Assembly (NCBI GenBank): GCA_023229825.1
Contig: JALNYN010000006.1
Location: forward strand, 255 to 64,254
Length of the DNA: 64,000 nucleotides
Direction: 5' to 3'
Source: Minisyncoccota bacterium
GTDB lineage: Bacteria > Patescibacteriota > Minisyncoccia > Phycocordibacterales > CAIJYI01
The notes below the pieces were generated by a model. It saw only the letters and a program-made list of their open reading frames with translations, made no database searches and was not told the origin of the DNA. Shown in pieces: positions 1-64,000 of this stretch. How positions within the stretch are numbered: the stretch's first letter is position 1; the number at the start of each line of letters is the position of its first letter. A program made the translations under genes and the position numbers.

Positions 1-94
1 CGGAAAAAATCGGATGTTGCTTGTCTGAAGCTTACAGTTTGATATTTTTTGCAATGTTGCTGTCGGTTGCATTTTTTGATAATGTTTTTTAAAT

Positions 95-589
95 TCATTG
101 CATGATCCTTAAAAAAAAGAAAGCGACGATCATGCAGAAAAAAAAGAGAAGGATTCGACCCCACCAGACGAGTTTCCATGAATGTTTCAGCTCTAACTGT
201 TTGAATATCATTATGCAGATCGAAAACGTCAGAAACAAAATGGAGAAATAGAAAGTGAACAGTTCGCGAGTAAGACCGAAAGAATCGCTGTTGCCGGCAA
301 ATGAAATTGGAATTGCCACAATCGGGAGATACCAGAGAGCGAATTTCCGCCAGGCGAGATAGACTTCTTCGCGGAGAAAGTAGAGGGGGGGGAGAAAGAT
401 AAATAAACACAAAGAGAGTACTCCGATAGCCTGCAATAATTGATCGTACACACAAGTAAAGTACTTTAAACCCGTAATTATATCAAAATCACACATCCCT
501 TTTTTTGTGAGATTGTCGATTGTTATCAAGAAAATAATAATAATAAGTAAAATACCTGCTTTCAATAAAATCTTTTTTTTGTAATTCAT
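95..589 (-). CDS. hypothetical multi-pass membrane protein
   Basis: 164-aa ORF with several hydrophobic segments (LLIIIIFLITI, LSLCLFIFLPPLYFL, FSILFLTFSICIMIF); no recognisable catalytic motif. Confidence 0.45.
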   Translation of the reverse strand: MNYKKKILLKAGILLIIIIFLITIDNLTKKGMCDFDIITGLKYFTCVYDQLLQAIGVLSLCLFIFLPPLYFLREEVYLAWRKFALWYLPIVAIPISFAGNSDSFGLTRELFTFYFSILFLTFSICIMIFKQLELKHSWKLVWWGRILLFFFCMIVAFFFLRIMQ

Positions 590-626
590 AAATTTATTAA
601 ATTTTATTTAGGTCGTTTTTATTTTA

Positions 627-3600
627 TTAATGTTTCTTTTTTGCGGGTTGAATAAACTCGTCCATTTGCGCGACAAGTTCGTCTATCACCGCGTTAATTC
701 TCAACGCCTGAATTTTCTCAATCTGCCACTTGTTCCCTATCTTTTTTTGAGAAAGAACCTGAATCTCTTTTTGCAAAACAACGAGTAATGCTTTTGTTGC
801 GATGTAATTCTTTTTCGCAAATTGTTTTTCTGCGACGGAAATTTGATTTAATAAAGAAGGACGAAGTTTTGAATCAAGTTTTTGAATTTCATTCTTTAAG
901 GTTTGGAAAGTGATAGTTTCTTTGTTCTCTTCCGTAAAAACGATTGAGTCAATTGTTCCGTTCCCATCGTTATCAAGAGCGAGTTCCTTTGCGTCATTTA
1001 AAGTACTCATTAGGAGCGTTGCTTTTGTTGAGGTGCTCACGGGTATATCGGTGAAGGTTTGCGATGCTTCTTTAACATCTCCTTGGTACTGTTCCAATTC
1101 AAGAGTAAATACGCCTGTTCCGATGCCTTGCAATTTGATTGTAGTGCTTGCTTCCAATTGGAAACCCAAATACTTCCCTTCTCCCATTTCTAAATAGTAT
1201 GAATTCGGCATTTCGGTATCATAAAAAGTGTAATTTGGAGTTGAGCTTGCTGAAATCCCTACATGGCCTCCTTGCTGGTTAAAAATATCTATCTGGACAG
1301 GAGATCGCAGAGAGAGACGCACTAGCTTTTTTAGACGAAACAAATCAAGCTGGCTTTTATCTGTTTTAATAAACCACAAATCTTTTTCTGGGTTTGGCGT
1401 GTTTTCGATAATTTTGCTTATCAAAGTTCTAGTGCTATCAACCTCAAGTATTGAAGCGTGAGATCTGTTTTTTTGAAGCCCGCCAAATAAAAAATAATAT
1501 GAGTTATTGTGTTCATTCAAATCCACAAAATACGTCTCCGTTGCCGTCGCCATTCCGATCTGGCTCGGCAAAACCACTCTGCCGTCACCGTCAAAAGTAA
1601 ACATCGGCTCAACATCAAGCTTACCTTCATCCCAGCAAAAGGTATTCATTCCCGCATTATTGCAGTACTGATGAAAATTTCCTTTGTATTCCAATCCGCG
1701 AATAGTGTCGGGAATTCCCCATCCGGCAATTTGTATAACGCGCATGCTTTTATGCGGAACCCAAGTGTCTATGTCATCATGAATTAATTGGGCGTTTTGT
1801 AACATATCCGTCCTCACCAATTTCGGATGGGAGAGATCATCATCCGGCGCCTGAGAACGACCGTAGTCTTTCCCGCTTAGGTAGTCCCGCAATCCCTCGT
1901 AAGCGGTTATCGTGGTTGTTCCATAATTCGTTTGATAAAAATCGAGTACCTTGGACGCATCATAAATCGGGTCACCGCTTAAGTTTCGCAGATTTTTGTT
2001 TTGGGAAATGATAGTTGTGTAGTTTTGGTTTTCGTCTATCACTCGTTCGATATATTTTTTTGACGGCAAAAGCGTATAGATCGATGGCATTTGCTGAGCG
2101 ACGCGCCGCCCTGTTTCTTTGTCGGACAATATTCCGCCCCACTCAGGAATATCTTCTTTTGTTCCATGTAAAAGCGTCGCGATCGCGTCCGGAGTGCCGA
2201 GTTGGGGTGAATCTACAAGAATAAGCATTTCGGTGCTGGTCGCGATATCGCTGTAGTCGTGAAGAATTTTTTTTGAGAGAAGTCCTCCCATTGAGTGCCC
2301 GATAATGGTAACCTTGCCCGTATCAGAGGTTTTGGCGAGGTTGCGAATTTCAGTGAGAAGATGCTCTTTGTCGGTTCCATATTTATCGTCATAATATATA
2401 TGCCCGTTTGGTGCTACATATCCATTGCTTAGTATTTGCGGAAAAGCGAGGCGCCAATCATAAGCGAGGACGCGGTAATCTTTCATCATCCCGTCAGTTT
2501 TCCATGTTTCTAGGTCTACAAGAAAACTTGAATATATGTTACTCGCCTTAAACCCGACATCTATAACCCCTGCATTTCCCCACTTGGTATATATGTCAGG
2601 GTTATCGCTTGAGCCGGCAGGTTTCATCATGAGTTCGTTGGTATCAGTCCACCAATTCGGTTCCCAAAGCTGGTCCTCGCAATCAGGATTGCTGCAGTCG
2701 TATTTGAATAGTCGCGACGCCTTAATCCCCGGCAAAAACGCTACATTACTATACCCTGTCATAAATATATACTCCGAGTTTTCCAGCTTCACCGTTCCGT
2801 CTTCCGTTTCGAAATGGTAATGATACGTTCCTTTCGAGAAGGTTAAGGTTCTTGAAAACGCTTCGCCGTTTGCGAGATTTCCATCGTGATATTCGATCGG
2901 AGTGGTTGTGGAAGTATCCGGAGCCATGCCGAGTTTGATCTCCCCCTGCGGACCGGTAAAGACAAGTCTGATGTGAGGGGTTGAAGCGGATGTGTCGGTA
3001 TACACGACTTTGAATAAGAAATTGGTTTTGTCCGCGGCCCCTCTTCGATCTTGGATGAGATCGTCTTCCCAGACGGAACCGTATTGCAAAGTTTTTTGAG
3101 ATGGAGAAACGGCATGTATCGGTCTGGCGTAAGGAAATTGATCGATAAGCGTTATTGGTACATCCGTCGGACGGTTCCAGTACAGTTCGTTTGTGATGGC
3201 GCTGAATTGATAAGGTGAATCGCAGAAACCGTCATTGGCGCTATCGGTACATTGATTATCGCTCAAGTAATTTCCTCCTTTCGGTAGTGGCGCTGAAATA
3301 GTAATGGTCGGAGCATAGGAAGATGCGGAAGACGGAAAAATGCTTTGTGTGTTATTCAAAAAATCATTTCGATAGATAGAGGTTGTTCCTTCATTTACGG
3401 CAACGAAATTCAATCCTATTCCGTTGTTTTCCACAATATTGTCGTGTACGGCATTCCGAACGTCCGTGCAATTCGTGGAAAAGTCTATACCGACAGCAAG
3501 ACCTTTTACTGTGTTTTCGGAAATATCCACTACGGTATCAGGAGATATCAGAGGCCGAAAACACGGTAATGACGGTACATACCAGGGACTCAATATACGT

Positions 3601-4685
3601 CCGAATGAAATGCCGGATGTGTTATCGCCTTGCGAAACAATAGTATTTTTACGCACGGATACGCTCTCAAAAATTCCCCCTCGTCCTCCGTAGACCATGA
3701 TCCCCGTGCCGTTTTGCAGAACATTAACGGTATTTCCTTCTATAATCACTTGTCTTGGTTCGCTGTCGAGAGCAATTGCATTAAGAATATTTAGAAATAC
3801 GTTATTTCGAATAGTAATGAAATATGGAATAAGCTCCGGATTTCCTCCATATACCCCGACATCGGTAATGTTTTGGAATGTATTATTGGCGATAATCGTG
3901 TTCGTGGATGAATTGTTAAATATTCCCTTTGCCCAGCTGTCAATGGTAAGATTTTTTATTGTGGTGTTATTTCGCCGAATATCCCCAGAACCTCTGAAAT
4001 ATATTGCACCCAAGTACGTGGTTCCGTCGCTTAATGTCGTATGTCCGTTTCCGTCGAGAGTAATGCCGTTATCATCAACCTGTATAGTCTCGTTTATATC
4101 TTGCGTGAGGGTGCAGGTTTTGGTTGATTGATCCCAAGCTCCGATCAAGGTACAGTCTCCTCCTGTCGCGTTATCTTTGATGAATTTTGTGCTTTTTTTA
4201 GTTTGGATGAAAACAAAATGATTTATCGCCATGTCTTGAGTATAGGTGTAGATTCCGTTATCGTCAGTGGTGAACTGCGTTAGGTTGTGATAATCGTCGT
4301 CATATTTATAGTAGGTTGTGTTTTTAAGAAAACCGGAGAGCGTAATTTGAGTTGTTGTTGCGTTGGTGGAAGTAGCTTTCTCTAATAGCATGGTCACCAC
4401 TTTCGGTTTTGAAGTGAAGTGAAGGTCGATGTTTTCGGTACTGTCGAGAGTGATGTTCAAATATTCGCTGTCGGTGATGGTGAAATGGGTGCCGATTCCG
4501 GAGATCTCGCCTTTTATTTGGAAGGGATCGTTTGGAATAAAATTCGACGGAGCAGGATTTAATGAGGCGAGCGTTTTTTGAGCGTACAAAATTCCGGCAA
4601 ATGTACTGCTGAGCAGCGCAACAATCGCCATTACAGTAAGAAAGATCTGACGGTGAATAGGTTTTGCCAAAAACTTTTTGTACAT
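627..4685 (-). CDS. large secreted multi-domain protein: N-terminal signal/anchor, right-handed beta-helix (pectate-lyase/NosD-like) region, LCAT/PGAP1-like alpha/beta-hydrolase lipase domain, C-terminal coiled coil
   Basis: 1352-aa ORF with N-terminal hydrophobic segment MAIVALLSSTFAGILYAQ. Repeated N-x-(V/I/F)-x-N / GG-containing beta-helix-like repeats (IANNTFQNITDVGVYGG, IRNNVFLNILNAIALD, IEGNTVNVLQNGTGIMVYGG). Lipase nucleophile-elbow GHSMGG (TIIGHSMGGLLSK) preceded by AYDWR, the (F/Y)DWR motif of LCAT/PDAT-type acyltransferases. Confidence 0.8.
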   Translation of the reverse strand: MYKKFLAKPIHRQIFLTVMAIVALLSSTFAGILYAQKTLASLNPAPSNFIPNDPFQIKGEISGIGTHFTITDSEYLNITLDSTENIDLHFTSKPKVVTMLLEKATSTNATTTQITLSGFLKNTTYYKYDDDYHNLTQFTTDDNGIYTYTQDMAINHFVFIQTKKSTKFIKDNATGGDCTLIGAWDQSTKTCTLTQDINETIQVDDNGITLDGNGHTTLSDGTTYLGAIYFRGSGDIRRNNTTIKNLTIDSWAKGIFNNSSTNTIIANNTFQNITDVGVYGGNPELIPYFITIRNNVFLNILNAIALDSEPRQVIIEGNTVNVLQNGTGIMVYGGRGGIFESVSVRKNTIVSQGDNTSGISFGRILSPWYVPSLPCFRPLISPDTVVDISENTVKGLAVGIDFSTNCTDVRNAVHDNIVENNGIGLNFVAVNEGTTSIYRNDFLNNTQSIFPSSASSYAPTITISAPLPKGGNYLSDNQCTDSANDGFCDSPYQFSAITNELYWNRPTDVPITLIDQFPYARPIHAVSPSQKTLQYGSVWEDDLIQDRRGAADKTNFLFKVVYTDTSASTPHIRLVFTGPQGEIKLGMAPDTSTTTPIEYHDGNLANGEAFSRTLTFSKGTYHYHFETEDGTVKLENSEYIFMTGYSNVAFLPGIKASRLFKYDCSNPDCEDQLWEPNWWTDTNELMMKPAGSSDNPDIYTKWGNAGVIDVGFKASNIYSSFLVDLETWKTDGMMKDYRVLAYDWRLAFPQILSNGYVAPNGHIYYDDKYGTDKEHLLTEIRNLAKTSDTGKVTIIGHSMGGLLSKKILHDYSDIATSTEMLILVDSPQLGTPDAIATLLHGTKEDIPEWGGILSDKETGRRVAQQMPSIYTLLPSKKYIERVIDENQNYTTIISQNKNLRNLSGDPIYDASKVLDFYQTNYGTTTITAYEGLRDYLSGKDYGRSQAPDDDLSHPKLVRTDMLQNAQLIHDDIDTWVPHKSMRVIQIAGWGIPDTIRGLEYKGNFHQYCNNAGMNTFCWDEGKLDVEPMFTFDGDGRVVLPSQIGMATATETYFVDLNEHNNSYYFLFGGLQKNRSHASILEVDSTRTLISKIIENTPNPEKDLWFIKTDKSQLDLFRLKKLVRLSLRSPVQIDIFNQQGGHVGISASSTPNYTFYDTEMPNSYYLEMGEGKYLGFQLEASTTIKLQGIGTGVFTLELEQYQGDVKEASQTFTDIPVSTSTKATLLMSTLNDAKELALDNDGNGTIDSIVFTEENKETITFQTLKNEIQKLDSKLRPSLLNQISVAEKQFAKKNYIATKALLVVLQKEIQVLSQKKIGNKWQIEKIQALRINAVIDELVAQMDEFIQPAKKKH

Positions 4686-4702
4686 ATGTTTGATGAGCTT
4701 TT

Positions 4703-4815
4703 AGCTTATAGGTTATAGGTTATAGGTTGCGACGATACTGGCGTTATAATCTATAAGCTAACAGCTAATAGCTATAAGCTATAAGCTATAAGCTATAAGC
4801 TAACAGCTATAAGCT
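4703..4815. repeat. inverted blocks of heptamer tandem repeats (TTATAGG x3 ... CTATAAG x~8) in the promoter region of the 1352-aa gene; same AGCTTATAGCTTATAG motif recurs at 38858-38875 and 50821-50836
   Basis: direct reading: agcttataggttataggttatagg ... ctataagctataagctataagctataagc; the two sides are reverse complements of one another. Confidence 0.8.
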
Positions 4816-4871
4816 TTCTCCAGTATATCAAAAATCACAGCCCCAGACGAAACAACACGTGGATAATTGAA

Positions 4872-5411
4872 CTATTCTTCGTCTGAAAGCAGGTACAAGC
4901 ATAAAAACATGAGCGGGATACCGAGTATGAATTCCGGAATGGCTAGTGTTTTGACGGTGTTATATATATGAGGCTCCACTCCGCCTGATCTCATATCGAT
5001 CCATGTTTTTGAAAAGAGTACATCGGAGTAAGAAAAAATAATAGCTCCAAGATTCATCACGATCATCAGGCTGATAAAGATCTGGGTGGATGAAAATCTT
5101 TTTATTTTACTGATCAGCCTCTTGGTAAAAACAAAAGAAAATATAAATATTGCCGGTATCAATATGACAAGTATATCAAAAGTATGATTAACCAAATGCA
5201 TCTGTTGAGAAATATAAAATCGTAAAATTTGAGAAAATATTATAAACAAGATCAGCCAAATTGAAAAATCGAACTGGTTCATCGGCTTGTCGATATCAAA
5301 AAAATCTTTATTGGTCATTTTCATAGAGAGGTGTTTAATGATTTTTCTAGTAAAAAATACGCGGGACATCAAACCCGGGAAAATTTCAGCCCGTCTATCA
5401 TTTTTCCCCAT
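4872..5411 (-). CDS. hypothetical membrane protein
   Basis: 179-aa ORF, 4-5 predicted TM segments (WLILFIIFSQIL, ILVILIPAIFIFSFVF, IFISLMIVMNLGAIIF). Confidence 0.45.
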   Translation of the reverse strand: MGKNDRRAEIFPGLMSRVFFTRKIIKHLSMKMTNKDFFDIDKPMNQFDFSIWLILFIIFSQILRFYISQQMHLVNHTFDILVILIPAIFIFSFVFTKRLISKIKRFSSTQIFISLMIVMNLGAIIFSYSDVLFSKTWIDMRSGGVEPHIYNTVKTLAIPEFILGIPLMFLCLYLLSDEE

Positions 5412-5509
5412 GATGAAAGATAGGCTGAAATTTTCCGCTGTTTGATATACGCGGACATATATACAGTATAAAACACAGGTGATAAAGTCCTGATAAAGTC
5501 TGACAAACC

Positions 5510-5538
5510 AAAAAAGCCTTAATTTTCAAGGCTTTTTT
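5510..5538 (-). terminator. rho-independent terminator downstream of idi operon
   Basis: hairpin aaaagcctt-aattttc-aaggctttt followed/preceded by T/A runs. Confidence 0.6.
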
Positions 5539-5562
5539 GGGTTTTTTAAAATTTTTTGTATT

Positions 5563-6096
5563 TTATCTTGAGTTATCCACAGGGCGGACTTGCAACAACA
5601 CGTCCGCAAATGAGATCTTAAACCAAGAAGTATACTGTTCGGGATGGACGCGCATATCTCCGAGTATGCTTTCGGGCGCCGCATATTTCCAACCGTCCGC
5701 CTCTTCCCTGTTCATCTCCGGAATACCGTCCCACACGCCGACCAAGACATGATCGTATTCATGTTCAGTGAGTCCGTTCGTGAATTCCGTCCGATACGTG
5801 AAAGAATATATTTCCGACAGAGGGCAATCAAAACCCATTTCTTCTTTGAGACGGCGATGCGCGGCATCTTCCGTACTTTCGCCCGGCCGAGGATGGCTGC
5901 AGCAAGTGTTCGTCCAGAGACCGCCGCAATGATATTTCTTTTTCGCGCGCTGCTGCAAGAGCATTTCGCCTTTCGATGAAAAAACAAAAATGGAGATCGC
6001 GCGATGGAGCTGTCCGCCGTTCTGATGCGCAGCTATTTTTTCGCAGATGCCGATCGGCGCGTCATTTTCATCGACGAGGATCACTTGTTCTTTCAT
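5563..6096 (-). CDS. idi: isopentenyl-diphosphate delta-isomerase, type 1 (Nudix fold)
   Basis: 177 aa; HRAISIFVFSSKGEMLLQQRAKKKYHCGGLWTNTCCSHPRPGES and EHEYDHVLVG match the type-1 IDI Cys/Glu active-site region; start overlaps upstream gene stop by 4 bp. Confidence 0.85.
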   Translation of the reverse strand: MKEQVILVDENDAPIGICEKIAAHQNGGQLHRAISIFVFSSKGEMLLQQRAKKKYHCGGLWTNTCCSHPRPGESTEDAAHRRLKEEMGFDCPLSEIYSFTYRTEFTNGLTEHEYDHVLVGVWDGIPEMNREEADGWKYAAPESILGDMRVHPEQYTSWFKISFADVLLQVRPVDNSR

Positions 6097-7691
6097 ATTT
6101 TGTTTTTGTAGGAATTAAGGAACATCTCGGATTTTTTCTGTTCCCTCTCCGCCTCGATCGCGGCCTTTTCAGTGATCGTAATGAAGTGAAGAAGCGGAGC
6201 CTCGTCTTCCAGCATTTCAAGCGATGAAAGCGCTTTTCGCGCGAGTTTCGCGTGCGCTTTTGCGAGTTTTGCATATTTTTTGAGCGTCGAAAACCAAAAG
6301 ATCTTTTTGAGTACTTCCCGGTCGGCTACGAGATCGATCACCGGTTTTTTCCAGCCCGACGCTTTAAGGTCGGCAAGCATCAGAACGACCACGGTACTCA
6401 GATGTCCGCGAGCCATGTCTTCTTCCCAATCGTGCGCGTCATCGTTCAGCTGCATGGCGATCAGATAATTTTTGAAATAGGCGATGAGATGTTTTACTTC
6501 GGCCGAATCAATGGGATACCCCATGTTGACGAGCATAGCGACCGGGCCCAAGATGTGTCCCGATGCCGGACGGTATTTATTTTCATACCGCGCATAATCA
6601 GGAAGGACGTCGGGGATCGTAAATTCTGAACCGCTGACTTTCGTACGGCAGTGCATGGTTTCCCACGTATTCGCACCATCCAGATCGTCCATGAGCTTTC
6701 TGAAAAATTCTGCGAATCCCGTCTTTGCCGGCAAAACGGTACTGAAAAGTTCAACATAGCTTCTCGCGAATAAATTGGCCGTCGGGAGAATATGCGGATC
6801 GGCCGCTTCGTCTTCATCCCAAAAATCATCATAAATAATGAACGCCGTCCAAAAGAAAATATTCGCCAATCCCATTTCCGCGATCAGTTCATCAGGAATT
6901 TTTTTTGCTTTCTTTCCGAGTGCTTGCTTCATGTAATAAGACATGAGCGACATTTGTTTGTCGGTGTTGCCGCGCATGGTATTTTTGATGCATTGCCGAG
7001 CAAAAGAACGAAGCTCGGGAGAAAGGGCGGAAAATCTTCTCTCCGCCGCCGCCATGATCTTATCCACCATCGCCTGTTCTCCTTCATTGAAGACGATTTC
7101 TCCGCTTTTTAATGCTAACGACGCATTGATATTTTTTTCCAACGAATGAAGATACAGCTCTTTTGCCGACACGACAGCCGGCGTCATTTCGACGCGAAAC
7201 GCCTCTGCGATCTTTTCTGCGGTGTCGAGCATCTCTGAATACTGGGCAAGGTTAGGCAGTTCAACGCCGAACGCCGACAAAAATCGCAAAATACTTGCAT
7301 TGGTCACCGGATCAATGTCGTTCTTTTTCTTTCCCTTTGATGGCAATTCTGAATAATACGGACCTCCCTCTTGGCTCTCGAGCGCCACTAATATATTTAA
7401 AATTTGCGCCAGCCATTCCCCGTCGATCAATTCTTTATCATATTCCGCGATCGCCGAAAGCGCGTAAAAATTCTCTCCGATATTTTTACTCAATTTTCCG
7501 TCAGCCGATCGCTGCGATACCAGAAACCGCGCGGTTTTACTCTTTTCCGCTTTTAATTCTTCTGAATTTTTTGAACGATCGAGAAAGGAAAGTACTATGG
7601 CAGAAGTTATCAATGATGGCGCTCCGGACTGGTCGGAGAAACTTCCGTCCTTTCTCTGTTCTTTTTTTATGCGTACTCTATGCTTATCCAT
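6093..7691 (-). CDS. isoprenoid-synthase-fold protein (polyprenyl synthase / class I terpene synthase-like) with ~250-aa N-terminal extension
   Basis: 532 aa; two Asp-rich motifs about 135 aa apart: FIIYDDFWDEDE (FARM/DDxxD-like) and MQLNDDAHDWEED (SARM QxxDDxxD-like / NSE-like); translationally coupled to idi downstream and to a histidine kinase gene upstream. Confidence 0.6.
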   Translation of the reverse strand: MDKHRVRIKKEQRKDGSFSDQSGAPSLITSAIVLSFLDRSKNSEELKAEKSKTARFLVSQRSADGKLSKNIGENFYALSAIAEYDKELIDGEWLAQILNILVALESQEGGPYYSELPSKGKKKNDIDPVTNASILRFLSAFGVELPNLAQYSEMLDTAEKIAEAFRVEMTPAVVSAKELYLHSLEKNINASLALKSGEIVFNEGEQAMVDKIMAAAERRFSALSPELRSFARQCIKNTMRGNTDKQMSLMSYYMKQALGKKAKKIPDELIAEMGLANIFFWTAFIIYDDFWDEDEAADPHILPTANLFARSYVELFSTVLPAKTGFAEFFRKLMDDLDGANTWETMHCRTKVSGSEFTIPDVLPDYARYENKYRPASGHILGPVAMLVNMGYPIDSAEVKHLIAYFKNYLIAMQLNDDAHDWEEDMARGHLSTVVVLMLADLKASGWKKPVIDLVADREVLKKIFWFSTLKKYAKLAKAHAKLARKALSSLEMLEDEAPLLHFITITEKAAIEAEREQKKSEMFLNSYKNKI

Positions 7692-9126
7692 TTTGATGTT
7701 TGGGGATGTTAATGATAAATGCCGTTCCTTTGCGCGGCTCGCTCACGACCTCTATGGTACCATGAAAATCATTTTCAACAATTCTTTTTACGGTATACAA
7801 TCCGAGTCCGGTTCCTTTGCCTTCTTTTGTGGTAAAGAACGGATCGAATATCTTTTCCAAATTTTCTTTGGCGATGCCAACGCCTCGATCAGAAACGGTA
7901 AATATCACTCTGCCGTTTTTTTGTACTAACGAAAGCGCTACTTCTTTTTTTTCATTCGCCTGCGATGAAGCATGCGCATCGATCGCATTGGATGCCAGAT
8001 TGAGCGCGACTTGCCCCCACTTCGGTGCGCTCCCGAATATTTTAATATTTTCCGGTGCGGTTAGTTTGATCCCGACGTTCGCTTTTATGGCTTTGTGCAG
8101 CAAAACTTCAATGATCTGTTTCGTTTCTTCATTCACGGAAAACGTCGTTTTGTGTTCTTCGTTGGCGATCTGTTTGCGAACGGCAATGACAAAGTCCTCC
8201 ATTCTTTTTGAAGCGGCGATAGCTTTGTTCAAATATATTTTTGTTTCGTACAATGCGCTTTTTTCTTCCGCCTTGACCATTTCCATATTCAGGGTAACCG
8301 CACTGAGAGGACTCATTAGATCATGAAAAAGTCCTGATGAAAGGCGCCCGAATTCGGCAAAACGATTGAGCTGTGTCATTTTTTCCAATTGCGCTTCTCT
8401 CAATTCTTTCGTCCTTTCCTGCACTTTCACTTCCAGAGAATCGCGCTCCGCTTTCAGCGCCACTTCGGAATTTCTCGCGCGCGCCAAAGATTTTTCGATC
8501 TCGCGGTTGGAAAGCCATGAGACGGTGGCGATGATCATGAATATTACCGAAACCATAACAACATCTTTTACACTCCAGACATCGGTCATCCAATATCGAT
8601 TAACGCTTATCGCTTCACTCCATTCAAGATGTCCCACAAAAAACAGAACAGCACAGACCATTAAAGTCACGATAAACGCGAAACGGGCATGTATAAGTAT
8701 GCCCGACATGACAATGATCAACACATAGAATAAAAGAGCTACCTGAATCTCAACCCCCCACCGATAGGTCATGTAGACGGCGAGCAGAAAAAAAACGCTC
8801 AATAAAGCATATGATGAAAACCGCGAATAACCACACCGCGATAAAATAAACAGCGCGAAAAAAAATAAAAAAATTACGGAAAGAACGAATAAAGATATCG
8901 TATTATTTGCGTATGATTGTAGCCCGGTGTCACGAAAAATCAGATGGATAAGTAAACCTACGAAGACAAGCATGATTGCCAAAACCAAAAGGATATTCAG
9001 AATAAATTCTTGCCGTGATATGTCGGGGTCCGACGATTTTGGCAATATAAGTTTTTTGGCACTGTAAAAAATTTTCTGCATACAAGACGAAATATCAAAG
9101 GTTCCGCATAGACAATAACAACCCAA
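7684..9126 (-). CDS. membrane sensor histidine kinase
   Basis: 480 aa; ~6 N-terminal TM helices, H-box FHDLMSPLSAV, N/G boxes LASNAIDAH, SDRGVGI, GTGLGLYTVKRIV. Confidence 0.85.
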   Translation of the reverse strand: MGCYCLCGTFDISSCMQKIFYSAKKLILPKSSDPDISRQEFILNILLVLAIMLVFVGLLIHLIFRDTGLQSYANNTISLFVLSVIFLFFFALFILSRCGYSRFSSYALLSVFFLLAVYMTYRWGVEIQVALLFYVLIIVMSGILIHARFAFIVTLMVCAVLFFVGHLEWSEAISVNRYWMTDVWSVKDVVMVSVIFMIIATVSWLSNREIEKSLARARNSEVALKAERDSLEVKVQERTKELREAQLEKMTQLNRFAEFGRLSSGLFHDLMSPLSAVTLNMEMVKAEEKSALYETKIYLNKAIAASKRMEDFVIAVRKQIANEEHKTTFSVNEETKQIIEVLLHKAIKANVGIKLTAPENIKIFGSAPKWGQVALNLASNAIDAHASSQANEKKEVALSLVQKNGRVIFTVSDRGVGIAKENLEKIFDPFFTTKEGKGTGLGLYTVKRIVENDFHGTIEVVSEPRKGTAFIINIPKHQNG

Positions 9127-9353
9127 GTTAATGGGTTATTATGGCTGGGGAAAATACATATAAAAAAACAAAAAATTATTGGAACCAAGGCGCGCCTGCA
9201 TCCATAACGGTCACAACTAAAGCGAGCAATGCCGCGTTATCTCTTACTTTTTTGTTGGTCAAAACTTCTTTTATGATCTTGTCCATATGTTTTGAATTAA
9301 TGCTAATAAATTCCACCGACCTTTAGTCTTTCATTATATCAAAATATCGCAGA

Positions 9354-10043
9354 CTATTCAATTTTGTAACCAAAACCGGCCATGGTGTGAATGGCATCGC
9401 TTTTTTTGCATCGCGAAAGTTTCCTTCGCAATGACGCGATGTGGACTTCTACGGTGTTGGTAAACGGATCGGCATTTACATCCCAGACATGTTCCAAGAT
9501 CGCAGTTCTTGAAACAAACTGCCCGCGATTCCGCAGTAAAAATTCAAGCAGAACGGACTCTTTAAGAGTCAGTAATATCTTCTTCCTTCCGCACTTCACT
9601 GTTCGACCGCCCGTGTCGCAGAGCATATCACCGAGCTCAAAAACAGACGGCTCGATCCTGGTGGGACGGCGCAAGATCGCTTTTATACGAGCCAAAAGTT
9701 CTGCAAAAGAAAACGGTTTCGTCATATAATCATCAGCCCCGGCCCGCAGGAGATCGACCTTGGTATCTATTTCTGAACGGACCGACAACATGAGTATGGG
9801 TACATCCCTCCCCTTTGCTCGGAGTTCGACGCATATTTCTCGTCCGCTTTTGTGAGGCAGGTTGTTGTCCAAAATGAGAAGATCATAATCATTGGACAGG
9901 GCCTTCCATATCCCTATTTTTCCATCATCCGAGATATCCACGGAAAAACCTTCATCCGACAGAGATGTTTGTAAAAAATCCAGTATACTCTTGTCGTCCT
10001 CCACTATTAATATATTCATGGGAAACCGGATATATGACAGCAC
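9354..10043 (-). CDS. OmpR/PhoB-family response regulator (receiver + winged-helix)
   Basis: 229 aa; MNILIVEDD...LILDNNLPHKSG...LMLSVRSE receiver motifs and C-terminal winged-helix (VWDVNADPFTNTVEVHIASLRRKL); likely true start at the internal MNILIVEDD (~10019). Confidence 0.9.
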   Translation of the reverse strand: MLSYIRFPMNILIVEDDKSILDFLQTSLSDEGFSVDISDDGKIGIWKALSNDYDLLILDNNLPHKSGREICVELRAKGRDVPILMLSVRSEIDTKVDLLRAGADDYMTKPFSFAELLARIKAILRRPTRIEPSVFELGDMLCDTGGRTVKCGRKKILLTLKESVLLEFLLRNRGQFVSRTAILEHVWDVNADPFTNTVEVHIASLRRKLSRCKKSDAIHTMAGFGYKIE

Positions 10044-10403
10044 TTTATGGTAATTCTAGAATAGCATAAATGGCGCAATAATGCATGGGTGGCAAGAAAA
10101 ACGGCTTTATCGCCGGACCCGCGAGCCCTTGTGTTTTGGTTCTATTTTGTAATTTTTTTGCAGATAAAGCAGATCGTCCGTGAGTCCAAGCAGCAGGCGT
10201 TCGCCATTTTTTTGTTGCGGCGTCATTTGACGAAAAAGATCCAAAACGGTCGCGAGCGTTTGGAAATAATCGTCGGACAGAACGTGGAATTCGAGGCTTT
10301 TGGCGCGGCGAAGATCGACATCGTTCGCAACGAAACGAACGTCATGCAGAAACGGAGATATTACAAAATCAGAGCAAGCGATACGATACATATCTGTTGT
10401 TTG

Positions 10404-11156
10404 CTAATCGCGATGAGACGCGATGCTTCCGAAACCGGTTTTGGTAATAACGAGATGATCAAGCAGATCGATCCCGAGAATTTTTCCCGCACTACAGAGC
10501 TGTTTGGTGATAGCCCGATCTTCCTTGGTGGGCGTTTTGTCGCCGGAGGGATGATTGTGTGCGATAATGACCGCCACGGCATGATGTTCCACCGCCGGAC
10601 GAAACACCTCTCTCGGATGAACGATATTGGCGGTCAAACTGCCGATCGATATGGTTTCTTCGTGAATGACGCGATAGCGGCTGTTGAGATAAATGCCGCG
10701 AAGGTGTTCTTTTTGCAGTTCTCCCATGTCTTTCAGATATTCGTAAGCTTGTTTGGAGGTTCTTATGATGGCCGTTTTTCCGTTGGCTTGTTTGAAAAAT
10801 CTTCGTCCAAGTTCCAACGATGCGATGATCTGGCACGCTTTCGACGCCGGAATGTTCATTTCCCTTTCCAATTTTCTTGGATCGGTATGGTTGACGATGG
10901 CGTTCTTTCCATACTCTTCAAACAACCGCGACGCCATGGACATTACTTCTTCTTTTTTTGTTCCAACGCCGAGGATCACCGCCATAAGTTCCACTTCCGA
11001 AAGAACGGACGGTCCGCTCTGCATCATCTTTTCGCGAGGCTTCGCTTCCGAAGGAAGGTCTTTTACGCGAAGTACGTATTCTTTAGCATCCGAGTCGAGA
11101 AAAAGATCATTGTCCCGAAGGACGTATGGTGAAGCGAGCAAAGTTTTCATAAACAC
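10404..11156 (-). CDS. radC: RadC-family (JAMM/MPN) protein
   Basis: 250 aa; helix-hairpin-helix N-terminus (SEVELMAVILGVG), LELGRR, JAMM motif IIAHNHPSGDKTPTKED. Confidence 0.85.
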   Translation of the reverse strand: MFMKTLLASPYVLRDNDLFLDSDAKEYVLRVKDLPSEAKPREKMMQSGPSVLSEVELMAVILGVGTKKEEVMSMASRLFEEYGKNAIVNHTDPRKLEREMNIPASKACQIIASLELGRRFFKQANGKTAIIRTSKQAYEYLKDMGELQKEHLRGIYLNSRYRVIHEETISIGSLTANIVHPREVFRPAVEHHAVAVIIAHNHPSGDKTPTKEDRAITKQLCSAGKILGIDLLDHLVITKTGFGSIASHRD

Positions 11157-11337
11157 ATTGTATCAAGCAAGCGAAACTTGTCAAAAATTATGCCGGTGGA
11201 GAACAACGGCAACGTAGATCCCGGATCGTTGCCCGGGATGACGAACTATTATCCTGTTTCAATTTTATAGTCTCCGTCGGTTGGATTAAACCTCCACCTC
11301 AGGCGGTGGTTTCAGCATTACATAACTCTGTCACCCC

Positions 11338-11420
11338 GTCGTCATACCGGACAGGGATCCGGTATCCACGTCGTCGTGCGGGTAAACGTGGATTCCGGCT
11401 CGCTGGCCGGAATGACGAAT
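11338..11420. repeat. palindromic intergenic repeat unit, family R1 (GTCATTCCGG...CGTGGATTCCGG...CCGGAATGAC)
   Basis: tcgtcataccggacagggatccggtatccacgtcgtcgtgcgggtaaacgtggattccggctcgctggccggaatgacgaa; a partial unit lies at 11215-11246. Confidence 0.8.
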
Positions 11421-11451
11421 CGGTGTATATTTGTTTTTCGGATCTGACAAC

Positions 11452-12711
11452 TCATTGTGTACTCTTCAGTGCACAGTGGATGAATTTCTCTAAATTAATT
11501 TCAGACTGTTCCTTCTGTGGCGAGCTTCCCGTACCCATAAAAAACCACATAAAAACAGCGAGAGCGGCTGATGCCGTGAGTGCAGCAAAAGCAAAAGCGT
11601 AAGCGGGATCAAAGACCCATAATGCACCGGCGATCACCGAGGCGGGAAGATACATTAAACCGGTGACAAAATTGTACATTCCGATGGCTGTGGCCCGGCG
11701 GTCTTTTTCCATGTCGGAAATAAACGCCTTGCTCTGCGCTTCATCAATACTGTAAAAAATACCGAACAGCAAAAAGAGAACGATCACTTGCCATTTCTCC
11801 GAAGCAAAAACGAAGCCGAGAGACATGCTGATATACGCGAGATACCCGATCATTATGATATACTTTCGCCCGATCACATCGCCGAGCTTGCCGACTGGCG
11901 CCGATACCAGCACGAAAGAAATATTGAAAAGCGCGTAAAGAAGAACGACATCTTTAATGGTAAAGCCGATATCATACGCCTTCAAAAGAAGAAATCCAAA
12001 ACTGAAATACGCCAGAGAAAAAATACTCGCGGGAATAAGATACGTTTTAAATTTTTCACCCAAAGCCCCCCATGCTTTTCCAATGTCTTCTCTTTCGTGC
12101 GGAATTCCCGGACGATCTTTGGTCAGAGAAAGAACAAGAACGGAAAGTGCCGCCGCGATTATGGCAAAGATAAAAATAGTGCGGAACGTACCCGTGCTTG
12201 TTCCGAAACGAGCAAGTAAAAAATAGGCAATGAGCGGACCAACGACCGCACCCGATTTGTCCATCGCTTTGTGCACGCCAAAAGCATATCCCCTATTCCT
12301 TTCTTCCGCGACATCCGCAAGCCATGCATCCCGGGGAGGACCGCGAAAACTTTTTCCCAAACGTTCAATGATGCGGAACGAGGCGAGCAGAGCAACGGAA
12401 CTCCCGATCAAAAGCATTACTTTCGACAGCGTTGAAAAACCGTAACCGGCGAGAGTAAGCCGTTTCCTTTTTCCGGACCGATCCGATAGCCATCCGGAAA
12501 GGTAATCCAATGAAGACGCACAAAAGTCTGAAACGCCTTCTATCATGCCAAGGATCCCGGCTGAAGCGCCGACGACCACCGTAAAAAATATGGAAAATAC
12601 GGAAAAGATCGCCTCGGAACTGACATCCGTCAAAAAACTGACCAACCCGAGCCGAAGCACATCCGGATGCACATCTAAAAATCTTTTTTTCATAGTATTA
12701 TTCTTTTTCAA
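11452..12711 (-). CDS. MFS transporter
   Basis: 419 aa, 12 predicted TM helices, MFS signature-like LSDRSGKRKRL after TM2. Confidence 0.85.
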   Translation of the reverse strand: MKKNNTMKKRFLDVHPDVLRLGLVSFLTDVSSEAIFSVFSIFFTVVVGASAGILGMIEGVSDFCASSLDYLSGWLSDRSGKRKRLTLAGYGFSTLSKVMLLIGSSVALLASFRIIERLGKSFRGPPRDAWLADVAEERNRGYAFGVHKAMDKSGAVVGPLIAYFLLARFGTSTGTFRTIFIFAIIAAALSVLVLSLTKDRPGIPHEREDIGKAWGALGEKFKTYLIPASIFSLAYFSFGFLLLKAYDIGFTIKDVVLLYALFNISFVLVSAPVGKLGDVIGRKYIIMIGYLAYISMSLGFVFASEKWQVIVLFLLFGIFYSIDEAQSKAFISDMEKDRRATAIGMYNFVTGLMYLPASVIAGALWVFDPAYAFAFAALTASAALAVFMWFFMGTGSSPQKEQSEINLEKFIHCALKSTQ

Positions 12712-14458
12712 TTTTCTTTTCTCTGAATTCTTTTCTGCTCAACCCTTCTATCGTGTCAGGAAGCGCAGTTCCAAGTTTTGATGAGTATTCTTTTGCAACG
12801 GCAAGCAACAGGTCTGAACTTTTATCCGGAGAATCCTCCACGCTTCTCATTAATGACCACGCTCCTCCGGCGACCTCCACCCGAGCATCCCCGCGATCGT
12901 TGGCTTCTCTGACAATACGCCGAGAATCCGCATCGGAGGGCGAATACCACCCGCCCTCAATAAAAACAAACCCGTCTTTCGTTTTATAATTTTTCACGCA
13001 CAATCCGGAAAGCTTTCCCGCCATTTTAACTAAAATCGAATCGTTCACCAAAACGACCGCGTCGTTCGCAAGCGATTCGACGAGCAGCGGCTCCGCTTCG
13101 GGGCAAAGATACCATCCGGTATGTCCCGGCTTGATCGTTTGTTCAAAAGAAGAAACAACGGGTCGAAGCGCAACCCTCGTTTCCGGAGGTAATTCTGAAA
13201 AAGGGATCATGGACAAAAGCATCCCGATATGGAAACGATGCTTTTCGATATTTTTTACCGCAATGCCGATAAGCTCCGAAACGATCGGAAGATGCACGGT
13301 TTGCGAAACATCTATCGGGCGCAGCGGGGCGAGTTTCTCACTGATAGCCGTCGATGATCGAAAGAGCTGTTTCAAAATTTTGGCGTGCCATGGCTCCATT
13401 TCTGTTCGCAGTCGTTCAAGAAATTTTTCGCGATCACCCTCGGGGATATCCAAAAGCAGGTCCCCGAGAAAATCTAAATTCCCGAACAAGCGTTCTTTCT
13501 CGTTATCGGAAATGATCTCCATCCGTTCGTCTCCTTTTTCTGAAATGGAAATTTCCCTCGTTTCCTCGATAAGTTTTTCGGCTGTTTTTTCAAACTCGGG
13601 ATGTGCTGACAAAAAAATGGTCAGTCCTTTTTTTAGCAAAACACCTTGTCCTCGCGCGAGGATCTCGGGAAGCAGATGCTCTATCGTGACCAGAAGATCG
13701 GACACGGATGACACCTCCTTTTCCAAAAGTGAAGAATTTTCTTCCGCCTCTCTCCCCGCTTTCGCGCGGTCGATCGACCCGGAAAGCGCGGCAAACATGT
13801 CATCGATAAAAAACGTTCCCCTCCACGAGCGGTCGGAAGACAAGGCATCGGACATCATTCTCGAAACCGATTCAACATCATCCGAAAAGGACATGATCTC
13901 GATCTCTTTCGGTCCGAATTTTTTTCCCAAAAAACATTCTCTGAGGATCGACGGAATAACTTCGGTAAGTTCCGAATGCTCGCGGAACACATTGCAAAGG
14001 CCCGTTGACAGAGACGCTTGGTCAAAGGAGTCGGGTCTCTGATATGACCTGATAAACCTCGGGAGGATATCCGCAAAAAACCTCGCCTCCTCGTCTGTCG
14101 GACGGACTCTTGATAGCGCGTTCTTTAATAAAATGAAAAAGTTGTTCGCATATTTGACTGAGACCTCCTCGTTTTCATTTTTTGAAAAGGCATCCAGATA
14201 TTCAAGAAATGAAGAAAAGGAGAGATCGTATGATGCATTTTGAAACGCCAAATACAGTTCATGAAATTCTTCGCCTGACGCCGTTTCGAGTGCGGCGGCT
14301 GAGATACCCGCCGATTCGGTTTTTTTTGCTCCGCTGAGCCCGCTCAATGCCAGCGAAGGATCGGACTCGGCCTGTCCTCGGAGCGCGGCGATCCTTCTCT
14401 CTATCTTCCCTTCCAACCGTCGGCGGATCTCATCTAGATCTTGATTAATTTCCTCCAT
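12698..14458 (-). CDS. hypothetical protein (coiled-coil / alpha-helical)
   Basis: 586-aa ORF overlapping the MFS start by 14 bp; no recognisable motif. Confidence 0.55.
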   Translation of the reverse strand: MEEINQDLDEIRRRLEGKIERRIAALRGQAESDPSLALSGLSGAKKTESAGISAAALETASGEEFHELYLAFQNASYDLSFSSFLEYLDAFSKNENEEVSVKYANNFFILLKNALSRVRPTDEEARFFADILPRFIRSYQRPDSFDQASLSTGLCNVFREHSELTEVIPSILRECFLGKKFGPKEIEIMSFSDDVESVSRMMSDALSSDRSWRGTFFIDDMFAALSGSIDRAKAGREAEENSSLLEKEVSSVSDLLVTIEHLLPEILARGQGVLLKKGLTIFLSAHPEFEKTAEKLIEETREISISEKGDERMEIISDNEKERLFGNLDFLGDLLLDIPEGDREKFLERLRTEMEPWHAKILKQLFRSSTAISEKLAPLRPIDVSQTVHLPIVSELIGIAVKNIEKHRFHIGMLLSMIPFSELPPETRVALRPVVSSFEQTIKPGHTGWYLCPEAEPLLVESLANDAVVLVNDSILVKMAGKLSGLCVKNYKTKDGFVFIEGGWYSPSDADSRRIVREANDRGDARVEVAGGAWSLMRSVEDSPDKSSDLLLAVAKEYSSKLGTALPDTIEGLSRKEFREKKIEKE

Positions 14459-14464
14459 AAAGTT

Positions 14465-14716
14465 TCAGTTATTCTCAGTTTTGCAAAGAGCTTGTAAATC
14501 CAGACGAAGAAGCGGATCGGAAAGAAATTCATATTTCCGCATAATTTTCTCGATCGCGTGAAAAACATCTTCTTCTTTCAAAGATAGATCAAGCAGAAAT
14601 TCAACATCACCCGCGATATCGGAAACCGACTTCTCATCAAGTTCTTTATTCTCCAGTTTATCCAAAAGTGAAAGTGACACCGCTTTTTTCACCGCATTGG
14701 TAAGTGGCGTGTTCAT
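14465..14716 (-). CDS. small hypothetical protein
   Basis: 83-aa ORF immediately upstream of and co-oriented with the 586-aa gene. Confidence 0.4.
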   Translation of the reverse strand: MNTPLTNAVKKAVSLSLLDKLENKELDEKSVSDIAGDVEFLLDLSLKEEDVFHAIEKIMRKYEFLSDPLLRLDLQALCKTENN

Positions 14717-14773
14717 ATCTGGATATTATAAGATACCGCGCAAAAAAAGACTACACCGAAGAAGTGAGCGGTC

Positions 14774-14845
14774 CGTCATTCCGGACCGGGATCCATGTCG
14801 GTAACGGTACAAGTGGATTCTGAATCCAGTTCAGGATGACGAAAA
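14774..14845. repeat. family R1 palindromic repeat unit
   Basis: cgtcattccggaccgggatccatgtcggtaacggtacaagtggattctgaatccagttcaggatgacgaaaaac. Confidence 0.8.
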
Positions 14846-14860
14846 ACAAAGCCAGAAATA

Positions 14861-15187
14861 TTAATCCACTATAACCACCGCTGTGCCATAACAGAGGACT
14901 TCCGTTACTCCTCCCATGATATCATTGGCATCATAACGTACGCCGATAATGGCGTTCGCGCCCTTGGTTTCGGCGTTTTTGATCATGAGGTCAAACGAAT
15001 CCTCTCTCGTCTTTTCGCATAAACTGGTAAACAAGGTGATGTTTCCTCCCACCAGAGTTTGGAGCGATCCGCCGATCGACCCGAAAATAGATCGGGAACG
15101 CACCGTAATACCGCGAACCAAACCGAGGTTCTTGGTAATCTTCTTTCCCGGGAGTTCAAAAGCCGTGGTGATATTTTCGTGGTTCAT
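14861..15187 (-). CDS. YbjQ/UPF0145-family protein
   Basis: 108 aa; [19 protein letters not shown]...[10 protein letters not shown] matches the YbjQ/DUF74 pentamer family. Confidence 0.8.
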
Positions 15188-15231
15188 GTTTTCAAAAATT
15201 ATGTTTTAATATATAAATAATAGGACTCTTT

Positions 15232-15343
15232 CTGTCATCCCGGACCGCGCCGTGCCATGCGTAGCCTTGGCGAAGGATGGATCTCGGGATCCACGTCGTT
15301 AACGGTACATGTGGATTCTGAATCCAGTTCAGAATGACGGTAA
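15232..15343. repeat. family R1 repeat unit carrying an inserted hairpin module (loop TTCGCCAAGGCTACG, family R6)
   Basis: ctgtcatcccggaccgcgccgtgccatgcgtagccttggcgaaggatggatctcgggatccacgtcgttaacggtacatgtggattctgaatccagttcagaatgacgg. Confidence 0.8.
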
Positions 15344-15347
15344 TAGT

Positions 15348-16088
15348 TTAAGCTCCGCTTTTTTCCGCGTGCTCGTTCCATTTCTCTCTTTGCGTTTCGA
15401 TATCGCCGGGCATAAAACTTTCGGAACTGGCATTGCCGGTTTTTGGGCGGGAAATATACAGGCGGCGCTCTTTGGTATCGAGAAGGACAAGCTCGGTATT
15501 GTGACTGAGACTGTCGGTGGGAAGTTTCGGTCCGGTAATAACAACAGGGTCAAAACCGAAAACATTTGAAACTTCGTTTTTCAAGAGATCGATCGAATCG
15601 ACATACCGATTTTCATATCGTGCAAATCCGCTGTTGTACTCACCGCCGACGATAACGATGTCGACAGAACCCGGAACACAACCTTCTTTGAGATCCTCCA
15701 ACCGCGTATGCAGATCGGAAATGAATTTTTTATGCAATGCTTCCCCCGGCAAAACAAGACCCGGAAATTGGTGGCTCAGGAAAGAAATATTTTCATCGGT
15801 CCATTTATCTTTTCCCACACCGGCTACCCCGGTACACATAATATACCCTTCGGAAACTTTATTGTCAGTGCTTAATGGAGAAATGGAAAAGCTGTCTTTA
15901 TAGTCCACGTTTTTGACTTCCCAACTCTTCTCCGCTTCTGATATCATTTGTTTAATGTCGGCGGACCGCATCGACGTCTCATCATCATATCCTTCCACAC
16001 AAGCCATGATCGGGCGCTCGCCGTTTGTGAGGTGTTCCGAATGAATCGTGCTTATTTCTTTCTGCGGCTCTGGTTCCATGCTGTTCAT
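15348..16088 (-). CDS. hypothetical protein
   Basis: 246-aa ORF, no recognisable motif. Confidence 0.5.
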   Translation of the reverse strand: MNSMEPEPQKEISTIHSEHLTNGERPIMACVEGYDDETSMRSADIKQMISEAEKSWEVKNVDYKDSFSISPLSTDNKVSEGYIMCTGVAGVGKDKWTDENISFLSHQFPGLVLPGEALHKKFISDLHTRLEDLKEGCVPGSVDIVIVGGEYNSGFARYENRYVDSIDLLKNEVSNVFGFDPVVITGPKLPTDSLSHNTELVLLDTKERRLYISRPKTGNASSESFMPGDIETQREKWNEHAEKSGA

Positions 16089-16141
16089 TATACTATGTTC
16101 GAAGAAATACTGAAATTGACCAAATATCTCATACGATTATT

Positions 16142-17074
16142 TTACATCGGCTTTGGATCGGCATTTTCGCCAGAATAGGCTTTTTCCAGAGTTTCGATAT
16201 CGAATTTTTTCATTTCTAAGAATGCTTTGGTCACGCGCTCAACTTGATCGGGGGTACCTTCGCGCATCATCTCGCCCAAGCGGTTCGGAGAGATCTGCCA
16301 TGAGACGCCATAAACATCTTTCAACCATCCGCACTGCTCAGCTTTCGGATCGGCTGATAATTTTTTCCAGTAGCGATCGATCTCGTCCTGACTATCGCAA
16401 TTGACCATGAGAGAAACTGCCTCATTGAAACCGAAGCCGTGCGGAAGCGCGCTATCCATTGCAGTGAACCACTGCCCTTCCAGCATAAAATCGGTGAACA
16501 TGACCGTCCCTTCCGCTTCAGGTTCAGATCCTGCGGGGTACGTCGCGAGAGTGCCGCGTTTTGTGTTCTCGAAAACCGAAAGATAAAAATCGGTCGCTTC
16601 CTTCGCTTTTCCGCTTACATCGCCGGTGAACATGAGCGAGGGAATAATAGGCGGACGTTCTTCCCCTGCTGGATCAGTGAGAATGAGCTGCCAGGAAAGC
16701 CCATATTTATCTTCCGTCCATCCGTAGTGTTTGCTGAACGGATAAGCATCGAGCGGCATGAGGACCTTTCCGCCGTCCGAAAGTTTTTTCCATATTTCAT
16801 CAAGCTGAGACTTCGCATTCTTATCTCGCGACGGATCAAAATTCACCATAAAAGAGATCGACGGATTGAATTTAAAATACGGTCCGGCGCTGATCGACAT
16901 GAAAGAATAGCCCATAATTTCGAAATTCACGACCTCAGCATCACCGGACGGAGTATCGTGGAGCACCGATGTGTGCGTGATCTTTGAATTCGGAAATATC
17001 GAAGTATAAAATTGTGCAGCCTCCTTCGCCTCTTTATCGTACCAAAGATGCGGTATTATTTTTTGATTTTTCAT
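16142..17074 (-). CDS. VOC-superfamily protein, tandem PhnB-like / 3-demethylubiquinone-9 3-methyltransferase-like domains
   Basis: 310 aa; N-terminal IIPHLWYDKEAKEAAQFYTSIF is characteristic of PhnB/COG2764-type glyoxalase-fold proteins; second half repeats the pattern (ATDFYLSVFENT...YGVSWQI). Confidence 0.7.
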   Translation of the reverse strand: MKNQKIIPHLWYDKEAKEAAQFYTSIFPNSKITHTSVLHDTPSGDAEVVNFEIMGYSFMSISAGPYFKFNPSISFMVNFDPSRDKNAKSQLDEIWKKLSDGGKVLMPLDAYPFSKHYGWTEDKYGLSWQLILTDPAGEERPPIIPSLMFTGDVSGKAKEATDFYLSVFENTKRGTLATYPAGSEPEAEGTVMFTDFMLEGQWFTAMDSALPHGFGFNEAVSLMVNCDSQDEIDRYWKKLSADPKAEQCGWLKDVYGVSWQISPNRLGEMMREGTPDQVERVTKAFLEMKKFDIETLEKAYSGENADPKPM

Positions 17075-17249
17075 AGCGCTTGATTATATCTCCCTTGAAT
17101 TAAGTTTTTATAAAGACGCAGATCTTTCTCACTCCGTCCGCCAGCTGGCGGATTGATCCGGAGTCGGCACGCCGAAACACGAGACAAGGCGCTCGGCTTT
17201 TTGCGAGCGGAATCTATCCCGAATTCCACGATCAATTGAAAATTCGGAA

Positions 17250-18371
17250 CTACCGAATGTTACCAATGGAATTTTTCACTGTATCATGCTTCGTCTTGAG
17301 CACATTTGAAACATCTCCAAGGGCCTGTGATACATGGCCGGCGTTCAAAACTGTGGAATTATCGATCCCCCATTTTGATGGGTTGAAGACACCGGACAAT
17401 TCCGCCTTCAGTTCGCCGGATTTGAAAGTTTTTTTCACAAAAATATTCCACCACGGCAGGCGAACATTTATTGCTTCGCTACTGCTCGCCGTGAAATTGA
17501 GAGTAACGAACGACGACATGTTTACCGGAATGAAACCGAAGAGTTTTCCTTCTTCGACGGATTCGATCTGCAATGAATCTTTATTGATCTTAATCCCTTT
17601 TATCGCCGCGTCGTTGAGCGCTACAGCCTCAGCATAGATTTTTAAATCTTCTGACCGTTTCACCTTCTCAGGATGCGCGATTATCTCCTCTTTCTTCTCA
17701 GGGTCCCAGCCTCGGACGGTCACTTTCTTTTCTCGCTCTGGCTCAGAAAGAGATGCATCGCCGCGCAATTCACCAATATCATCTCCATCGATCTCAATGT
17801 TCAAAAGATCGAAATCAGGGTCGCCCACTATCTCACTCTCTTTATCAGTGAGAGAATCATCTCCAATATCCTTCCCGTCCGCGTCGACGGGGGTTCGGGG
17901 CGTTGCTTTCAAATCAAAATCGGGGTCGCCCGTCTGCGGCGTTGAGATCTTCACGGTCGGACCTTGAGCATCGACAGTGAAGGTCGCTTTTTGTTCAACT
18001 GCCTCGCTGCCATCTGCATCAATGACAATGAGTTCAAAAACATACGTGCCGGGGATTGCCGGTATAAATGTCGGCTTGAGTGCGGTCCTGTTTGAAAGCG
18101 AAGCGGTCGGACCGCTCACTTGCCGCCATTCAAATTTCCGGATCGCACCATCGTCTTGGCTTTTTGAACCGTCGAGGACAAAAGGTTTCCCAGCCACTCC
18201 GACTTCAGTCCCTACAGAGAGGCTACTTTTTATACTAACCGGAGAAGTTTTGACCGTCGCCGAACTTTGCTCCGTAATAGAAGAACGCGTCGAGACCCCC
18301 TCGGCAAAAACAAAAGAACCGAACAAGAAAGGTACCACACTTGCCACACACAAACTCAATATAGTTTTCAT
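17250..18371 (-). CDS. secreted PKD-domain protein with acidic GDPDFDL repeats
   Basis: 373 aa; signal peptide MKTILSLCVASVVPFLFGSFVFAEG; PKD-like FVLDGSKSQDDGAIRKFEWRQVSGP...GTYVFELIVIDADG; repeats VGDPDFDLLNIEIDGDDIGELRGD / TGDPDFDLKATPRTPVDADGKDIGDD. Confidence 0.7.
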   Translation of the reverse strand: MKTILSLCVASVVPFLFGSFVFAEGVSTRSSITEQSSATVKTSPVSIKSSLSVGTEVGVAGKPFVLDGSKSQDDGAIRKFEWRQVSGPTASLSNRTALKPTFIPAIPGTYVFELIVIDADGSEAVEQKATFTVDAQGPTVKISTPQTGDPDFDLKATPRTPVDADGKDIGDDSLTDKESEIVGDPDFDLLNIEIDGDDIGELRGDASLSEPEREKKVTVRGWDPEKKEEIIAHPEKVKRSEDLKIYAEAVALNDAAIKGIKINKDSLQIESVEEGKLFGFIPVNMSSFVTLNFTASSSEAINVRLPWWNIFVKKTFKSGELKAELSGVFNPSKWGIDNSTVLNAGHVSQALGDVSNVLKTKHDTVKNSIGNIR

Positions 18372-18464
18372 AAATTATTTATTACATTTTCAATTAATCT
18401 ACTATTGTATCACGAGTAGCGATTTTTTACACACAAAAGCACCGGGATTGACCCGGTTGCTTGC

Positions 18465-19091
18465 TTAGAATGACCCCGTTTTTACTTCTCCGCCGCGTTT
18501 ATAATTGGCGAAAATTACGCCGCTCGGGGAATGAGAGGATCCTTTTAAAATAAATGCGGCGGGGATCGCACCGTCAGCAAAGAGACGCTTTCCGGCACCG
18601 AGCGTGATCGGAAAAATTTTGAGCCACAGCTCGTCAACGAGATCGTTTTTGAGAAGTGTTTGAATTAAATTACCGCTGCCATGCACTTGAATCTCGGGAC
18701 CATTCTCTTGTTTTAATTTCTTGATCTCCTTTACCGCGTCGTCTTTGAGAACCACCGTTTTCTCCCAATCGGAATCAGACTCGGTCAGCGTGGTCGAAAC
18801 TACGTATTTTGTCGCGCGATTGATTCCCGTTCCTATGACCCCGTCATTATGCTCCGGCCAATATGGTTTCCAAATGCCGTAGGTTATTCTTCCAAGAAGC
18901 AAGTCGAAGGGATGTCCCATTTGTTCATCCATGATCTTACTTCCATACTCGTCGAAATATGGAAATGTCCATCCGCCATACTTGAAACCGCCCGAAGTAT
19001 CCTCTGTCGGTCCGCCCGGTGCCTGCATCACGCCGTCAAGCGTGATCATTGATAGTACGATGATCTTTCTCATAAAGTGACATATTCGCAA
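18465..19091 (-). CDS. dihydrofolate-reductase-like (RibD C-terminal domain) family protein
   Basis: 208 aa; MRKIIVLSMITLDGVMQAPGG...LLGRITYG...VHGSGNLIQTLL...DELWLKIFPITLGAGKRLF fits the RibD_C/YwjB family; true start probably the internal MRKIIV. Confidence 0.8.
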   Translation of the reverse strand: MRICHFMRKIIVLSMITLDGVMQAPGGPTEDTSGGFKYGGWTFPYFDEYGSKIMDEQMGHPFDLLLGRITYGIWKPYWPEHNDGVIGTGINRATKYVVSTTLTESDSDWEKTVVLKDDAVKEIKKLKQENGPEIQVHGSGNLIQTLLKNDLVDELWLKIFPITLGAGKRLFADGAIPAAFILKGSSHSPSGVIFANYKRGGEVKTGSF

Positions 19092-19163
19092 GCGATAATA
19101 AGTTTTTGATGAAATCGGATACGTTGCGACTTCTCGTAATGACGACTGTCCCCTTTGCCATAT

Positions 19164-19540
19164 TTACATGGTAAATCCAAGCGACAACGGATCGATCCTT
19201 ATTATCTTGTCATCGTCTTCTTTTGGCGCGCCTCTCCCGTCGCAATTGTTCGTTAAAATATAGAGCATACCATCGGGACCGGTGACCACAGTTCGCAGCC
19301 TGCCGAACTCGCCGCTGTAATATTTTTTTGGCTGAGAGATTTTTCCCCGCACATCGACAAGATCAAATGACCATTTACATAGGTCATGCCGGAAGGCGCC
19401 CAAGCTTCCTTCTCTCCGGAATGCAAGATCGGAGACTCCATCCCTTCCTGGGTTTTGTTTCCTTCGATCACCGGCCAGCCATAATTCTTTCCGGCCTCGA
19501 TCTTATTCAGTTCGTCAAATCCGGATAGGATCCCGGATCT
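19164..19540 (-). pseudogene. truncated, frameshifted remnant of a PQQ-dependent sugar (glucose/sorbosone) dehydrogenase
   Basis: two overlapping minus-strand frames encode NYGWPVIEGNKTQEGMESPILHSGEKEAWAPSGMTYVNGHL and PDGMLYILTNNCDGRGAPKEDDDKIIRIDP, which are C-terminal beta-propeller motifs of sorbosone-dehydrogenase-type enzymes; only ~120 aa of a ~370-aa enzyme remain. Confidence 0.6.
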
Positions 19541-19553
19541 TCATTGAAAGAAA

Positions 19554-20168
19554 ATGATTTCCTCAGGCGTACTAAATCTCTCGCGCAAAAAAGCGCGAAT
19601 TTATTATTATTCTATTTTTTGTATGATTGCAAAATCTACTATTGCAAAAACGGTCGGCATTCTTGCCGTTCCTCTTGCTATTATCGGACTCGTTTCGACA
19701 TTCCCAGCCGAAACCAAATTGCAAAGCGCAAACGCTGCGAGCGCAGACATGTTCCTTGAAATTGAAGGAATTCCGGGTGAGGCAGGCACAACCCAAAGCG
19801 GCATTGAGATCGAGTCGTGGTCATGGGGAGCGAGCAATCCGAGTAGCGTCGGATCGGGTGGCATGGGGTCGGGAAAAGTCAGTATGCAAGACTTCCATTT
19901 TATGAGAACTTCGGATAACTCCTCGCTTCACGTTCTGCAAGCCGCAGCAAAAGGAACACATTTTCCTAAAGCAACACTCCGCATCGTCAAACCTGACGGA
20001 AGCGCTACAAAAATAACTCTATCTGATTTGATCGTAAGTTCCTACGGAGCAAGTTCCGGAAACGGATCGCCGACCGAATCCTTCACCCTCAATTTCCAAA
20101 AAATTGAATGGACATACGAAAACGGAAAAACATTCACCTGGGATTTAAAAAAGGGAACGAAAATTTAA
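19554..20168 (+). CDS. Hcp (T6SS tube protein)-family protein with N-terminal signal peptide / anchor
   Basis: 204 aa; from ADMFLEIEGIPGEAGTTQSGIEIESWSWGASN...GKVSMQDFHFMRTSDNSSLHVLQAAAKGTHFPKATLRIVKPDGS...SDLIVSSYGASSGNGSPTESFTLNFQKIEWTY aligns motif-for-motif with Hcp1 (DMFLKLDGIKGES...EIDVLSWSWG...FQDLSFTK...ASP.L..A...G.H...A.L...K.GG...Y....L.DV.V.S......G..P.E...LNF.KI...Y); preceded by hydrophobic TVGILAVPLAIIGLVSTFPA; probable true start at 19623. Confidence 0.7.
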   Translation: MISSGVLNLSRKKARIYYYSIFCMIAKSTIAKTVGILAVPLAIIGLVSTFPAETKLQSANAASADMFLEIEGIPGEAGTTQSGIEIESWSWGASNPSSVGSGGMGSGKVSMQDFHFMRTSDNSSLHVLQAAAKGTHFPKATLRIVKPDGSATKITLSDLIVSSYGASSGNGSPTESFTLNFQKIEWTYENGKTFTWDLKKGTKI

Positions 20169-20349
20169 TAAAAAAGAGCACACCAACCTGCGTGCTCTTT
20201 TTTCATCAGAGTAATTTGCTCTGACCCTATACCCTCGCCTATTGTTAGAGCTTAATATGATTTAAAGAATTTATGCCCAATGTAGTAACGGAGTGACGGA
20301 CTTGCCGATCCATCGGTCGCATTCAGACAAATTAACTCAATATTGTTTT

Positions 20350-20380
20350 TTGACAAAAACATTAAATTGTAATACAGTGA
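20350..20380 (+). promoter_or_regulatory. sigma70-like promoter for the 43-aa small ORF
   Basis: TTGACA (20350-20355) - ~17 nt - TAATAC/TACAGT, followed by SD AGGAGGTGA 5-9 nt before the ATG. Confidence 0.5.
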
Positions 20381-20399
20381 CATCAGGAGGTGAGGACTT

Positions 20400-20531
20400 A
20401 TGTCATCAGGTATCGTTATCTGCGTCTTGAGTATTTTTCTTTCCGAAGTGGTCAACCGATTTCTGGAAAAGATCGAATACAAACCCGACGAGAAAAAAGA
20501 CGAAATAAACAAGATAAGCATCACGAAATAG
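20400..20531 (+). CDS. small 43-aa single-TM peptide (MSSGIVICVLSIFLSEVVNRFLEKIEYKPDEKKDEINKISITK)
   Basis: not in ORF track (<60 aa); ATG preceded by canonical SD AGGAGGTGA and a TTGACA promoter; followed by a strong rho-independent terminator; hydrophobic N-terminus then charged tail. Confidence 0.55.
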   Translation: MSSGIVICVLSIFLSEVVNRFLEKIEYKPDEKKDEINKISITK

Positions 20532-20539
20532 AAATAAAA

Positions 20540-20575
20540 GACAAACGTCCGACTCACGAGCCGGACGTTTTTTCT
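20540..20575 (+). terminator. rho-independent terminator of the small-peptide unit
   Basis: aacgtccg-actcacgagc-cggacgtt followed by tttttt. Confidence 0.7.
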
Positions 20576-20633
20576 TGTCTCGTTACTTGTCATATTGCAA
20601 AGATCCGCCCGAGAAACGGGCGGATAAAAAATA

Positions 20634-21608
20634 TCAGAACAAGAGATATGGACTGATAATGTCCATGTGGCTGTTCGCCCAGAAGCCGATCGCAGTCACA
20701 ACGACGCTGAGAAACAAAATCGCCCAAGCGTACGCAACCTTGTCTCTGAACTCGATCTCCAACAGCTTTTCAAGTAGATAGAAAGCCGAAAAAGTTCCCG
20801 CGACGCCGGAAATAACCGGCAGATCCGCTAACGTTCCAATGGCAATACCGGCAATACCGGCCGCGATCGTTAATATTTGCATCCGACCATAAGAAAACTC
20901 GTGAGATGACCATTTAGAGCTCATTATGAGAAGACCAAGATAAAATGCGAAAGCGCCGAACCATTTCGCGCCGCTTTCAAATATGCCAACATGCTCAGGC
21001 ATAAAGCCCGAAAGCTTCACAGAAATATACAGCGCAAGAATAAAGAATGCGGTAAGCGTTCCTTTCGTGACAGCCTTTGTATCCTCAAGCCCAACGAACC
21101 CGACAAGCCCCATGAGCGCGCCTACAGAGAAGAAACCTATAAGTTCGCTCTGGTACCAAACGGCCACAGCGCCCCAAACAAGCGTCAGTATTCCAAAGAA
21201 TATTTTCGGATTATCGCGTTCGTGCAACACACCGGTAAGCCCAAGTGCGCCGCTAAAAACGAGACATCCGAAGAATGCCAGCCAGATACTATTCGCGCCG
21301 TCATAATACAAACCGTTCACGATGAGTACGACCCCAAAAAGGTAAAGGATCCCCTCCCATAATTCTTTCGGTACATCTGCAAGACACCGGATCAATTTGG
21401 CAACGTAATACCGAAATAGAAACAAAAAGCAGCATGCTCCGACGATGATCGCGACGGTTAGCATCACATTCGTAAGAGTGAACATTCGAGTGATCACCCC
21501 GACGGCTTTCTGCGCGGTCGAAAGTTCCGGACATACATCTGCAAACGCTAGCGCGGGAAGCAGAGAAAAGAAAAGGAGAAAGACAGCGATGTTTTTTTTC
21601 ATGCACAA
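20634..21608 (-). CDS. hypothetical polytopic membrane protein
   Basis: 324 aa, N-terminal signal-like segment and ~9 TM helices; no catalytic motif recognised. Confidence 0.55.
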   Translation of the reverse strand: MCMKKNIAVFLLFFSLLPALAFADVCPELSTAQKAVGVITRMFTLTNVMLTVAIIVGACCFLFLFRYYVAKLIRCLADVPKELWEGILYLFGVVLIVNGLYYDGANSIWLAFFGCLVFSGALGLTGVLHERDNPKIFFGILTLVWGAVAVWYQSELIGFFSVGALMGLVGFVGLEDTKAVTKGTLTAFFILALYISVKLSGFMPEHVGIFESGAKWFGAFAFYLGLLIMSSKWSSHEFSYGRMQILTIAAGIAGIAIGTLADLPVISGVAGTFSAFYLLEKLLEIEFRDKVAYAWAILFLSVVVTAIGFWANSHMDIISPYLLF

Positions 21609-21930
21609 CCTCCAAAAGTTAAACTAAACATCCATGAAAGGAACAAAGCCGAAAAATTCGGCGTTCTGTGGGATATTAACAAGATAAATCTCATATGTCA
21701 ATCACGATCATTTCAGTGTTTCAAAAACGGAACTTCCACATAATGAGGTCGAGTTTTTTCACGACGGGAATATTTTTAAACTCCGGCAAAGATCGATCGA
21801 ATCTGTAAGATAAACGAAACCGCCCGAGTCAAATTGAACCGGGCGGTTCGTTATTAAATAATAGTTGATGAGCGTTATATTACGCTCTTTCTTCGCCATT
21901 CCGGCGATTCTGAATCCTGACGGCGAATCG

Positions 21931-22332
21931 TTATGCTGCTTTCTTTTCATCGACCCCTTCTCCTTCCGTGAAATACCCAAGCTTCACAGCTTCTTCTTTT
22001 GCTTTGACCGCCCCCTCTTCATCCCCCAGAAGATCGCGATAAATGTGTTCAGCTTTTTTAAAATGTTCTGACCCTGCCGCAAAATCTTTATTTTCCGTTG
22101 CCTCTTTTGCAAGACGAAGCTCTTCCGGTATCCAATAATTGCGCGCGACGATCTCTGATCGCGGCATTCGTTTTTCTTCTATCGGTTCTCCCCAAGCCAT
22201 ACCCTTGTCCTCGTTTTTCGGCTGGGAAGCTTCGTGTTTCCTGAAAAGATCAAAGGCTTGCTCGTAATTATTTTCCTCAAGAGCTTTTACTCCCTGTTCT
22301 TCAAAGTCCAAATCTTTTTCCATGTTTTCCAT
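21931..22332 (-). CDS. hypothetical acidic protein
   Basis: 133-aa ORF followed by a hairpin terminator at 21818-21848 (aaccgcccg...cgggcggtt). Confidence 0.5.
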   Translation of the reverse strand: MENMEKDLDFEEQGVKALEENNYEQAFDLFRKHEASQPKNEDKGMAWGEPIEEKRMPRSEIVARNYWIPEELRLAKEATENKDFAAGSEHFKKAEHIYRDLLGDEEGAVKAKEEAVKLGYFTEGEGVDEKKAA

Positions 22333-22463
22333 AAAAATATATGATTATGAATAATTGCAATGTTCGTTTTAGAATACCATATCATCTCGTCTCAAACAAT
22401 AAGAATAAGGACACTGTTTCATAAGAACCTGTCGACCTCTCTTTTTAAACACCTACCACTTTC

Positions 22464-23015
22464 TCAAAAATAACCGCCCGCGTCAAAGACCCGGGCGGTT
22501 TGTTGTTGTGTCGAAAAAATCGTATAGCCTGATCGTAAGATTACGATCCTCCCTCTTTTTGCGGCTTCGGCATACGCGGCGCCTATCTTGCGCCAGATCT
22601 CCTCGCAGCTGCAAAAAACGTCTTCGCCGGCTTTCATAAAATTGCCGGGAGAAACTTCAACGAGCGGATAGATCACGTTATTCATTCCGCATATCTCGCA
22701 AGAACTCACTTTGATCTCAAAATTTTGACCTTCTTTGCCTTGAAACAGCTCTCTCGACTGATCGCCAAGCTCTTGGTAAGGGTTTGGACCTTCCCAAAAC
22801 GGCGTATGTTCGATCTCAGGATGGCGCTCGGAAAATTCCTTATCGAGTTTTTTCTGCGCTTCTTGGGATCTTGCCCTGTCGCAGGCGCAATAAGAAGGCC
22901 ACCCCGATTGCATGCTTATACCGTGCCCCATAGGCACCCAAGGAAACGATACTTTTGTTTCCCCGCATTCCGGACAGGTCGTAACCTTTATCTCGTACTT
23001 TTCATTTTCAGCCAT
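22464..23015 (-). CDS. hypothetical protein with duplicated Cys-containing (zinc-ribbon-like) module
   Basis: 183 aa; two repeats YEIKVTTCPECGETKVSFPWV...YCACD and FEIKVSSCEICGMNNVIYPLV...FCSCEE; 3' end overlaps terminator hairpin 22473-22500. Confidence 0.55.
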   Translation of the reverse strand: MAENEKYEIKVTTCPECGETKVSFPWVPMGHGISMQSGWPSYCACDRARSQEAQKKLDKEFSERHPEIEHTPFWEGPNPYQELGDQSRELFQGKEGQNFEIKVSSCEICGMNNVIYPLVEVSPGNFMKAGEDVFCSCEEIWRKIGAAYAEAAKRGRIVILRSGYTIFSTQQQTARVFDAGGYF

Positions 23016-23127
23016 TTTATTTACCTCGTCTTCCGAATGAACCGCGATCTGCTGAAGATCGCAACACCGCTCGTATTAAAGCATTTTGAAAAGAAAAATG
23101 CAAAAATGAGAACACTATAATACCATT

Positions 23128-23206
23128 CGTCATCCCGGGCCGGGACCCGGGATCCACGGGGAGTAACGACAGACGTGGATTCCCGCTCGCGGGCTGGAAT
23201 GACAAC
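23128..23206. repeat. family R1 palindromic repeat unit
   Basis: cgtcatcccgggccgggacccgggatccacggggagtaacgacagacgtggattcccgctcgcgggctggaatgacaac. Confidence 0.8.
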
Positions 23207-23485
23207 TGAAATAGGTTTACTGGAGATGGTATAAGTACAAACACCATCAAAAGAAAACCCGCCATAAAGACGGGTTCGGACGAGTAATTGTTATTGGAAG
23301 AAAGTCCGATAAGCTTTAAAGAACAAATGCGTTAGAAAACACTTATACTCTCAGTATAAGATAATCTCATGAGAGGTCAAGCGAAAAAGTGGATAAATTT
23401 CGGAGCCGAAACACAGTATGCTTGACCGAATTCCTCCTCGCTTTTCCCCATTGCTCGCTTATGATACAATGTGTTCGGATAATTT

Positions 23486-23998
23486 TTGAAATTTGATCCG
23501 GAGGGAAAAATGAGAATAATTTTAGCTTTGTTGCTTGCCATACTGTTTTCTTGCGTACATGAAGCCGTTGCCGCGCCAACTTGGTATCACACCAACCCAA
23601 TCGTAAAACCCAATAAAGATACGAGGGGCGAATATTATTTTACTTTCACGGGAAATGACGGACAATGCGTCGTCGCCTATGAAATAAACAGCGGACCGGG
23701 CATGAGAAGAGAGATCGCGGTTATCGCAACAAAAACTTCCCACGCAACGGAAGAAGTTCAGTCCGTATATATTTATACGGCGAAAGACGTCAACTGGAAC
23801 TTTATCGAGCCGGTAATCATGAGGTCAAAAGTAGAAAAATTTTCAAGACATTGGAATGAGAACGGCCAGTCGGAATCCACATCAATGTTTACCTATGACG
23901 GTGATATTTTCAATCCCGTTTGCGGAGAGGCGTTGAGAGCCCTGCCGGATGTGGTGGAAAACGATGTCGGTTATCTGATAGATCTTGTGAAGCAATAG
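23486..23998 (+). CDS. hypothetical secreted protein
   Basis: 170 aa; signal peptide MRIILALLLAILFSCVHEAVAAP (probable start ~23510); terminator hairpin aaacgccgg-gaaa-ccggcgttt at 24003-24028. Confidence 0.6.
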   Translation: MKFDPEGKMRIILALLLAILFSCVHEAVAAPTWYHTNPIVKPNKDTRGEYYFTFTGNDGQCVVAYEINSGPGMRREIAVIATKTSHATEEVQSVYIYTAKDVNWNFIEPVIMRSKVEKFSRHWNENGQSESTSMFTYDGDIFNPVCGEALRALPDVVENDVGYLIDLVKQ

Positions 23999-24083
23999 CA
24001 GCAAAACGCCGGGAAACCGGCGTTTTTAATTGTATCTGTGAAATAGATCAGAAATGAGATTTAAAAATAAAACGTTACTGAGA

Positions 24084-24659
24084 TTATTTCTTTTCGTCCT
24101 GCGGTGATTCGGGAAGATCTAAGGCCTTGCGCAAATCAGCGATCTTTTTTTGGTCCTCCAAATGCATTGATCCTTGTTCGTCTTTCTCTGCTTGCTCTTT
24201 TTGTACAACGTCCATCGCCTTTTTTATTAGATTTTCAAAATGTGTCTTTTGGACGGTGGCGTCGACTTTTTCTTTTGACATTCCTCCCGTCATTTCCAGC
24301 ATTCTTCTTGTTGATTCAACATCAAAACGATCGGAGCGCGCCTGTATAGCGAGAGGAGAAGATGCGAGTTTTGTCATCTCTTGAACTTGGTCATCGCTCA
24401 GCGTAGCCAAAAAATCCAGACCGTGCTCCGTCAGTTCTTTTTCATAAAAATCCAGTTTTCTTTCGATCTCCAGATATTCCTTTACTTTTGCTTCGACCGC
24501 GTCCTTCAAAGCAAAATTTTTTTCTTCCGGATTTTTGGAATAAGGGATATCGATAACAAAATCAGTATCTTCTATTGATGAAGGATCGCGAACCGTAAAT
24601 TCTCCCCCAAAAACATCTTCATTTTTTGATCCTCCAGAAGCTTTATTTTCCATATTCAT
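24084..24659 (-). CDS. hypothetical acidic protein
   Basis: 191-aa ORF, highly charged (E/K/D rich). Confidence 0.45.
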   Translation of the reverse strand: MNMENKASGGSKNEDVFGGEFTVRDPSSIEDTDFVIDIPYSKNPEEKNFALKDAVEAKVKEYLEIERKLDFYEKELTEHGLDFLATLSDDQVQEMTKLASSPLAIQARSDRFDVESTRRMLEMTGGMSKEKVDATVQKTHFENLIKKAMDVVQKEQAEKDEQGSMHLEDQKKIADLRKALDLPESPQDEKK

Positions 24660-24753
24660 ACGTTTTTTAAAATGTGTTCTGATTAATTTTCAATGTCGGG
24701 TATAAAACACTACGCCACCGTCAAAAAATAAACGTGACTGTCCCGAGTATATT

Positions 24754-25686
24754 TTACTTCATATTCTGCGCAAGGGTCTCTTCCGTCTGTGATATTTTTT
24801 TCATAATGTTGCTCAGTGTTTCTATTGTTTTCGCTCTTCTATCCATCGCCGCTTGCAGTTTGAGTTGTGTGATCTGGTTCAGCTCGCCTTCCGTATCTTT
24901 GGAGTCATTAAGGGCGGACTCAAATTTTCGCACGTCATTTTTTGCGAAAAAAAGCCACCATGGTTTTTTCACGGACACTTTTCCCGTCTCAATATTTCCT
25001 TCCGCGATCATCTCATATTTCACGGGAACAAAACCTAAAATTTCCGCCTCGCGTTCATATTTGACCTTAACCGTCTTTTCTTCAAGCGTGATGTTTTTTA
25101 TTCCCGGCATTGCCGTTTTTACTTCTTTTGCAAAAACAGTTGCGAGTTCCGGCTGTTCCAAATCTTTTTCCGAAATATTTTTAAAGATGCGCGGACCGTC
25201 ATTTTCCAGTTTTCCCGGCTCCGACACCGTCTCGGCTTTCGTCATATCATTTACCAAACGAAGGCTCGCCGTTTGCATGCCAAACGGGTCGTCGGGCATG
25301 GTATTTTTCTCTAAAGGATCGGGCGGTCTTTCCGTCTTTTGAATTGCCGGTATATTCATCGGTTGTATATCGATCGGATCGGGAGACATTGCGTTTTTTT
25401 CCAAAGGAGTTTCCGGTATGGAAGTTTTACCGAAATCATCCGGCGGCATAATTATCTTATTCGTCGTCGGAATGCTCACCGCCGGTTTTTCCAAAGGGTC
25501 GACAGGCATTTGCTCAACTTTTTCTATCGGTGCAACAGCAGGAGCGACGACTTTTACCGGAACCGGTGCGATAATGGTTGTTTTCGGTTGAATGGTCGGT
25601 GCCGAAATCTTAAGCGGCATCTCCGCAAAAACCGGAGCACCGAAAACAAATGATGCGAGAACAATATATATTGATGAATTTTTCAT
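24754..25686 (-). CDS. secreted protein with Pro-rich P-x-DPLEK repeats
   Basis: 310 aa; signal peptide MKNSSIYIVLASFVFGAPVFA; repeats PVDPLEKPAVS, PETPLEKNAMSPDP, PPDPLEKNTMPDDP. Confidence 0.6.
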   Translation of the reverse strand: MKNSSIYIVLASFVFGAPVFAEMPLKISAPTIQPKTTIIAPVPVKVVAPAVAPIEKVEQMPVDPLEKPAVSIPTTNKIIMPPDDFGKTSIPETPLEKNAMSPDPIDIQPMNIPAIQKTERPPDPLEKNTMPDDPFGMQTASLRLVNDMTKAETVSEPGKLENDGPRIFKNISEKDLEQPELATVFAKEVKTAMPGIKNITLEEKTVKVKYEREAEILGFVPVKYEMIAEGNIETGKVSVKKPWWLFFAKNDVRKFESALNDSKDTEGELNQITQLKLQAAMDRRAKTIETLSNIMKKISQTEETLAQNMK

Positions 25687-25808
25687 ACCACCCCATTATA
25701 TCACAAATACGATGAAGCGGAGACAACAATTGCTGCAGGAATGGGGACCGTCACCATTTTAATGATCACACCATACATTTCAGAAAAGAATCGTACCTGA
25801 CCATTTCC

Positions 25809-28076
25809 CTACCTTGGCCTGGAAATTATCGTTTGCGCTGAATCAGTATGATTTCCGAGACCGATACCGAGCATGGAACCCATTTTGAGGTCATTGGATC
25901 CGGTAATCGTCGTAAAACGACCGGTGTTCGGACTTTGCCGTCCGGTGAGTATATCCATGCCTTCATATAAATATTTTTTATTCGCCATCCAATCGGCGAT
26001 CTGATCCATGACGAGTTCCACCGGCCACGGGCGAAGAAGCCTCGTGATGCGGAGTTCTTCAAGCATCCGGCAACCTTCCACTCTTGTTTCTTCTTTGTTG
26101 AGAAGTTTCAATATCTCTCCTTTATGTTTTTCAAATTCTTCGGCCGCGCTTTCGTACACTTCCGGCAATTTTTCTCTTTCAAAAATATGATCCTTCAGAT
26201 AAGCGATCATGAGTTCCGTCTGTTCGACCGCGCTTTTTCCGGAAGAGAAAGGAACCGGCCTGGTTTCCACAAGGAACCAGCCCTTTCGCGGAGAATCTTC
26301 CGTAAAAACGCTTTCTCCCCGCTCTTTGTGCCGATCCGCATTTTGTACAATATCGCCGTAGCCCTCCGCTTTCAATTTTTCCCCAAAACGTTCAATGAGA
26401 TATTCCGTCGTCATCGGTTTTCCTTGTTCGTCGTCCGGCATTTGGTATTTGAGGTACGCGCCGCGTTCTTTCGCTTCCGCCAATTTTTCGGCGGTGAATG
26501 GGATCGGCGGAAGTTTTTCCATGTCTGCTTTTATTCCCATACTCCAAGGTCCGCGAACGTTTTCATGCCCCAAAATCGACTCGGCGGCGGAAATCTGCTC
26601 CATGATCGGCATCGTTGATTCTATTTCGGGGAGATGCAATGCCGGTACGGTATTTTTCTTCAAAAATTTATACGCTACCGTTCTCGGGTTTCCAAAAAAA
26701 CTTTGCGCGATGCCGCTTCTGTCAACCCCGACTTTATGTATCCCCAAACCGCCCGCGTTATGCTTTTTTTCAAGCAATGATCTTCTCCATTTTTCAGATT
26801 TTTTTGTTTTGATACCCGCCAAACTTCTTGCGAGAGAGGCAAGATTGTGGGGCATATCGTTTGAATCATACTTTCCGCCGCCTGGCATATTTCTGCGATC
26901 TTCCATGTAACGGTGAAAGAATTCTTCTCTCATTTCCCACGCTTTTTTATCGTCCCTTCCCGCCAAGCTTTCCATAATGAAATTACTGGGAAAAACTTCA
27001 AGCGATCGCTCCAGCAGTTTTAACGCAAGATCGTCACTGCGGCCGGTGAGAGCCGAAAATGCGAGATAATTAGTTTTTTCATGTTGATTACCTTTTTTAA
27101 ATATTTCTTCAAAACACCAAGAAAGCATTTCATCGGTTTTTTCGCTTTGAACGCCGCTCAAGCTTTCGGCGATCATATCCGGCGCCTCATTAACATGCGG
27201 ATTTTTTTCATGCAATTTGTCAATTTCTCTTGAAATTGTTTGCCATCCTTTTTTGTCGGATTCATCACATGCTTTCATTTCAAAATCTAATTTTTGTTTT
27301 TGAGGAAGAAACTCTTTGTATTTTTCCATCAGCTTTTCTCTCCATGCGTTTGCTTCTTCATTATTTATCCCGCGATAACTTTCCCCGATGTATTCTTGTT
27401 CGGCATCACCGCACAGTTTGGTGCCCCGCTCTCGCATTTCTTTTGCCCGATCGTTCTCTATCCCCGCCAAACTGGCAAGTGCGGCCTGCGCCAATTTTTT
27501 ATATGTTTTGTCTTCTTCCCCCATTTTCATGACCTTTTCCCTCCATTCTCTCGCCGAAGGAGTGTCAACCCCAGTATAACTCAAGGTAATCGCTTCCCAA
27601 TATCCCATATCGGTTTTATATCGTTCTCTCATTTGTTCCGCTTTCGGACTGTCCTCTCCGGCGAGCGCCTGCAAAACATCTTCTATTTTTACCCCCAAAA
27701 CCGTTTCAGACTTTCTCTCTTCAAGCAAATACTCAAGCGTTGAAAAAGCGTTTTCATCAAACCGCTCCGCCTCTCCAATTTCGTGCTTGCGTTTTCGCTC
27801 TTCAAAATAACGTGCGATGGAATTCCATAGACCGTGTTTTTCCGTGGTTTCCGTTCTCATTTTCGGGATCAAGCGAGTAGGTTCGCGCATTGTTTCAGTT
27901 TTCGGCGTTTCCGACGGAAAATTCATCGCTTCGATCTTTTGTTTTATTCTTTCTTGCTGTTCCGTGGTATCCATCTCCGGTTTCTGCGCCGGCATTTCCA
28001 CCGATCCTTCTTTCGGCGCACGTTCCGCCACTTTTTCTCCCATAACCTCTTCTAAAGAATGTTCTTGGTTTTTCAT
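25809..28076 (-). CDS. large hypothetical protein with ~7 HEAT/PBS-lyase-like SLAG-x5-KA-x-EMRE repeats
   Basis: 755 aa; repeated ALASLAGIENDRAKEMRE / ESLAGRDDKKAWEMREE / ARSLAGIKTKKSEKWRRS / LQALAGEDSPKAEQMRERY units; C-terminal ~250 aa unknown. Confidence 0.6.
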   Translation of the reverse strand: MKNQEHSLEEVMGEKVAERAPKEGSVEMPAQKPEMDTTEQQERIKQKIEAMNFPSETPKTETMREPTRLIPKMRTETTEKHGLWNSIARYFEERKRKHEIGEAERFDENAFSTLEYLLEERKSETVLGVKIEDVLQALAGEDSPKAEQMRERYKTDMGYWEAITLSYTGVDTPSAREWREKVMKMGEEDKTYKKLAQAALASLAGIENDRAKEMRERGTKLCGDAEQEYIGESYRGINNEEANAWREKLMEKYKEFLPQKQKLDFEMKACDESDKKGWQTISREIDKLHEKNPHVNEAPDMIAESLSGVQSEKTDEMLSWCFEEIFKKGNQHEKTNYLAFSALTGRSDDLALKLLERSLEVFPSNFIMESLAGRDDKKAWEMREEFFHRYMEDRRNMPGGGKYDSNDMPHNLASLARSLAGIKTKKSEKWRRSLLEKKHNAGGLGIHKVGVDRSGIAQSFFGNPRTVAYKFLKKNTVPALHLPEIESTMPIMEQISAAESILGHENVRGPWSMGIKADMEKLPPIPFTAEKLAEAKERGAYLKYQMPDDEQGKPMTTEYLIERFGEKLKAEGYGDIVQNADRHKERGESVFTEDSPRKGWFLVETRPVPFSSGKSAVEQTELMIAYLKDHIFEREKLPEVYESAAEEFEKHKGEILKLLNKEETRVEGCRMLEELRITRLLRPWPVELVMDQIADWMANKKYLYEGMDILTGRQSPNTGRFTTITGSNDLKMGSMLGIGLGNHTDSAQTIISRPR

Positions 28077-28150
28077 GACGTATGGATTATCGTTTGTAAT
28101 ATTCTCTCATTATAACAATAAAGAAATTTATTTTATAGGGCATGCACTTC

Positions 28151-28188
28151 AAGCAATAGCAGCAAACGCCGGGAAACCGGCGTTTTTA
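28151..28188. repeat. duplicate of the 23990-24028 segment (CDS-end plus terminator module)
   Basis: aagcaatagcagcaaacgccgggaaaccggcgttttta vs aagcaatagcagcaaaacgccgggaaaccggcgttttta. Confidence 0.8.
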
Positions 28189-28334
28189 TGTGTGCGCGCA
28201 CTGATTCGAAATAATTAGTCCACGGATTTCAAAAAGAACGAGTGCCTGACCCCGATTCCGCTAGACATTGACATTTAATCAAATATATAGCAGTATATTT
28301 ATCAGTTGCACTTCTCTATCAAAGGAGGTTTGTC

Positions 28335-29054
28335 TTGAACATTAAAATAAGGTCCGAAATAGACCATGTTGCTGCGAATGTTGTTCAGTATATAATTTAT
28401 ATCGTTTTCGTTTCAAGTTTGATCGGACTTATAAACTTATTCTTTCCGACGGTTATTCCCTTCAAATTTCTTGAGACTTGGAGCTGGGGGGGCTCGCTTT
28501 CTGAAGGTCTTTTAAATTCATGGCCGATCTTTTTGTGGGCTTTTACCGCGACCGGACTAGCGGTGGTCATTACGAGAAACGAGCGTCTTGAAAATCTGTT
28601 AGCCGAAGGATATTTAAAAGAAGGAGCCATCACAAGCGTAGTGGCGGGATTTTTCGAAGAGATCGTCTTCAGATGGCTCATGTTTTTTACGGCGATAGCC
28701 ACCGCCCAGTTGATGAACTTTCTTTCATTCGGACTCGTTGAATGGTTTTATGATACCGTTGTGGCTCCATTTATCAATTTTTTGACATTCGGAGGGATCG
28801 AAAGTATTCTTTACCATCCGCTCGGCTGGTTCGTCGGCGCGGCGATGGTTACCGCTAATGGACATTTTCGCGACGGACATAAATATCTCGGAATAGTCGG
28901 TTATCTCAACTCATGGTTCATTGGATTTTTCTTCTTTTGGATCATGTTCAACTTCGGTCTTATCACCGCCATTGTCGTACATTTTCTGTACGACATGCTC
29001 ATCTTCACGGTCGGATATATCGATCGCGTTATAGAAAGGCATCAAGAAAGATGA
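28335..29054 (+). CDS. CPBP-family intramembrane metalloprotease (CAAX protease / Abi-domain)
   Basis: 239 aa polytopic membrane protein with motif 1 FFEEIVFRWLMF (EExxxR), and later HFRDGH / VVHFLYDM His motifs. Confidence 0.8.
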   Translation: MNIKIRSEIDHVAANVVQYIIYIVFVSSLIGLINLFFPTVIPFKFLETWSWGGSLSEGLLNSWPIFLWAFTATGLAVVITRNERLENLLAEGYLKEGAITSVVAGFFEEIVFRWLMFFTAIATAQLMNFLSFGLVEWFYDTVVAPFINFLTFGGIESILYHPLGWFVGAAMVTANGHFRDGHKYLGIVGYLNSWFIGFFFFWIMFNFGLITAIVVHFLYDMLIFTVGYIDRVIERHQER

Positions 29055-29139
29055 TACATTTAGGCGCCGCTATTATGCGGCGCTTTTTTATAATGGGACC
29101 GATAAACGTGACTGTCCCGAATTCCGAATTCCTATTTCC

Positions 29140-29817
29140 CTAGGCTTTATGAATAAGACCGTCAGATAAGACCACGACTCGGTCGGCAAGCGCGGCATAA
29201 TCCTGCTCGTGAGTGACCATAACTATCGTCTGTCCGTCTTTGTTCAGTTCCATGAACGAGTCGAGGACCACCCGCGAAGTTTCAATATCGAGGTTTGCCG
29301 TAGGTTCGTCCGCAAAGAGGATCTTCGGGCCACGGGCGATAGCTCGAGCGATCGAAACGCGCTGCTGTTCCCCTCCGGAAAGGGCGCTCGGAAGGTTTTC
29401 TGTTTTATGTTCAAGTCCGAGTTTCCGGAGAGCTGCGAAAGCCTTTCGTTTTGCCGGTCCCATTTCGAACCCGAGCATCAGAAGCGGGACGAGTACATTT
29501 TCGATGGCGGTAAGAGAAGGGAGCAGGGCGTAATCCTGAAAGACATAACCGAGTTCGGACAGACGAAGCTCGGTACGTTCGCTCAGAGAAAGGTCCACGG
29601 TTTCAAGACCGTCGAGCATTACAGAACCGCTGTTCGGACGATCAAGCAGCCCCATCTGATACATAAGCGTACTTTTCCCCGATCCGGATCGGCCGGTTAT
29701 TGCAACAAATTCACCCGGCGCAACATCAAAATCGATGCCTTTCAACACGGGATATTCTCCGCTTTGCGTTTTATATGTTTTCTTTAAATTGGTGATATGG
29801 ATCATATTATCTTCCAA
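29140..29817 (-). CDS. ABC transporter ATP-binding protein (MacB/LolD/FtsE-like)
   Basis: 225 aa; Walker A GRSGSGKST, signature LSGGEQQRVSIARA, Walker B ILFADEPTANLD; overlaps permease gene by 11 bp. Confidence 0.9.
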   Translation of the reverse strand: MEDNMIHITNLKKTYKTQSGEYPVLKGIDFDVAPGEFVAITGRSGSGKSTLMYQMGLLDRPNSGSVMLDGLETVDLSLSERTELRLSELGYVFQDYALLPSLTAIENVLVPLLMLGFEMGPAKRKAFAALRKLGLEHKTENLPSALSGGEQQRVSIARAIARGPKILFADEPTANLDIETSRVVLDSFMELNKDGQTIVMVTHEQDYAALADRVVVLSDGLIHKA

Positions 29818-31123
29818 GGATAGCGTCTAAGGTATTCTGGCGAACAACTATCTTTGCCGGAATATATCCTGCGATGACCGTTGAGATCATAAGAACCACA
29901 ACGCGGATCGCAACCCCGCCCCCTGTTACAGAAAGGATGCCATCGCTGAACGGGAAATTGATCGGATTCGCGTCGAAATAAGGTTTCAGAAATCCGAAAA
30001 TGACGATAAGACCGAGCGCGGAACCGATAATGCCGTAGAAGCATGCCTGAAGCACGTAAGACATCTCGATCGAAGGAGCCCGGATGCCGATGCCTTTCAT
30101 GATACCGATGAACTTTCGCCGGGTTATGGCATTCACAAAAATAATGATAAAGATCGTAATAGACGCAACAACGATACCGATGCCGCCGATGAGATTCCCG
30201 AGCAGTCCGAACGTCGCCTTCATATCTTTCAGGAATTTCGGCTGAGCCTCGACGGAGGTCTGTATCTTCGCGACGGAATCATAGCCGGCATTCAAAAGGT
30301 GATCTTTGATGTGATCCGATGTTTCCGGCCTCCCGTTTTTCTCCTTAACAGCGATCTCGTCCACATTAAGGTCGCCGCGTCCGATCAGATTCCGCAATTG
30401 GGCATCGGTCATAAAGACGCGGCTGTCCACTTCCCCGATCTTGCTTTTGAGTATTCCCTTGACGGTCACTTCCCTCGAGAAGCCTCCGACCGTGAGGCGC
30501 ACTTTCGTTCCGACTCCGACGTTCGGAAGGGTCCTCATGCTCGGCGTATCAATGGGGTTATATTTATAGAGAAGGCTTGAACCGACGAGTATCTTATCGT
30601 AATCTCCGGGGCTTAAGTACTCCCCTTCTATAACGACCTTGCTTAATCCGGTGACCGCATCTTCGCTTTCCGGATCGATCCCGGCGATCAGTGCGGACGC
30701 GCTATCGGTAATGTCGGTCGCTCGGTCTTTATTTTTGTAATTGGCTTCGATCAGTCCTCCTTCGATGTATCTTGAAGAAACGTCCCGGACCTCAGGAAGC
30801 GAATGCAAGTACTGTGAGATCTCTCGGCTTTTTTCAATATAGTTCTTCTCACGGAGACGCGAGATGATGACATCGCCGGTATAGAGCTGTTTCTGTTTAT
30901 CGACGGACCCTTCCACGAGTCCGATCAGGATACCGCTCACGAAGACCATGTTGAGAAAAGTGATCATCATCACAAAGATAATGAGCAAAGTCGTCCACCA
31001 ATTCGAACGCTTTATTTCGCGCACAGCAAGAAAAAAAGCGACGTTGACGTTCGTCAGCGCCTTCTCAAGGGAACTTTGGCGAGAAAAATGTTTATTCGCG
31101 ATAACTCGGGACTTTGGTTTCAT
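29807..31123 (-). CDS. ABC transporter permease, FtsX/MacB-like with large extracytoplasmic domain
   Basis: 438 aa; one N-terminal TM, ~250-aa extracellular domain, then 3 C-terminal TM helices typical of FtsX-like permeases. Confidence 0.85.
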   Translation of the reverse strand: MKPKSRVIANKHFSRQSSLEKALTNVNVAFFLAVREIKRSNWWTTLLIIFVMMITFLNMVFVSGILIGLVEGSVDKQKQLYTGDVIISRLREKNYIEKSREISQYLHSLPEVRDVSSRYIEGGLIEANYKNKDRATDITDSASALIAGIDPESEDAVTGLSKVVIEGEYLSPGDYDKILVGSSLLYKYNPIDTPSMRTLPNVGVGTKVRLTVGGFSREVTVKGILKSKIGEVDSRVFMTDAQLRNLIGRGDLNVDEIAVKEKNGRPETSDHIKDHLLNAGYDSVAKIQTSVEAQPKFLKDMKATFGLLGNLIGGIGIVVASITIFIIIFVNAITRRKFIGIMKGIGIRAPSIEMSYVLQACFYGIIGSALGLIVIFGFLKPYFDANPINFPFSDGILSVTGGGVAIRVVVLMISTVIAGYIPAKIVVRQNTLDAILGR

Positions 31124-31294
31124 GCAAAAAGATTAATATACTCTTTTCATTATATCGGAAAGCAAAAAGAAACACCAAGCGTAAAATACCCCATTACGCA
31201 GTGGCGTGCGCCGTGGGAAATGTTTGGTGAGTGTTGCGTTTCAAACTAGAATGAATCCTGTCCCGAATTCTCTCATATAAATTTGAATCGAAAA

Positions 31295-32227
31295 TTATTG
31301 CAAATTTAATGTTTTTTGTATAACCTTTATTTCTTCGATTTTTAATTTCGGACGATGATATTCCGATTTACGTGTTATTTCTGCGGTAATCAAAACAGGT
31401 TTTTTATAATATTCAACATAGTTCTGAGATTCCTTGCCGAATTCGGGATATGCAGTTAATAGTCGATAAGGTCTAGGGAGATCGATCGCTCGAAACCTTA
31501 AATGTTCACCTCTACTACTTTCAAGACCAACGATTTCTCCTTTAAATTTATATGAAAATCCATTTTTATATTCAGGTAGGATACGCTCATCTTCGCTTAA
31601 ATAATTTGAAAAATTGCGCAAATCTATGACGAAAGATTCTTTGTGTTTTGCGGAAATCCCCATCTCCGATACCGATTCATTTATAATTGGAGATAAAACT
31701 TTTTTATACTGATGTTCCTTAACAAGCTTATATAAACCTTTTGCATGCCTGACAGGAAGAACATTTTTTTCGTGTTCTATTGTAATTTTATTTTTCTGCA
31801 GTGATCCCCATTTGAATAATTTTACAAACGCATAGCTAAATAGAGCAAAATCAACAGGGTTTTTCGCTACATAATCATTTACCGATCTGTGAATTAATTC
31901 GGCATTTGACCAAACCATATCCGAGGTCGGTATTTTTTCTCCGACAAGTTGCATAAAATCTCGATACGCCTGCCAGTCCAAAAACGGAGCAACTGTGTGC
32001 AATTGAATAAGTAAATCTATAATAACAGATCCTTCCCTCGCGCTTTCAGCTTGAATTTGCACATCTCCCTTCATGTGCAAAACATTAATATAATTTTTGA
32101 ACAAATGGTCGATTCCAATTAAAGATTCACCAAATGCAGAAAAATCTACGCCATTGGCATTATTTGGATCCCATTTGTATCTTATTTGTAGTCTGGCTTC
32201 AATTGGTTTCATATATTTTATGTACAC
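31295..32227 (-). CDS. hypothetical protein, third gene of AT-rich RT island
   Basis: 310-aa ORF in strongly AT-rich DNA, 26 bp downstream of the preceding island gene; no recognisable motif. Confidence 0.6.
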   Translation of the reverse strand: MYIKYMKPIEARLQIRYKWDPNNANGVDFSAFGESLIGIDHLFKNYINVLHMKGDVQIQAESAREGSVIIDLLIQLHTVAPFLDWQAYRDFMQLVGEKIPTSDMVWSNAELIHRSVNDYVAKNPVDFALFSYAFVKLFKWGSLQKNKITIEHEKNVLPVRHAKGLYKLVKEHQYKKVLSPIINESVSEMGISAKHKESFVIDLRNFSNYLSEDERILPEYKNGFSYKFKGEIVGLESSRGEHLRFRAIDLPRPYRLLTAYPEFGKESQNYVEYYKKPVLITAEITRKSEYHRPKLKIEEIKVIQKTLNLQ

Positions 32228-32253
32228 AAACTATTTTATCGTCTGTCTATTTT

Positions 32254-33390
32254 TTAAAATAGAACTAAATCTGCTTTAAATTCATCGGGAAGTCCACACT
32301 GATTATTGCCTAAACATTTATTTTGTACTAAAGTAATATCTTTTTTTGTAACATTTCCCAAAAGTTCCAACACTTTGAAAAAAACATCATTGTCTTTAAA
32401 ATGATTAATCTCAAATTCTGATATAAGTTTCTTTTTAATCAACCCTTTTGTGAATTCATCACATCTACTAAAAATAAATTTTAATTTGGGTTGATCAAGT
32501 AAAAATTCGCGAGGCTTGAATCGATTCGTTCCTTCATATAAGAAATCTATAATTTCCCGGTATAACGTATTTTTTTCTTTATATTGAAAAGTTAAGCTTG
32601 AATATAGAAACCCAACGACAGATCTGCCCGAATTTAAACACAACAAAGCGTGATGTCTCTCGGGGATGACTTTCTGAACATGTCTGTCCCCCATTTGATT
32701 TGATAGTTCGTCTATTGAATCAATTATACTTATGAGAGAGGATGTTAGTTTCTTTGCGTGAGCATTAGTTTTATTTTCTGGTGCCAAGTTCAATAAATTT
32801 TTTACTTTTTTATAGTCTTCACCAAGAGACCCTGTACCATATATTTCTTCACCTGTTATCCTCCTATAAATATCAAAGGTTGCTGCTTCAATTGAAGACC
32901 TTACGCAAGTCAAAACGCCGGAATAATCTCCTTTGTCAAAGAGTTTTTGAGATTTTGCAAGTTGTTCTTTTAAAAATTTGTATTGTATTTCAATATTTTT
33001 TTCAAATTCTGCGTGCTCTCCCAATTCTAAATCATTCTTGTTCATTTCCAAAACATTGATATTTGAATCATCTCTCCTTATGAGAAAAAATATTCCTTGA
33101 ATTTCTATGCTATTGTCGCCATGAGGATACAAATCAAGAACCGCATCTAAAATTATTTTTTTATCTTCAGTACTAATACTTTTACTTTTAACAAAGGCAT
33201 CTAATGGTAGGTATATATTGAAATAAGAAATTACTGAATTCATGTAACTTCCAAATTGTCCTGTTTGTTCAACTTCACTCTTTGCTCCATTAAGAAAATC
33301 TTGCAAATCATTTCTTTTTTGCTTTTCTAGTAATTTCTTTATTATTTGTATATCTTCATTTTCCATAAAATTACGAATCGTGGGTACCAA
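32254..33390 (-). CDS. hypothetical protein, second gene of AT-rich RT island
   Basis: 378-aa ORF starting 16 bp after the RT stop; Lys/Glu-rich alpha-helical; SNQMGDRHVQKVIPERHHALL segment; no P-loop or canonical HEPN Rx4-6H found. Confidence 0.6.
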   Translation of the reverse strand: MVPTIRNFMENEDIQIIKKLLEKQKRNDLQDFLNGAKSEVEQTGQFGSYMNSVISYFNIYLPLDAFVKSKSISTEDKKIILDAVLDLYPHGDNSIEIQGIFFLIRRDDSNINVLEMNKNDLELGEHAEFEKNIEIQYKFLKEQLAKSQKLFDKGDYSGVLTCVRSSIEAATFDIYRRITGEEIYGTGSLGEDYKKVKNLLNLAPENKTNAHAKKLTSSLISIIDSIDELSNQMGDRHVQKVIPERHHALLCLNSGRSVVGFLYSSLTFQYKEKNTLYREIIDFLYEGTNRFKPREFLLDQPKLKFIFSRCDEFTKGLIKKKLISEFEINHFKDNDVFFKVLELLGNVTKKDITLVQNKCLGNNQCGLPDEFKADLVLF

Positions 33391-33406
33391 TCAATATCCC
33401 GAATAC

Positions 33407-34951
33407 CTACATTAAATCTGAATTAGCAAAAATATCAACCTCACTTGTTTTAGGAATCTTCGATATTTTCACTAACTTAGTTTTATTTATAAAGTTATTA
33501 TTATTCAACAGACCCATTAAATCAATATCCGTTATGAAATGATTACCAAAAATACTTTTTTTCTCTATTTGGGAAATGACACAACAAATCTTATCTTTAT
33601 AGTTTTTTGTCTTATCTACCTTAAAAAGACTTCTTTGTAACCAAATCTCATTATGACCAATATTGTTCATACTAAGAAGTTTCTCGTAAATACTATCGGA
33701 ATAATATTTTTGTTGCTTTTTATCTAGTTTTGGCAATAAATTAAATAGACTCACACAAACAACAGCAAAACACCTTGGGTTATTTGAAACTATATTAAGT
33801 AGAATGGTTATAAGAAGTTCAACCTCTCTTTTGTACCACTTCTTCTTTTTTTCATAAAATTTTCTCTGATTAAAATGTTGAAGCATTTTTAAAATAAAAC
33901 CGGAGTTAGGATACGATTTTGAAATATTTAGAACATCCAGCAAAAGCCTTTTAAGCTTATAAACATCTATCTCCTTATCTGTTCCGATATGATAAATTAT
34001 GTTATCTAATTTATCTTTTTTAATGGACATCAGGGTTATGTCTTCGCCAATTTCTGTCTTGTTCGTATTTAATTTAAAATTGAAGTCAGTCAAAATTTCA
34101 GATAAAATTTTTATAATTTTCTCGTTATCATTTTGTTCTTTTGTAAAAATTCTGTAGTCATCACGATACCTTATAATTTCATATTCGGTAATTTTTTCAC
34201 AGATTAATTTATCACCTAGTATCTTGTCGATATGAGTTAAGATAATTTCGGCGATAAAATCCATTAACACACTACCCTGAGGAATACCATTAGTTTGCCC
34301 ATTTTGAGTAGCACGCAACAAAAAATCTATATCATTTCCAACTAATGGCAGATCCGTTTTTTTACCTTTTGTTTGAAAGTTGTTTTTTATATTATCCTTA
34401 GCAATTTTTTTTGTGTGCAAAGCCCACGCAATGGAATGAGTATAAACTGAAGGATAACAATCCGCGATATCAAGTTTTGATATATATTTAAATTTTAGTG
34501 ATTTCTTAATGCTGTCTTTTTCGATCTCTTCTAAATATGAAAGTATTTGAGTCATTTTTTGTTTTTTGTGACTTTTCTGTTTTTTAAAAATTTGACAATA
34601 TTTTAACTTATCAACTTTGTTTTCTTGAAAATGTTTTTGAATAAGTTGCCAGTTACCCACAATGACATCAACCAGTTTAAGATAAATAATTGGATGTATG
34701 AGCTGAAATTTTCTCCACGCATATCTACCGTCTTTATTGTTGTAAATAAAGTATGAAGTCGTGTCTCCTTGGGCATTTAAAATATTAAATCCTACCTTAA
34801 ATTTACTAATTTCTTTTAAGAATTTTTTGAAATCAAAATACTCTGGTAAATCTAAATTGCAATAAGATTCAGACTCAAGAAAAAATCTTTTTGCTTCATC
34901 TTTAGTTAAATTTATAATAGGTTCTCTTTTCATGGCTGAAATTGGGTTCAA
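33407..34951 (-). CDS. reverse transcriptase of the Abi/defence-associated type (RT domain + ~200-aa C-terminal helical domain)
   Basis: 514 aa; RT motif A KLDIADCYPSVYTHSIAWAL, motif B' NGIPQGSVLMDFIAEIILTHIDK, motif C YXDD as IIRYRDDYRIF; no RNase H, integrase, maturase-X or endonuclease domain; low-GC, first gene of a 3-gene operon. Confidence 0.8.
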   Translation of the reverse strand: MNPISAMKREPIINLTKDEAKRFFLESESYCNLDLPEYFDFKKFLKEISKFKVGFNILNAQGDTTSYFIYNNKDGRYAWRKFQLIHPIIYLKLVDVIVGNWQLIQKHFQENKVDKLKYCQIFKKQKSHKKQKMTQILSYLEEIEKDSIKKSLKFKYISKLDIADCYPSVYTHSIAWALHTKKIAKDNIKNNFQTKGKKTDLPLVGNDIDFLLRATQNGQTNGIPQGSVLMDFIAEIILTHIDKILGDKLICEKITEYEIIRYRDDYRIFTKEQNDNEKIIKILSEILTDFNFKLNTNKTEIGEDITLMSIKKDKLDNIIYHIGTDKEIDVYKLKRLLLDVLNISKSYPNSGFILKMLQHFNQRKFYEKKKKWYKREVELLITILLNIVSNNPRCFAVVCVSLFNLLPKLDKKQQKYYSDSIYEKLLSMNNIGHNEIWLQRSLFKVDKTKNYKDKICCVISQIEKKSIFGNHFITDIDLMGLLNNNNFINKTKLVKISKIPKTSEVDIFANSDLM

Positions 34952-35020
34952 ACATTATTTATTTAAGAAATCCGAAACAGACACTTAATTCTTTTAAAAT
35001 CCGTACTCTACTAATTTACG

Positions 35021-35066
35021 AAAAAATCGCCTTGCAAAAGGGTCTCCTTTGCAAGGCGATTTTTTG
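35021..35066 (-). terminator. bidirectional rho-independent terminator between tRNA-Gln and the RT operon
   Basis: aaaaaatcgccttgcaaa-agggtctcc-tttgcaaggcgatttttt, perfect 18-bp stem with A-run and T-run. Confidence 0.8.
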
Positions 35067-35071
35067 CGTGC

Positions 35072-35140
35072 TGCGGGACTTGGATTCGAACCAAGATGAC
35101 GACTTTCAGAGAGTCGCATCCTACCATTAGATGATCCCGC
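35072..35140 (-). tRNA. tRNA-Gln(CTG)
   Basis: minus-strand cloverleaf gcgggat-ca-tctaatggtagga-...cgact-cTCTGaa-agtcg...cttgg-ttcgaat-ccaag-gtcccgc; 3-bp D stem typical of tRNA-Gln; no encoded CCA. Confidence 0.8.
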
Positions 35141-35146
35141 AATTTA

Positions 35147-35333
35147 TTAACTGATGACGATGACTTATGACAAAAAAAACGATGAACTGATAACTACAGA
35201 CCTTCTGACACTCTTGAACAACGATCGCTACACCAAGGACAGTCCTTTCCCCGTCGCTCACCGCTCCTCCTTAAGGACTGTCCTTGTTTCCGCTCAGTGC
35301 TTATTCCGATTCCGTTTAACTGATGACGATGAC
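35147..35333. repeat. 18-bp direct repeats TTAACTGATGACGATGAC (35147-35164 and 35316-35333) flanking a 12-bp-stem hairpin, immediately 5' of tRNA-Gln
   Basis: direct reading; between them caaggacagtcc-N25-ggactgtccttg. Confidence 0.75.
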
Positions 35334-35553
35334 ACGAACGATTACGATGACAACAGAATAGCAGATTTTTGGGAAAAAAGCGAGAGGCGTTCCCATTTTC
35401 ATAGGACTTTCGCACTTGGATGACCCTCCTTCGCTAAAGCTACGGAAGGGCAAGGATTCGCCGCCAAAATCGAGAAACGGAGCAAGGCGTACATTGGTAC
35501 GTCGACGCGAGTATCGCAGATTTTGGCAAGCAGATCGCCGAGTGCGTAAGTCC

Positions 35554-35586
35554 TATAAAAAAAGGCTCCCGCATAATGCGAGAGCC
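35554..35586 (-). terminator. rho-independent terminator of aminopeptidase gene
   Basis: minus-strand hairpin aggctctcgcattatgcgggagcct followed by ttttttta. Confidence 0.7.
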
Positions 35587-35594
35587 TGCAATGG

Positions 35595-36908
35595 CTATTC
35601 GTCGAAAATTTCGACTACTTCTCTTCCCCGCGAATAAAATGTTTTGAGCACTTTATACATGGCGTAAATATCGTTTACTCCGGCTTGTTCGCGGATGCTG
35701 TGCATCGCCCATTGCGGGGTTCCGACGTCGACGGTCAAAATGCCGACCTTCGGAGCGACGATCGATCCGATGGTGGAACCGCATGACATGTCTGACCGAT
35801 TCACGTAATTCTGATATTCCACACGGGCGATGTCGCATAAATTCGCGAAGATCGCAGCGGAATGATCACTGGTTGCGTAACGCAAATTCGCGTTGTATTT
35901 GATCACCGGACCGCCGCCGATACGAGGTGCGTGCCGCGCTTCATATTTTGCAGAGTGGTTCGGCAATACGGCATGCGCGTTATCGCAGGATATGAGGAAT
36001 GATCTTGCTATGATGCTTTCAAAATATCCTTTGCCGTTCATTTGATACATGCGCGACAGTGCATCGCCAAGAAATGATCCTGCGGCGCCTTGCGCGGATG
36101 CGCTTCCCACTTCCTCATGATCCCAAAAGGCGGCGACGACGGTCGTTTCCGGATCTTTGGTGTCGATGATCGCGGAAAGAGCCTGATAGACGGAATCCAG
36201 ATTATCCAGCCGTCCGACGCGGACGAATTCTTCATTCATTCCTGCGAGAGTGCCCAGCTGGGTATCGCAGAGGGATAAGCAAAACGAAATGACTTCTTCC
36301 CCGGGTGCGAAAAGGTCATAGAGATCACGAAGCTCAACGCCTTCCAACCCGATAGTGGCGGGCAGATCGGTTTGATTATTGATCGCGCCGTTCTCATTCA
36401 CATCGCGTTGGAGATGAACTGCCAAACCGGAAATGCTGCCGATCGGTCCGATATCCCGCAGATCGACAAGACGAGAAAACAGCTTTCCATCCTTTCGAAC
36501 AACCACGCGGCCTGCAATAGCGAGATCGCGGTCGAGCCACGTCCTCCAGACGCCGCCGCCATACGGTTCGACGCCGAGCTGCGCGCACCCGTGATGATCG
36601 TAAAGCGCGTTCGGTTTTAATCGCAAGGTCGGGCTGTCGGTATGGGCGCCGATGATCTTAAAGCCCGTTCTTTCCAGAATGTCTTCTCCGACGATAAAAG
36701 CGATGAGCGAACTGCCGCCGCGCGTCACGTAATATTTTTCGCGGCTTCGAAGTACCGGCCATGGAGCCGTTTCTCTGAGTTCGCGAAAACCTGCGGATAG
36801 AAGCCGCGCTTTCGCTTCTCGGACGGCATGAAATGGCGTGGGAGAGCTGTCGATAAATCGCAGCAAACCTTCAGCGAATGCTTTTTCTTTTGAAATTTCA
36901 ATGTCCAT
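35595..36908 (-). CDS. M18-family aminopeptidase (aspartyl aminopeptidase-like)
   Basis: 437 aa; SPTPFHAV, IIGAHTDSPTLRLKP, and C-terminal His/Asp metal ligands typical of M18/M42. Confidence 0.85.
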   Translation of the reverse strand: MDIEISKEKAFAEGLLRFIDSSPTPFHAVREAKARLLSAGFRELRETAPWPVLRSREKYYVTRGGSSLIAFIVGEDILERTGFKIIGAHTDSPTLRLKPNALYDHHGCAQLGVEPYGGGVWRTWLDRDLAIAGRVVVRKDGKLFSRLVDLRDIGPIGSISGLAVHLQRDVNENGAINNQTDLPATIGLEGVELRDLYDLFAPGEEVISFCLSLCDTQLGTLAGMNEEFVRVGRLDNLDSVYQALSAIIDTKDPETTVVAAFWDHEEVGSASAQGAAGSFLGDALSRMYQMNGKGYFESIIARSFLISCDNAHAVLPNHSAKYEARHAPRIGGGPVIKYNANLRYATSDHSAAIFANLCDIARVEYQNYVNRSDMSCGSTIGSIVAPKVGILTVDVGTPQWAMHSIREQAGVNDIYAMYKVLKTFYSRGREVVEIFDE

Positions 36909-37000
36909 ACGTTCCTCCTTTGGAACTATTTTGAGTGTGTTATTCTGACCTAGTCATAACATAAAGATTTGATGAAGGCAATTATATAAAACGAGGATTT

Positions 37001-37044
37001 ATGATATCCTCCAGCGGGAGGATCCGCCCGCTGGAGGATATCAT
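37001..37044. repeat. long perfect palindrome atgatatcctccagcggg-agga-tcc-gcccgctggaggatatcat (family R5; second copy 38826-38853)
   Basis: direct reading; both copies flank the glutamine-synthetase-family gene. Confidence 0.8.
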
Positions 37045-37047
37045 GGT

Positions 37048-37172
37048 CGCCGGAGCGGGGTTGCACCCCGCTCCGAAACATTTGTATGAAATCACGTTTT
37101 TTCGATAACACTAATTATAGTAAGATATTCCAAACGTTTCGGTTCGGGGTGCAACCCCGAACCGGCGCACGA
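37048..37172. mobile_element. MITE-like ~125-bp element with ~30-bp terminal inverted repeats (CCGGAGCGGGGTTGCACCCCGCTCCGAAAC ... GTTTCGGTTCGGGGTGCAACCCCGAACCGG), copy 1
   Basis: near-identical second copy at 54808-54930; AT-rich core atcacg(g)ttt(t)tcgataacactaattat(a/g)gt(a/g)agata. Confidence 0.7.
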
Positions 37173-37287
37173 AAACGCACCCCCTCCCAACCTCCCCCTC
37201 TGAAGAGGTGGAGGGGCACGACAACTAAAAATCCAACCCTAAAAATGGGCATTTTTTAGGTTATTCACACAAAATTAACTAAATATC

Positions 37288-37316
37288 TTGCTTTTTATAT
37301 TAAAAAAGAGTATAAT
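37288..37316 (+). promoter_or_regulatory. near-consensus sigma70 promoter upstream of the glutamine-synthetase-family gene
   Basis: TTGCTT - 17 nt (tttatattaaaaaagag) - TATAAT, 43 bp upstream of the ATG at 37359. Confidence 0.6.
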
Positions 37317-37358
37317 TAACTTAATTAAGTTATTATTTATTTTATAAACATAAAATAT

Positions 37359-38807
37359 ATGGCAAAAGACACCATTTTACCATCTACGGGGCTAAAAAAC
37401 TTCCTTGAGATCACCTATGATACCTTGGAAGAAATGAACCTTCGAGCGGCGGAACGGGCTGAAAAAGAGTCGCCGGAAGATCTTGAGAAAGAATATCGCG
37501 AATATCTCACGAAGGAAAAACGTTTGAAAGCGGTGACGCTCTGTTTCTCCGACATCGAGGGCCGTTTTCATATGCTCGATTATGACAAGCAGTATTTTCT
37601 CGGCGCTGCGGATAATCTTACTTTCGACGGCTCTTCGATCAAAGGTTTTACCGCACAGCAAGAATCCGATCTTCGTCTCGCCGTTGATTGGACGAGCATT
37701 CTTTGGCTCCCTTCCGATGTATTCGGACCGGGAAAAGTGATCATGTTCGCCAGCGTTTTGAATCGCGACAAAACACCGTACGAATCCGATTTTCGTTCGC
37801 GATTGGAACACCTCGTCGAAGACTTGAAAAAGAAAGGATTGACCGCATATCTCGCGGCAGAGGTCGAAGGTTTCCTCGTTGACGGATTGAATGCTGAACA
37901 GAATTTCAGCGAAGAGAACGGGTTCAAAATTATTTCGACCGGCGGTTACTTCCATTCCCTTCCGAAAGACCGATTGAAAATGTTTATCGACGCCGCAGCG
38001 GAAGCTCAAAGAGCGATGGGTTTTCAGAATGAAAAAGATCATCCGGAAGTCGCACCGTCACAGTTCGAACTTTGTTTCTCGTACGCTAATGTCGTGCGCG
38101 CCTGCGATCGCATTCAGCTCTACAAACTTATCTGCCGCCAGATCGCCGCGAATATGGGAATGACCGCGACCTTCCTTCCAAAACCGGTATCCGGCATCAA
38201 CGGCTCAGGCATGCACATGAATCTTTCTTTTGCGAAGGGCGGCGAAAATATTTTTTACAAAAAAGACGGCGAGGACGGACTCTCCCCTTTCGCATGGGAC
38301 ATCATTTCGCGCATACTCAATCATGCGCCCGAGCTTTCTCTCGTTCTTAATTCGAGCGTAAATGCGTATCGCCGGCTTGACCCGCACTTTGAAGCGCCGA
38401 ATCAGATCAAAGTTTCTTCGGTGGACCGCGGAAGCATGATCAGAATTCCCGCCGGAAACAAAAAGACCGCCCGCATCGAAGTGCGATCAGTCGCCCCTGA
38501 CGCGAATCCGTACATCGCAACCTTTGCGATCCTAAAAACGGCACTCGAAGGCGAACCGCTCAAAAAGGATGAAAGCAAACGCGACCGCCTGCGCTATCTG
38601 CCGGGCAACATCAACGACGCAATAAAATTGTACAAAGCAAGCGATTTCCTGAAAGGCGTCATGGGCGAAGGAGCTCACGAAAAATACGTAAAATTCAAAC
38701 AGGATGCCGCCGACCGCAGCCCGAAAGAACTCGGCGCGATCGTCAAAACCAGCGAAGTGGTCTATCACCACGAGATCACGAATCAGATGCTGTGGAATAA
38801 ATTTTAG
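37359..38807 (+). CDS. glutamine synthetase family protein (GS catalytic domain; GlnA/gamma-glutamyl-polyamine synthetase-like)
   Basis: 482 aa; FELCFSYANVVRACD, KPVSGINGSGMHMNLSF, NSSVNAYRRL, SMIRIPAGNKKTARIEVRS match GS catalytic-domain motifs. Confidence 0.85.
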   Translation: MAKDTILPSTGLKNFLEITYDTLEEMNLRAAERAEKESPEDLEKEYREYLTKEKRLKAVTLCFSDIEGRFHMLDYDKQYFLGAADNLTFDGSSIKGFTAQQESDLRLAVDWTSILWLPSDVFGPGKVIMFASVLNRDKTPYESDFRSRLEHLVEDLKKKGLTAYLAAEVEGFLVDGLNAEQNFSEENGFKIISTGGYFHSLPKDRLKMFIDAAAEAQRAMGFQNEKDHPEVAPSQFELCFSYANVVRACDRIQLYKLICRQIAANMGMTATFLPKPVSGINGSGMHMNLSFAKGGENIFYKKDGEDGLSPFAWDIISRILNHAPELSLVLNSSVNAYRRLDPHFEAPNQIKVSSVDRGSMIRIPAGNKKTARIEVRSVAPDANPYIATFAILKTALEGEPLKKDESKRDRLRYLPGNINDAIKLYKASDFLKGVMGEGAHEKYVKFKQDAADRSPKELGAIVKTSEVVYHHEITNQMLWNKF

Positions 38808-38972
38808 ACGAGTTTTTAGTTTTTTCCTCCAGCGGGAGGATCCGCCCGCTGGCGGAAGGTTATAGCTTATAGCTTCACGAAAAACAACAAAAAAGTTTCG
38901 ACTCGTGTCGAAACTTTTTTGTTATTCGCTAAAACCCGAAGGCCTGCCCTGCGTAGCTTTAGCGAAGCAGGG

Positions 38973-39045
38973 AGCCTGGTCACAGGATTGAACTGTGGAC
39001 CTCGTCATTACCAATGACGTGCTCTACCAACTGAGCTAACCAGGC
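38973..39045 (-). tRNA. tRNA-Thr(GGT)
   Basis: minus strand gcctggt-ta-gctcagttggtagagc-a-cgtca-ttGGTaa-tgacg-aggtc-cacag-ttcaatc-ctgtg-accaggc; an R6 hairpin module abuts its 3' end. Confidence 0.85.
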
Positions 39046-39107
39046 AATTTCCAATGTGTTTTGTTTTTCTGTCTAATCAGCCAAAACAGCTAACCAGGCG
39101 AGTTACG

Positions 39108-39183
39108 AGTATCAGGGTTTAGTATCAGTATCAGGGAACGACGAACGCGTTTATCCCTGATACTGATACTTATTCCTGATACT
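39108..39183. repeat. GATACTGATACT-TTCCCTGATACT motif cluster (family R3) in both orientations upstream of tRNA-Thr
   Basis: gagtatcagggtttagtatcagtatcaggga...tccctgatactgatacttattcctgatact; other copies at 45061-45091, 57235-57264, 61745-61773, 61881-61897. Confidence 0.8.
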
Positions 39184-39215
39184 GCGTATAATATATCTTA
39201 TTTTTTTAGAAAAAG

Positions 39216-39250
39216 AAAGGGGTACAGTCATGTGAACTGTACCCCCTTTA
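39216..39250 (-). terminator. rho-independent terminator of GGDEF gene
   Basis: aaaggggtacagt-catgtgaa-ctgtaccccctt, T-run on the minus strand. Confidence 0.7.
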
Positions 39251-39254
39251 TTAT

Positions 39255-39965
39255 TTACTCTTCACCTTGCAGGTTCGTCGCGACTCGGCTCATTTTACGG
39301 CGGTCTTTCCATACGAATGTGTTGGCATCTGCCTCATTGATGGCTTCTCTCACTTGATCTTCCGTCATTCCGGAATTCACCATTTTAACGGCGAATGAAA
39401 AGCTCACCTTACCGACTAAGTATGGAAAACGTCTGGCAATGAGTTCCTCAAAGTGGGTGCGCGCATCAAGCAAAGGCTTAGTTCCGGCTTCTTCGTTTTC
39501 CGTTCCTAAAAAAAGGAAAAGGAATTCATCGCCGCCCATTTGCCTGCGAACGATAAGGTCTTCGGGACGGCGGCGCCGATTGAGAATATTGGCCGCCTCT
39601 TCTATGATCTTATCTCCGACTTCATGCCCGTACGCTTTGTTGGCCCAAGCAACGCCATCCAAATCGACATAGCCTATGCAGTGCTTCGTCCCGCCGCGAG
39701 CGTGCTTCACCTTATTATAAATGGGGGTCAGCGGCGCAACCTTTTTCGTATCCTCGAATTTTTTCATCGCGGAAATACATTTGTTCTCGAAACCGATCAT
39801 AAGTGGCAGCTTGGTCATCGGATCGAGCCCCTTTTCGGCGCATTGCAGGCGATATATTTCCAGATCCCGTTCAGCGAGCTTTTTGCGCAATGCAGCGTTC
39901 TCTTCGCTGAGGCGTTCAATTTCTTCCTTTTCTGAGCTGGAGAGCTCAGTACCTAACGATTTCAT
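39255..39965 (-). CDS. GGDEF-domain diguanylate cyclase with N-terminal coiled coil
   Basis: 236 aa; RQMGGDEFLFLFLG active-site motif; N-terminal EEIERLSEENAALRKKLAERDLEIYRL coiled coil. Confidence 0.85.
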   Translation of the reverse strand: MKSLGTELSSSEKEEIERLSEENAALRKKLAERDLEIYRLQCAEKGLDPMTKLPLMIGFENKCISAMKKFEDTKKVAPLTPIYNKVKHARGGTKHCIGYVDLDGVAWANKAYGHEVGDKIIEEAANILNRRRRPEDLIVRRQMGGDEFLFLFLGTENEEAGTKPLLDARTHFEELIARRFPYLVGKVSFSFAVKMVNSGMTEDQVREAINEADANTFVWKDRRKMSRVATNLQGEE

Positions 39966-40099
39966 TGTTTACCTCCGATAAAATATAATGAACAATTGGT
40001 TTAATTTATATAAATGTACTATATTTATTCATGTTTGTCAACAACAATGTACTAAAAAGTACGCGGATAGCTTGAAATATTCAATATTTTGCACATTTT

Positions 40100-40486
40100 T
40101 TGCTGGTCAAAGTGCTCTCTTTTTGTTTTAATGAAGAGATGATAACGCTCAAAAAAGACCCTACCCTTGCCGACCTGCAGGCGCATGTGAAATCGATCTG
40201 TGCCGAACGCGGGTGGGATAAAAATTCACATCTGGTCATTTTAAGCGGTCTCGTGGAGGAACTCGGCGAACTGACGCGCGCGATGAGGGATTACCGCGGA
40301 GAATGGGAACAAGGCGGAAAGGACAGCAAGAAAGGAGAGAAACATCACCTTGAAGGAGAATTTGCCGATGTGCTGAATTATCTGCTCGACCTCTCGAATT
40401 ATTTCGATGTGGACCTGGAAAAAGCATTCCGCGAAAAATGGAAGATCAATGAGAACAGGAAATGGGGCGAAGGAGGAACATACTAA
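40100..40486 (+). CDS. MazG-like nucleotide pyrophosphohydrolase
   Basis: 128-aa ORF (likely start MITLKKD at 40139); EELGELTRAMRDY and EFADVLNYLLDLSNY match MazG/NTP-PPase EExxE...E(F)xDxL motifs. Confidence 0.75.
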   Translation: MLVKVLSFCFNEEMITLKKDPTLADLQAHVKSICAERGWDKNSHLVILSGLVEELGELTRAMRDYRGEWEQGGKDSKKGEKHHLEGEFADVLNYLLDLSNYFDVDLEKAFREKWKINENRKWGEGGTY

Positions 40487-41343
40487 ACGATGAATTATCA
40501 AACTGCATGCTTTTTATTTTTTTTGAAATACTTTTGGCGATCGGCGCGCTCGCCGTACTCATTGCCGCTTTCCGGCTCTTGCGAAAACTCCCGTCGCTTG
40601 ACCGCGACTGGAGTCCCGACCAAAAAATATTACCGTCGGCGGAATTCAAGGCCAGCGGAAAAATTATTATCAGAAACATACGGCATGTTTCTTATCAAAC
40701 CGCAAAGGAATATACGGTCAGCTATTACGACCGTGAATTTGACCTCGACAAACTGAAAAAGGTCTGGTTTTTTCTTGTTCATTTCACGGGATATCGAGGT
40801 GCGGGACATTCATTTTTGTCTTTTGAATTTGAAGACGATGTTTTTATCGCCATCTCCATTGAGATACGTAAAAAAAGAGGTGAAAGCTATTCGGCCATGA
40901 AAGGTCTTTTCCGACAATTTGAAATTATGTATGTGATCGCCGATGAACGCGATGTCGTCAGACTGCGGACCGACCACCACAAAGATAATGTTTTTCTGTA
41001 CCCGTTGAAATTATCGAAAGAAAGATCTCAAGCGCTTTTTTGCGACATGCTCAAACGGTCGAATGCTATTGCTCAAACGCCGGAATTTTATCATTCTGTT
41101 TCCAACGCCTGTTTTAAAAATATCGTCGACCATATCAACAACGTCCTGCCGGGAAAAATGCCCTTCGATTACCGAATTATTTTTCCGGAAAATGCCGACA
41201 GATATGCTCACGCTTTGGATCTGATAGATACGAACCTGCCGATCTCCGAAGCGAGAAAAAAGCACCTGATCAATCCTTTTGCCGAAAAATACGCTGATGA
41301 TCCGGACTTTTCACAAAGGATACGCGAGGGGCAAAGAGCGTAA
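40462..41343 (+). CDS. hypothetical membrane-anchored protein (DUF4105/Lnb-like?)
   Basis: 293-aa ORF; N-terminal TM LFIFFEILLAIGALAVLIAAF then soluble domain (WFFLVHFTGYRGAGHSFLSFEFED); family assignment tentative. Confidence 0.5.
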   Translation: MGRRRNILNDELSNCMLFIFFEILLAIGALAVLIAAFRLLRKLPSLDRDWSPDQKILPSAEFKASGKIIIRNIRHVSYQTAKEYTVSYYDREFDLDKLKKVWFFLVHFTGYRGAGHSFLSFEFEDDVFIAISIEIRKKRGESYSAMKGLFRQFEIMYVIADERDVVRLRTDHHKDNVFLYPLKLSKERSQALFCDMLKRSNAIAQTPEFYHSVSNACFKNIVDHINNVLPGKMPFDYRIIFPENADRYAHALDLIDTNLPISEARKKHLINPFAEKYADDPDFSQRIREGQRA

Positions 41344-41371
41344 GGGTAGTCAGCGTCTGATAAGAAATTTT

Positions 41372-41450
41372 CGTCATCCCGGGCAACGACCCGGGATCCA
41401 CGTTAGTAGTTTCAACCGACGTGGATTCCGGGTCGCGGCCCGGAATGACG
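41372..41450. repeat. family R1 palindromic repeat unit
   Basis: cgtcatcccgggcaacgacccgggatccacgttagtagtttcaaccgacgtggattccgggtcgcggcccggaatgacg. Confidence 0.8.
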
Positions 41451-41497
41451 GACTAAAACAAAAACCCTCCGTGCGATGAACGCCGGAGGTTTTTTTG

Positions 41498-41761
41498 TTA
41501 TTTTTGTTCGATAGCCTCGTGATACGAGGTAAGCCAATCCATGAGCCGTTTGCGATGTTTATCTATTGACCACGATTCCCCTTTCTCAAAAAGCCCCGGA
41601 TAGCTCACGCGGAACGCCGCTAGAGCTTTTTCTGTCGCCTTGGGGTATGTTGCGGGAATATTTTTATTGTAGTATTCGATGAACACTTCAACCGTTGTAA
41701 AAGCCTCGTTGAATTCAGCATTAATGTTCTTTTTTCCTTTCATGACCGCATAGTACCACAA
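41498..41761 (-). CDS. small hypothetical protein
   Basis: 87-aa ORF between two R1 repeat loci. Confidence 0.4.
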   Translation of the reverse strand: MWYYAVMKGKKNINAEFNEAFTTVEVFIEYYNKNIPATYPKATEKALAAFRVSYPGLFEKGESWSIDKHRKRLMDWLTSYHEAIEQK

Positions 41762-41814
41762 AACTCTTTTTTTTGCAAGTTTTGGCAGGATCGAAAAAAT
41801 GCGTTTCTTACAAC

Positions 41815-41945
41815 GACATGGATTCCGACCCCTCCTTCGCCAAGGCTACGGAGGGCAAGCAAGTCCGGAATGACGGGTACAGTGTGAAAATATTATTACG
41901 GTCATTCCGGGCCACGACCCGGAATCCACGCTGGCTTCGTTCCCC
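41815..41945. repeat. two R1 half-units, the first carrying the R6 hairpin module (ccctcc-TTCGCCAAGGCTACG-gaggg)
   Basis: cgacatggattccgacccctccttcgccaaggctacggagggcaagcaagtccggaatgacggg ... acggtcattccgggccacgacccggaatccacg. Confidence 0.8.
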
Positions 41946-41959
41946 GTCGTCTCAATTTT

Positions 41960-43006
41960 TTATTTTATCGAAAAGAGGATATTTTCGTATTCCGGCAGTT
42001 CGGAAACGAGCATGATCGCTTTGGCGAGTTTTTCTGAATCGTGGCGGATGAACGAACGGGATGCCGCAAGCAGATCTCCTTTGGTATGCTTTACTTCGCC
42101 GTTTTTTAGAAAATCGCCCTGCACGAGACGGTAGGTTCGTTTGGGGTTTTTCTCCTCATTCCATTTCACCATGAATCCCTCCCCTTCTTGTTCTTCGTAT
42201 TTTTTCAAAAGTTTCGGTGCTGGCTGCTTGCTGTTGTACATTACGAAATTGATGCGCCCGCGGCCGATCACTTCTTCGATGGCATCGACGTAATCGTCGA
42301 CATCATATCCTTCGGTCTGCCCCGCTTTATTCGTGAGATTAACGTTGTAAATAAGGGGCGCGGACGATTGGCGAATGGCGCGCGCGATCTCTGGGATGAT
42401 GAGGTTCGCAAGCACCGATCCGTAGAGATCTCCGGGGCCGATAGAGATGATATCAGCCTCTTTCAGCGTTTGAACCGCGATCGGATTGACCTTGACCGGA
42501 GAAGCGAAGTGAAGTTTTTTTACGCCCGTTTTCTGAAATTTCGCGTGGTCGATATTGTCTTCTCCTTCGATGAATGTGCCGTCGGAAAGTTCAAGCCGAA
42601 GTTCGGCTTTGCTTCCCGTCACGGGAATGACCCGTCCTTTAACATTTAAAATTTCCATCGCGGTATCGATCCCTTCCAGAAAATTTTTATGCGTTTTTTC
42701 AAGCGCGGAGAGAAAAAGATTTCCGAAGCTGTGTCCGGCGAGTCCTCCTTCGGTGAAACGGTAATTCATAAGCGTGCGCATGTCGTCCGAAGCCTCGGAA
42801 AGCGCGACGAGACATTGGCGCACGTCGCCGGGAGGAAGCACTCCGAGTTCATCGCGTAAGACACCCGCCGAACCGCCGTTGTCCGCCATGGAAACGATCG
42901 CGCCGATCTCAAGAGGGTGTTTTTTCAGACCGGAGAGCAGCATGAAACTTCCTGTGCCTCCGCCGATGGTTGCTATTTTTTTCATAGACGTGGATATATA
43001 GTTCAA
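41960..43006 (-). CDS. YvcK/CofD-family protein (gluconeogenesis factor, UPF0052)
   Basis: 348-aa ORF (likely start MKKIATIGGGTGS); IGGGTGSFMLLSGLK...VSMADNGGSAGVLRDE...PGDVRQCLVAL are YvcK signature motifs. Confidence 0.85.
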   Translation of the reverse strand: MNYISTSMKKIATIGGGTGSFMLLSGLKKHPLEIGAIVSMADNGGSAGVLRDELGVLPPGDVRQCLVALSEASDDMRTLMNYRFTEGGLAGHSFGNLFLSALEKTHKNFLEGIDTAMEILNVKGRVIPVTGSKAELRLELSDGTFIEGEDNIDHAKFQKTGVKKLHFASPVKVNPIAVQTLKEADIISIGPGDLYGSVLANLIIPEIARAIRQSSAPLIYNVNLTNKAGQTEGYDVDDYVDAIEEVIGRGRINFVMYNSKQPAPKLLKKYEEQEGEGFMVKWNEEKNPKRTYRLVQGDFLKNGEVKHTKGDLLAASRSFIRHDSEKLAKAIMLVSELPEYENILFSIK

Positions 43007-43103
43007 TTTTTAAATGAATAGTTCATGAATCTTTTTATATCGAGACAGCGCAAGACAAAATAAAAAGGTGTCAGCAGGTATAACCCGGCCAACACCCTTA
43101 AGG

Positions 43104-44951
43104 TTACTCCACCGTAACCGATTTCGCAAGATTTCGCGGTTTATCTACGTCTTTTCCTCGCTGAACCGCCACGTGATAAGCAAAAAGCTGAAGCGGAACG
43201 ACCGCCACGATCGGAGCTAAAAGTTCGTCCACTTCGGGAATAAGAATAACTTCCGTTCCTTCGTCTTTGACGATCTTGGTTTCAGGCGAAGCGAAAATGA
43301 ACAGCTTTCCGTTGCGGGCGCGGACCTCTTTCAGATTGGATTGGAGTTTCCCTGCGAGCGCGTCGTTCGGAGCCACGGCAATGACCGGCATGTTCTCATC
43401 GACGAGAGCCAAAGGTCCGTGTTTCAATTCTCCCGCCTGATACCCTTCCGCGTGTATGTATGAAATTTCTTTCAGCTTGAGCGCGCCTTCGAGGGCGATC
43501 GGATACTCAATGCCTCGTCCAAGGAACAGGCAATGTTCCTTCTCCGTGAATTTCGGTGCAAGTCTGTGCAGAGTCGAATCAAGCTCTAACGCTTCTTCTA
43601 CTTTTTCCGGCAGAGTAAGCAACCCTTTCATGATCTTTTTATCGATCTCTTTCGGAAGCGTGCGGCGGATGCGGCCGAGTACGACCGTCAGGAGAAGAAA
43701 AGCGACCAACTGTGTCGTAAAGGCTTTTGTGGATGCCACACCGATCTCTTTTCCAGCGCGGGTTAAGAACGCGAGATCTGTTCCGCGAGTAAGCGAACTT
43801 TCGGGAACATTGCAGATCGCGAGCGTGTGAGAATTCGGACTTTCTCGCTTTACCATGTTGAGACAGGCCAGAGTATCGGCTGTTTCTCCCGATTGCGATA
43901 TGAACACGTAGAGCGTACCTTTTCGAAAGCGCGGCTCCCGGTAACGATACTCGCTGGCGACATCAACATTGCACGGCAAGTCCGCGAGCGGTTCGATCCA
44001 ATATCTTGCGGCAAGTCCGGCATGATAGCTCGTCCCGCATGCGATGATCTGTATGGAAGATATTTTTCGGAAGACCGATAATGCTTTGGCTCCGAATGCT
44101 CGCACATCGATCTCCCCTTTTTTCATCGCTTGTTCTATCGTGCTCTTGATCGCCTGCGGCTGATCATACATTTCCTTCTGCATATAATGCTGGAATCCGT
44201 GAAGCGACATATCCGCCGCCGAGATCTCGCTCGTTATCATCGGACGATCAACGCGTTTTCCGCTCGCATTGCGTATGACGCAGCTGTCAGCGAAAATTTC
44301 CGCCACATCGCCGTCTTCGAGATACGTGAACTGATTTGTTTCATCGATGAGTGCGGAAACATCCGATGCCACGAACATCTTCTCATTGCCAAAACCTACG
44401 ACGAGCGGACTTCCAAAACGTGCGGCGACGATCCGATCGGGTGCACTCCCGCTGATGACGGCAATGGCATACGCACCTTTGAGTTCGTGAACCGCTTTTT
44501 CCACAGCTTCGAAAAGGTCTTTCTGTTTGCTCAAATTCAAGTAGTGATGCACGAGATGCGCGATCACTTCCGTATCGGTGTCTGAAACGAATTTGTATCC
44601 TTCCGATTCGAGGCGCGTCCGCAATTTTTCATGATTCTCGATAATGCCGTTGTGTACCACCGCCACCTCGTTGTTATGCGAAAGATGAGGATGTGCATTC
44701 GCTTCGGAAGGAACTCCGTGAGTTGCCCATCTCGTATGGGCGATCCCAACGGCTCCGTTCAGCTCTCTCTTTTTCAGCTTCTTTTCCAGCTCGGCCACTT
44801 TTCCGACCGATTTGACGCATTCTATTTTGCCGTTCTCGATAACGGCAACGCCCGCGGAATCATATCCGCGATATTCAAGAGCGCGAAGCCCGCTTAACAA
44901 AACAGGCATCGCTTTCGTATTTTTTTGAACTGCTCCAACTATTCCACACAT
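43104..44951 (-). CDS. glmS: glutamine--fructose-6-phosphate aminotransferase
   Basis: 615 aa; N-terminal MCGIVGAV (Ntn glutaminase Cys2), two SIS domains, C-terminal KSVTVE. Confidence 0.95.
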   Translation of the reverse strand: MCGIVGAVQKNTKAMPVLLSGLRALEYRGYDSAGVAVIENGKIECVKSVGKVAELEKKLKKRELNGAVGIAHTRWATHGVPSEANAHPHLSHNNEVAVVHNGIIENHEKLRTRLESEGYKFVSDTDTEVIAHLVHHYLNLSKQKDLFEAVEKAVHELKGAYAIAVISGSAPDRIVAARFGSPLVVGFGNEKMFVASDVSALIDETNQFTYLEDGDVAEIFADSCVIRNASGKRVDRPMITSEISAADMSLHGFQHYMQKEMYDQPQAIKSTIEQAMKKGEIDVRAFGAKALSVFRKISSIQIIACGTSYHAGLAARYWIEPLADLPCNVDVASEYRYREPRFRKGTLYVFISQSGETADTLACLNMVKRESPNSHTLAICNVPESSLTRGTDLAFLTRAGKEIGVASTKAFTTQLVAFLLLTVVLGRIRRTLPKEIDKKIMKGLLTLPEKVEEALELDSTLHRLAPKFTEKEHCLFLGRGIEYPIALEGALKLKEISYIHAEGYQAGELKHGPLALVDENMPVIAVAPNDALAGKLQSNLKEVRARNGKLFIFASPETKIVKDEGTEVILIPEVDELLAPIVAVVPLQLFAYHVAVQRGKDVDKPRNLAKSVTVE

Positions 44952-45118
44952 AATTTTTTCTCCCTTTTTTTAGCTTTTAACGTACTTATGATAACGAATT
45001 ATATAACAAAAAAGTTACCTCTGCGAGAAGATTATCACGGCGCAAGGATTGTGACAATACGAGTATCAGGGAAAAGTATCGGTATCGGGGATGTCCGTTT
45101 GTGTCTCACCACAGCACT

Positions 45119-45148
45119 AAAAAAGAGGGTTCCGTATGGAACCCTCTT
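45119..45148 (-). terminator. rho-independent terminator of the 135-aa membrane-protein gene
   Basis: agagggttcc-gtat-ggaaccctct with T-run on minus strand. Confidence 0.7.
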
Positions 45149-45155
45149 GCTTCTC

Positions 45156-45563
45156 TCACCATTCTTGTTTTTCGCGGTTTCTTTTCTTTTGAATTTCTCT
45201 GCGCCGCATATCATCGATATCCCACCGGAGACCATATGGGTCTTTGTCTGGAGTTAAAATTTCCAGCGTCTTTAGCTCTTTCAAGGGCAGTAAAAAAAAT
45301 ATTCGTCCGAATTTATAGAGCAGGTCCTCGACACCGGCTGCTTCCGCGTCCATTCTCAGTATCAAGTAGTCTTCACCATCGAGGGAACATTCCTCTAATA
45401 ATTTCAGGTACATTTTGAGCAGCGTTTTTTTCTTGGTGCGGTTCGTGTTATAGCAGCAAACAAAATACAACACGACTACAGATACGACCATGATAAACGC
45501 GATAATAACAACCGTTCCAAAGACCGGTAAACCTAAATACATAATACACCTCCCTACTTTCAA
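45156..45563 (-). CDS. small hypothetical membrane protein
   Basis: 135 aa with N-terminal TM helices (LGLPVFGTVVIIAFIMVVSVVVLYFVCCY). Confidence 0.45.
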   Translation of the reverse strand: MKVGRCIMYLGLPVFGTVVIIAFIMVVSVVVLYFVCCYNTNRTKKKTLLKMYLKLLEECSLDGEDYLILRMDAEAAGVEDLLYKFGRIFFLLPLKELKTLEILTPDKDPYGLRWDIDDMRRREIQKKRNREKQEW

Positions 45564-45600
45564 TTAACTTCTGTTCCAAGAATAGCAGGTATACTTACTT

Positions 45601-46359
45601 TTGTCAAATTCATTTTTTTTGCCGGCGAAGTTAAAAAATGGTATTTTAATAGGAATGAAAGCCCAAGTACGAATTGAATCAAGCTGGAAGAAGGCGCTCG
45701 CGTCGGAATTTGATAAGCCGTATTTTACGGAGCTTGTCGATTTCGTACGGAATGAGTATGAAAATGAAACGGTCTATCCTCCGCCAAAATTTATTTTTCA
45801 GGCTTTTGAACTCTGTCCGTTCGACCGGGTAAAAGCGGTGATCCTCGGACAAGATCCGTACCACGGACCAAAGCAGGCGAACGGGCTTTGTTTTTCCGTG
45901 AATCAAAAAATTCCGGTTCCCCCATCGCTTCAAAATATTTACAAAGAAATTCACGATGACACAGGTGCAGCCATTCCCGCGAATGGCGATCTCACGCATT
46001 GGGCGGAACAAGGCATTTTACTTTTAAACGCAACACTCACCGTCCGTGCCAATACGCCCGGTTCGCATCAGCATCAAGGCTGGGAAGAATTTACCGATGC
46101 CGTCATACAAACGCTTTCCGACAAAAAAGAGCATCTGGTCTTTCTTCTCTGGGGAAGATATGCGCAAGATAAGGGGGCAAGGATCGACAACGAAAAACAC
46201 CTCGTCTTAACCGCGGCTCACCCTTCTCCTTTTTCAGCATACAACGGTTTTTTCGGAAGCAAACATTTCAGCAAGACAAATGAATACCTGAAAAAGCACG
46301 GGGAAAAACCGATCGAGTGGGTGGAAGTAGAAAATAGAAAATGGAAAATGGAGAATTGA
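45601..46359 (+). CDS. ung: uracil-DNA glycosylase, family 1
   Basis: 252-aa ORF (likely start MKAQVRIESSWK at 45655); GQDPYHGPKQANGLCFSV, LLLNATLTVRA, HPSPFSA motifs. Confidence 0.9.
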   Translation: MSNSFFLPAKLKNGILIGMKAQVRIESSWKKALASEFDKPYFTELVDFVRNEYENETVYPPPKFIFQAFELCPFDRVKAVILGQDPYHGPKQANGLCFSVNQKIPVPPSLQNIYKEIHDDTGAAIPANGDLTHWAEQGILLLNATLTVRANTPGSHQHQGWEEFTDAVIQTLSDKKEHLVFLLWGRYAQDKGARIDNEKHLVLTAAHPSPFSAYNGFFGSKHFSKTNEYLKKHGEKPIEWVEVENRKWKMEN

Positions 46360-46370
46360 AAATTTGAACA

Positions 46371-46406
46371 AAAAAACCGCCCCTTTCGAGGCGGCAGATT
46401 GTTTTT
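46371..46406 (+). terminator. rho-independent terminator of ung
   Basis: ccgcc-cctttcga-ggcgg followed by gattgttttta. Confidence 0.6.
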
Positions 46407-46429
46407 ATTTCGATCAACGATCCATGTAA

Positions 46430-46864
46430 TTATTTGTTCTTTTTACCCAAACCGGCATTCTTTGGCGAGCCGTCTTTGCTTTTTGTGCTGGTACCCGCCA
46501 GGTGATTGGTGGCCTCATGGCTTTTTTGCTTCAAAGCTTTTTTGTGTGCGGCTTTTTTGGCTTGCATGGTCCTGTCGCCATTATCTTTTTTGGTTTTACC
46601 TTCCCTCACCCTTGAAGAGATTTCTTTTTTCTCTTCCAGCATGACTTTAACAGTAAGGTTTTCGTGGCCATTTTTGGTCAGCGTGTATTCCAAAAATTTG
46701 ATCCCTGAAAGCGTTTTCCTTTCGGATAGCTCTTCGATGCGATAGCCCGCCTCTTTAGCATCTCTCAATTTCCGCTTACCCGACTCAACCGCAGGGTTAA
46801 CCGGTTTTTGATGATGCTCGCCGCCTCGTTGGTGTCTTTCGTGTCTTCTTTGTAACATGATCAC
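46430..46864 (-). CDS. hypothetical basic Lys-rich protein
   Basis: 144 aa; C-terminal KKAAHKKALKQKSHEA...KNAGLGKKNK tail; His-rich N-terminus. Confidence 0.4.
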   Translation of the reverse strand: MIMLQRRHERHQRGGEHHQKPVNPAVESGKRKLRDAKEAGYRIEELSERKTLSGIKFLEYTLTKNGHENLTVKVMLEEKKEISSRVREGKTKKDNGDRTMQAKKAAHKKALKQKSHEATNHLAGTSTKSKDGSPKNAGLGKKNK

Positions 46865-47009
46865 AACTCCTATCGGTTTGATTTGATCGATGTGAAATTA
46901 CATCTTTTCTTACCATATCATAACCGTCATATTTGTCAAGAACATTTTTGGATTTTCGATCAAAGCAAAAAAAAACGCCCCTTGGGACGTTTTTTACCGG
47001 CGATCGGGA

Positions 47010-47753
47010 TTAGTAGTTAATAAGATATTTAATGGATGCCCTTGTTTTCAGATCTTCCACATATTTTTGAGCTGCGCGGCTGAATTTGTCCTGTTCCATT
47101 TGCTTTTTTATTTGCTCTTGGGTGGTCGCCTCCTGACCCGCCGGAATCGTGATCTTGTTGGCGGCGATGTATGCGGTCACCTCTGCGTCGGTCACGGCCG
47201 TACTGCTGGACGAGACTAATTTTTCTACCTGCTTTTGAAGAAGGATCTGTTCTTCGAGCGTCGCCCGGCTCATTCCTTGAGCGAGAAGGGCCTGATCAAG
47301 GGTGGTATTCTGTCCTTTGAGCTGCGCTTCGAGTTTTGTTATTTCTGCCGAAATATCAGCAGGTGTTACCCTGACCTTTTTTTTCATCGCTTCGCTTCTG
47401 ATAAGTTGTTTTACGATCAAATTTTCCAATATCGCTTTTCCGTCCTGTTTCTCAGCCTGTTGCATCACGGCAAATCGAGAGATGGGGGTTCCGTTCACTG
47501 TCGCAGCAATAAAAGATCCGCGATAATAAAAACCGAGCGCAGCAAGAATAATAAGCGCAGCAACGACGATCGCTGTTTTTGTGTCGATCTTCAAAGTGAC
47601 GGCTTTCTCTTTAGGCTCTTTCGAGTTCTCCTCGACGACCGTATGCTCAACATCTATAGGTTTGGTTTCTTCAACTTTTTTTTCTTCATGCATATATATT
47701 GTGTATATCTCGTAATTTGTAAAAAAGGAGGAGACAACTCCTTGTACTTTCAT
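47010..47753 (-). CDS. membrane-anchored SurA-N-domain-like chaperone protein
   Basis: 247-aa ORF (probable start MHEEKK ~47692); TM IVVAALIILAALGFYY then ATVNGTPISRFAVMQQ...LIVKQLIRSEAMKK resembles SurA/PrsA N-terminal chaperone domain. Confidence 0.5.
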   Translation of the reverse strand: MKVQGVVSSFFTNYEIYTIYMHEEKKVEETKPIDVEHTVVEENSKEPKEKAVTLKIDTKTAIVVAALIILAALGFYYRGSFIAATVNGTPISRFAVMQQAEKQDGKAILENLIVKQLIRSEAMKKKVRVTPADISAEITKLEAQLKGQNTTLDQALLAQGMSRATLEEQILLQKQVEKLVSSSSTAVTDAEVTAYIAANKITIPAGQEATTQEQIKKQMEQDKFSRAAQKYVEDLKTRASIKYLINY

Positions 47754-47851
47754 CAGTATACCACATTCTTATATTTTTCAAATAGGTTGACCGAATAACG
47801 TTCTCCCTATATGGTATAAGCAGAACATTCTTTTATAGATCGAGGTGAAAA

Positions 47852-48565
47852 ATGCGCGACCATAGCCATCACTCACTAAAAAACCATTCGCCCCCGCAAG
47901 CGGCAAAAACCGCACACGTCCGCGAACTGCGCTTGTACCTGATCGCATTCACGCTCTCACTTTTTGCCGGAGCGATAGAGATCGCCGTCCGCTATCTTCT
48001 TTCCAATTCCGTTTCTTTGTTCGGTGATGCCGCGCATGGAATAGCTGATGGATCGACGTATGGGTTGTTAGCTCTCGTACTCATCGTGAGCAAGCATTAC
48101 TCCGATATGGAACTTCCATGGACCAAAGCAGCGGTTTTTGTTTCTTTCCTCTTGCTTTTTTTTGGAGATTATCTGGTTTTCTCCGAAGCGATCGAACGAT
48201 TTTTCGACCCGCAAGAAGTGCTCGGATGGTGGACCTGTTTAACGGCGGGAATAAGTTTGGTTTTAAACGGAATTGTCGTCCTCATGATGTACAAGATCCC
48301 AAAACATGAGCACAATATTCGCCACGACTCAATGCTGTTCCACGCATTATCGGATGCCTGGGTCTCAGCGGGAGTCATCGCCTCCGCAGCGATCATCGCC
48401 ATCACGAACTGGTACGCCGCCGATTGGATCATGGCTTTCATTATCGCCTTTTATCTTTTGTTTCTGCTGTGCGTTCTTGCTATACGCATCGTACGCGGAG
48501 ATTGGAAGATCGGACATGATCACGATCACAGCGAACATGAACATTCACATGAAGATCATCATTAA
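47852..48565 (+). CDS. cation diffusion facilitator (CDF)-family transporter, TMD only
   Basis: 237 aa, 6 TM; SLFGDAAHGIADG (TM2 metal site), HALSDAWVSAG (TM5), C-terminal His-rich HDHDHSEHEHSHEDHH; terminator hairpin at 48573-48601. Confidence 0.75.
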   Translation: MRDHSHHSLKNHSPPQAAKTAHVRELRLYLIAFTLSLFAGAIEIAVRYLLSNSVSLFGDAAHGIADGSTYGLLALVLIVSKHYSDMELPWTKAAVFVSFLLLFFGDYLVFSEAIERFFDPQEVLGWWTCLTAGISLVLNGIVVLMMYKIPKHEHNIRHDSMLFHALSDAWVSAGVIASAAIIAITNWYAADWIMAFIIAFYLLFLLCVLAIRIVRGDWKIGHDHDHSEHEHSHEDHH

Positions 48566-48714
48566 CGTTGTAAAAGCCGCTCTTACCGAAGCGGCTTTTT
48601 TGCGCGATAGGCGCTTTAAGTAGAGAGTGTCGTATGCCACGCATTACTTGCCTTTATGATATTTTTTGTTTAATATTGTTCCAGTCATGTTCACGATGAA
48701 AAGGAGAACACACG

Positions 48715-49212
48715 ATGCATAATATCATTCTCGCTTTAATAATAATTGGATTTCTATCTCCTACGGGCACCACGTATGCTCGTGAAAAACCCTTGATAGT
48801 CAGGCAGGAAAACTGCTCTTATGCGAAGCATAAAAGAATCTGCTATGAAACTGTCGCTCCGTGGAATACGCTAGGTATCGAAAACGACGGCACTTTCGTG
48901 ATAGCAAATGGTGCAAATAAACTTCGTCACCCTAGCAAAGACATGTTGGTGGAGATGACGCCAGCAGGAAAAAAATACCTTGCACGATACGGCTTTCCCG
49001 AATATCTACGTGATCAGCGTCTCTGGCACGGAACAGTAAAAAGTATTTTGCTGAGGTGGTCTGTTGAAACGGTCGGAGAGAATGAAATTTTCTCACCGAA
49101 ACAATACTTGATTGTTGTGGAAAACCAGGCAGGTCAAGTTATACCAAGCTCTATCAGCATTGAGCACCCCATTGGAACAGTGTTCGCAATATGGAAAGCA
49201 AAAACAGAATAA
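48715..49212 (+). CDS. hypothetical secreted protein
   Basis: 165 aa with signal peptide MHNIILALIIIGFLSPTGTTYA; terminator aaagccccg-tcgtata-cggggcttt at 49226-49252. Confidence 0.55.
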   Translation: MHNIILALIIIGFLSPTGTTYAREKPLIVRQENCSYAKHKRICYETVAPWNTLGIENDGTFVIANGANKLRHPSKDMLVEMTPAGKKYLARYGFPEYLRDQRLWHGTVKSILLRWSVETVGENEIFSPKQYLIVVENQAGQVIPSSISIEHPIGTVFAIWKAKTE

Positions 49213-49336
49213 TGTAGACATAACCAAAGCCCCGTCGTATACGGGGCTTTTTGTAACCAAAAAAATTTATCAGAAACACCGACAGGTTAGAACAGAATGT
49301 CTTTACTCTATTTTTTTGATCTACAAAAATTTCTTT

Positions 49337-49356
49337 ATGGGGTGGCCACTGGGAAT
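49337..49356. repeat. 20-bp direct repeat of the tRNA-His 3' end (TATGGGGTGGCCACTGGGAAT)
   Basis: identical to 49620-49640, which includes the last 19 nt of tRNA-His; the two copies are ~285 bp apart. Confidence 0.8.
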
Positions 49357-49580
49357 AGGTCACAAATATTTTTTGAGTTGCGACTCAAAAAATTTCGCTT
49401 TCATTACATGAACAGTAGACCTTTTCAATATTTTATTTCGCTCACTGCTCATAAAATATTAGAAGAAGGTTTTACGGAATGGGTCCCTTCCCTTTCCTCA
49501 CCCGTCTCGCCTCCCCATGTTCGGGGATGGCTCCGACTTTCAATTCCCAGACGCGAATGAAACAGTTCATCGCTTAAGCA

Positions 49581-49625
49581 CCCCATATAAAAACTCGCCT
49601 GAAAAAGGCGAGTTTTTATATGGGG
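49581..49625. terminator. perfect palindromic hairpin overlapping the CCA 3' end of tRNA-His
   Basis: ccccatataaaaactcgcc-tgaaaa-aggcgagtttttatatgggg. Confidence 0.7.
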
Positions 49626-49696
49626 TGGCCACTGGGAATTGAACCCAGATCGAAGGTTCCACAAACCTCCGTGTTAACCATTACACCATGGCCACC
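49621..49696 (-). tRNA. tRNA-His(GTG) with encoded G-1 and CCA
   Basis: minus strand g-gtggcca-tg-gtgtaatggttaacac-g-gaggt-ttGTGga-acctt-cgat-ctggg-ttcaatt-cccag-tggccac-c-cca. Confidence 0.85.
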
Positions 49697-49987
49697 ATGT
49701 TTCGATATTCGATTACACACTTATACCAGATTTTGTAAAAAAAATCCAGTGTTTTCGAATTATTGTGCCGATCTCTTTTTTTACCCCCCGGCCATAATGA
49801 TGAACGTGGTGGCAGTCACGGCATTAATGAAGACCAGTCCAAAGATAAGCAAACCCTCCGGTGAACCAAAATATTTTTTGATCATAATGAATTAATGAAT
49901 AAATTATAAGTATATTTTTATAATACGACAAAAAACCGGTCGAAGCTAACCGGTTATCCACTTTATGCTATTATTATCAAAACGGTT

Positions 49988-50815
49988 TTAGAGAACGCCG
50001 TTGCTTTCGTCCAAAAAATCGCCGAACAATTTCATCAGCCGCTTGAGTTCCTCCGATGTCGGAGGACAAACAATATCCCCCACTTTTCGTATCGGCACTA
50101 TTTTTGACGAAGTGCTCGTTAAGAAAACGCCGTCGTAGTCTTTCAAATCTTCGGGGCGGATATCTTTTTCTTCCACAGTAAAACCATTCTGCAAAGCGAC
50201 ATGAAGGACGGCTTTTCTTGTCACACCGAGCAGTATTTGCGATTCGCGCGGCGTGTAAATGGTATTTCCCTTTATCGTAAAAAAATTCGTTCGCGTTCCT
50301 TCCGTAATACAGCCGTTTCGATCGATAAGAGCAGAGTCGTAGCAATTCTTTCCGCGTGCGTCTCGGTACGAAAGATAACTCTGCAGCATATTGAGCGTTT
50401 TTGCGTGCGGGTAAAGACGTTCGTAGTACGTAACGGAAAGATCCACTCCATCGCGATACATTTTCTTGTCGGGAAAGAATGGATGAAAGCAAAGTATGGA
50501 GAGAAAAGCATCTTCTTTTTTCGGCCCGCCGATAAGGAGAACTTTCAGATTGTACGTTTTTTCGTCCGTTATTTTTACGAGATCAAGAACGGCTTTCTGT
50601 AATTTTTCACCTGAAAAATTATGCTCCAATCCGATGATGAGTGCGGAACCGAGCAGGCGTTCGATATGATGTTCCAAAAAATAGACGATCCCGTTCGAAA
50701 CCCTGATCGCTTCGTAGACTCCGAAACCATACGTGTACTCAATGCGCTCAAGAGAAACAACCGCTTGCTCAATCGGGCGTATCTCGCAATTTTTTGAATA
50801 GTATTTAAATGACAT
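49988..50815 (-). CDS. class IV PLP-dependent aminotransferase (branched-chain / D-amino-acid aminotransferase family)
   Basis: 275 aa; EGTRTNFFTIKGNTIYTP, LLGVTRKAVL, fold-type IV pattern. Confidence 0.85.
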   Translation of the reverse strand: MSFKYYSKNCEIRPIEQAVVSLERIEYTYGFGVYEAIRVSNGIVYFLEHHIERLLGSALIIGLEHNFSGEKLQKAVLDLVKITDEKTYNLKVLLIGGPKKEDAFLSILCFHPFFPDKKMYRDGVDLSVTYYERLYPHAKTLNMLQSYLSYRDARGKNCYDSALIDRNGCITEGTRTNFFTIKGNTIYTPRESQILLGVTRKAVLHVALQNGFTVEEKDIRPEDLKDYDGVFLTSTSSKIVPIRKVGDIVCPPTSEELKRLMKLFGDFLDESNGVL

Positions 50816-50912
50816 GCACGAGCTTATAGCTTATAGAAAAATAGCGACAAGTTTATCGTAGCAAAAAACGAAAAAAAATAATACCCCGCATCCGTGCGGG
50901 GTATAAGCTGCG

Positions 50913-51977
50913 TTAATACACGCGATATTTTCGGACAAACTCATTTATCTCGCTGTTATTGCACGGACGCAAGAGAGCAAAACGGATCGCCATTATGATG
51001 ACGTTGAACGGAATTTGGGTCGCAGGGGTGTTCGGAGCTGTTCGACTTCCGTTGAACAGCATACTGGCATTCTTAAAATAATACCACTCCGGAACATTTT
51101 CGAGCGTGCCCTCGCGAACGGTTTCTTCTTCGGAAAGAATGATCGCTTTTTTTGCCTGCTTCAGCTCTAACAGCCGGAGAAGTTTCGCAATGGCATCAGT
51201 GTTGATCTTAGCCTGGTTGTTCGTAAATATTTGCACCTGGCCTGTGGTCGGGCTTTTTTGAACGACCACATCCGCCTGCCCTCCTTCTTTTGAACGCAAA
51301 TATTTTGCGATGACCGGACAATCGGATTCTACTGAGTTAAAAGTAATGCCCGAAAAATTTTCAACGCAGGCGCTTTTCGCCGCTTTCGGGGCAACAACAT
51401 GGAATTCATGCTGTTCCGCCAGTTTCGCTTCGATCGCCGTGAAGTCCCACTCTATGGCAACCCAAGGGTCGTCCGGATGTTTTTCATGTATCAGCTTCAC
51501 CGTCGTATCCGGATCAACACTTCGAAGCATCGCGATATCTGCAGCCAACTTCCTGAATAATGCAGGGTTGGATTTGCGGAACGATTCCAACTCGGGAGCA
51601 TATAATTGAGTGAAAGAATTCAGGTCGGCGGCCAGCGTGTATTGGAGAATTTTTTTTAACTCGGGAAGTTTATCAACACCGAGCTTGCGAGCAACGAGCG
51701 TTGCTCCGCATTCTCCTTCCTTCCGCCCATGATTATTCGCGGTAGCATGTTCATCAAAGTCACCGCCGCCAACACCGAGAAGCAACTGCCCATTATTTTC
51801 ATACTCCTCTCGGGACATTGTAAATTGATCTTCGCGAAGAAACAACACATTTCTATCAATTATCGCTTGCCTGATCCCCGGATATTTTTCATCCCCATAA
51901 TCACGAAAGAGAAACATTTGTTTTATCTCATCATCGTGCGGTTGCGGGTGTGTGACCACCCCTTTCCAGATCTTCAT
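50913..51977 (-). CDS. hypothetical protein, possibly MYG1/UPF0160-like metal-dependent hydrolase
   Basis: 354 aa; THPQPHDDEI and LLLGVGGGDFDEHA loosely resemble MYG1 H-x-G-x-FH-x-DE and DVGG-x-YD...HH motifs; weak. Confidence 0.4.
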   Translation of the reverse strand: MKIWKGVVTHPQPHDDEIKQMFLFRDYGDEKYPGIRQAIIDRNVLFLREDQFTMSREEYENNGQLLLGVGGGDFDEHATANNHGRKEGECGATLVARKLGVDKLPELKKILQYTLAADLNSFTQLYAPELESFRKSNPALFRKLAADIAMLRSVDPDTTVKLIHEKHPDDPWVAIEWDFTAIEAKLAEQHEFHVVAPKAAKSACVENFSGITFNSVESDCPVIAKYLRSKEGGQADVVVQKSPTTGQVQIFTNNQAKINTDAIAKLLRLLELKQAKKAIILSEEETVREGTLENVPEWYYFKNASMLFNGSRTAPNTPATQIPFNVIIMAIRFALLRPCNNSEINEFVRKYRVY

Positions 51978-52197
51978 TTGAAAACCTCCTCAAAAAATCA
52001 AAAATCAGATAAAATTATCTACAACCATAATAGCATATTTACAATTTTTGTCAATTTCCGTTCGGACCAAAAAGTTCCGCAGTTCTGCGGAACTTTTTAT
52101 TTGGTGCTCGGGAGAGGAATCTTTCGCCCTACTGGCGCAGTACCCTTTTCCGATTTATTCGTTGGGGCCCCTACCCCAACTCATAAATGACGGAGAA

Positions 52198-52250
52198 AGG
52201 CTTCAAGTCCTCACGCGAGTGATTTAGGATCACTCGCTTCCTGGGCACCA
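52198..52250 (+). repeat. inverted copy of the tRNA-Leu T-arm/acceptor 3' half interrupted by a hairpin
   Basis: ggcttcaagtcctc-[acgcgagtgatttaggatcactcgct]-tcctgggcacca vs tRNA-Leu ...gaggttcaagtcctctcctgggcacca. Confidence 0.65.
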
Positions 52251-52294
52251 TTAAAAAAAGACCCGGCAAAGGGTCTTTTTTTAATGGTGCCCAG
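52240..52294. terminator. 55-bp perfect palindrome overlapping the tRNA-Leu CCA end
   Basis: cctgggcaccattaaaaaaagaccc-ggcaaa-gggtctttttttaatggtgcccagg. Confidence 0.7.
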
Positions 52295-52370
52295 GAGAGG
52301 ACTTGAACCTCCACGCCTTGCGGCATATCCACCTCAAGGATACTCGGCTACCAATTACGACACCTGGGCG
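52285..52370 (-). tRNA. tRNA-Leu(GAG), long variable arm, encoded CCA
   Basis: minus strand gcccagg-tg-...-tatcc-ttGAGgt-ggata-tgccgcaaggcgt-ggagg-ttcaagt-cctct-cctgggc-a-cca. Confidence 0.85.
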
Positions 52371-52376
52371 TTTTTG

Positions 52377-53051
52377 TCAAGTAGTTAATTTCTTTCCTAC
52401 AAGAGCCAAAGCTTTTTCCACTTTTTGCCGTTTTCGGCTCAAGCAAATAGCTTCATCTCCATTATACATACTTTTCAAAATTTTGGAAGAGTCCGCCTTG
52501 GCATACTTCAGCTGGTACACCGACGCAGTTTTACCATGGGTAATATGTCCTTGTATTTTTAAGCGTTTATATATTTCGTTCCTTAACCAATCGATATGTT
52601 TTTTACTCGCAGATACAAATATTGTATAAAACATGAAACTTGATTTCCAACGCGGATCATAATAGGAATGAAAGGAACCATCTCCATCAAACGAGCCACG
52701 TAAGAAATCAAAAAAATACTCCTCAGGAATTTGTATCTCTCCAATCGTTTTTGACTTGTTTGGAGTAAAACCAATACTCAACAGATATTCATAAAAAAGT
52801 ACATCGCAAAATTGGACGAGAAAATATTTCTTTTCGAGTGTAGCTCCGCTCGCCTTTTTCCCAAGTTTATATGTTATGTTAAGGGCTTTTCGAAAATTTT
52901 CCGCTTGTTCACGATCTTTTGAAGTAAATATGATGTGCCTGCCATCGCCAGATAAACATCCATCGCTCGCCAATAGTCCCATTGCGTACGCAAAATTCGT
53001 CGACCACTTGATCCTTACATTTCCCTTCGGCTTTGGTCCCCTATTCCCCAT
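52377..53051 (-). CDS. double-motif LAGLIDADG homing endonuclease, free-standing
   Basis: 224 aa; first motif FAYAMGLLASDGCLSGDGRHIIF, second motif FLRGSFDGDGSF; stop codon 6 bp from tRNA-Leu 5' end, 110 bp downstream of rplS. Confidence 0.85.
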   Translation of the reverse strand: MGNRGPKPKGNVRIKWSTNFAYAMGLLASDGCLSGDGRHIIFTSKDREQAENFRKALNITYKLGKKASGATLEKKYFLVQFCDVLFYEYLLSIGFTPNKSKTIGEIQIPEEYFFDFLRGSFDGDGSFHSYYDPRWKSSFMFYTIFVSASKKHIDWLRNEIYKRLKIQGHITHGKTASVYQLKYAKADSSKILKSMYNGDEAICLSRKRQKVEKALALVGKKLTT

Positions 53052-53160
53052 TTGCTTATTATATCAAAGACATTTCCCTTCCTCAAGTACATAGCGTATA
53101 CCAATTAATTTTTACAAAAACACCTCGCAAAAATTTTGCGAGGTGTTTTTTGAATATAAT

Positions 53161-53664
53161 TTATTCTTTTTCCTCCGCTTCGGCTTTTGCTTCTTCCACC
53201 TTTCCTTCTTCTTCGGCTTTGGCGTCGTCGGCGATCTCTCTTTCCTCTACATCCATGACATCTTCCTCTTCATCCGGTACGATCGCTCCGGCCATACGCT
53301 CGTTTCGCATTTTTCTGCGGACCTCGCGGGCGACTTTCTCGCGGATATAATAGAGTTTGGATCGGCGGGTTTTGGTGCGGCGGACGATCTCGATCTTGTC
53401 GAGAACGGGAGAAAAGAGCGGAAAAATTCTTTCAACACCGACTCCTCCGGTTACTTTTCGAACCGTGAAAGTGGCGCCCGGCTCCGTGCCGTGTTTTCGT
53501 GCCAGTACCAATCCTTCAAAAGCCTGAAGGCGGGTTCGGTCTTTTTTGTCTTTTCCTATTTCCTTGATCTTCACAAACACGCGAACGGTGTCGCCTGCGC
53601 GCATATCAAGTTTTTTCCTTTCGGATATCTTCACTGATGTGAAATTTTTTGCGATCTGTGCCAT
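53161..53664 (-). CDS. rplS: 50S ribosomal protein L19 (bL19) with acidic C-terminal extension
   Basis: 167 aa; [39 protein letters not shown]...[43 protein letters not shown]; E/A/K-rich tail. Confidence 0.9.
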
Positions 53665-53787
53665 GTTTTTAATATTTTTTACGGTGACACTAATGTAGCA
53701 TAAAGTTCGATTTTACGCAATAGTTTACGAGTCTGTAAGGTCTATAAAGTCTATAAAGTCACGACACAACGACGACAAGCAACGATT

Positions 53788-54552
53788 TTATTCTTTAAGA
53801 ATCTTTTCGGCATTTTTGAAATCTTGAGGCAGCGGCGCTTCGATATGCAGGACTTGATGGGAGGGAGTTACGACATCGATGGAAAACGAGTGAAGGGCGA
53901 GCCGTTTAAAACCGAGGATTTCCTTTCCTTTTGGCGCATAAAGCGTATCGTGAACGACCGGATGTCCGACGGCTTTCATGTGAACTCGAATTTGATGGGT
54001 ACGCCCCGTTTCCGGATACGCTTCGATGTAGGTCGCCTCATTCCCTCTCGCGAGCGTCTTGTAGGTGGTGACCGCTTCCCTTTTGTCTCCGCGAGCGCCG
54101 TACTCAGCCGACCATTTTCGAAAATCATTGCGGCTTCGTCCGATCGGCTTATCGATCACCTGAAGGGCCTCCTTGGCTTCGCCGAAGCCTTTGACGAAAA
54201 CGGGCTTGATGATCCCGTAGACGAAAGCGCGATAGGTTTTTTTTACTCGCCTTTCCTGAAACTGTTTTTTTAAATATTCGAAAGCTTCTGGCGTCTTGGC
54301 GATAAGAATGGCTCCCGAAGTATCCCGATCAAGACGATGGACGATCCCGGGACGCCAAATTATCTCGCCGTTCGTCGCACGCCATGGTTCACCCACTTTT
54401 TTTATATCCGGATATTTTTCCATCAGCCAGTCGGAGAGCGAGGGTTCTTTTGTTCTTCCATCGGAATGCACAATGAGCCCCGCCGGCTTATAAAGCGCGA
54501 GCAGGGTTTCATCCTCATAAAGGATCTGAATGCCGGGGATCTCTGATCTCAT
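53788..54552 (-). CDS. RluA-family pseudouridine synthase
   Basis: 254 aa; HRLDRDTSGAILIAKT catalytic Asp motif, KTYRAFVYG. Confidence 0.9.
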   Translation of the reverse strand: MRSEIPGIQILYEDETLLALYKPAGLIVHSDGRTKEPSLSDWLMEKYPDIKKVGEPWRATNGEIIWRPGIVHRLDRDTSGAILIAKTPEAFEYLKKQFQERRVKKTYRAFVYGIIKPVFVKGFGEAKEALQVIDKPIGRSRNDFRKWSAEYGARGDKREAVTTYKTLARGNEATYIEAYPETGRTHQIRVHMKAVGHPVVHDTLYAPKGKEILGFKRLALHSFSIDVVTPSHQVLHIEAPLPQDFKNAEKILKE

Positions 54553-54807
54553 ATTTTCAGCCTAACAAAAAAGGATGGTTTTATCCATCCTTAGTCTCTT
54601 CTTTGGAAAAAAGAGAGCAATAGAGCGTTCTTGAGATCAAGTCAAAAACAAGCAGCGCCTTTGCTTTCAAATCCACGGTTTCAGCACCATTAACATATGA
54701 TTTTCTTTCCATATGTGTATAATAGCATAAACGACGTAATAAGTCAAATTAAGAAAGCGGAAGTACTAAGACGCTTCCCCTTTTCTTATATTGCCGCACT
54801 TTATTTA

Positions 54808-54930
54808 GTCGCCCGGACTGGGGTTGCACCCCGGTCCGAAACCTTTGTAAGAAATCACGGTTTCTCGATAACACTAATTATGGTGAGATACACAAACGTT
54901 TCGGTTCGGGGTACAACCCCGAACCGGCGA
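54808..54930. mobile_element. MITE-like element, copy 2 (TIRs GGACTGGGGTTGCACCCCGGTCCGAAAC ... GTTTCGGTTCGGGGTACAACCCCGAACCGG)
   Basis: ~90 % identical to 37048-37172 including the AT-rich core. Confidence 0.7.
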
Positions 54931-54958
54931 CAGGGTTTGAGTATTTAACCATCCAGTT

Positions 54959-56266
54959 TCAATCAGATTTCCTTCCCTTCTCTTTTCCTGAGCCAGCCCC
55001 GTATCCGAGCTCGTCCAAATTTTTCCACACGGCATCTTCCTCCGCAAGCAAAAAACGTTCAACGTGTTCTTGTCTGCCGGGCTGCTCTTCTTTTGTGTTT
55101 GCATAGGCTTCCTTGCCCTTTTCGTCGATCTCCGCTTTGATCCACAGATAGGCAGCTTCTTTTGATACTTTTCCCTGCTCCGCCAATTCACAGATCGTTG
55201 ACCATGTTTCAAAAGGCCCGAGCGCGCGTTTATAAGCGCGTTTGGCTTGCATTGCTTGTTCCACGTCCGCAATATGCAAAACATCGGCAAGGCAGACGTT
55301 GAGTACCAGCGTTCCGATGGAGATAGGTTTGTTGATATCCTTGCTGTCGCGAAGATCATGGGCGCGGTAATTGTGATGGTTTTCGGCAAGTTCGGCTTCG
55401 GTCGCAAAACCCGCTTTTCGCAAAATATCGCCCGATCGTTCTTCGTGCACGCGAATGATGTCGGCCAAGGTACTGTCGGGAGGAAATCCTTTTTCCGCAA
55501 GTTCGTCCGCTTCCCTCTCCGAAAGCGCATACCGCAGAGGAATAATGTCCTTTGCGCGGAAATTCTTTTCTTTCATGAGAGCGGCGATCTTTTCCTCAAA
55601 ATCTGCGCGTCCTTCTGACCCCTGAAACATTTGATCCGCGTCGACGCCGAGCGTTTCGGAAAGCGTTTGAGAAAGCGAAGCATCACCCAAACCGATGCGC
55701 AAACTGATAATGTGTTTCCAGTCTTCGTCGGTGGTACGATTCATAAGTACCGAGGGAGGCACGTCCATCTTTCCGATGTCATGATGAAGGGCTGCGCGCA
55801 AAAAATGTTCTTTAAGAACTCCTTCGTGCTCGAACACCTCATCGAGCGACAAGCCGTATCCCGCTTCGTACTCGTTGCCTTCCACGTTCTTTTTTTTGAC
55901 GGGGACGAATGCCGCCTTTTCCAAGTGATCATGAGCGAGATTGAATACGCGTATTTCGTGCTCGACCGTTTCGGGATCAAAAATGTCCATGGAAGCGATC
56001 AACTGCCAATCTTCATCGGTCAAAAATTTGGCGGACGCCAAACCGCTCTCGTAGTGAGGCGAATCTTCTTCCAGATATTTCTTTTTTGTTTCTTGAATGA
56101 CAGTCTCAAGAAGACCTTCTTCTTTAAGAATGGCGATGGCCTTATCGTAACCTCCTTCCTTTACTATATTCCGAGCTCTTTCCATGCGTTCCCGACCTTT
56201 CTCGGCGGGTCTCGGATCAGGGATCCGTTCTGCTGATTCTGTTGAAAAATCTTCTTGTCTGGACAT
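54959..56266 (-). CDS. HD-domain phosphohydrolase family protein
   Basis: 435 aa; LRAALHHDIGKMD HD motif, second His/Asp cluster (VLHIADVEQAM). Confidence 0.7.
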   Translation of the reverse strand: MSRQEDFSTESAERIPDPRPAEKGRERMERARNIVKEGGYDKAIAILKEEGLLETVIQETKKKYLEEDSPHYESGLASAKFLTDEDWQLIASMDIFDPETVEHEIRVFNLAHDHLEKAAFVPVKKKNVEGNEYEAGYGLSLDEVFEHEGVLKEHFLRAALHHDIGKMDVPPSVLMNRTTDEDWKHIISLRIGLGDASLSQTLSETLGVDADQMFQGSEGRADFEEKIAALMKEKNFRAKDIIPLRYALSEREADELAEKGFPPDSTLADIIRVHEERSGDILRKAGFATEAELAENHHNYRAHDLRDSKDINKPISIGTLVLNVCLADVLHIADVEQAMQAKRAYKRALGPFETWSTICELAEQGKVSKEAAYLWIKAEIDEKGKEAYANTKEEQPGRQEHVERFLLAEEDAVWKNLDELGYGAGSGKEKGRKSD

Positions 56267-56275
56267 GTGATTGGT

Positions 56276-57157
56276 TTATTTTATCTGCAAATTTCGAATA
56301 TATTCGCGAAGTTTTTCGCCGATCTCGGGGTGCTTCATTCCGAGATGTATCGTCGCTTTTACGAAATTGAATTTGTCTCCCGTATCGAGCCATTCCCCGT
56401 CGAGCATGCAGCCGTAGAGCGGCTTGCCTTCTTGCAGCATGGCATCAAACACATCGGCGAGCCGCTGTTCTCCCGACTTCCATTCTTTGAGTTTTCCGAG
56501 GCGTTTGAAAACTTCGGGAGTGAGGATATATTTTCCGGGGACGACGATATTTGACGGCGCTTCCTCTTTTTTCGGCTTCTCGACAAAACTTTTTATTTTC
56601 CAGATCTTTTTGTCCACCTGTTTGCCGTCGATCACGCCGAATTTTGAAACCTCGTTCATCGGAACTTCCGCCAGGCCGATGATCGGAGCGTTATAGGTAT
56701 CATAGGCTTTGATGAGCTGTTTTGAGTTGGGTGTTTTGCTGTCATACAGACAATCGCCGAAAACCACGATCACCGCTTCGTCTTTGCCGATTAAATGCGC
56801 CGCCTGATTGATCGCGTCGCCGTCGCCCTTCGCGGTTTTCTGCCGTACAAACGTAAACCTCGCCAGATTGGGAATGTCCTGCACCGCTTTCACAAGCTCA
56901 TGTTTTTGTTTCTGGACCAGCGTATCTTCGAGTTCGTATGAAATATCGAAATGATCCTCGATGGCGCGTTTGCCGCGTCCTGTGACGAAGATTATGTCCT
57001 CGATCCCCGACGCAACCAGTTCTTCCACAATATATTGAACGACGGGCTTATCGACGACCGGAAGCATTTCTTTCGGCTGAGCTTTGGTGGCAGGAAGAAA
57101 TCTTGTACCGAATCCAGCTACCGGCAATATCGCTTTACGTATTGTATTTTTTGCCAT
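56276..57157 (-). CDS. galU: UTP--glucose-1-phosphate uridylyltransferase
   Basis: 293 aa; AILPVAGFGTRFLPATKAQPKEMLPVVDKPVVQYIVEE is the canonical GalU N-terminus. Confidence 0.9.
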   Translation of the reverse strand: MAKNTIRKAILPVAGFGTRFLPATKAQPKEMLPVVDKPVVQYIVEELVASGIEDIIFVTGRGKRAIEDHFDISYELEDTLVQKQKHELVKAVQDIPNLARFTFVRQKTAKGDGDAINQAAHLIGKDEAVIVVFGDCLYDSKTPNSKQLIKAYDTYNAPIIGLAEVPMNEVSKFGVIDGKQVDKKIWKIKSFVEKPKKEEAPSNIVVPGKYILTPEVFKRLGKLKEWKSGEQRLADVFDAMLQEGKPLYGCMLDGEWLDTGDKFNFVKATIHLGMKHPEIGEKLREYIRNLQIK

Positions 57158-57234
57158 ACAAAAAAAGATACGAATAATATACTTAAATCATATCTCCTTT
57201 TTTCGACAAAGAAAAGGAGTTGATATGCCATTTA

Positions 57235-57264
57235 TTCCTGATACTGATACTTTCCCCTGATACT
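57235..57264 (+). promoter_or_regulatory. R3 motif (TTCCTGATACTGATACTTTCCCCTGATACT) immediately upstream of a TATACT -10-like hexamer (57274-57279) before the pgm/pmm gene
   Basis: direct reading; the same oriented motif precedes glmS and tRNA-Thr. Confidence 0.5.
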
Positions 57265-57287
57265 TCATAATGCTATACTGTATCTCT

Positions 57288-58667
57288 ATGAACACAAAAA
57301 TATTCAAAGCATACGATGTCCGGGGTATATATCCCGATGAGCTGGATGAAAGAGCCGCTTATTCGATCGGCCGCGCCGCGGCGGTATACCTGAAAGCGAA
57401 AAATATTGCTGTCGGACGCGATACGCGCCCGTCTTCAAACGTGCTCTTCACAGCACTCTGCAAAGGAATCAGCGAGGGAGGATCTAATGTTCTGGACCTC
57501 GGTCCGGCACAGACCCCGCTCGTCTATTTTACTTCGCGCCAATCGGGAGTTGACGGCAGCGTTACCATAACGGCTTCTCACAATCCGGTGAATTGGAACG
57601 GGTTTAAGATCACAAAAAGCGATGCGATCCCGATCGGCGAAGATACCGGGCTCAAAGACATTCAGGCTTTAGCGGAAAAAGGTGAATGGAAAAGACTCCT
57701 GATACACGGTATGAACATACCGACTGATGTCAGAGGCCGATATGAAGACCGAATCGCTTCGTTCTGGGACCTCGGAGATAAAAAATATAAAGTGGTGATC
57801 GATGCGGCGAATGCCATGGGTATCCTTGAGCTTCCCATTTACAAAAAATCCGGCGGAAAGGTCTCATTTTCAACCATAAATTGCGATCCGGATCATCCGT
57901 TCGAATGTCATGAAGCCAACCCTCAAAAAACGGAAACACTGGAAGAGCTTCGAAAAAAAGTTACGGAAGAAGGCGCAGATCTCGGGATCGCCTACGATGG
58001 AGATGCCGATCGCATCGGTTTCGTGGACGAAACGGGGGCAGCTGTTCCGATGGATCTCATAACCGGTCTTATCAGCGCTCCGGTGCTTGTAAAATACCCG
58101 AAGGCGGTTATCTATTACGATCTCCGGTCTTCAATGAGCGTTAAAGAAGAGATCGAGAAAAATGGCGGGATCGCAAAAGAATGCATGGTCGGACATGCCA
58201 AAATAAAAAAGCAGATGCGCGGCGACACCGCCGCCATGGCGGGAGAGCTTTCCGGACACTATTATTTCCGCGAGAATTCTTTTGCTGAAATGAGCACGCT
58301 CGCGGCGATCTTCCTTATGAATCATATGGCAAAGACGGGAAAGAAACTTTCCGAACTCATCGCGGAAATTAAAAAATATCATCATTCTGGCGAAGTAAAC
58401 AGCACCGTGGCGGACGCGCCCGGGATCATGGCGAAACTGAAAGAGAAGTACAAAGACGGCGCGCTCATCGAAATTGACGGGATCAAGATATCATATCCGG
58501 ACCCTTCCGGAGGTACTCTCTGGTGGTTTAATGTCCGATCATCCAACACGGAACCCCTCTTGCGTTTGAACGTCGAAGCAAAGACGAAAGAAATGATGGA
58601 AGAAAAAAGGGCCGAATTACTGTCCGTGATAAACGGCGCACCGACCGCTCAAGCGGCACAAGCATAA
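57288..58667 (+). CDS. phosphomannomutase/phosphoglucomutase (alpha-D-phosphohexomutase family)
   Basis: ORF 57270..58667, likely start MNTKIFKAYDVRG at 57288; active-site TITASHNPVNWNGFK, metal loop DGDADR, sugar loop GELSGH. Confidence 0.9.
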   Translation: MNTKIFKAYDVRGIYPDELDERAAYSIGRAAAVYLKAKNIAVGRDTRPSSNVLFTALCKGISEGGSNVLDLGPAQTPLVYFTSRQSGVDGSVTITASHNPVNWNGFKITKSDAIPIGEDTGLKDIQALAEKGEWKRLLIHGMNIPTDVRGRYEDRIASFWDLGDKKYKVVIDAANAMGILELPIYKKSGGKVSFSTINCDPDHPFECHEANPQKTETLEELRKKVTEEGADLGIAYDGDADRIGFVDETGAAVPMDLITGLISAPVLVKYPKAVIYYDLRSSMSVKEEIEKNGGIAKECMVGHAKIKKQMRGDTAAMAGELSGHYYFRENSFAEMSTLAAIFLMNHMAKTGKKLSELIAEIKKYHHSGEVNSTVADAPGIMAKLKEKYKDGALIEIDGIKISYPDPSGGTLWWFNVRSSNTEPLLRLNVEAKTKEMMEEKRAELLSVINGAPTAQAAQA

Positions 58668-58706
58668 CTTCAGATTTTTTACATTTAATTTTGTTTCATT
58701 TGATCT

Positions 58707-59630
58707 ATGGAAATCTTTTCTGCTATTCTTATTATCATAGGGCTCGCTTTATTCGAAGGAATAAGCAGCTTCGATAATGCGATCATCAATGCCGATGTGT
58801 TGCAAACGGTCGGAAAAAAGGCGCGCAGATGGTTTCTGACATGGGGACTTTTCTTCGGCGTTTTTGTGGTACGAGGCGTGCTGCCGTGGCTGATCCTTTG
58901 GCTCGCAACTCCGGGAGTCGGCCCGGCCGAAACGTTTTTCGCGATGTTTCAAAACAACACATCGGCAAAAGCGGCCATCGAAACGGCGGCTCCGATACTG
59001 CTTGCCGGCGGAGGAATTTTTCTGCTCTTCTTGTTTCTGCATTGGCTCTTTCTTGAGCAGAAAAGTTACGGACTTCCCGGAGAAAAATTCTTCCATACGA
59101 ATGGATTGTGGTTTTATGCCGTGGTATCGATCATCCTCTCGGGTATCGTATGGTTTGCGATAAAGATCAATCCCATGATGGCTTTCGGGGCGGTTGTCGG
59201 CTCATCGGCGTTCTTCATCACTCACGGATTCAAACAGCAGGCCGAAAAAGGCGAAGAAGAGCTGCTGCGAAATAAAGGGTCGCTTTCCGATGTCAGCAAG
59301 ATCGTATATTTGGAGGTGATCGATTCCACTTTTTCCATCGATGGCGTTTTGGGAGCTTTTGCTTTTACCTTCTCTATTCCCCTCATTCTTCTCGGCAACG
59401 GCTTTGGCGCGCTCATCGTTCGATATTTTACGGTAAACAATATTGAGAATGTGAAAAAATACATCTACCTGAAGAACGGTGCGATGTATTCCGTGCTTTT
59501 TCTCGGACTTATCATGACAAGCGAGGCATTTGGAATTCATGTCCCGCCTTGGCTCGCGCCGATAACGACCTTCGGGTCCATCGGATGGTTTTTCCTGAAA
59601 TCAAAAAGAGAGCTGTCCCTCGCTCAATAA
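58707..59630 (+). CDS. DUF475/TerC-like integral membrane protein
   Basis: 307 aa, ~8 TM; LFEGISSFDNAIINA and EVIDSTFSIDGVLGAFAFT motifs typical of DUF475. Confidence 0.6.
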   Translation: MEIFSAILIIIGLALFEGISSFDNAIINADVLQTVGKKARRWFLTWGLFFGVFVVRGVLPWLILWLATPGVGPAETFFAMFQNNTSAKAAIETAAPILLAGGGIFLLFLFLHWLFLEQKSYGLPGEKFFHTNGLWFYAVVSIILSGIVWFAIKINPMMAFGAVVGSSAFFITHGFKQQAEKGEEELLRNKGSLSDVSKIVYLEVIDSTFSIDGVLGAFAFTFSIPLILLGNGFGALIVRYFTVNNIENVKKYIYLKNGAMYSVLFLGLIMTSEAFGIHVPPWLAPITTFGSIGWFFLKSKRELSLAQ

Positions 59631-59666
59631 TCGTTTAACACACCAAAACGACGTATCTGGGGGAGG

Positions 59667-61085
59667 TTATTTATATTGCGAGCGGACATATTGTATGATC
59701 TCCGCCGCTTCCTCTTTCGCATTCATTGAGTTGCCGAGGTAAACAAAAATTGGGCGAGTTTCCATTTTCACTCGTATTTCAAATACGCCGAAAAAACTCT
59801 GGCTTCCATTCGCGTGGGTGATGGCTTTTCCTCCGACAAAATCAGGATCTCCCTCAAAGAGATTGCGATTCGGTATGTCGGCAAACTCAGATTTGGAATA
59901 GGCGCTGTTCGTTCTTCTTCCGGCACTGATATCAAAAATGAATCTTCGATTGTGATAAATATATTTCGAGAGATAAAAAAGATCTTCCGGGCTCGTATAA
60001 GAGGAATCGTTCAAAAAAGAGAACACGGTATCTTTCATGCCGAGGGCCCCCGCTTTTTCTTTCATAAGCGAAACGAATCTTTTTTCCGTAAGATAATTGG
60101 CAAAAATTCGGATCGGTGCAGGATCGGATTGCCGGAGCGAAAGGTGAAGCAGATCGAACGGCGTCGTGATCTCTCCTTGGTGCAGGCGGCTGCTTGAAAC
60201 GCCTTCATACGCGTCCGCATTCAGGGAGATATTTTTTTCGATATTGATATAGTCAGTAGCGACCAGCGCACCAAGAACGGTATCGAAGGATGATAAGGGA
60301 ATTCGCTCCGACTGCCCTTTTCCTAAAAATACGAAGTTGTTACCGATGTCGGCGGCCAAATATTTTTCAGCCGTCATTTCGGGTACGCTGGACTGGTAGA
60401 CAAAAGTGTCGGGAGAGAACTCCTCTTTGAAAACAAGGACCGGCATTCCGACCGTCGCCATTTCAAAAAGGGCTTGCGCGCTTTCATCAGAAAGACGGAT
60501 GCAGCCTCCGGAATATGTTGAGGCAACCGGCGTGCCGTCTGAATAGTAAGGCCAGCCGTGGATAAAAAAGTTGCCTTGAAACGCCATACTCCAAGGCTGG
60601 TATACGTGTCCGAACGTGGAAAAATGATTCTTCTCCTTGCTCGCGATCTTATAAATTCCGGCCGGAGTTTCCCACCAGGAGCCTTCCTTCCCCTTCGTGA
60701 GGATCGGAAATTCGGCTACAGACACGCCCGCTTTGTATACGTAAAGTTTCATCTGTGAAAGATCCGCTTCGATGAAGCTCGTCTTTTGTTCCAGCATATC
60801 GCCCCTAACTTTTTTAAAGAAATCCGGATCGGAAAGCGCCGGCTGTTCTCCATAGGAAAAAACCGGGACGCTTTTTTTCTCGGCCGATGGCAGCGATAAA
60901 GAATAATTGAGCACCGTCGGACGCGCGGAAGCAAAGATCGCAAACATCCCAAGGCCCATGCCAACGACAAGGAACGCGACTGCCCAAAATGGAAGAGGAA
61001 AAGTGAGAAACTTCTTCATGACTATATAATAACACGAGAGTGGTAAAAATATAATCGACAAAAAAAGAAAACCGAAAAATTTCAA
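59667..61085 (-). CDS. L,D-transpeptidase (YkuD-domain) family protein, membrane-anchored
   Basis: 472 aa; N-terminal TMs; catalytic FFIHGWPYYSDGTPVASTYSGGCIRLSDESA (His...Cys in SGGCIRL). Confidence 0.8.
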   Translation of the reverse strand: MKFFGFLFLSIIFLPLSCYYIVMKKFLTFPLPFWAVAFLVVGMGLGMFAIFASARPTVLNYSLSLPSAEKKSVPVFSYGEQPALSDPDFFKKVRGDMLEQKTSFIEADLSQMKLYVYKAGVSVAEFPILTKGKEGSWWETPAGIYKIASKEKNHFSTFGHVYQPWSMAFQGNFFIHGWPYYSDGTPVASTYSGGCIRLSDESAQALFEMATVGMPVLVFKEEFSPDTFVYQSSVPEMTAEKYLAADIGNNFVFLGKGQSERIPLSSFDTVLGALVATDYINIEKNISLNADAYEGVSSSRLHQGEITTPFDLLHLSLRQSDPAPIRIFANYLTEKRFVSLMKEKAGALGMKDTVFSFLNDSSYTSPEDLFYLSKYIYHNRRFIFDISAGRRTNSAYSKSEFADIPNRNLFEGDPDFVGGKAITHANGSQSFFGVFEIRVKMETRPIFVYLGNSMNAKEEAAEIIQYVRSQYK

Positions 61086-61304
61086 AAATATCTGTTCATT
61101 TCATTCCAAACTCGTCGGTTGTAAATTCTAGCATATGCTAGAATTTACAACCGATTTTTTATTCCTACAATAAAGGAAATTTTATCGATGGATGCAAATT
61201 TGCGCATGTGAATAAAAATTTACATCCATATTTTAGTAAGTGAGCCGCGCCGTCTTTTGCTTATCACACGCAAAAAAAATCACCCTTCGGGATGATTTTA
61301 TTTG

Positions 61305-61377
61305 TGGGCGATAAGGGATTTGAACCCCTGACCTTCGCAGTGTAAATGCGCTGCTCTACCAACTGAGCTAATCGCCC
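61305..61377 (-). tRNA. tRNA-Val(TAC)
   Basis: minus strand gggcgat-ta-gctcagttggtagagc-a-gcgca-ttTACac-tgcga-aggtc-agggg-ttcaaat-ccctt-atcgccc-a. Confidence 0.8.
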
Positions 61378-61431
61378 GAATATTTATAATTTTTCCAAAT
61401 GTATCAGATTTACTCCTTCTCGTGTTGTCCT

Positions 61432-61470
61432 TGATGTGGATACCGGATCCCGGTCCGGCATGACGACGGA
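61432..61470. repeat. family R1 half-unit
   Basis: gatgtggataccggatcccggtccggcatgacgacgg. Confidence 0.7.
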
Positions 61471-61565
61471 AAAGTGATATTATTTTCAATATACCAGATT
61501 TTTCTCTAAATCACCACCTGACGAAATTTTTATTCGTCCGTCGTCGACTTTTTCCTTTTTACTTT

Positions 61566-61612
61566 CGCGTGTCCCCTCGGTAGGATATCTCGCCTTACTG
61601 GCGCAGTACCCC
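61566..61612. repeat. direct partial copy of tRNA-Arg 3' end (GCGTGTCCCCTCGGTAGGA) followed by motif CTTACTGGCGCAGTACCCC (also at 52128-52148 near tRNA-Leu)
   Basis: compare 61776-61797 gcgtgtccccccggtaggaatcg (tRNA-Arg 3' end) and 52128 ccctactggcgcagtaccc. Confidence 0.65.
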
Positions 61613-61783
61613 AATTGGATATTTTGTTTCTCCGCCAGCTGGCGAATCACAAAATCTCTCAATCGGGCTTCGATTCCTAACGCGAATGAGGAGCATCTCA
61701 CTCGCTCCGAGGGGTTTTGTGAGTATGTTTAATTTGTTCGTCGTCCCCGATACTGATACTTTTCCCAGATACTTCGTGCGTGT

Positions 61784-61854
61784 CCCCCCGGTAGGAATCG
61801 AACCTACATCCAGAACTTAGAAGGTTCTTGTTCTATCCATTGAACTACGGGAGG
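61784..61854 (-). tRNA. tRNA-Arg(TCT)
   Basis: minus strand cctcccg-ta-gttcaatggatagaac-a-agaac-ctTCTaa-gttct-ggatg-gtagg-ttcgatt-cctac-cgggggg-a. Confidence 0.8.
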
Positions 61855-61909
61855 AATTTCAACCTCTTTGATCTCGTCGTCCCCGATACTTTATCACACA
61901 ATACAGATT

Positions 61910-62284
61910 TTACTCCGCTAAGTCAATGTTTTCCGTCTGCGATACGGGCACATCTGATACTCTCTGAGAAGAAGGGTCTCTGAAGGGTACGGGATCTTTG
62001 ACCATTGCGTCGAAGCGCTTTTTTTTCAATTCATACAAACTGATCACACTATCAAGATTTTTTTGCTGAATTCGTTCCGGAGCGCTTCCTTCGGCATCTT
62101 CTCGTGAAAAGAAACGACTGTCGGTTATGGTCATATAAAAGGAGAAATGAGAGATCGCAAAAATGATCAGAAATAAAGAAGCGACACATACTATAATTGC
62201 CCAGTCGCGGCGAACATGCGCGATCCATTTTCCCGCATCCTTGTCATTGAGCGCTTTAAAATTGAACGAGAATAAATCTTTCAT
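61910..62284 (-). CDS. hypothetical membrane protein (last gene of pilus cluster)
   Basis: 124 aa; single TM IIVCVASLFLIIFAISHFSF; position after pilO suggests a PilP-like or minor component, unverified. Confidence 0.45.
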   Translation of the reverse strand: MKDLFSFNFKALNDKDAGKWIAHVRRDWAIIVCVASLFLIIFAISHFSFYMTITDSRFFSREDAEGSAPERIQQKNLDSVISLYELKKKRFDAMVKDPVPFRDPSSQRVSDVPVSQTENIDLAE

Positions 62285-62290
62285 ATCTTT

Positions 62291-62821
62291 TTATTTGTCC
62301 AGATAACTTTCAAGGGTAATAAGAAATGATCCGGTCCATTCGCTCGCGTCTTGCTCGCTGTTCTTCGATTGTGAGATCGCCGCGGTCTTTACGGTAACTT
62401 TGTGCGGCATCTCGTCAATAAGTCCAAAAAGCCGATATATGTCTTCGAATTTTCCCTTGGCGCTGAAATCGAGAAGGAAGCTCTCCCCGGGTTTTTTCGG
62501 CGAAACGACCGATTTGATCGTAACTTTCGTGCCGGTAATGACGCCCAATTTTTCCACCTGTTCAATGAAAGTAACCGCTTGTTCCGGCTTGATGAAGTAC
62601 GCATCCAGAATTTTTCGCTTGTCCACCGTGTCAACAAGAGATCTCTCTGTGGCATTCAAAGCGTCCTTTTCAGATTCTTTTTTAAAAAGCGAAGAATATA
62701 TTTCCGCAGTCTGTTTATTGTTCTTCCATATCGAAAAGAACATCCATCCGTACAGGCACGCGAAAATCACATTGACAATCGAGAAAAAAATCAGAATTCT
62801 TCGTATTTTTTTATTCTGCAT
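62291..62821 (-). CDS. PilO-like type IV pilus assembly protein
   Basis: 176 aa; N-terminal TM (ILIFFSIVNVIFACLYGWMFFSIW), coiled coil, C-terminal alpha/beta domain; follows pilN. Confidence 0.55.
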   Translation of the reverse strand: MQNKKIRRILIFFSIVNVIFACLYGWMFFSIWKNNKQTAEIYSSLFKKESEKDALNATERSLVDTVDKRKILDAYFIKPEQAVTFIEQVEKLGVITGTKVTIKSVVSPKKPGESFLLDFSAKGKFEDIYRLFGLIDEMPHKVTVKTAAISQSKNSEQDASEWTGSFLITLESYLDK

Positions 62822-62825
62822 GTGT

Positions 62826-63389
62826 TTATATGGAGCTCTTAACGACGATATTTATGCTGTACGGAAAGTTCGATTCGCTTATCAGTGAAGATATTGGCAG
62901 ATCGACGGATTCGAAATTATTGTTTTTACGGAGAAGTCTGACAAAAGTTTGAATGACTTCCCTCCCCTCAGATACCCCTTGAAGAACTATGGTCGTAGTC
63001 GGATCGGTTTTTTTTCTTCCCGCCGCTATCGTCCGGTAATCATAACCCGCGATCGAAACGCCCTCCGGACGCGCCTTTAATATCTCATCGAAGATAGCGC
63101 CGGCATTATTTTTCGCGATCGGCTCTTTAAGCAGCGAGATCTTTTTATTTGCGTCAAGAACCGCTTGTTTCATTTCGTCTGCCTGCGTTTTTTTGCTGAC
63201 GGCCTCCGCGCTTTGGGATTCTTTAAGAGTATTTTTGTTTGAAACCTGAGCGAAGTAATAAGATGGAAAAAGCGAAACGATCGCAACAGAGAGCACTCCG
63301 GCAGATAGAGGAAGACACACGGAAACCACCCTCCAATAATAATCGGTGCGAATCTTCTTTTTTTCTTCAAAGGGTAAAAGATTGATCAT
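62826..63389 (-). CDS. pilN: type IV pilus assembly protein PilN
   Basis: 187 aa; hallmark N-terminal MINLLPFEEKKK then TM VVSVCLPLSAGVLSVAIVSLF. Confidence 0.75.
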   Translation of the reverse strand: MINLLPFEEKKKIRTDYYWRVVSVCLPLSAGVLSVAIVSLFPSYYFAQVSNKNTLKESQSAEAVSKKTQADEMKQAVLDANKKISLLKEPIAKNNAGAIFDEILKARPEGVSIAGYDYRTIAAGRKKTDPTTTIVLQGVSEGREVIQTFVRLLRKNNNFESVDLPISSLISESNFPYSINIVVKSSI

Positions 63390-63402
63390 TTTTTATATAT
63401 TA

Positions 63403-64000
63403 CTATTGCGAGTTCTTCGTATACATAGCCAGACCGATCGCGGTTGAGTACAAAAGAGATTCGTGAAATGTGATCTTGGGGATGTTTTCATCGAAAGAAA
63501 AAAGATTTCCCCAGACATTCGCCACGTCTACCGGAATATGCAGCGTAGCAGAAAGATAGTCCTGCAGACCGAATAGCGTAGCTCCCGATCCGCCAAGAAC
63601 CACCCTGCCCACCTTTTCTTTTTTTTGTCCGTCTTTGTCTTTGTGCGTATGCCAGAAAATGAAATGCTTGTTGACCTCTTCCTCCAATTCCGAAAAAACC
63701 GAAGCGATTATTTCGTGAGCCTCCTTTTCCGGTTTTTCATTCTGTTCCAATTTCTTATACAACTCCTTCGCTTCTTCCGAAGATATGTTCAGCCCTTTCG
63801 AAAGAGCATTTGAAATATCCTTTCCGCCGATATCGATATCTGAAACAAAAGAAACAAAACCGCGGCTTACGATATATACGCCGGTCTTTATGCGGCCAAG
63901 ATCAAGGATCATGGTAGTTTCCGTGCTTCCTTCCGGAATAACGGAACGAGCGAGCGCAGTGGAGTCGGTTTCGAGAGACAATAAGGAGATACCGGCAGAA
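63403..64000 (-). CDS. pilM: type IV pilus assembly protein PilM (actin-like ATPase), C-terminal part; runs off window
   Basis: frame stays open to position 64000; ILDLGRIKTGVYIV, DIDIGGKDI, VVLGGSGATLFGLQDYL match PilM/FtsA-like fold. Confidence 0.75.
   Translation of the reverse strand, partial: SAGISLLSLETDSTALARSVIPEGSTETTMILDLGRIKTGVYIVSRGFVSFVSDIDIGGKDISNALSKGLNISSEEAKELYKKLEQNEKPEKEAHEIIASVFSELEEEVNKHFIFWHTHKDKDGQKKEKVGRVVLGGSGATLFGLQDYLSATLHIPVDVANVWGNLFSFDENIPKITFHESLLYSTAIGLAMYTKNSQ

Follow-up and report, generated by a model that had tools for sequence, protein, structure and literature searches.

Enzymes of the LCAT family (LCAT, LPLA2, PDAT) act as transacylases as well as hydrolases. 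Orphan toxin-tip and immunity cassettes are found in CDI and Rhs loci. The bacterial esterase EstA3, structurally closest to the lipase BlEst2, owes its broader activity toward long acyl chains to a C-terminal β-sandwich (PMC10816834). CPR bacteria lack a full lipid synthesis pathway and have a high share of lysolipids; neighbours are the presumed source of their lipids (PMC7242380). Here we analyse a Patescibacteria gene for a large LCAT-type lipase in a 64,000-nucleotide stretch of DNA (the window). Our main new result is that this lipase gene is usually paired with a downstream gene for a small polytopic membrane protein. The pair is a concrete candidate for how lipid-dependent CPR/Patescibacteria attack or harvest the membranes of other cells.

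Gene and domain architecture

The sequence-identical GenBank entries MCK9351603.1 and MFA6493659.1 come from a Candidatus Paceibacterota MAG. Their public annotation passes over the enzyme part, and the IMG label 'pimeloyl-ACP methyl ester carboxylesterase' is a generic α/β-hydrolase name. From N-terminus to C-terminus the domains are arranged as follows.

627..4685, minus strand: whole gene of the 1352-aa multidomain, putatively exported lipase, ATG start, stop codon included (ORF list and identical public protein)
4578..4685, minus strand: aa 1-36, predicted N-terminal signal of export or signal-anchor type, MYKKFLAKPIHR followed by a stretch of 24 uncharged residues (sequence reading and family comparison; long helix in the model)
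4191..4523, minus strand: aa 55-165, N-terminal β-sandwich common to all β-helix family members (pLDDT > 90; module HMM E 1e-49; alignment consensus)
3171..4190, minus strand: aa 166-505, NosD-like right-handed parallel β-helix (sub-cutoff NCBIfam NosD match; Pfam NosD and Beta_helix hits of homologues; model)
2757..3098, minus strand: aa 530-643, weakly modelled β-rich linker domain (low-confidence model, pLDDT 40-80; module HMM E 1.5e-24)
1377..2756, minus strand: aa 644-1103, LCAT/LPLA2-type α/β-hydrolase with helical cap insertion (Pfam PF02450, family profile, Foldseek, model pLDDT 90)
930..1325, minus strand: aa 1121-1252, C-terminal β-sandwich with an SPV motif and a DxDGxG-type acidic loop, LDNDGNGTID (model)
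630..908, minus strand: aa 1260-1352, three-helix tail (model helices 1275-1290, 1294-1311 and 1324-1345, pLDDT > 90)

Reading the sequence beside its relatives, a basic n-region and an uncharged segment of 22-24 residues are kept across the family, and the polypeptide is predicted to carry an N-terminal export signal, either cleavable or serving as an anchor. Inspection found neither an LPXTG motif nor a C-terminal anchor in the 1352-aa protein, a point against the surface retention proposed below. The N-terminal β-sandwich is 50-60% identical to proteins with other payloads. In the AlphaFold model the β-helix spans aa 166-500; its NosD match is sub-threshold in the query, whereas the NosD and Beta_helix Pfam matches of homologues lie above threshold. 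Fold searches with the β-helix gave generic matches only (polysaccharide lyases, glucanases, capsule depolymerases) and no sign of a specific glycan.

Of the 82 lipase-module ORFs in the reference loci, 77 also carry the C-terminal β-sandwich, whose residues S1128, P1129, G1187 and D1238 are invariant in a 56-sequence alignment. The lipase domain travels with this sandwich and the helical tail, and the EstA3 domain offers a precedent for the former. An earlier note on this DNA had described a coiled-coil tail after the hydrolase; three predicted helices do lie at aa ~1260-1352, but the sandwich (aa ~1121-1252) stands in between. In the Pfam search the query's tail stays under the FIMAH cutoff, which one homologue's tail reaches. 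The C-terminal sandwich, the conserved membrane-protein partner and the sharing of the β-helix module by several enzyme payloads were all absent from that note.

Upstream region

Three elements precede the start codon.

4822..4866, minus strand: promoter-like block, TTATCCAC ... TTTTGATATACT, with the extended -10-like TGATATACT; conserved with locus L001 upstream of the closest homologue P0002
4745..4815, minus strand: distal heptamer array, 10.1 units of AGCTTAT on the sense strand (TRF score 93 and repeat finder)
4696..4728, minus strand: proximal heptamer array in inverse orientation, ACCTATA three times plus AGCTAAAAGCT, ending 10 nt before the ATG

The two arrays are separated by a 16-nt spacer and form arms of 33 nt with 88% complementarity. 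The window has 15 two-unit heptamer matches with up to two mismatches, where chance would give 0.2, and the distal array is identical in a second assembly. The unusual inverted array of the earlier note is therefore real, but it is generic rather than an oddity of this gene: upstream alignment shows it to be absent from L001, a similar TATAAGC array lies 5 nt before the ATG of an aminotransferase gene (49988..50815), copies of the heptamer occur at other places in the window and in at least 120 metagenome contigs, and similar arrays lie upstream of housekeeping genes elsewhere. Here the array sits between the ATG and the block kept in L001. That block may serve as the promoter, to judge from its sequence and conservation; a consensus promoter scan returned no site within it.

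An LCAT/LPLA2-type hydrolase with an intact candidate active site

In the Pfam search of the query, PF02450 (LCAT) matched aa 718-1037 with 41.1 bits (E 1.7e-10), its gathering cutoff being 21. It was the sole family well over cutoff; PGAP1 was marginal and generic hydrolase models remained below. Four motifs mark the domain, three of them with candidate catalytic residues; re-translation confirmed their coordinates.

2451..2462, minus strand: YDWR motif, aa 742-745 (AYDWR, aa 741-745), invariant in 56 sequences and aligned to APYDWR of LPLA2
2283..2300, minus strand: GHSMGG nucleophile elbow, aa 796-801, with Ser798 as candidate nucleophile, aligned to AHSMGN of LPLA2
1584..1586, minus strand: Asp1034 in GDGRV, candidate catalytic acid; G1033, D1034 and V1037 invariant, aligned to DGDGTV of LPLA2
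1458..1460, minus strand: His1076, candidate catalytic base, invariant, aligned with the SEHIEML histidine of LPLA2

Invariance was scored over 56 relatives that are 26-62% identical to the query, and in the elbow it extends to H797, S798, G800 and G801. The family profile matches human LPLA2 with E 2.5e-7 and all four motifs in register; the counterpart of Ser798 is Ser165, and the S165A entry 4x92 reads AHAMGN. In a model with pLDDT 90.3 and pTM 0.90, the top Foldseek PDB matches are LPLA2 (E 6e-12, TM 0.66-0.68 of target) and LCAT; the antibacterial phospholipase Tle4 comes next (Foldseek E 8e-9, profile E 5.6e-5). The PHB depolymerase PhaZ7 and generic lipases or esterases match more weakly (E about 1e-3 to 1e-4), and LPLA2 and LCAT lead PhaZ7 and the classic lipases by at least six orders of magnitude in E-value.

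The catalytic domain is thus a PF02450 member with YDWR and an intact, invariant Ser798-Asp1034-His1076 set, the candidate active site. The earlier claim of an exported fusion of a β-helix with an LCAT-type hydrolase, recognised by AYDWR and GHSMGG, is borne out by the Pfam score, the homologues' β-helix matches and the model, export being read from the sequence: both motifs are in place, the best profile is LCAT and not a generic esterase, the downstream Asp and His are present, and LPLA2 and LCAT head the fold matches.

Such invariance among sequences so divergent is what a functioning active site shows, and it makes it highly improbable that the hydrolase is a catalytically dead binding module of a large surface adhesin, an idea that draws on the multidomain build with Ig-like/sandwich domains and a β-helix, and on the neglect of the enzyme part in public annotation. 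Sequence and fold fit a hydrolase and an acyltransferase alike, and likewise a phospholipid or another ester as substrate. The enzyme could also deacylate a polymer, such as acetylated polysaccharide, peptidoglycan or a polyester like PHB, bound by the β-helix as in carbohydrate-active β-helix enzymes. The fold of the β-helix, the match to PhaZ7 and to generic lipases and the IMG label agree with this, yet we consider it improbable: LCAT alone is well above the Pfam cutoff, the fold E-values favour LPLA2 and LCAT by far, the YDWR and GDxTV motifs that are specific to LCAT do not vary, and the majority of family members have no β-helix.

Distribution of the lipase unit

The earlier note had taken the YDWR branch to be rare in bacteria, which the searches contradict: the lipase unit has 2,992 representatives at 50% identity (E <= 1e-30), more than 100 clusters at 90% identity and at least 120 matches in GTDB species genomes. 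The named clusters among those at 50% identity are nearly all from Patescibacteria. The window holds one copy.

Fusion to a β-helix is the minority form (3 of 80 species). Other relatives bear variable, adhesin-like N-terminal modules (SpaA_4, MBG, PKD), and one shows a weak Pfam match to Tle3. Conversely, the N-terminal β-sandwich and β-helix module is fused in other Patescibacteria proteins to NlpC/P60, M23, C39-like, M6-like and other domains. The lipase unit is here mounted on a module that relatives use for cell-wall hydrolases and peptidases.

A downstream membrane-protein partner

95..589, minus strand: partner gene, 37 nt downstream of the lipase gene; 164-aa polytopic membrane protein of an unannotated family, with a C-x(n)-C loop, W80, F83 and S123

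The partner family comprises predicted four-helix membrane proteins of ~136 aa and has no Pfam family; the window protein gave no sequence match in Pfam, NCBIfam, PADLOC or PDB. In 51 of the 70 reference loci the gene immediately after the lipase encodes a homologue, as it does in all five close loci; L001, L002/3, L004/5 and L006 show it. About a quarter of the 70 are without a detectable partner, and a subgroup of lipase loci adjoins a ribosomal-protein-L10-like gene in its place. Since the partner also sits behind stand-alone lipases, and NlpC/P60 fusions have a different conserved downstream neighbour (a TM plus PsbP_2-like protein), its link is with the lipase unit and not with the β-helix.

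In L001 and L002/3, partner paralogues occur in tandem, with displaced 3' fragments of the lipase gene next to them. Each paralogue is a mosaic: the exposed half is hypervariable (about 40% identity), the other half nearly identical (74/75 and 73/78). These observations suit a polymorphic-toxin-like family, in which the lipase serves chiefly as a weapon, a phospholipase that acts on other bacteria by contact from a surface stalk, and the membrane protein as its cognate immunity. The β-helix family would then combine a constant N-terminal delivery module with interchangeable C-terminal enzymes and matching downstream immunity genes, as the several payloads, the separate conserved neighbour of each payload type examined, and the likeness to Tle4 and, in one relative, Tle3 would have it. 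We regard this as rather unlikely. The displaced fragments hold only the non-catalytic β-sandwich and tail, without a toxin domain; the catalytic domain is conserved, not polymorphic; many family lipases have no partner; and no secretion-system genes (VgrG, PAAR, Hcp) were seen in any neighbourhood examined. The Tli immunity proteins characterised so far are either lipoproteins or soluble in the periplasm, unlike a 4-TM partner with about 35 exposed residues. Killing and feeding may also be one act, so that this account overlaps with the one we favour.

Possible role of the pair

We tentatively favour an extracytoplasmic phospholipase A/acyltransferase of the LCAT/LPLA2 family, directed against another cell's membrane, whose products are used and whose partner shields the producer; this is possible rather than probable. 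After Sec export the protein would be kept on or near the cell surface, where the rigid β-helix module would bridge or bind the glycan layer that separates the bacterium from a neighbouring (host) cell. On Ser798 the lipase domain would take up an acyl chain of one of that cell's diacyl phospholipids and then hand it to water (phospholipase A, yielding lysolipid and fatty acid) or to an acceptor hydroxyl (acyltransferase). The products could feed the lipid-auxotrophic bacterium while the host membrane is weakened. As for the partner, protection of the producer's own membrane would be its most likely task, with docking of the enzyme or uptake of product as less likely ones. Activity, target and partner role are proposals, as are surface retention and action on host lipids.

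The lipid need of CPR bacteria (PMC7242380) counts in favour of lipid harvesting. The loci without a partner and the generic fold matches of the β-helix count against our explanation, as does the neighbourhood, where none of the annotated genes could be recognised as serving lipid uptake or re-acylation; a nearby MFS transporter is generic and has no LplT-family match. Archaeal ether lipids, moreover, would not be substrates for a phospholipid-ester lipase. As some Paceibacteria are reported to parasitise archaea, this too counts against host lipids as target.

Alternatively, the enzyme might remodel the producer's own envelope, through curving lysolipids or acyl transfer among its own lipids, lipoproteins or glycolipids, with the partner as a membrane-embedded cofactor or substrate presenter. 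The transacylase activity known for LCAT-family enzymes besides hydrolysis would allow this, a tightly linked integral membrane protein fits it, and about 3,000 Patescibacteria-dominated clusters with a single copy in the window would suit a core function. CPR membranes are also credited with high lysolipid content (PMC7242380). Such housekeeping is nevertheless unlikely: the long stalk and the variable adhesin-like modules point away from the own membrane, peptidoglycan hydrolases and peptidases ride on the same stalk, housekeeping genes seldom show cassette turnover or a hypervariable partner loop, and the lipase unit, judged from hit lists only, is not universal in the reference genomes.

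Comparison with known systems

The mosaic partner paralogues and displaced 3' fragments recall the orphan cassettes of CDI and Rhs loci. Read as a weapon, the lipase would act in the manner of T6SS Tle effectors, but its delivery would rely on a surface stalk.

Architecture of the lipase protein

The lipase gene runs from 627 to 4685 on the minus strand of the window, and the ORF list agrees with the earlier note on its ATG start and its product of 1352 aa. An identical protein is public under two GenBank accessions, MCK9351603.1 and MFA6493659.1, from MAGs labelled Candidatus Paceibacterota, which NCBI now treats as phylum Minisyncoccota, that is CPR/Patescibacteria. It goes by the names 'NosD domain-containing protein' and 'hypothetical protein', and in IMG by 'pimeloyl-ACP methyl ester carboxylesterase'. 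Two AlphaFold2 models, each built on a family alignment, cover aa 641-1352 and aa 1-644. The C-terminal model is confident (pLDDT 90.3, pTM 0.90) and the N-terminal one less so (pLDDT 77.9). Together they give the following layout.

Features of the lipase protein
aa 1-36 (window 4578-4685, minus strand): signal region
N-terminus: long helix (N-terminal model)
aa 60-161: beta-sandwich, confidently modelled (N-terminal model)
aa 166-500: parallel beta-helix (N-terminal model)
aa 531-643: beta-rich region, poorly modelled (N-terminal model)
aa ~644-1103: alpha/beta-hydrolase with a large helical insertion (C-terminal model)
aa ~1121-1252: beta-sandwich (C-terminal model)
aa ~1260-1352: three helices (C-terminal model)

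The protein begins with a basic n-region followed by 24 uncharged residues. The corresponding consensus of its relatives, MKKKFLELPIHHK and 22 uncharged residues up to FAGIFYA, then KK, is unusually well conserved. Since this arrangement recurs in the relatives, we infer with good reason that the protein is exported. Inspection of the sequence revealed neither an LPXTG motif nor a C-terminal anchor. As a separate observation, the signal region with its basic n-region (MKKKFLELPIHHK...FAGIFYA-KK) is kept in the beta-helix proteins P0002-P0026 despite their unrelated payloads, a conservation above that usual for ordinary Sec signal peptides; it may represent a dedicated sorting or anchoring signal.

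An LCAT/LPLA2-type hydrolase

The earlier note assigned the enzyme to the LCAT type, and Pfam, motif conservation, the family profile and a fold search all uphold this call. PF02450 (LCAT) is the top Pfam family of the query, with 41.1 bits against a gathering cutoff of 21 (E 1.7e-10) and a match spanning profile positions 69-351 of 392; homologues score between 37 and 87 bits against the same model. PGAP1 is marginal, and the generic alpha/beta-hydrolase models fall below cutoff, so that LCAT also remains the best profile when a generic esterase family is considered. An esterase acting on substrates other than lipids is thereby a quite improbable reading; were the protein an ordinary secreted esterase, the finding would reduce to a correction of domain annotation.

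Both motifs lie where they had been reported, AYDWR at aa 741-745 and GHSMGG at aa 796-801 in re-translated coordinates. Across an alignment of 56 relatives, which share 26-62% identity with the query, Y742-D743-W744-R745, H797-S798-x-G800-G801, G1033-D1034 with V1037, and H1076 are invariant. The candidate catalytic Asp, D1034, sits in GDGRV, and the candidate His, H1076, follows within the roughly 30-45 residues usual for the family; both are present in every relative and aligned with LPLA2. The two outcomes that the earlier note named as refuting its call, a generic esterase profile and a missing Asp or His, thus did not occur. Set beside this conservation, a role as an inactive adhesin is very hard to credit.

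A direct search of the whole protein against the PDB returned nothing significant. At sequence level the relation to LPLA2 is visible with the family profile only, a single-sequence search being insufficient; the profile finds human LPLA2 chains at E 2.5e-7 and LCAT at E about 2e-4. In the profile alignment AYDWR falls over APYDWR, HSxGG over AHSMGN, GDGTV over DGDGTV, and the conserved His of the family over the one in SEHIEML. The LPLA2 nucleophile Ser165 is an Ala in the S165A entry 4x92. The structural search agrees: with the C-terminal model as query, Foldseek ranks LPLA2 first in the PDB (4x92/4x97, E 6e-12, TM 0.66-0.68 of the target), LCAT second (E about 1e-9, TM about 0.59) and the antibacterial T6SS phospholipase Tle4 third (E 8e-9). 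BlEst2, PlaB, PhaZ7 and classic lipases rank far lower.

Spread of the lipase unit

The branch marked by YDWR had been considered rare in bacteria, which the databases contradict with thousands of clusters. A search with just the hydrolase block gives over 100 clusters at 90% identity, the named ones all belonging to Patescibacteria lineages, and a scan of GTDB species genomes yielded at least 120 confirmed loci, almost all of them labelled as Patescibacteria groups. Among 1.84 billion proteins the family profile matches 2,992 representatives (50% identity) at E <= 1e-30 and 6,669 at E <= 1e-10. The top 150 matches all cover hydrolase, sandwich and tail, preceded by an N-terminal extension of 0 to about 720 residues. 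A beta-helix is present in only 3 of the 82 lipase-module ORFs from 80 reference loci (loci from GTDB species genomes); other proteins with the module carry, for example, SpaA_4 or MBG domains. Given this spread and the scarcity of the beta-helix, the conserved unit is the lipase with its sandwich, the tail being optional, and the beta-helix fusion is one among several mountings of it.

Two loci carry other labels. L050 (contig CAZQLN010000002.1, 178 kb) holds a lipase unit in a MAG labelled Bdellovibrionales, followed by a weak partner match (E 2e-4). L066, a 2.9-kb contig of a MAG labelled Thermosynechococcus, holds a lipase unit with no partner detected. Mislabelling, contamination or transfer outside Patescibacteria may account for these labels.

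Patescibacteria account for a large part of bacterial diversity. The data point to a large family of exported LCAT/LPLA2-type enzymes in this group that had gone unnoticed and that databases label only as 'NosD domain-containing', 'hypothetical' or generic carboxylesterase.

A shared beta-helix carrier

Over its first ~270 residues (signal, sandwich and initial turns of the helix), the query shares 50-60% identity with many Patescibacteria proteins that differ in their C-terminal parts. The parts mounted on this carrier include NlpC/P60, peptidase M23, a C39-like peptidase, an M6-like protease, a metallophosphatase and PKD/Ig arrays. One conserved beta-helix surface module therefore carries lipases, cell-wall hydrolases and peptidases, which suggests a modular set of tools with which to breach the envelope of another cell. 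For the relative P0003, an exact-sequence look-up matched no contig.

Fold matches of the beta-helix are generic (GH87 glucanase, RbmB, alginate lyases, capsule depolymerases, phage tailspikes and NosD), and the GH87 glucanase is the sole PDB match below E 1e-3 (1.9e-5, TM 0.30). With NosD the query shares a right-handed parallel beta-helix, the NosD-type repeat and the C-terminal cap motif GGNYW...DG.CD.PY, and NosD itself (PDB 7osf) turns up in the fold search with a TM of 0.45 of the target; unlike NosD, the helix here is one module of a multi-enzyme surface-protein family. NosD as a functional family was rejected, the NCBIfam test (TIGR04247/PF05048) giving 52.6 bits against a cutoff of 300. 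The neighbourhood annotation places no nosZ, nosF, nosY or nosL near the lipase gene; its neighbours are an IPP isomerase, a two-component system, an MFS transporter and unknowns. The public name 'NosD' describes the fold and not the function.

A membrane protein encoded next to the lipase

The lipase gene is followed by a small gene, here called the partner.

95..589, minus strand: partner gene, 164-aa predicted polytopic membrane protein, 37 nt 3' of the lipase gene

A homologue with 48% identity (E 1e-31) occupies the same position after P0002, the closest homologue of the query. Others follow lipases only about 33% identical to it, as well as a stand-alone lipase that has no beta-helix. 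With a once-iterated profile, the partner lies directly after the lipase in 51 of 70 reference loci, counting those with at least 450 nt of sequence 3' of the lipase. Only four matches are non-adjacent, and all four are extra copies further 3' in the same loci. Several of the 19 loci that have no partner contain a different small polytopic ORF, and a subgroup of the 19 is located 5' of a ribosomal-protein-L10-like gene. Each lipase is thus usually paired with an unannotated membrane protein, and two genes together with one active-site serine provide handles for experiments on how these bacteria cope with membranes beyond their own means of synthesis.

The family has a median length of 136 aa and a recognisable layout. 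A basic N-terminus, TM1, a C-x(n)-C loop and TM2 form the first half; the second consists of an (R/K)(D/E)E-V-F-x-x-W-x-K-F-A motif leading into TM3, a Gly-rich loop, TM4 with I-S-L and a basic C-terminus. By the positive-inside rule both termini would face the cytoplasm, leaving the Cys loop and one short loop as the only exposed parts. The members give no consistent Pfam match (DUF202 appears weakly in 5 of 30) and no NCBIfam, PADLOC or PDB sequence match, and none of the 62 database relatives, 72-149 aa long, has a name. The copy in the window has an additional C-terminal hydrophobic segment at aa 137-164, SWKLVWWGRILLFFFCMIVAFFFLRIMQ, which none of the 29 aligned relatives shares. In another GenBank record this protein is annotated with a length of 118 aa.

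Two fusions of the beta-helix with NlpC/P60 are followed by a different gene, and the two downstream genes are homologous to each other (TM plus PsbP_2-like, E 2e-18).

L009:6187-6792 and L010:6116-6712: genes downstream of the NlpC/P60 fusions, about 200 aa each, N-terminal TM and weak PsbP_2-like domain

The downstream gene therefore tracks the payload and not the carrier, two payload types being covered by this comparison, and suggests that the cell-wall hydrolase version also has a payload-specific partner. Docking of the partner onto the helical tail was considered and found no support: across the 70 reference loci a detectable tail module does not accompany the partner (Fisher p = 0.05, with the opposite sign). 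A reading as a defence system was likewise dropped, as PADLOC models matched neither the lipase nor the partner nor the upstream membrane protein.

Cassette-like turnover behind the lipase

In loci of two relatives, L001 (encoding P0002) and L002/L003 (one and the same locus), the region behind the lipase-partner pair contains displaced pieces of the lipase gene.

L001:4568-7438: displaced-fragment region 3' of the lipase-partner pair
L002:9133-11535 (= L003:5347-7749): displaced-fragment region 3' of the lipase-partner pair

The gene order in L001 is lipase, partner, a 56-aa ORF that copies the last 56 residues of a lipase tail, another partner, a protein of 277 aa that includes a partner domain, and a mid-domain fragment. 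L002/L003 reads lipase, partner, a 281-aa ORF matching the sandwich and tail modules only, then a second and a third partner. The displaced pieces derive from the 3' region of the lipase (sandwich, tail and mid modules), a further partner paralogue stands behind each of them, and the catalytic domain was never matched among the fragments of L001 and L002. Partner paralogues of the same locus have a mosaic structure: the C-terminal halves are 74/75 and 73/78 identical, compared with ~40% (22/55 and 21/52) for the N-terminal halves containing TM1, the Cys loop and TM2, with the break at the cytoplasmic motif that precedes W80. In the window, one partner copy is present, and the second public contig stops 240 nt past the window edge.

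The heptamer array upstream of the lipase

The array described in the earlier note is real, although the weight placed on it as an unusual promoter element is not supported: it is absent from the locus of the closest homologue, and similar arrays stand beside housekeeping genes. On the sense strand, about 10 units of AGCTTAT at window 4745-4815 are followed by a 16-nt spacer and by ACCTATA x3 plus AGCTAAAAGCT at 4696-4728, ending 10 nt before the lipase ATG. The arms of 33 nt are 88% complementary. Upstream of them, the window and L001 share a promoter-like block, TTATCCAC ... TTTTGATATA[A/C]T, with an extended -10-like element at window 4822-4866; the conserved block includes TGATATACT. The closest homologue's locus has no heptamers, and its ATG follows about 40 nt after the block. 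In the window, the arrays therefore fill an extra ~100 nt between block and ATG.

Several explanations of the array were tried and rejected. A stable RNA hairpin is not distinctive against shuffled sequences (fold z = -1.26), no sigma-70 consensus promoter was detected in 4686-4871, and none of the ORFs beside metagenomic arrays matched any module of the lipase family. The second assembly of the lipase locus carries an identical array, giving the same copy number in two independent assemblies, which speaks neither for nor against phase variation.

Short copies of the heptamer recur in the window.

50821-50836: 5 nt upstream of the ATG of the class IV aminotransferase gene 49988..50815 (-)
38857-38877: shortly 3' of the glutamine synthetase gene 37359..38807 (+), with a GC-rich palindrome on one side and a terminator-like hairpin on the other

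At least four exact units of (AGCTTAT)n/(TATAAGC)n occur in at least 120 metagenome contigs with GC from 0.3 to 0.6 (median 6 units, maximum 75). We analysed 80 of these loci (L092-L171) with 89 arrays, examples being L092:14442-14469, L102:6635-6662 and L101:855-882. None of the 89 falls within an ORF of 150 aa or more, 51 precede an ORF start by no more than 200 nt, and inverted pairs occur in 5 of the 80 loci. Some are 1-17 nt from the ATG of genes whose products, read from their N-termini, start like EF-Tu, RecA, ribosomal proteins L22 and L17, or TrmD. The array is one case of a recurrent intergenic element, which may act as promoter or leader in some group of organisms; it has no specific bearing on the lipase.

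In Haemophilus influenzae, the promoters of the adhesin genes hmw1A and hmw2A contain tandem heptanucleotide repeats whose copy number tunes expression. In the window too, tandem 7-bp units separate a promoter, here a putative one, from the ATG of a gene for a large, presumably surface-exposed protein. Unlike the Haemophilus repeats, the array here is bipartite and inverted, has an identical copy number in two assemblies, and has a heptamer that also stands beside housekeeping genes.

Further observations in the window

At 5563-7691 (-), a gene for a type 1 IPP isomerase (NF002995, 164.9 bits, cutoff 127) overlaps by 4 nt a 532-aa ORF that belongs to no Pfam or NCBIfam family. The ORF has two Asp-rich motifs, IIYDDFWDEDE and NDDAHDWEED, which on inspection recall isoprenoid synthases; its product may be an isoprenoid enzyme, in a cell for which no lipid synthesis is expected. 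Two further minus-strand ORFs, 12698-14458 (586 aa) and 25809-28076 (755 aa), match no Pfam or NCBIfam family, and the 586-aa one belongs to the run of co-directional genes that also includes the lipase. GC content dips to 0.294 at 32001-34000, compared with about 0.44-0.48 elsewhere, over ORFs 32254..33390 and 33407..34951 (-); this may be a foreign or fast-evolving island. GC-rich 16-nt repeat/palindrome units, ATCCGCCAGCGGGAGG, flank the glutamine synthetase gene at 37006-37039 and 38826-38856.

Possible roles of the lipase and its partner

Most Patescibacteria have no fatty-acid and phospholipid synthesis of their own, and the source of their membrane lipids is an acknowledged open question (PMC11665869, PMC7242380). 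The reading we favour, tentatively and at somewhat less than an even chance, is that the protein serves lipid harvest or attack on a host membrane. An extracytoplasmic phospholipase A or acyltransferase would act on phospholipids of a neighbouring cell, feeding a lipid-auxotrophic producer and/or breaching the host membrane, while the partner would most likely protect the producer's own membrane. The motive derives from the incomplete lipid synthesis of CPR bacteria, which are enriched in lysolipids and probably obtain lipids from other cells, possibly via phospholipase A (PMC7242380). A literature search of limited scope found no paper tying LCAT-type enzymes to Patescibacteria.

Counting against this reading, about a quarter of the reference loci have no detectable partner. 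No linked gene for uptake or re-acylation was recognised among the annotated neighbours of the lipase; the nearby MFS transporter was tried as an LplT-like lysophospholipid flippase and rejected, NCBIfam giving only generic efflux/MFS matches far below cutoffs. Some Paceibacteria parasitise archaea, whose ether lipids would not be substrates.

A more specific version of lipid harvest, which we consider doubtful though worth stating, takes the lipase unit and its four-helix partner as a two-gene module across Patescibacteria that would strip acyl chains or lysolipids from the host while sparing the producer's membrane. Equally speculative is its second part, that the hypervariable exposed loop of the partner and the cassette turnover record an arms race, or the matching of enzyme and protector. 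If true, the module would be the missing mechanism of lipid 'breakdown and uptake' of Patescibacteria, which a 2024 PNAS perspective describes as not yet identified.

The same pair could be a toxin with its immunity protein, a reading we hold to be rather unlikely in its own right; it may overlap with lipid harvest, the two being one process. The displaced fragments, each with a partner copy, and the mosaic paralogues resemble polymorphic toxin loci, whereas the catalytic domain of the lipase is conserved. It is improbable, finally, that the enzyme remodels the envelope lipids of its own producer.

Comparison with known systems

The closest known enzymes are LPLA2 and LCAT. The query resembles them in the secondary structure of its model, where a helical cap separates the strand that follows the nucleophile from the one that precedes the Asp, and where an additional subdomain comes after the first strand and ahead of YDWR. 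It differs in sequence, with an identity of 13-15% only, and in a Ser-to-Asp spacing of 236 residues, compared with about 162 in LPLA2, where we take the catalytic Asp to be residue 327. Unlike LPLA2 and LCAT, it is bacterial and probably extracytoplasmic, is embedded in a 1352-aa protein with beta-helix, sandwiches and helical tail, and is encoded by a gene that is paired with one for a membrane protein.

BlEst2 of Bacillus licheniformis (PDB 6wpx) has the same order of alpha/beta-hydrolase and beta-sandwich, and its Foldseek alignment covers most of the model (E 5e-5). BlEst2 and EstA3 of Thermoanaerobacter tengcongensis nevertheless belong to a different hydrolase subfamily, superpose weakly (TM 0.36-0.38 of the target) and have no helical tail, partner gene or beta-helix. 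The beta-sandwich of EstA3 widens activity toward long acyl chains (PMC10816834).

Tle4 (TplE, PA1510), with its immunity protein Tli4 (PDB 4r1d), has a related alpha/beta-hydrolase fold, the motifs PG(I)xxSxL and HSMGG in the profile alignment, and a conserved small gene immediately 3' of the lipase; by analogy, a role against the membrane of another bacterium is plausible for the query. The superposition is limited, however (TM 0.36 of the target), and Tli4 is a soluble periplasmic protein, whereas the partner is a predicted polytopic (4-TM) membrane protein. No T6SS is known from Patescibacteria, and among the genes called next to the window gene and next to its relatives no Pfam family of T6SS components such as VgrG, PAAR or Hcp was found.

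CDI and Rhs loci contain displaced cassettes of toxin tip and immunity gene. With such polymorphic toxin loci (CdiA-CT/CdiI, Rhs), the present family shares a constant N-terminal module with swappable C-terminal enzymes, a payload-specific downstream gene, displaced 3' fragments each with a copy of that gene, and mosaic, partly hypervariable partner paralogues. In contrast to them, the displaced fragments are non-catalytic, no orphan cassette of toxin domain plus immunity gene was found in L001 and L002, and the catalytic domain is conserved instead of polymorphic. The query is a new architectural variant within a known enzyme family, and what is new is the size of the lipase family in Patescibacteria, its uncharacterised partner with cassette-like dynamics, and the beta-helix carrier shared with other enzymes.

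Follow-up and report, generated by a model that had tools for sequence, protein, structure and literature searches.

The ComQXPA system of Bacillus (Firmicutes), considered here from PMC4008528 and from a real locus (L094), consists of adjacent genes on one strand, with overlaps, in the order Q-X-P-A. ComQ has a trans-isoprenyl-diphosphate-synthase (trans-IDS) fold without RRG, the precursor ComX (52-73 aa) carries a tryptophan a few residues from its C-terminus (WDG), ComP is a multi-transmembrane kinase of the HisKA_3 type and ComA is a response regulator of the LuxR/GerE type. PalQ of Paenibacillus alvei belongs to the isoprenoid-synthase superfamily, far from its named subfamilies, and was formerly mis-annotated as a terpene synthase; it prenylates a conserved tryptophan located at, or close to, the C-terminal end of the co-encoded PalX, and the cluster also encodes the histidine kinase PalP (PMC10853753). 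ChrPC (Hubrich et al. 2024, as summarized in the review PMC13290415) is a trans-IDS-like prenyltransferase that modifies an internal tryptophan and is fused to an MstE-like class II cyclase. According to the same review, all characterized trans-IDS-like prenyltransferases act on tryptophan.

The locus described here lies on the minus strand of a 64,000-nt stretch of DNA (the window) and encodes an OmpR-type response regulator, a short tryptophan peptide, a polytopic histidine kinase and a 532-aa protein, X. It looks like a new counterpart of Bacillus ComQXPA and hence a candidate cell-to-cell signalling system; no published description of it was found in the literature. As in ComQXPA, four same-strand genes are adjacent, with overlaps, and a multi-transmembrane kinase is paired with a response regulator, whereas the order is A-X-P-Q and the phylum is Patescibacteria. 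That the organism is a small-genome bacterium agrees with the occurrence of an identical protein, labeled hypothetical, in a Candidatus Paceibacterota MAG.

Layout of the locus

The minus-strand genes named in the earlier note (regulator, histidine kinase, X and idi) are real, as judged from open reading frames and translations, and the stop/start overlaps are as claimed, with 8 bp between kinase and X (7684-7691) and 4 bp between X and idi (6093-6096). The same note had placed all four in one overlapping operon, but the regulator and kinase ORFs are 227 nt apart, and its gene list lacked a conserved 36-aa gene contained in this gap (9176-9286); the observation as a whole is partly confirmed. 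The features are listed in Table 1.

Table 1. Features of the locus, with positions in the window
Feature	Position	Strand	Basis or remark
OmpR/PhoB-type response regulator	9354-10019	-	221 aa from ATG at 10019; Pfam matches
Promoter-like site	9333-9361	-	Directly 5' of the small peptide gene, overlapping the regulator gene end
36-aa precursor-peptide ORF, MDKIIKEVLTNKKVRDNAALLALVVTVMDAGAPWFQ	9176-9286	-	Translation; peptide HMM; codon-position changes
Stem-loop between peptide and kinase genes	9115-9142	-	Inverted repeat I3, 91% complementary
Polytopic sensor histidine kinase	7684-9081	-	465 aa from ATG at 9081
X N-terminal domain, residues 1-205	7077-7691	-	Model, Foldseek and family alignment
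X C-terminal domain, residues 206-532	6093-7076	-	Model, Foldseek and invariant residues
First Asp-rich motif, IYDDFWDEDE, X residues 286-295	6807-6836	-	Translation
Second Asp-rich motif, QLNDDAHDWEED, X residues 414-425	6417-6452	-	Translation
idi, type-1 isopentenyl-diphosphate isomerase, 177 aa	5563-6096	-	NCBIfam equivalog cut-offs
Terminator-like hairpin	5508-5540	not assigned	13-bp perfect, T/A runs on flanks

The maximal ORFs of regulator and kinase extend over 9354-10043 (229 aa from GTG) and 7684-9126 (480 aa from TTG), respectively. The ATG starts given in Table 1 are more likely than the TTG at 9126 for the kinase and the GTG at 10043 for the regulator; 221 aa is also the regulator length found in other genomes. 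The promoter-like site (TTGAAT-17-TATAAT with an extended TG, 10 of 12 matches, read from 9361 to 9333) is the best within 5300-10400 and is a consensus match only, such sites being not more numerous in the region than expected from shuffles. The stem-loop has 11-bp arms, a 6-nt loop and no T-run after it, and is thus not a canonical terminator; the hairpin that starts 23 nt past the idi stop likely marks the operon end.

The regulator (start MNILIVEDD; 221-222 aa in other loci) matches Response_reg (6.4e-26) and Trans_reg_C (9.7e-23) in Pfam and is of the OmpR type, unlike ComA; for the Pal cluster, PMC10853753 reports neither a response regulator nor a toroid domain. The kinase matches HATPase_c (1.6e-25) and, weakly, HisKA, in contrast to HisKA_3 in ComP, has about six hydrophobic segments within residues 36-208 without a large loop or extracytoplasmic domain, and carries the H-box GLFHDLMSPL with an invariant histidine. 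The peptide-sensing kinases ComP and AgrC share this build of about six transmembrane segments without an extracytoplasmic domain. AgrBDCA and ComCDE likewise combine, in one locus, a short precursor peptide with its dedicated maturation enzyme, a polytopic kinase that senses peptide, and a regulator; maturation there is thiolactone formation or leader cleavage as against the proposed prenylation, and an HPK10 kinase is paired with a LytTR regulator as against HisKA with OmpR. The tight overlap of the kinase and X genes, together with rare kinase-X fusions, is also compatible with a physical sensing complex of the two proteins.

The tryptophan peptide and conservation of the cassette

The exact 36-aa product is present in JGI, ENA and Logan gene-finder output (P0282, 'hypothetical'), and, when all 1526 open frames in the window were scanned with the peptide HMM, this ORF was the sole significant match (E 4.9e-20). 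Residues L9, R15 and W34 are invariant across 70 peptide sequences. Substitutions are distributed over the three codon positions as 286:248:624, an excess at the third position, and the codons of loci L007 and L022 differ by 16 synonymous versus 4 non-synonymous changes; the gene is coding, with purifying selection visible. Across the family the precursor has a length of 35-42 aa, a conserved N-terminus (M..LIK..LT.K..R), a variable middle, which is hydrophobic or polar depending on the lineage and therefore not a membrane helix, and the invariant tryptophan, mostly in a PW context and followed by a variable tail of 0-7 residues. This anatomy fits a leader-plus-core precursor, with Trp34 as the proposed prenyl acceptor. 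Like ComX, the peptide is a short, unannotated-looking precursor with its tryptophan a few residues from the C-terminus (WFQ in the window), but it is shorter and unrelated in sequence: the peptide HMM gave 0.8 bits on ComX, within the range of shuffles, and Pfam ComX gave no match on the cassette peptide. PalX differs in its NHLP-type leader, cut between T72 and D73, in its much greater length and in its strictly C-terminal tryptophan.

Gene neighbourhoods were compared in 79 species-level genomes and in 11 further, mutually independent contexts taken from metagenome look-ups, and linkage was counted over the 68 Patescibacteria loci with at least 2.7 kb of DNA upstream of X. The kinase gene immediately precedes X in 67 of the 68 loci, the peptide gene is found by the peptide HMM in 67 and located 5' of the kinase gene in all but one of these (in the exceptional locus it lies inside the maximal kinase ORF), and in 62 the regulator gene lies farther upstream in the same orientation. 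The linkage persists down to about 30% X identity, and the surrounding genes otherwise vary between loci; neither a conserved protease or exporter gene nor conserved immunity or ABC export genes were found next to the cassette in the compared loci. Regulator, tryptophan peptide, kinase and X thus make up a cassette of four genes with conservation throughout the compared Patescibacteria.

Enzyme X and its isoprenoid neighbours

Sequence searches with X against Pfam (PF00348 included), NCBIfam and PDB gave no match. The full-length model (pLDDT 94.2, pTM 0.88) was compared with PDB using Foldseek, and the best 50 matches were all trans-IDS or related prenyltransferases, the Trp prenyltransferase Ord1 included, with about 310-370 aligned columns and a target-normalized TM of 0.51-0.74, which bears out the isoprenoid-synthase fold suggested earlier and indicates that the C-terminal domain is a trans-IDS fold. 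The first Asp-rich motif is at the C-terminal end of model helix 267-291 and QLNDDAHDWEED at the end of helix 397-420; as both cap the equivalents of helices D and H, neither the non-isoprenoid fold nor the misplaced motifs that the earlier note had named as counter-evidence were found. The spacing of the two motifs is 128 aa, not ~135 aa as stated before, RRG is indeed absent from the whole of the 532 aa, and the N-terminal extension, formerly put at ~250 aa, has about 200 aa, the helices of the synthase fold beginning near residue 203.

Twelve residues are invariant in 57 divergent orthologues, namely W281, D288, D292, R310, N341, E344, Q414, D417, D418, D421, D425 and G429. The invariant Gln414 precedes the aspartates of the second motif, and a glutamine in this place is the proposed indole-recognizing residue of trans-IDS-like Trp prenyltransferases (PMC13290415). 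By analogy, the C-terminal domain is proposed to be a peptide tryptophan prenyltransferase. X shares with ComQ the fold, the lack of RRG and a first motif of the form DD.xDEDx (IMDDLEDEDN in ComQ), but differs in its length of 532 aa, its extra toroid-like N-terminal domain, the absence of a PF00348 match or profile-profile similarity, and a fully intact second motif, where ComQ has only a pseudo-SARM; the intact motif leaves room for other diphosphate chemistry in X. In hhalign, only IYDDFWDEDE was aligned with ComQ (not significant, probability 0.4%) and only the QLNDDAHDWEED stretch with E. coli IspB, to FQLIDDLLD (not significant). As in IspA and IspB (PF00348), X has the ten-helix order with Asp motifs on helices D and H and a FQxxDDxxD-like second motif; unlike them, it has no RRG after the first motif, no Pfam match and an extra N-terminal domain. 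X also resembles PalQ, compared by description, in possessing both FARM and SARM and in being co-encoded with a kinase and a tryptophan precursor (PMC10853753).

The N-terminal domain (model pLDDT 86) is a partial alpha/alpha-toroid without DxDD, and its Foldseek matches are weak (E about 1e-2) and nearly all alpha/alpha toroids, among them ent-CPP synthase, squalene-hopene cyclase and MstE, the cyclase type of ChrPC. Members of the X family have sub-threshold Prenyltrans and SQHop_cyclase_C matches, and at the very positions where X of the window shows a 15-aa deletion and NIGENF, homologues of the long form (about 650 aa) have YPDDLDDT and QW-like repeats; from model and alignment, the N-terminal domain of the window's X is read as a degenerate, catalytically dead class II terpene-cyclase-like remnant. 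In X the cyclase-like domain comes before the prenyltransferase domain. Compared with ChrPC as described in the review, long-form X has the same domain pair, with DLDDT and QW-like repeats, whereas X of the window has lost DxDD and half of the toroid; the review's account of ChrPC mentions no two-component system, unlike the Patescibacteria cassette.

The idi product exceeds the cut-offs of the NCBIfam type-1 IPP isomerase models NF002995 (164.9 bits, cut-off 127) and TIGR02150 (126.3 bits, cut-off 105.8). Of 84 loci, 10 have an idi gene no more than 7 kb from the cassette (phmmer 1e-25 to 1e-65 for the orthologues in the nine loci besides the window), five have a canonical polyprenyl synthase, genuinely IspA/IspB-like, flanking it, and 14 have one or the other within 7 kb, in most cases directly adjoining the cassette. 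As the only isoprenoid neighbour, idi accompanies short-form X in 8 of 49 cases versus 0 of 28 for long-form X; an IDS neighbour accompanies DxDD-bearing long-form X in 4 of 28 versus 1 of 49 for short-form X. No other isoprenoid genes were found among the 37 larger ORFs scanned in the window. The substrate pool fed by Idi that had been suggested corresponds to a real link with isoprenoid supply, but idi is a facultative, variable neighbour of the cassette and is missing from most loci.

Proposed function and alternatives

The reading considered somewhat better than even is that X prenylates the peptide tryptophan and that the product signals via the polytopic kinase and the OmpR-type regulator. 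With its two Asp-rich motifs, which would bind Mg, X would hold a prenyl diphosphate and move the prenyl group onto the invariant tryptophan near the peptide C-terminus; the donor may be DMAPP from the co-transcribed Idi in the genome of the window and may elsewhere come from the adjacent polyprenyl synthase. The lipidated peptide, probably trimmed by proteolysis and released, would be the ligand of the sensor of about six helices, and the kinase would then phosphorylate the regulator. Gene content with its conservation, the fold, the invariant residues and the coding nature of the peptide gene are observed, while the role of the peptide as substrate, of tryptophan as the modified residue and of the kinase as sensor of the product are proposed by analogy. 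In long-form X, the N-terminal domain, which keeps the class II cyclase DxDD, may cyclize the attached prenyl chain, as ChrPC is reported to do.

The same evidence on enzyme and peptide would equally suit a prenylated ribosomal peptide that acts mainly as a membrane-active lipopeptide against hosts or competitors of these episymbionts, with the two-component system serving regulation, auto-induction or immunity as in NisRK of lantibiotics, instead of a dedicated pheromone. Prenylation increases peptide membrane activity (PMC13290415), many of these peptides are hydrophobic in the centre, and Patescibacteria live fixed to host cells (PMC11665869). An effector of this kind is nonetheless considered unlikely: kinase and regulator are linked to X as tightly as the peptide is (67 and 62 of 68), no conserved immunity or ABC export genes adjoin the cassette in the compared loci, and the core is short, such that only few residues would be left after a likely cleavage, as in ComX.

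It is rather improbable that X is a cytoplasmic accessory sensor of an isoprenoid diphosphate (e.g., the FPP or undecaprenyl-PP pool) that modulates the kinase, with the small protein as a second modulator, in a multi-component system for envelope or lipid-carrier homeostasis. Kinase and X genes overlap, stop with start, at the majority of loci, natural kinase-X fusions exist (P0030, P0045, P0111, P0121), a pure ligand sensor would likewise conserve diphosphate-binding Asp motifs, and idi or IDS neighbours suit any isoprenoid-linked role. The fusions, however, are very rare (about four in over 1400 cluster representatives), one frameshift within the overlap could be enough to create them, and a sensor leaves unexplained both the invariant C-terminal tryptophan with its variable tail in a non-membrane peptide and the catalytic signature of the DxDD class II cyclase domain in long-form X; moreover, the known relatives of this architecture are all Trp-acting enzymes (PMC13290415).

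In the view of the earlier note, X could be a divergent enzyme, either a class I terpene synthase or a synthase of prenyl diphosphates, which converts Idi-derived precursors into a small isoprenoid under two-component transcriptional control. The trans-IDS fold, the intact FARM and SARM, the sub-threshold polyprenyl_synt, Terpene_synth_C and Terpene_syn_C_2 matches of some family members and the translational coupling of idi to X in the genome of the window agree with this interpretation, which is partly supported as a whole but decidedly improbable as an account of function. X lacks the RRG of chain-elongating synthases and a PF00348 match, the universally co-conserved tryptophan peptide is left unexplained, and the canonical IDS encoded beside X in five loci argues for X as a consumer, not a producer, of prenyl diphosphate. 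Regulated terpenoid synthesis in its usual meaning, with a metabolic enzyme under signal control, does not describe the phylum-wide unit, which consists of regulator, tryptophan peptide, kinase and X and from which idi is usually absent; X is better understood as an enzyme that matures a peptide signal and so would be a part of the signalling system, not its target.

That the small ORF encodes a leader peptide with a regulatory role (a uORF or ribosome-arrest peptide like TnaC), controlling translation or transcription of the kinase and X genes that follow it, and neither substrate nor signal, is very improbable, because, although it lies 50-100 nt 5' of the kinase gene, is followed in the window by a stem-loop and has a conserved Pro-Trp near the stop codon that resembles the arrest motifs of TnaC (which contains Trp) and SecM, its conservation peaks at the N-terminus (residues 1-16), at or past the tunnel exit, X would be left without a substrate, and a Trp-to-stop distance of 0 to 7 codons is ill-suited to position-specific arrest.

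Within the peptide-signalling reading, and at the same slightly favourable odds, the cassette would parallel ComQXPA and PalPXQ without sequence homology of X to ComQ being detectable by hhalign, or of the peptide to ComX by the peptide HMM or Pfam ComX. If this is true, ultra-small Patescibacteria would possess peptide-based cell-to-cell signalling that works like ComQXPA and PalPXQ.

Gene organization of the window

The four minus-strand ORFs described in the earlier note, encoding a response regulator, a histidine kinase, a 532-aa isoprenoid-synthase-like protein (here X) and idi, are all present, and the overlaps of 8 bp (kinase/X) and 4 bp (X/idi) were confirmed. The regulator had been placed in the same overlapping block; it is separated from the kinase ORF by 227 nt, and this gap holds a peptide gene of 36 codons. 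Comparison with orthologues suggests that the real regulator and kinase genes are shorter than the maximal ORFs, the regulator likely having 221 aa (ATG at 10019) and the kinase likely 465 aa (ATG at 9081). Of the promoter-like sites in the region, the best one closely precedes the 36-codon ORF, and a hairpin forms the apparent end of the idi-containing transcript; no convincing direct repeats were found near both promoters as binding sites for the regulator. The peptide and kinase genes are separated by a stem-loop (11 bp, 91% complementary, 6-nt loop, no T-run behind it), which could set the expression ratio of peptide to kinase. The window holds no second copy of X or of the peptide, for which a 12-bit match at 20924-21016 lacks both Met and Trp.

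The product of idi is an IPP isomerase, as had been supposed, and of type 1: both NCBIfam equivalog cut-offs are exceeded (NF002995, 164.9 bits against 127; TIGR02150, 126.3 bits against 105.8), and the translation contains TNTCCSHP and EHE motifs, which have a catalytic role in the family. Other isoprenoid-pathway genes were not found among the 37 larger ORFs scanned in these 64 kb, which are only a part of the genome.

Just downstream of the cassette region (regulator, peptide gene, kinase and X), a 1352-aa ORF combines an N-terminal hydrophobic segment with parallel-beta-helix-like NxxI repeats and a GHSMGG lipase/esterase-type motif. Beside a tRNA-Gln gene lies a low-GC island (GC 0.29 at 32-34 kb) that encodes an AbiJ/Abi_C-like protein and a 514-aa reverse transcriptase of the defence type (full-length PADLOC match to AbiP2/DRT, E 9e-143). 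It resembles an anti-phage island that has integrated at a tRNA gene of a Patescibacteria genome. A LAGLIDADG_3-like ORF (Pfam E 1.3e-6, with no stretch above threshold alone) adjoins a tRNA-Leu gene. Several large ORFs, among them three of 586, 755 and 435 aa, had no Pfam match at E<=1e-5, which is typical of the dark matter of Patescibacteria.

Features of the window and of homologous loci (L, loci from other genomes or metagenomes)
Feature	Source	Positions	Strand	Basis or remark
idi	window	5563-6096	minus	ORF translation
X, 532 aa	window	6093-7691	minus	ORF translation
Histidine kinase	window	7684-9126	minus	maximal ORF
Peptide gene, 36 codons	window	9176-9286	minus	encodes MDKIIKEVLTNKKVRDNAALLALVVTVMDAGAPWFQ
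Response regulator	window	9354-10043	minus	maximal ORF
Hairpin	window	5508-5540		
Stem-loop	window	9115-9142		
1352-aa ORF	window	627-4685	minus	
Low-GC island	window	32254-35141		
AbiJ/Abi_C-like protein	window	32254-33390		
Reverse transcriptase	window	33407-34951		
tRNA-Gln	window	35070-35141		
tRNA-Leu	window	52285-52369		
LAGLIDADG_3-like ORF	window	52377-53051		
Large ORF	window	12698-14458		586 aa
Large ORF	window	25809-28076		755 aa
Large ORF	window	54959-56266		435 aa
Polyprenyl synthase	L068	4347-5384		IspA/IspB-like, beside cassette
Polyprenyl synthase	L076	8859-9926		IspA/IspB-like, beside cassette
Polyprenyl synthase	L084	5398-6450		IspA/IspB-like, beside cassette
Polyprenyl synthase	L085	6272-7309		IspA/IspB-like, beside cassette
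Polyprenyl synthase	L087	8803-9840		IspA/IspB-like, beside cassette
Cassette	L055	4253-8233		Minisyncoccus archaeiphilus PMX.108
Kinase-X fusion	L095	4001-6742		
N-domain of X with DxDD/QW (~320 aa)	L011, L051, L053, L064-L066, L076, L077, L080, L084, L085, L087			

Fold and domains of X

No Pfam family matches X at E<=1, and searches of NCBIfam and of the PDB (by phmmer and by profile) gave nothing usable; sub-threshold matches to PF00348 occur in only five of 79 family members (best E 0.013). A word index gave 395 hits, all unnamed or 'hypothetical' and all from Patescibacteria MAGs, and an exhaustive search gave 1415 representatives (50% identity, E<=1e-3). The AlphaFold2 model, built from a 79-sequence alignment, is all-helical (pLDDT 94.2, pTM 0.88). 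[quoted passage not shown] In the model, helices 203-529 follow the ten-helix order of the trans-IDS fold, and the two Asp-rich motifs, read correctly in the earlier note as IYDDFWDEDE (FARM, residues 286-295) and QLNDDAHDWEED (SARM, residues 414-425), are predicted at the C-terminal ends of the helices matching D and H. As Foldseek matches, helix order and motif positions agree, the isoprenoid-synthase fold foreseen for X is borne out; neither a non-isoprenoid fold nor misplaced Asp motifs, which had been named as evidence against it, appear in the model. Residues W281, D288, D292, R310, N341, E344, Q414, D417, D418, D421, D425 and G429 of the C-terminal domain are invariant in 57 orthologues with a mean identity of 37% in that domain.

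Profile-profile comparison was insignificant with both E. coli IspB (hhalign probability 0.7%, SARM the sole stretch aligned) and 14 ComQ sequences (probability 0.4%, E 0.14, FARM the sole stretch aligned), and homology to IspB or ComQ is therefore claimed no further than the fold. A canonical chain-elongating trans-IDS was rejected on the result with IspB, the missing PF00348 match and the lack of an RRG after FARM, the last already observed in the earlier note.

The N-terminal extension, residues 1-205, was modelled alone with a pLDDT of 86. Nearly all its Foldseek matches are alpha/alpha-toroid proteins, all weak (E ~1e-2), including ent-copalyl-diphosphate synthase, squalene-hopene cyclase, MstE and drimenyl-diphosphate synthase; the alignments cover about half a toroid with a query-normalised TM of 0.4-0.5. 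Among the 79 family members, sub-threshold Pfam matches were to Prenyltrans in nine and to SQHop_cyclase_C in eight. A long form of X (~640-670 aa) has an N-domain with a conserved YPDDLDDT[FA]CAL and QW-like QxxDGSW repeats, YPDDLDDT being the DxDD(T) signature of class II terpene cyclases; the long-form record P0160 scores 25.3 bits on SQHop_cyclase_C, below the cut-off of 26.1. The DxDD motif occurs in 28 of the 77 complete X proteins among the loci. In the short form of the window it is missing, with NIGENF and an adjoining 15-residue deletion where long forms have YPDDLDDT, and the toroid lacks its C-terminal half as well, so the N-domain is regarded as the probable, degenerate remainder of a cyclase domain. 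A non-catalytic role has probably been kept, since E105, Y112 and N131 stay invariant. For Saccharibacteria-type lineages the long form predicts that a ribosomal peptide would be both prenylated and terpene-cyclised.

The cassette and its peptide across genomes

The cassette was examined in 11 metagenomic contexts and 79 species-level genome loci. The lineages named are Paceibacteria, Saccharibacteria/Saccharimonadales, Magasanik-, Falkow-, Morani- and Doudnabacteria and CPR2, with the cultured Minisyncoccus archaeiphilus PMX.108 (L055) and a complete Saccharibacteria genome (L064) included; a few loci are recorded under the labels 'uncultured Gammaproteobacteria', Omnitrophota and Pacearchaeota. 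Linkage was counted in those 68 loci whose sequence extends 2.7 kb or more upstream of X. The kinase lies immediately upstream of X on the same strand in 67 of these, and the small peptide gene is likewise present in 67, upstream of the kinase except in one locus, where it lies inside the maximal kinase ORF. The regulator is upstream in 62 loci, downstream in three and absent from three. The order A-X-P-Q (ComQXPA lettering), adjacent and on one strand, holds in 62/68; at L036, X is an orphan. All-against-all clustering of neighbours gave no exporter, protease or immunity gene shared by the loci and no widely conserved neighbour apart from regulator, kinase and X; the cluster ranking next occurs in only 13 loci. 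Mean pairwise identity over 57 cassettes was 45.5% for the regulator, 41.3% for the cytoplasmic part of the kinase, 37.0% for the C-terminal domain of X, 33.5% for the membrane part of the kinase and 27.5% for the N-terminal domain of X.

The kinase has about six membrane segments (residues 36-208 by hydropathy) with no sizeable loop, which argues for a polytopic, membrane-embedded sensor. It matches HATPase_c (1.6e-25) and weakly HisKA (PF00512), with an H-box HDLxxPL whose His is invariant; PF07730 (HisKA_3) gave no Pfam match in the window kinase. The regulator is of the OmpR/PhoB type (Response_reg and Trans_reg_C), and GerE reaches only E 0.15. Rare one-frame fusions of kinase and X were seen in the protein records P0030, P0045, P0111 and P0121 and at L095, where NUDIX, regulator and peptide genes are still upstream and the kinase part is apparently short at its N-terminus. 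A rival reading, in which X binds a ligand as an accessory of the kinase, would draw on these fusions and on the kinase/X overlap; the fusions, whether true or frameshift artefacts at the overlapping stop/start, are treated as weak evidence.

The 36-aa product is called identically by the JGI, ENA and Logan gene callers, labelled hypothetical and without an NCBI-source record. The first other genomes inspected have a 35-38-aa ORF of clearly related sequence at the same place, and lengths across the family are 34-42 aa. L9, R15 and W34 do not vary among 70 non-identical peptides, and M1 and P33 hardly do. The N-terminus is conserved (M..LIK..LT.K..R), the middle is variable (hydrophobic in Paceibacteria-like loci, polar or charged in Saccharibacteria-like ones), and the invariant Trp is followed by a variable tail of 0-7 residues. 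Nucleotide differences at codon positions 1:2:3 are 286:248:624 in pairs at least 60% identical, and synonymous changes far outnumber non-synonymous ones in close pairs; both show that the ORF truly codes for protein and is under purifying selection. A rival reading takes the small ORF to be a leader or arrest peptide. A small membrane protein was rejected, the hydrophobic stretch having at most ~16 residues and being polar or charged in Saccharibacteria-type loci. A Pfam search of four peptides gave no match at E<=10, PF05952 (ComX) included. A likeness to ComX in the N-terminal MxxLIxxxL was dropped as within chance. The peptide HMM scored real ComX at 0.8 bits, against up to 6.1 bits for shuffled sequences.

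An orthologue of the window idi (E 1e-25 to 1e-65) lies within 7 kb in ten of 84 loci, immediately after X in the window, L016, L050 and L025 and beside the regulator in L001. Idi alone accompanies 8/49 short-form X genes against 0/28 long-form (DxDD) ones, whereas a canonical polyprenyl synthase is the neighbour of 4/28 long forms and 1/49 short forms; a Fisher test on the 13 loci with an idi or IDS neighbour, computed by hand and ignoring phylogeny, gave ~0.007. This pattern argues that X consumes prenyl diphosphates rather than making them, and thereby speaks against the regulated terpenoid synthase considered in the earlier note. A further hint is that short donors may go with short forms, and longer chains, which a cyclase could fold, with long forms.

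Comparison with known systems and proposed function

In the ComQXPA quorum-sensing system as defined in PMC4008528, ComQ is a single-domain protein of ~300 aa with PF00348; ComX has 52-73 aa, similarity to PF05952 and a Trp within its last 5-10 residues; ComP joins a multi-transmembrane N-terminus to HisKA_3 (PF07730) and HATPase_c (PF02518); ComA joins Response_reg to a LuxR/GerE DNA-binding domain; and the genes are ordered Q-X-P-A on one strand (PMC4008528). Real ComQ sequences and a real Bacillus comQXPA locus, which does show PF07730, served as references. The cassette shares with comQXPA its four adjacent same-strand genes, the Trp near the C-terminus of the peptide, and the HATPase_c domain and multi-transmembrane N-terminus of the kinase. 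It differs in gene order, in the size and two domains of X and its lack of a PF00348 match, in the shorter peptides outside PF05952, in the HisKA-type kinase and in an OmpR/PhoB-type instead of a GerE-type regulator. Since the profiles are insignificant, the kinase and regulator types differ and the order is reversed, the cassette, which would work like ComQXPA, is judged from its sequences not to be a member of it.

Characterised trans-IDS-like prenyltransferases (ComQ, PalQ and the P domain of ChrPC) all target Trp, a Gln ahead of the (pseudo-)SARM has been proposed to help to recognise indole, and in ChrPC the trans-IDS-like P domain is fused to an MstE-like cyclase (2026 review, PMC13290415). 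The PalP/PalX/PalQ cluster of Paenibacillus follows the same enzyme-precursor-kinase logic (PMC10853753). X resembles these Trp prenyltransferases in its fold, its invariant first Asp motif (D288, D292) and its co-encoded peptide with an invariant Trp. It also has the invariant Gln, Q414, three residues ahead of D417; this Gln is not discriminating, because canonical synthases such as IspB also have FQxxDD.

Because enzyme fold, Trp precursor, kinase and regulator mirror the ComQXPA/Pal logic (PMC4008528, PMC10853753) and characterised enzymes of this kind target Trp (PMC13290415), we propose by analogy that Trp34 of the peptide is prenylated by X and that the product signals through the kinase and the regulator; in the window genome, the DMAPP would come from Idi, encoded on the same transcript as X. 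A rival account takes the peptide to be mainly an effector lipopeptide, with the two-component system as its regulator. The proposal of a Trp-prenylated signal extends in its fullest form to a phylum-wide cell-cell or cell-host signal, terpene-cyclised in the long-form lineages, read by a co-evolving polytopic kinase and made by a third independently diverged cyclase-fused trans-IDS-like lineage (PalQ and ChrPC being compared by description only), and to this whole we give a little less than an even chance.

A large part of bacterial diversity belongs to the Patescibacteria, whose genomes are minimal and which rely on host cells; to our knowledge, next to nothing is known of how they sense one another or their hosts. 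In the literature searched, no paper connected Patescibacteria with ComQXPA, ComQ or pheromone signalling, and neither quorum sensing nor two-component systems are mentioned in a PNAS perspective and an mBio study on the group. Every source that names X or the peptide calls it 'hypothetical'. If the proposal is true, the cassette would give these ultra-small episymbionts their first candidate circuit for quorum sensing or pheromones, and a large family of peptide-lipidation enzymes (>1400 clusters at 50% identity) would be added, as would a third trans-IDS-like lineage of Trp prenyltransferases, the comparison with PalQ and ChrPC being by description. The family offers natural cyclase-competent and cyclase-dead forms with an apparent specialisation in donor length (idi versus IDS neighbours), and is relevant to peptide-lipidation tools (PMC13290415). 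The retention of the cassette from Paceibacteria to CPR2 and in Minisyncoccus archaeiphilus points to an important function in genomes so small, and if the signal is a prenylated peptide, synthetic peptides, co-cultures and reporter assays could put communication in the CPR directly to the test.

What the first reader, a model, noticed from the sequence alone, without database searches (positions are those of the whole stretch)
19554..20168. Hcp (type VI secretion tube)-family protein with a signal peptide and no T6SS neighbourhood
The C-terminal ~160 aa align motif-for-motif with Hcp1: DMFLEIEGIPGE, IEIESWSWG, FQDFHFMRT, HFPKATL, ESFTLNFQKIEWTY. The protein also carries an N-terminal hydrophobic export-like segment. 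No TssB/C, VgrG or other T6SS genes are nearby. Its neighbours are a decayed PQQ-dehydrogenase pseudogene and a tiny peptide gene. Orphan, Sec-exported Hcp-like proteins are poorly understood and would be unexpected in a reduced genome.
Basis: partly seen in the sequence, partly recalled or inferred. Interest (0 to 1): 0.55.

Follow-up and report, generated by a model that had tools for sequence, protein, structure and literature searches.

The report
Sec-exported orphan Hcp-like protein
A candidate-phylum (Paceibacterota) bacterium that should have no type VI secretion system encodes a well-conserved copy of that system's tube protein fitted with an export signal, and it is one member of a large, apparently undescribed class of exported Hcp proteins in single-membrane microbes.

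Summary
The ORF at 19554-20168 (+) encodes a true Hcp-family protein: Pfam T6SS_HCP E=9e-27, P. aeruginosa Hcp1 E=1e-20, and an AlphaFold model that matches only Hcp crystal structures. The real start is most likely ATG 19623, giving 181 aa. Residues 1-38 form a Sec-type signal peptide ending ANA|ASAD, so cleavage would recreate the normal Hcp N-terminus. The gene is under purifying selection (dN/dS about 0.1) and has its own terminator. No T6SS gene lies anywhere in the 64-kb window.

The protein is not an oddity. Among its 150 closest cluster representatives, at least 48 single-domain proteins carry signal peptides with the consensus A-x-A|A-[AS]-x-D. Named genomes that hold such proteins include Nitrososphaeria archaea, CPR bacteria and Chloroflexi. 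T6SS core genes flank 62 of 69 signal-less relatives but 0 of 16 signal-bearing ones (p=3e-12). The signal-bearing forms have also lost the family's conserved cysteines (p=8e-19). Planctomycete relatives fuse six Hcp domains into one exported chain.

Best reading: a Sec-exported Hcp-fold protein that works outside any T6SS and probably forms rings outside the cell. Its role is unknown. Ring assembly, signal cleavage and T6SS absence across the whole genome were not tested.

The parts
19623..20168 (+). Gene for the 181-aa Hcp-like protein, stop codon included. This is the likely true coding region.
   Evidence: NCBI and the orthologues use this start. Pfam T6SS_HCP scores E=8.9e-27. dN/dS against the L006 orthologue is 0.12 over the whole gene.
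19623..19736 (+). Predicted Sec signal peptide, residues 1-38. The n-region is MIAKSTIAK, the h-region is TVGILAVPLAIIGLVSTF and the c-region is PAETKLQSANA. The predicted signal peptidase I site is ANA|AS.
   Evidence: The segment is strongly hydrophobic. The A-x-A|A-[AS]-x-D consensus is seen in 65 homologues. dN/dS is 0.21, so it is translated. AlphaFold confidence is low here, as expected for a signal peptide. No dedicated signal-peptide predictor was available.
19737..20165 (+). Mature Hcp-fold domain, residues 39-181. It contains no cysteine.
   Evidence: AlphaFold pLDDT is mostly above 90 over residues 41-181. The top 50 Foldseek PDB hits include Hcp crystal structures, Hcp fusion proteins and T6SS sheath-tube complexes, with E down to 2e-12. 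Cysteine loss is documented.
19554..19622 (+). In-frame upstream extension used in the 204-aa gene call. It is probably 5' leader, not coding sequence.
   Evidence: The orthologues lack it. It contains the conserved hairpin. JGI and ENA aa; NCBI aa.
19581..19598 (+). Short G+C hairpin (TCGCGC-AAAAAA-GCGCGA) followed by ATTATTATT. It is conserved upstream of all three CPR orthologues. It is a possible leader or regulatory element of unknown role.
   Evidence: In L003 the stem reads GCGT/ACGC, so pairing is kept.
20170..20203 (.). Bidirectional intrinsic-terminator hairpin with a 14-bp stem flanked by A and T runs, 2 nt after the stop codon. It makes the gene a single-gene transcription unit.
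   Evidence: and the sequence.
19164..19403 (-). Context only: remnant of the C-terminal end of a PQQ-dependent glucose/sorbosone dehydrogenase (pseudogene fragment).
   Evidence: PF07995 GSDH scores E=1.7e-4, 21.4 bits against a cut-off of 25, at profile positions 293-329 of 332.

Best explanation
The gene encodes an Hcp-fold protein that has been re-routed from the cytoplasm to the outside of the cell.

Proposed mechanism:
1. The protein is made with a 38-residue Sec signal peptide.
2. It is threaded through SecYEG and cut by signal peptidase I at ANA|ASAD.
3. The released protein of about 143 residues has the same N-terminus as an ordinary Hcp after loss of its initiator methionine.
4. The bacterium has a single membrane, so the mature protein ends up in the wall zone or the medium.
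5. There it most likely assembles into the six-membered rings typical of the fold.

It works without any contractile T6SS, as a free or surface-associated ring that could act as a scaffold, carrier or binding module. Its biological role is unknown.

Shown here: family, fold, selection, absence of T6SS genes nearby, and the family-wide link between signal peptide, no T6SS neighbours and no cysteines.

Inferred: cleavage, export, ring assembly and function.
For: **Fold and family**
- Pfam T6SS_HCP scores E=8.9e-27 and Hcp1 1y12 scores E=1e-20.
- The AlphaFold model has a mean pLDDT of 80.5, mostly above 90 in the domain.
- The top 50 Foldseek PDB hits include Hcp crystal structures, Hcp fusion proteins and T6SS sheath-tube complexes.

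**The gene is functional**
- dN/dS against the 71%-identical orthologue is 0.10 in the Hcp domain and 0.21 in the signal peptide.
- The gene has its own terminator.

**The signal peptide is a class feature**
- 21 of the top 120 homologues have a hydrophobic N-terminal extension.
- At least 48 single-domain proteins among the 150 best cluster representatives have one.
- In 65 such proteins, Ala dominates positions -6, -4 and -3 relative to the first-strand Asp (37, 33 and 50 of 65). This gives the consensus A-x-A|A-[AS]-x-D, and the window protein fits it exactly.
- One homologue (P0261) carries a twin-arginine-like leader, SRRTVLK.

**Independence from T6SS**
- No T6SS family was found in the window.
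- TssA, B, C, E, F, G, M, ClpV and TagJ were identified by Pfam. At least one of them lies within 6 kb of 62 of 69 signal-less Hcp loci but of 0 of 16 signal-bearing loci (Fisher p=3e-12). For loci of 8 kb or more the counts are 51 of 54 against 0 of 12.

**Hosts are mostly single-membrane lineages**
- Paceibacterota.
- Ca. Peribacteria, Nitrososphaera, Nitrosopumilaceae and Chloroflexi.
- An archaeal contig carrying eS30 and RadA.
- Patescibacteria are proposed to lack an outer membrane (PMC12102498).

**Adaptation to life outside the cytoplasm**
- 37 of 65 signal-bearing Hcp domains have no cysteine, against 1 of 108 canonical ones (p=8e-19).
- The two cysteines conserved in canonical relatives are replaced.

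**Ring assembly**
- Planctomycete relatives have exactly six tandem Hcp domains behind a 'Planctomycete extracellular' N-terminal motif.
- The AlphaFold model of one of them has pTM 0.76 over 1125 residues, which implies fixed packing of the six domains.
Against: - No signal-peptide predictor was available, so cleavage is inferred from the (-3,-1) rule alone.
- In the CPR clade the hydrophobic core is long (18 residues) and lies 11 residues before the AxA site. An uncleaved membrane anchor is therefore possible.
- Ring assembly of this protein was not modelled, because the tool predicts single chains only. Coordinates of the six-domain model could not be inspected, so a ring is inferred from pTM alone.
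- Only 64 kb of the genome was examined.
- Signal-bearing and canonical forms are interleaved in a rough neighbour-joining tree.
- The sequences counted in the statistics are phylogenetically related, so the p-values overstate independence.
- A few signal-bearing members come from MAGs labelled as double-membrane bacteria (Saprospiraceae, Akkermansia).
- NCBIfam TIGR03344 scores only 23.4 bits against a cut-off of 58.9.
- No experimental data exist, and the literature search found nothing.
Confidence: 0.6

Rival explanations
1. The N-terminal segment is not cleaved. It acts as a signal-anchor, so the Hcp domain, and any ring it forms, is tethered to the outer face of the cytoplasmic membrane by one helix per subunit.
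For: The h-region is 18 residues long, close to transmembrane length. It is followed by an 11-residue spacer before the AxA site in the window protein, and P0002 and P0003 have comparable layouts. Across the class the median gap between the hydrophobic core and the first-strand Asp is 19 residues.
Against: The A-x-A|A motif sits at a fixed distance from strand 1 in 65 diverse homologues. Many of them, such as the archaeal forms MSKVLLLSLLFGIIATMGIGSAYA|ASADYF, are textbook short cleavable signal peptides. A conserved cleavage motif would not be needed in an anchor.
Confidence: 0.17
2. It is an ordinary cytoplasmic T6SS tube subunit. Its apparatus is encoded elsewhere in the genome, and the 'signal peptide' comes from an upstream start being called instead of Met43 (the M of DMFLE).
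For: Hcp genes can be orphans far from T6SS clusters. An ATG codon exists at Met43, and it is conserved in the three CPR orthologues. Only 64 kb of the genome was inspected.
Against: - The upstream 41 codons are under purifying selection (dN/dS 0.21, with dS 1.16) and keep their hydrophobic profile and AxA motif.
- Most class members have DYFLK with no Met at that position.
- A start at Met43 would remove the conserved Asp of strand 1.
- 0 of 16 signal-bearing loci have T6SS neighbours, against 62 of 69 signal-less loci.
- The host lineage is proposed to lack an outer membrane.
- The loss of cysteines fits an extracytoplasmic location.
Confidence: 0.06
3. It is a decaying or functionless relic of a horizontally acquired Hcp gene, or the contig is mis-binned from a double-membrane bacterium.
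For: The gene sits next to a pseudogene remnant. Its nearest canonical relatives are in Acidobacteriota and Planctomycetota. It has no conserved operon partner.
Against: - dN/dS is about 0.1.
- The ORF is intact in three lineages at 52-71% identity, with a conserved leader.
- The protein has two NCBI accessions, both labelled Paceibacterota.
- The GlmS encoded on the same contig has its closest named relatives (100%, 83% and 62% identity) in Paceibacterota.
- The window has CPR-like content, including PilM/PilN and many small proteins of unknown function.
Confidence: 0.04

Closest known systems
Canonical T6SS tube protein Hcp/TssD (for example P. aeruginosa Hcp1 PA0085, PDB 1y12)
   Same: - Same Pfam family (PF05638).
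- About 30-40% identity over the whole domain.
- Same predicted fold (Foldseek TM about 0.77 normalised to the target).
- Conserved motifs: DxFLxIxGIxGE, SWSWG, the Gly-rich loop followed by GKV, and LNFxKIE.
- The predicted mature N-terminus equals the canonical one.

   Different: - It carries a Sec signal peptide, whereas canonical Hcp has none and polymerises in the cytoplasm inside the sheath.
- No T6SS genes are nearby.
- The host is a CPR bacterium proposed to lack an outer membrane.
- It has no cysteines.
- Several loops are shorter, including a deletion of about 8-11 residues in the C-terminal hairpin.
- It scores below the TIGR03344 cut-off.

Signal-peptide Hcp-like proteins of Nitrososphaeria, other CPR, Chloroflexi and others (uncharacterised; P0002-P0017, L015, L028, L039, L071, L084)
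   Same: The architecture is the same: signal peptide, then AxA|A, then a single Hcp domain. These proteins have no T6SS neighbours and tend to lack cysteines. They are the window protein's closest relatives at 44-71% identity.
   Different: The archaeal forms have shorter, classical signal peptides. Some are paired with a second paralogue that carries C-terminal repeats. The Paceibacterota clade has its own loop deletions.
Six-domain 'hexa-Hcp' proteins of Pirellulales (for example P0121; P0270 of Pirellulaceae bacterium SH467)
   Same: They share the Hcp subfamily at about 41% identity per domain. They carry an N-terminal extracellular-targeting motif, and the one genomic locus examined has no T6SS neighbours.
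   Different: Six Hcp domains are fused in one chain of 1000-1150 aa. The N-terminal motif is the planctomycete LExLExRxLLA type rather than a classical signal peptide. The hosts are double-membrane bacteria.
Phage tail-tube and eCIS tube proteins (T4 gp19 and Afp1/Pvc1 type)
   Same: They belong to the same broad tail-tube fold superfamily and form hexameric rings. This rests on established knowledge and was not tested here.
   Different: They belong to different sequence families. They are assembled in the cytoplasm with a sheath and baseplate. No such genes are present in the window.

Membership tests
Pfam PF05638 T6SS_HCP (sequence family) | Score above the curated gathering threshold over the full-length model | tested here: met
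   94.4 bits against a cut-off of 23.5, E=8.9e-27, profile positions 1-129 of 129.
NCBIfam TIGR03344 VI_effect_Hcp1 (TssD subfamily) | Score above the curated cut-off | tested here: not met
   23.4 bits against a cut-off of 58.9.
Hcp/TssD structural family | Hcp beta-sandwich/barrel fold with one helix | tested here: met
   AlphaFold pLDDT is mostly above 90 over residues 41-181. The top 50 Foldseek PDB hits include Hcp crystal structures, Hcp fusion proteins and T6SS sheath-tube complexes, with E down to 2.4e-12 and TMt of 0.77-0.86.
Hcp/TssD structural family | Assembly into hexameric rings | not testable with these tools
   Only single chains can be predicted. Support is indirect: relatives have exactly six fused domains, and the model of one has pTM 0.76.
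Functional T6SS tube (TssD) | No N-terminal signal peptide; the tube is assembled in the cytoplasm on the baseplate inside the TssBC sheath | tested here: not met
   A 38-residue hydrophobic leader ends in ANA|AS. It is conserved and under selection.
Functional T6SS tube (TssD) | Genome encodes the T6SS core (TssA-M, VgrG), often next to hcp | tested here: not met
   None is present in the 64-kb window. 0 of 16 signal-bearing loci have T6SS genes within about 6 kb, against 62 of 69 signal-less loci. The rest of the genome could not be searched.
Functional T6SS tube (TssD) | Host has a double-membrane envelope that the machine spans | not testable with these tools
   The host is labelled Candidatus Paceibacterota. 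The literature proposes that Patescibacteria lack an outer membrane (PMC12102498).
Sec/SPase I secretory proteins | Tripartite n-h-c signal peptide with small residues at -3 and -1; no lipobox Cys; no prepilin motif | tested here: inconclusive
   The n-region has two Lys, the h-region is 18 hydrophobic residues and the c-region ends A-N-A|A. There is no Cys and no G|F/M-T-L motif. No trained predictor (SignalP) was available.

The most novel reading that the evidence does not exclude
Signal-peptide Hcp proteins are an unrecognised, widespread class of extracellular ring proteins that work without any T6SS. They are exported by Sec, and occasionally by Tat. They occur in single-membrane prokaryotes (CPR bacteria, ammonia-oxidising archaea, Chloroflexi), with single-chain six-domain versions in Planctomycetes. 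They represent a second, non-contractile career for the phage-tail-tube fold, for example as a surface scaffold, a cargo carrier or an element of contact between an episymbiont and its host.
Probability: 0.5. Interest if true: 0.78.

Novelty: new variant of a known kind. Interest (0 to 1): 0.62.

Why it matters
Hcp is a textbook marker of T6SS activity. It is defined as a protein that lacks a signal peptide and polymerises in the cytoplasm.

A large class of Hcp homologues with cleavable signal peptides, in organisms that have neither an outer membrane nor T6SS genes, would have three consequences:

1. Automatic 'T6SS tube protein' annotations in CPR, Thaumarchaeota and similar genomes mislead. 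Using Hcp as a T6SS marker in metagenomes overcounts.
2. The tail-tube fold has been recruited for an extracellular job that needs no contractile machine.
3. CPR episymbionts and ammonia-oxidising archaea carry a conserved secreted ring protein that may matter for surface architecture or cell-cell interaction.

The six-domain planctomycete proteins offer a natural single-chain Hcp ring that could serve structural and nanotechnology work.

Tried and rejected
- **Start at 19554 (204 aa).** Rejected in favour of 19623. The orthologues lack the extension, and a conserved hairpin lies inside it.
- **Internal start at Met43.** Considered and rejected.
- **Conserved operon partner.** All-against-all clustering of ORFs from 85 loci found none for signal-bearing Hcp genes. 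The only recurrent neighbour is a second Hcp paralogue in Nitrosopumilaceae, and RibD_C sits next to the gene in two CPR loci but on opposite sides.
- **Rfam.** The window gave five tRNA matches and nothing near the gene.
- **Literature.** Eight full-text searches for exported Hcp in CPR or archaea, or for tandem Hcp, found nothing relevant. A ninth gave only PMC12102498, which is cited on the Patescibacteria envelope. Subscription journals are not covered.
- **Exact-sequence look-up.** Three housekeeping proteins were not found, probably because their start codons are called differently.
- **AFDB fold search.** Not available on the machine.
- **Foldseek on the six-domain model.** It returned only single-domain Hcp hits, so it cannot confirm a ring.
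- **Neighbour-joining tree.** It did not resolve signal-bearing forms as one clean clade, so single or multiple gains of the signal peptide remain open.

Full report
**1. The observation**

The ORF at 19554-20168 (+) exists. Its product matches Pfam T6SS_HCP end to end (E=8.9e-27, 94.4 bits against a gathering score of 23.5). It also matches P. aeruginosa Hcp1 (PDB 1y12) at E=1.1e-20 over residues 60-192. NCBIfam's stricter TssD model TIGR03344 scores only 23.4 bits against a cut-off of 58.9.

An AlphaFold2 model built with 60 homologues has a mean pLDDT of 80.5. The Hcp domain (residues 41-181 of the 181-aa form) is mostly above 90, and the first 40 residues are low. Foldseek against the PDB returns Hcp structures throughout its top 50 hits: Hcp crystal structures such as 4w64, 1y12 and 5xhh, plus Hcp fusion proteins and T6SS sheath-tube complexes, with E down to 2e-12. 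The family and fold assignment is secure.

**2. Gene boundaries**

The identical protein has two NCBI accessions, both named 'type VI secretion system tube protein Hcp [Candidatus Paceibacterota bacterium]' (one flagged as a MAG), with 181 aa starting at ATG 19623. JGI and ENA call the 204-aa form. The two closest orthologues, P0002 (71% identity) and P0003 (52%), begin at the equivalent of 19623.

A short G+C hairpin lies between 19554 and 19623, at 19581-19598. It is followed by ATTATTATT, and all three loci conserve it upstream of the start. I therefore take 19623 as the start. A 14-bp bidirectional terminator hairpin follows 2 nt after the stop (20170-20203). The gene is a single-gene transcription unit.

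**3. The N-terminal segment**

Residues 1-38 read MIAKSTIAK / TVGILAVPLAIIGLVSTF / PAETKLQSANA and are followed by ASADMFLE. This is a positively charged n-region, an 18-residue hydrophobic core and a c-region ending A-N-A. It has no lipobox cysteine and no prepilin motif.

The segment evolves as coding sequence. Against the L006 orthologue its dN/dS is 0.21 (dS 1.16). The Hcp domain has dN/dS 0.10. This argues against an internal start at Met43 and against a decaying gene.

I collected 65 single-domain homologues with hydrophobic N-terminal extensions. In these, alanine dominates positions -6, -4 and -3 relative to the first-strand Asp (37, 33 and 50 of 65). The consensus is A-x-A|A-[AS]-x-D, and the window protein (A-N-A|A-S-A-D) fits it exactly. 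Cleavage there would leave an N-terminus equivalent to that of canonical Hcp ('MAAVDYFLK' minus its Met). No trained signal-peptide predictor was available, so cleavage remains an inference.

**4. Surroundings**

The precomputed annotation covers 20 kb around the gene. It shows RibD_C, a PKD-domain secreted protein, membrane proteins, an MFS transporter, RadC and many proteins without a family. My Pfam scans covered the ORFs of 120 aa or more outside that stretch, plus several close neighbours of the gene. They found:
- a two-component system;
- NUDIX, GlmS, GlnA and ribosomal protein L19;
- a reverse transcriptase with an Abi_C neighbour;
- PilM/PilN.

No TssA-M, VgrG, PAAR or ClpV turned up.

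The upstream neighbour is a sub-threshold remnant of the C-terminal end of a PQQ-dependent GSDH. The 43-aa ORF downstream has no family hit.

The GlmS gene on the same contig has its closest named relatives (100%, 83% and 62% identity) in Paceibacterota. Patescibacteria are proposed to lack an outer membrane (PMC12102498).

**5. The protein is one of a class**

In the word-indexed search, all ten best hits carry hydrophobic N-terminal extensions, as do 21 of the top 120. In the exhaustive HMMER search of 1.84 billion cluster representatives there were 6049 hits at E up to 0.001. The best 150 break down as follows:
- at least 48 single-domain proteins with signal-like extensions;
- about 16 canonical proteins of about 160 aa;
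- roughly 35 long multi-domain proteins.

In one-genome-per-species GTDB contigs, signal-bearing forms occur in these records:
- Nitrososphaera (L015, L029, L037);
- Nitrosopumilaceae (L039, L055, L084);
- Ca. Peribacteria (L028);
- a Chloroflexi MAG (L071);
- a groundwater 'bacterium' (L018);
- two MAGs labelled Saprospiraceae and Akkermansia.

P0013 sits on archaeal contigs beside eS30, RadA and DHODB. P0009 sits on a 122-kb contig with a sortase and a LysM-CHAP protein.

**6. Signal peptide and T6SS context exclude each other**

I clustered all ORFs of at least 90 aa from 85 Hcp loci. The recurrent neighbour families were identified by Pfam as TssC, TssB, TssE, TssA, TssF, TagJ/ImpE, TssG, ClpV and TssM. 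At least one of these lies in the flanks (about 6 kb) of 62 of 69 signal-less loci, but of 0 of 16 signal-bearing loci (Fisher p=3e-12). Restricted to loci of 8 kb or more, the counts are 51 of 54 against 0 of 12. No other gene family recurs next to signal-bearing Hcp genes, apart from a second Hcp paralogue in Nitrosopumilaceae.

**7. An independent signature of relocation**

The alignment columns that differ most between the two groups include two cysteines (window positions 108 and 121). They are Cys in 99 and 83 of 108 canonical proteins. In the signal-bearing group they are mostly Val, Ile, Ala or Leu. Overall, 37 of 65 signal-bearing Hcp domains have no cysteine at all, against 1 of 108 canonical ones (Fisher p=8e-19; Mann-Whitney p=3e-15). 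The window protein has none.

Avoidance of cysteine is a known property of exported proteins of single-membrane bacteria; this rests on established knowledge and was not tested here. The sequences are phylogenetically related, so these p-values overstate independence.

**8. Six-domain relatives**

The highest-scoring representatives are proteins of about 1000-1150 aa with exactly six T6SS_HCP domains. P0121 scores E=4.8e-213 with six stretches. They begin with the planctomycete motif LExLExRxLLA. P0135 carries PF07595, which I recall as the 'Planctomycete extracellular' family; the tool output gives only the accession number. They come from Pirellulaceae and Pirellulales. The copy in the complete genome of Pirellulaceae bacterium SH467 has no T6SS neighbours.

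AlphaFold predicts P0121 with pTM 0.76 over 1125 residues. Six independent beads would not give that value, so the domains are packed in a fixed arrangement. I could not inspect the coordinates. A pseudo-hexameric ring is the natural inference, but it is unproven. Six is the Hcp ring stoichiometry, so these proteins suggest that ring formation is what exported members of this subfamily retain.

**9. Mechanism**

A T6SS tube is polymerised in the cytoplasm on the baseplate inside the sheath (established knowledge). A Sec substrate is exported unfolded and cannot take part in that. The signal peptide, the missing T6SS genes, the single-membrane hosts and the cysteine loss all point the same way.

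I therefore propose that the protein is exported, cleaved at ANA|AS and then folds outside the membrane. It probably assembles into hexameric rings there and acts as a free or surface-associated ring. Possible roles are scaffold, carrier or binding module; the actual role is unknown.

My confidence is about 0.8 that the protein is exported and works independently of any T6SS. It is about 0.4-0.5 that it forms rings. The rivals are an uncleaved signal-anchor (0.17), a canonical tube subunit with a mis-called start (0.06), and a relic gene or mis-binned contig (0.04).

**10. Novelty**

Eight of the nine full-text searches looked for exported Hcp proteins in CPR or archaea, or for tandem Hcp proteins, and found no description of either. 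The ninth yielded only the Patescibacteria envelope paper cited above. The library lacks most subscription journals, so this is absence of evidence only.

The protein is a clear sequence and fold member of the Hcp family, but it fails the functional criteria for a T6SS tube. I rate it a new variant of a known kind. Current database names ('T6SS tube protein Hcp') are misleading for this class.

Noticed in passing
P0121-P0139 and P0267-P0279; L093:10001-13279 (Pirellulaceae bacterium SH467, CP197412): Planctomycete proteins of about 1000-1150 aa have exactly six tandem Hcp domains behind an LExLExRxLLA N-terminal motif. The one genomic locus examined has no T6SS neighbours. AlphaFold pTM is 0.76 for the 1125-aa P0121, which suggests a single-chain pseudo-hexameric ring. 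Forms with 2, 3, 4 and 5 domains, and fusions to PKD, cadherin or RTX-type repeats, also exist.
   Followed up: partly
L008:5470-6270 (-), L039:4996-5844 (-): In Nitrosopumilaceae the signal-peptide Hcp gene is paired divergently with a second signal-peptide Hcp paralogue of 266-282 aa. The paralogue carries two C-terminal repeats (P.WIKNNAKWW..G.I.D..F..GI.YL...GII) that no Pfam model recognises. They may form a surface-anchoring module.
   Followed up: partly
window 19581-19598; L006 about 424-437; L003 about 9023-9036: A conserved leader sits upstream of the three CPR Hcp orthologues. It is a short CGCG hairpin followed by ATTATTATT(T/C)TATT. L003 has an extra long hairpin before the start codon. 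There is no obvious Shine-Dalgarno sequence. It may be a regulatory or mRNA-stabilising element.
   Followed up: partly
window 32254-34951 (-): A low-GC island (29% GC against about 45% elsewhere) encodes a reverse transcriptase (RVT_1) next to a protein with an Abi_C domain. A tRNA lies at 35071-35141. It looks like an acquired RT-based abortive-infection or defence module.
   Followed up: no
L016, L043, L082 (Actinomycetota MAGs): These Hcp homologues have no signal peptide and no T6SS genes in their flanks, in a phylum not expected to have a T6SS. They form a third category, neither canonical nor signal-bearing.
   Followed up: no
P0061 (278 aa), P0053, P0025: Some signal-peptide Hcp proteins have several copies of a motif resembling strand 1 (NSFFDIFTE) between the signal peptide and the Hcp domain. 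P0261 has a twin-arginine-like leader (SRRTVLK) instead of a Sec-type one.
   Followed up: no
window 627-4685 (-): A 1352-aa protein whose only recognised part is an LCAT/PGAP1-type alpha/beta-hydrolase (lipase) domain. It could be a large lipase relevant to a host-dependent lifestyle.
   Followed up: no
window 62826-63981 (-): PilN and PilM type IV pilus assembly genes lie at the window edge, consistent with a CPR genome.
   Followed up: no
window 43104-44951 (-): Beyond its Paceibacterota relatives, the GlmS protein is 57-60% identical to Gamma- and Betaproteobacteria sequences. This is unusually close for a CPR housekeeping gene and may reflect old horizontal transfer.
   Followed up: no
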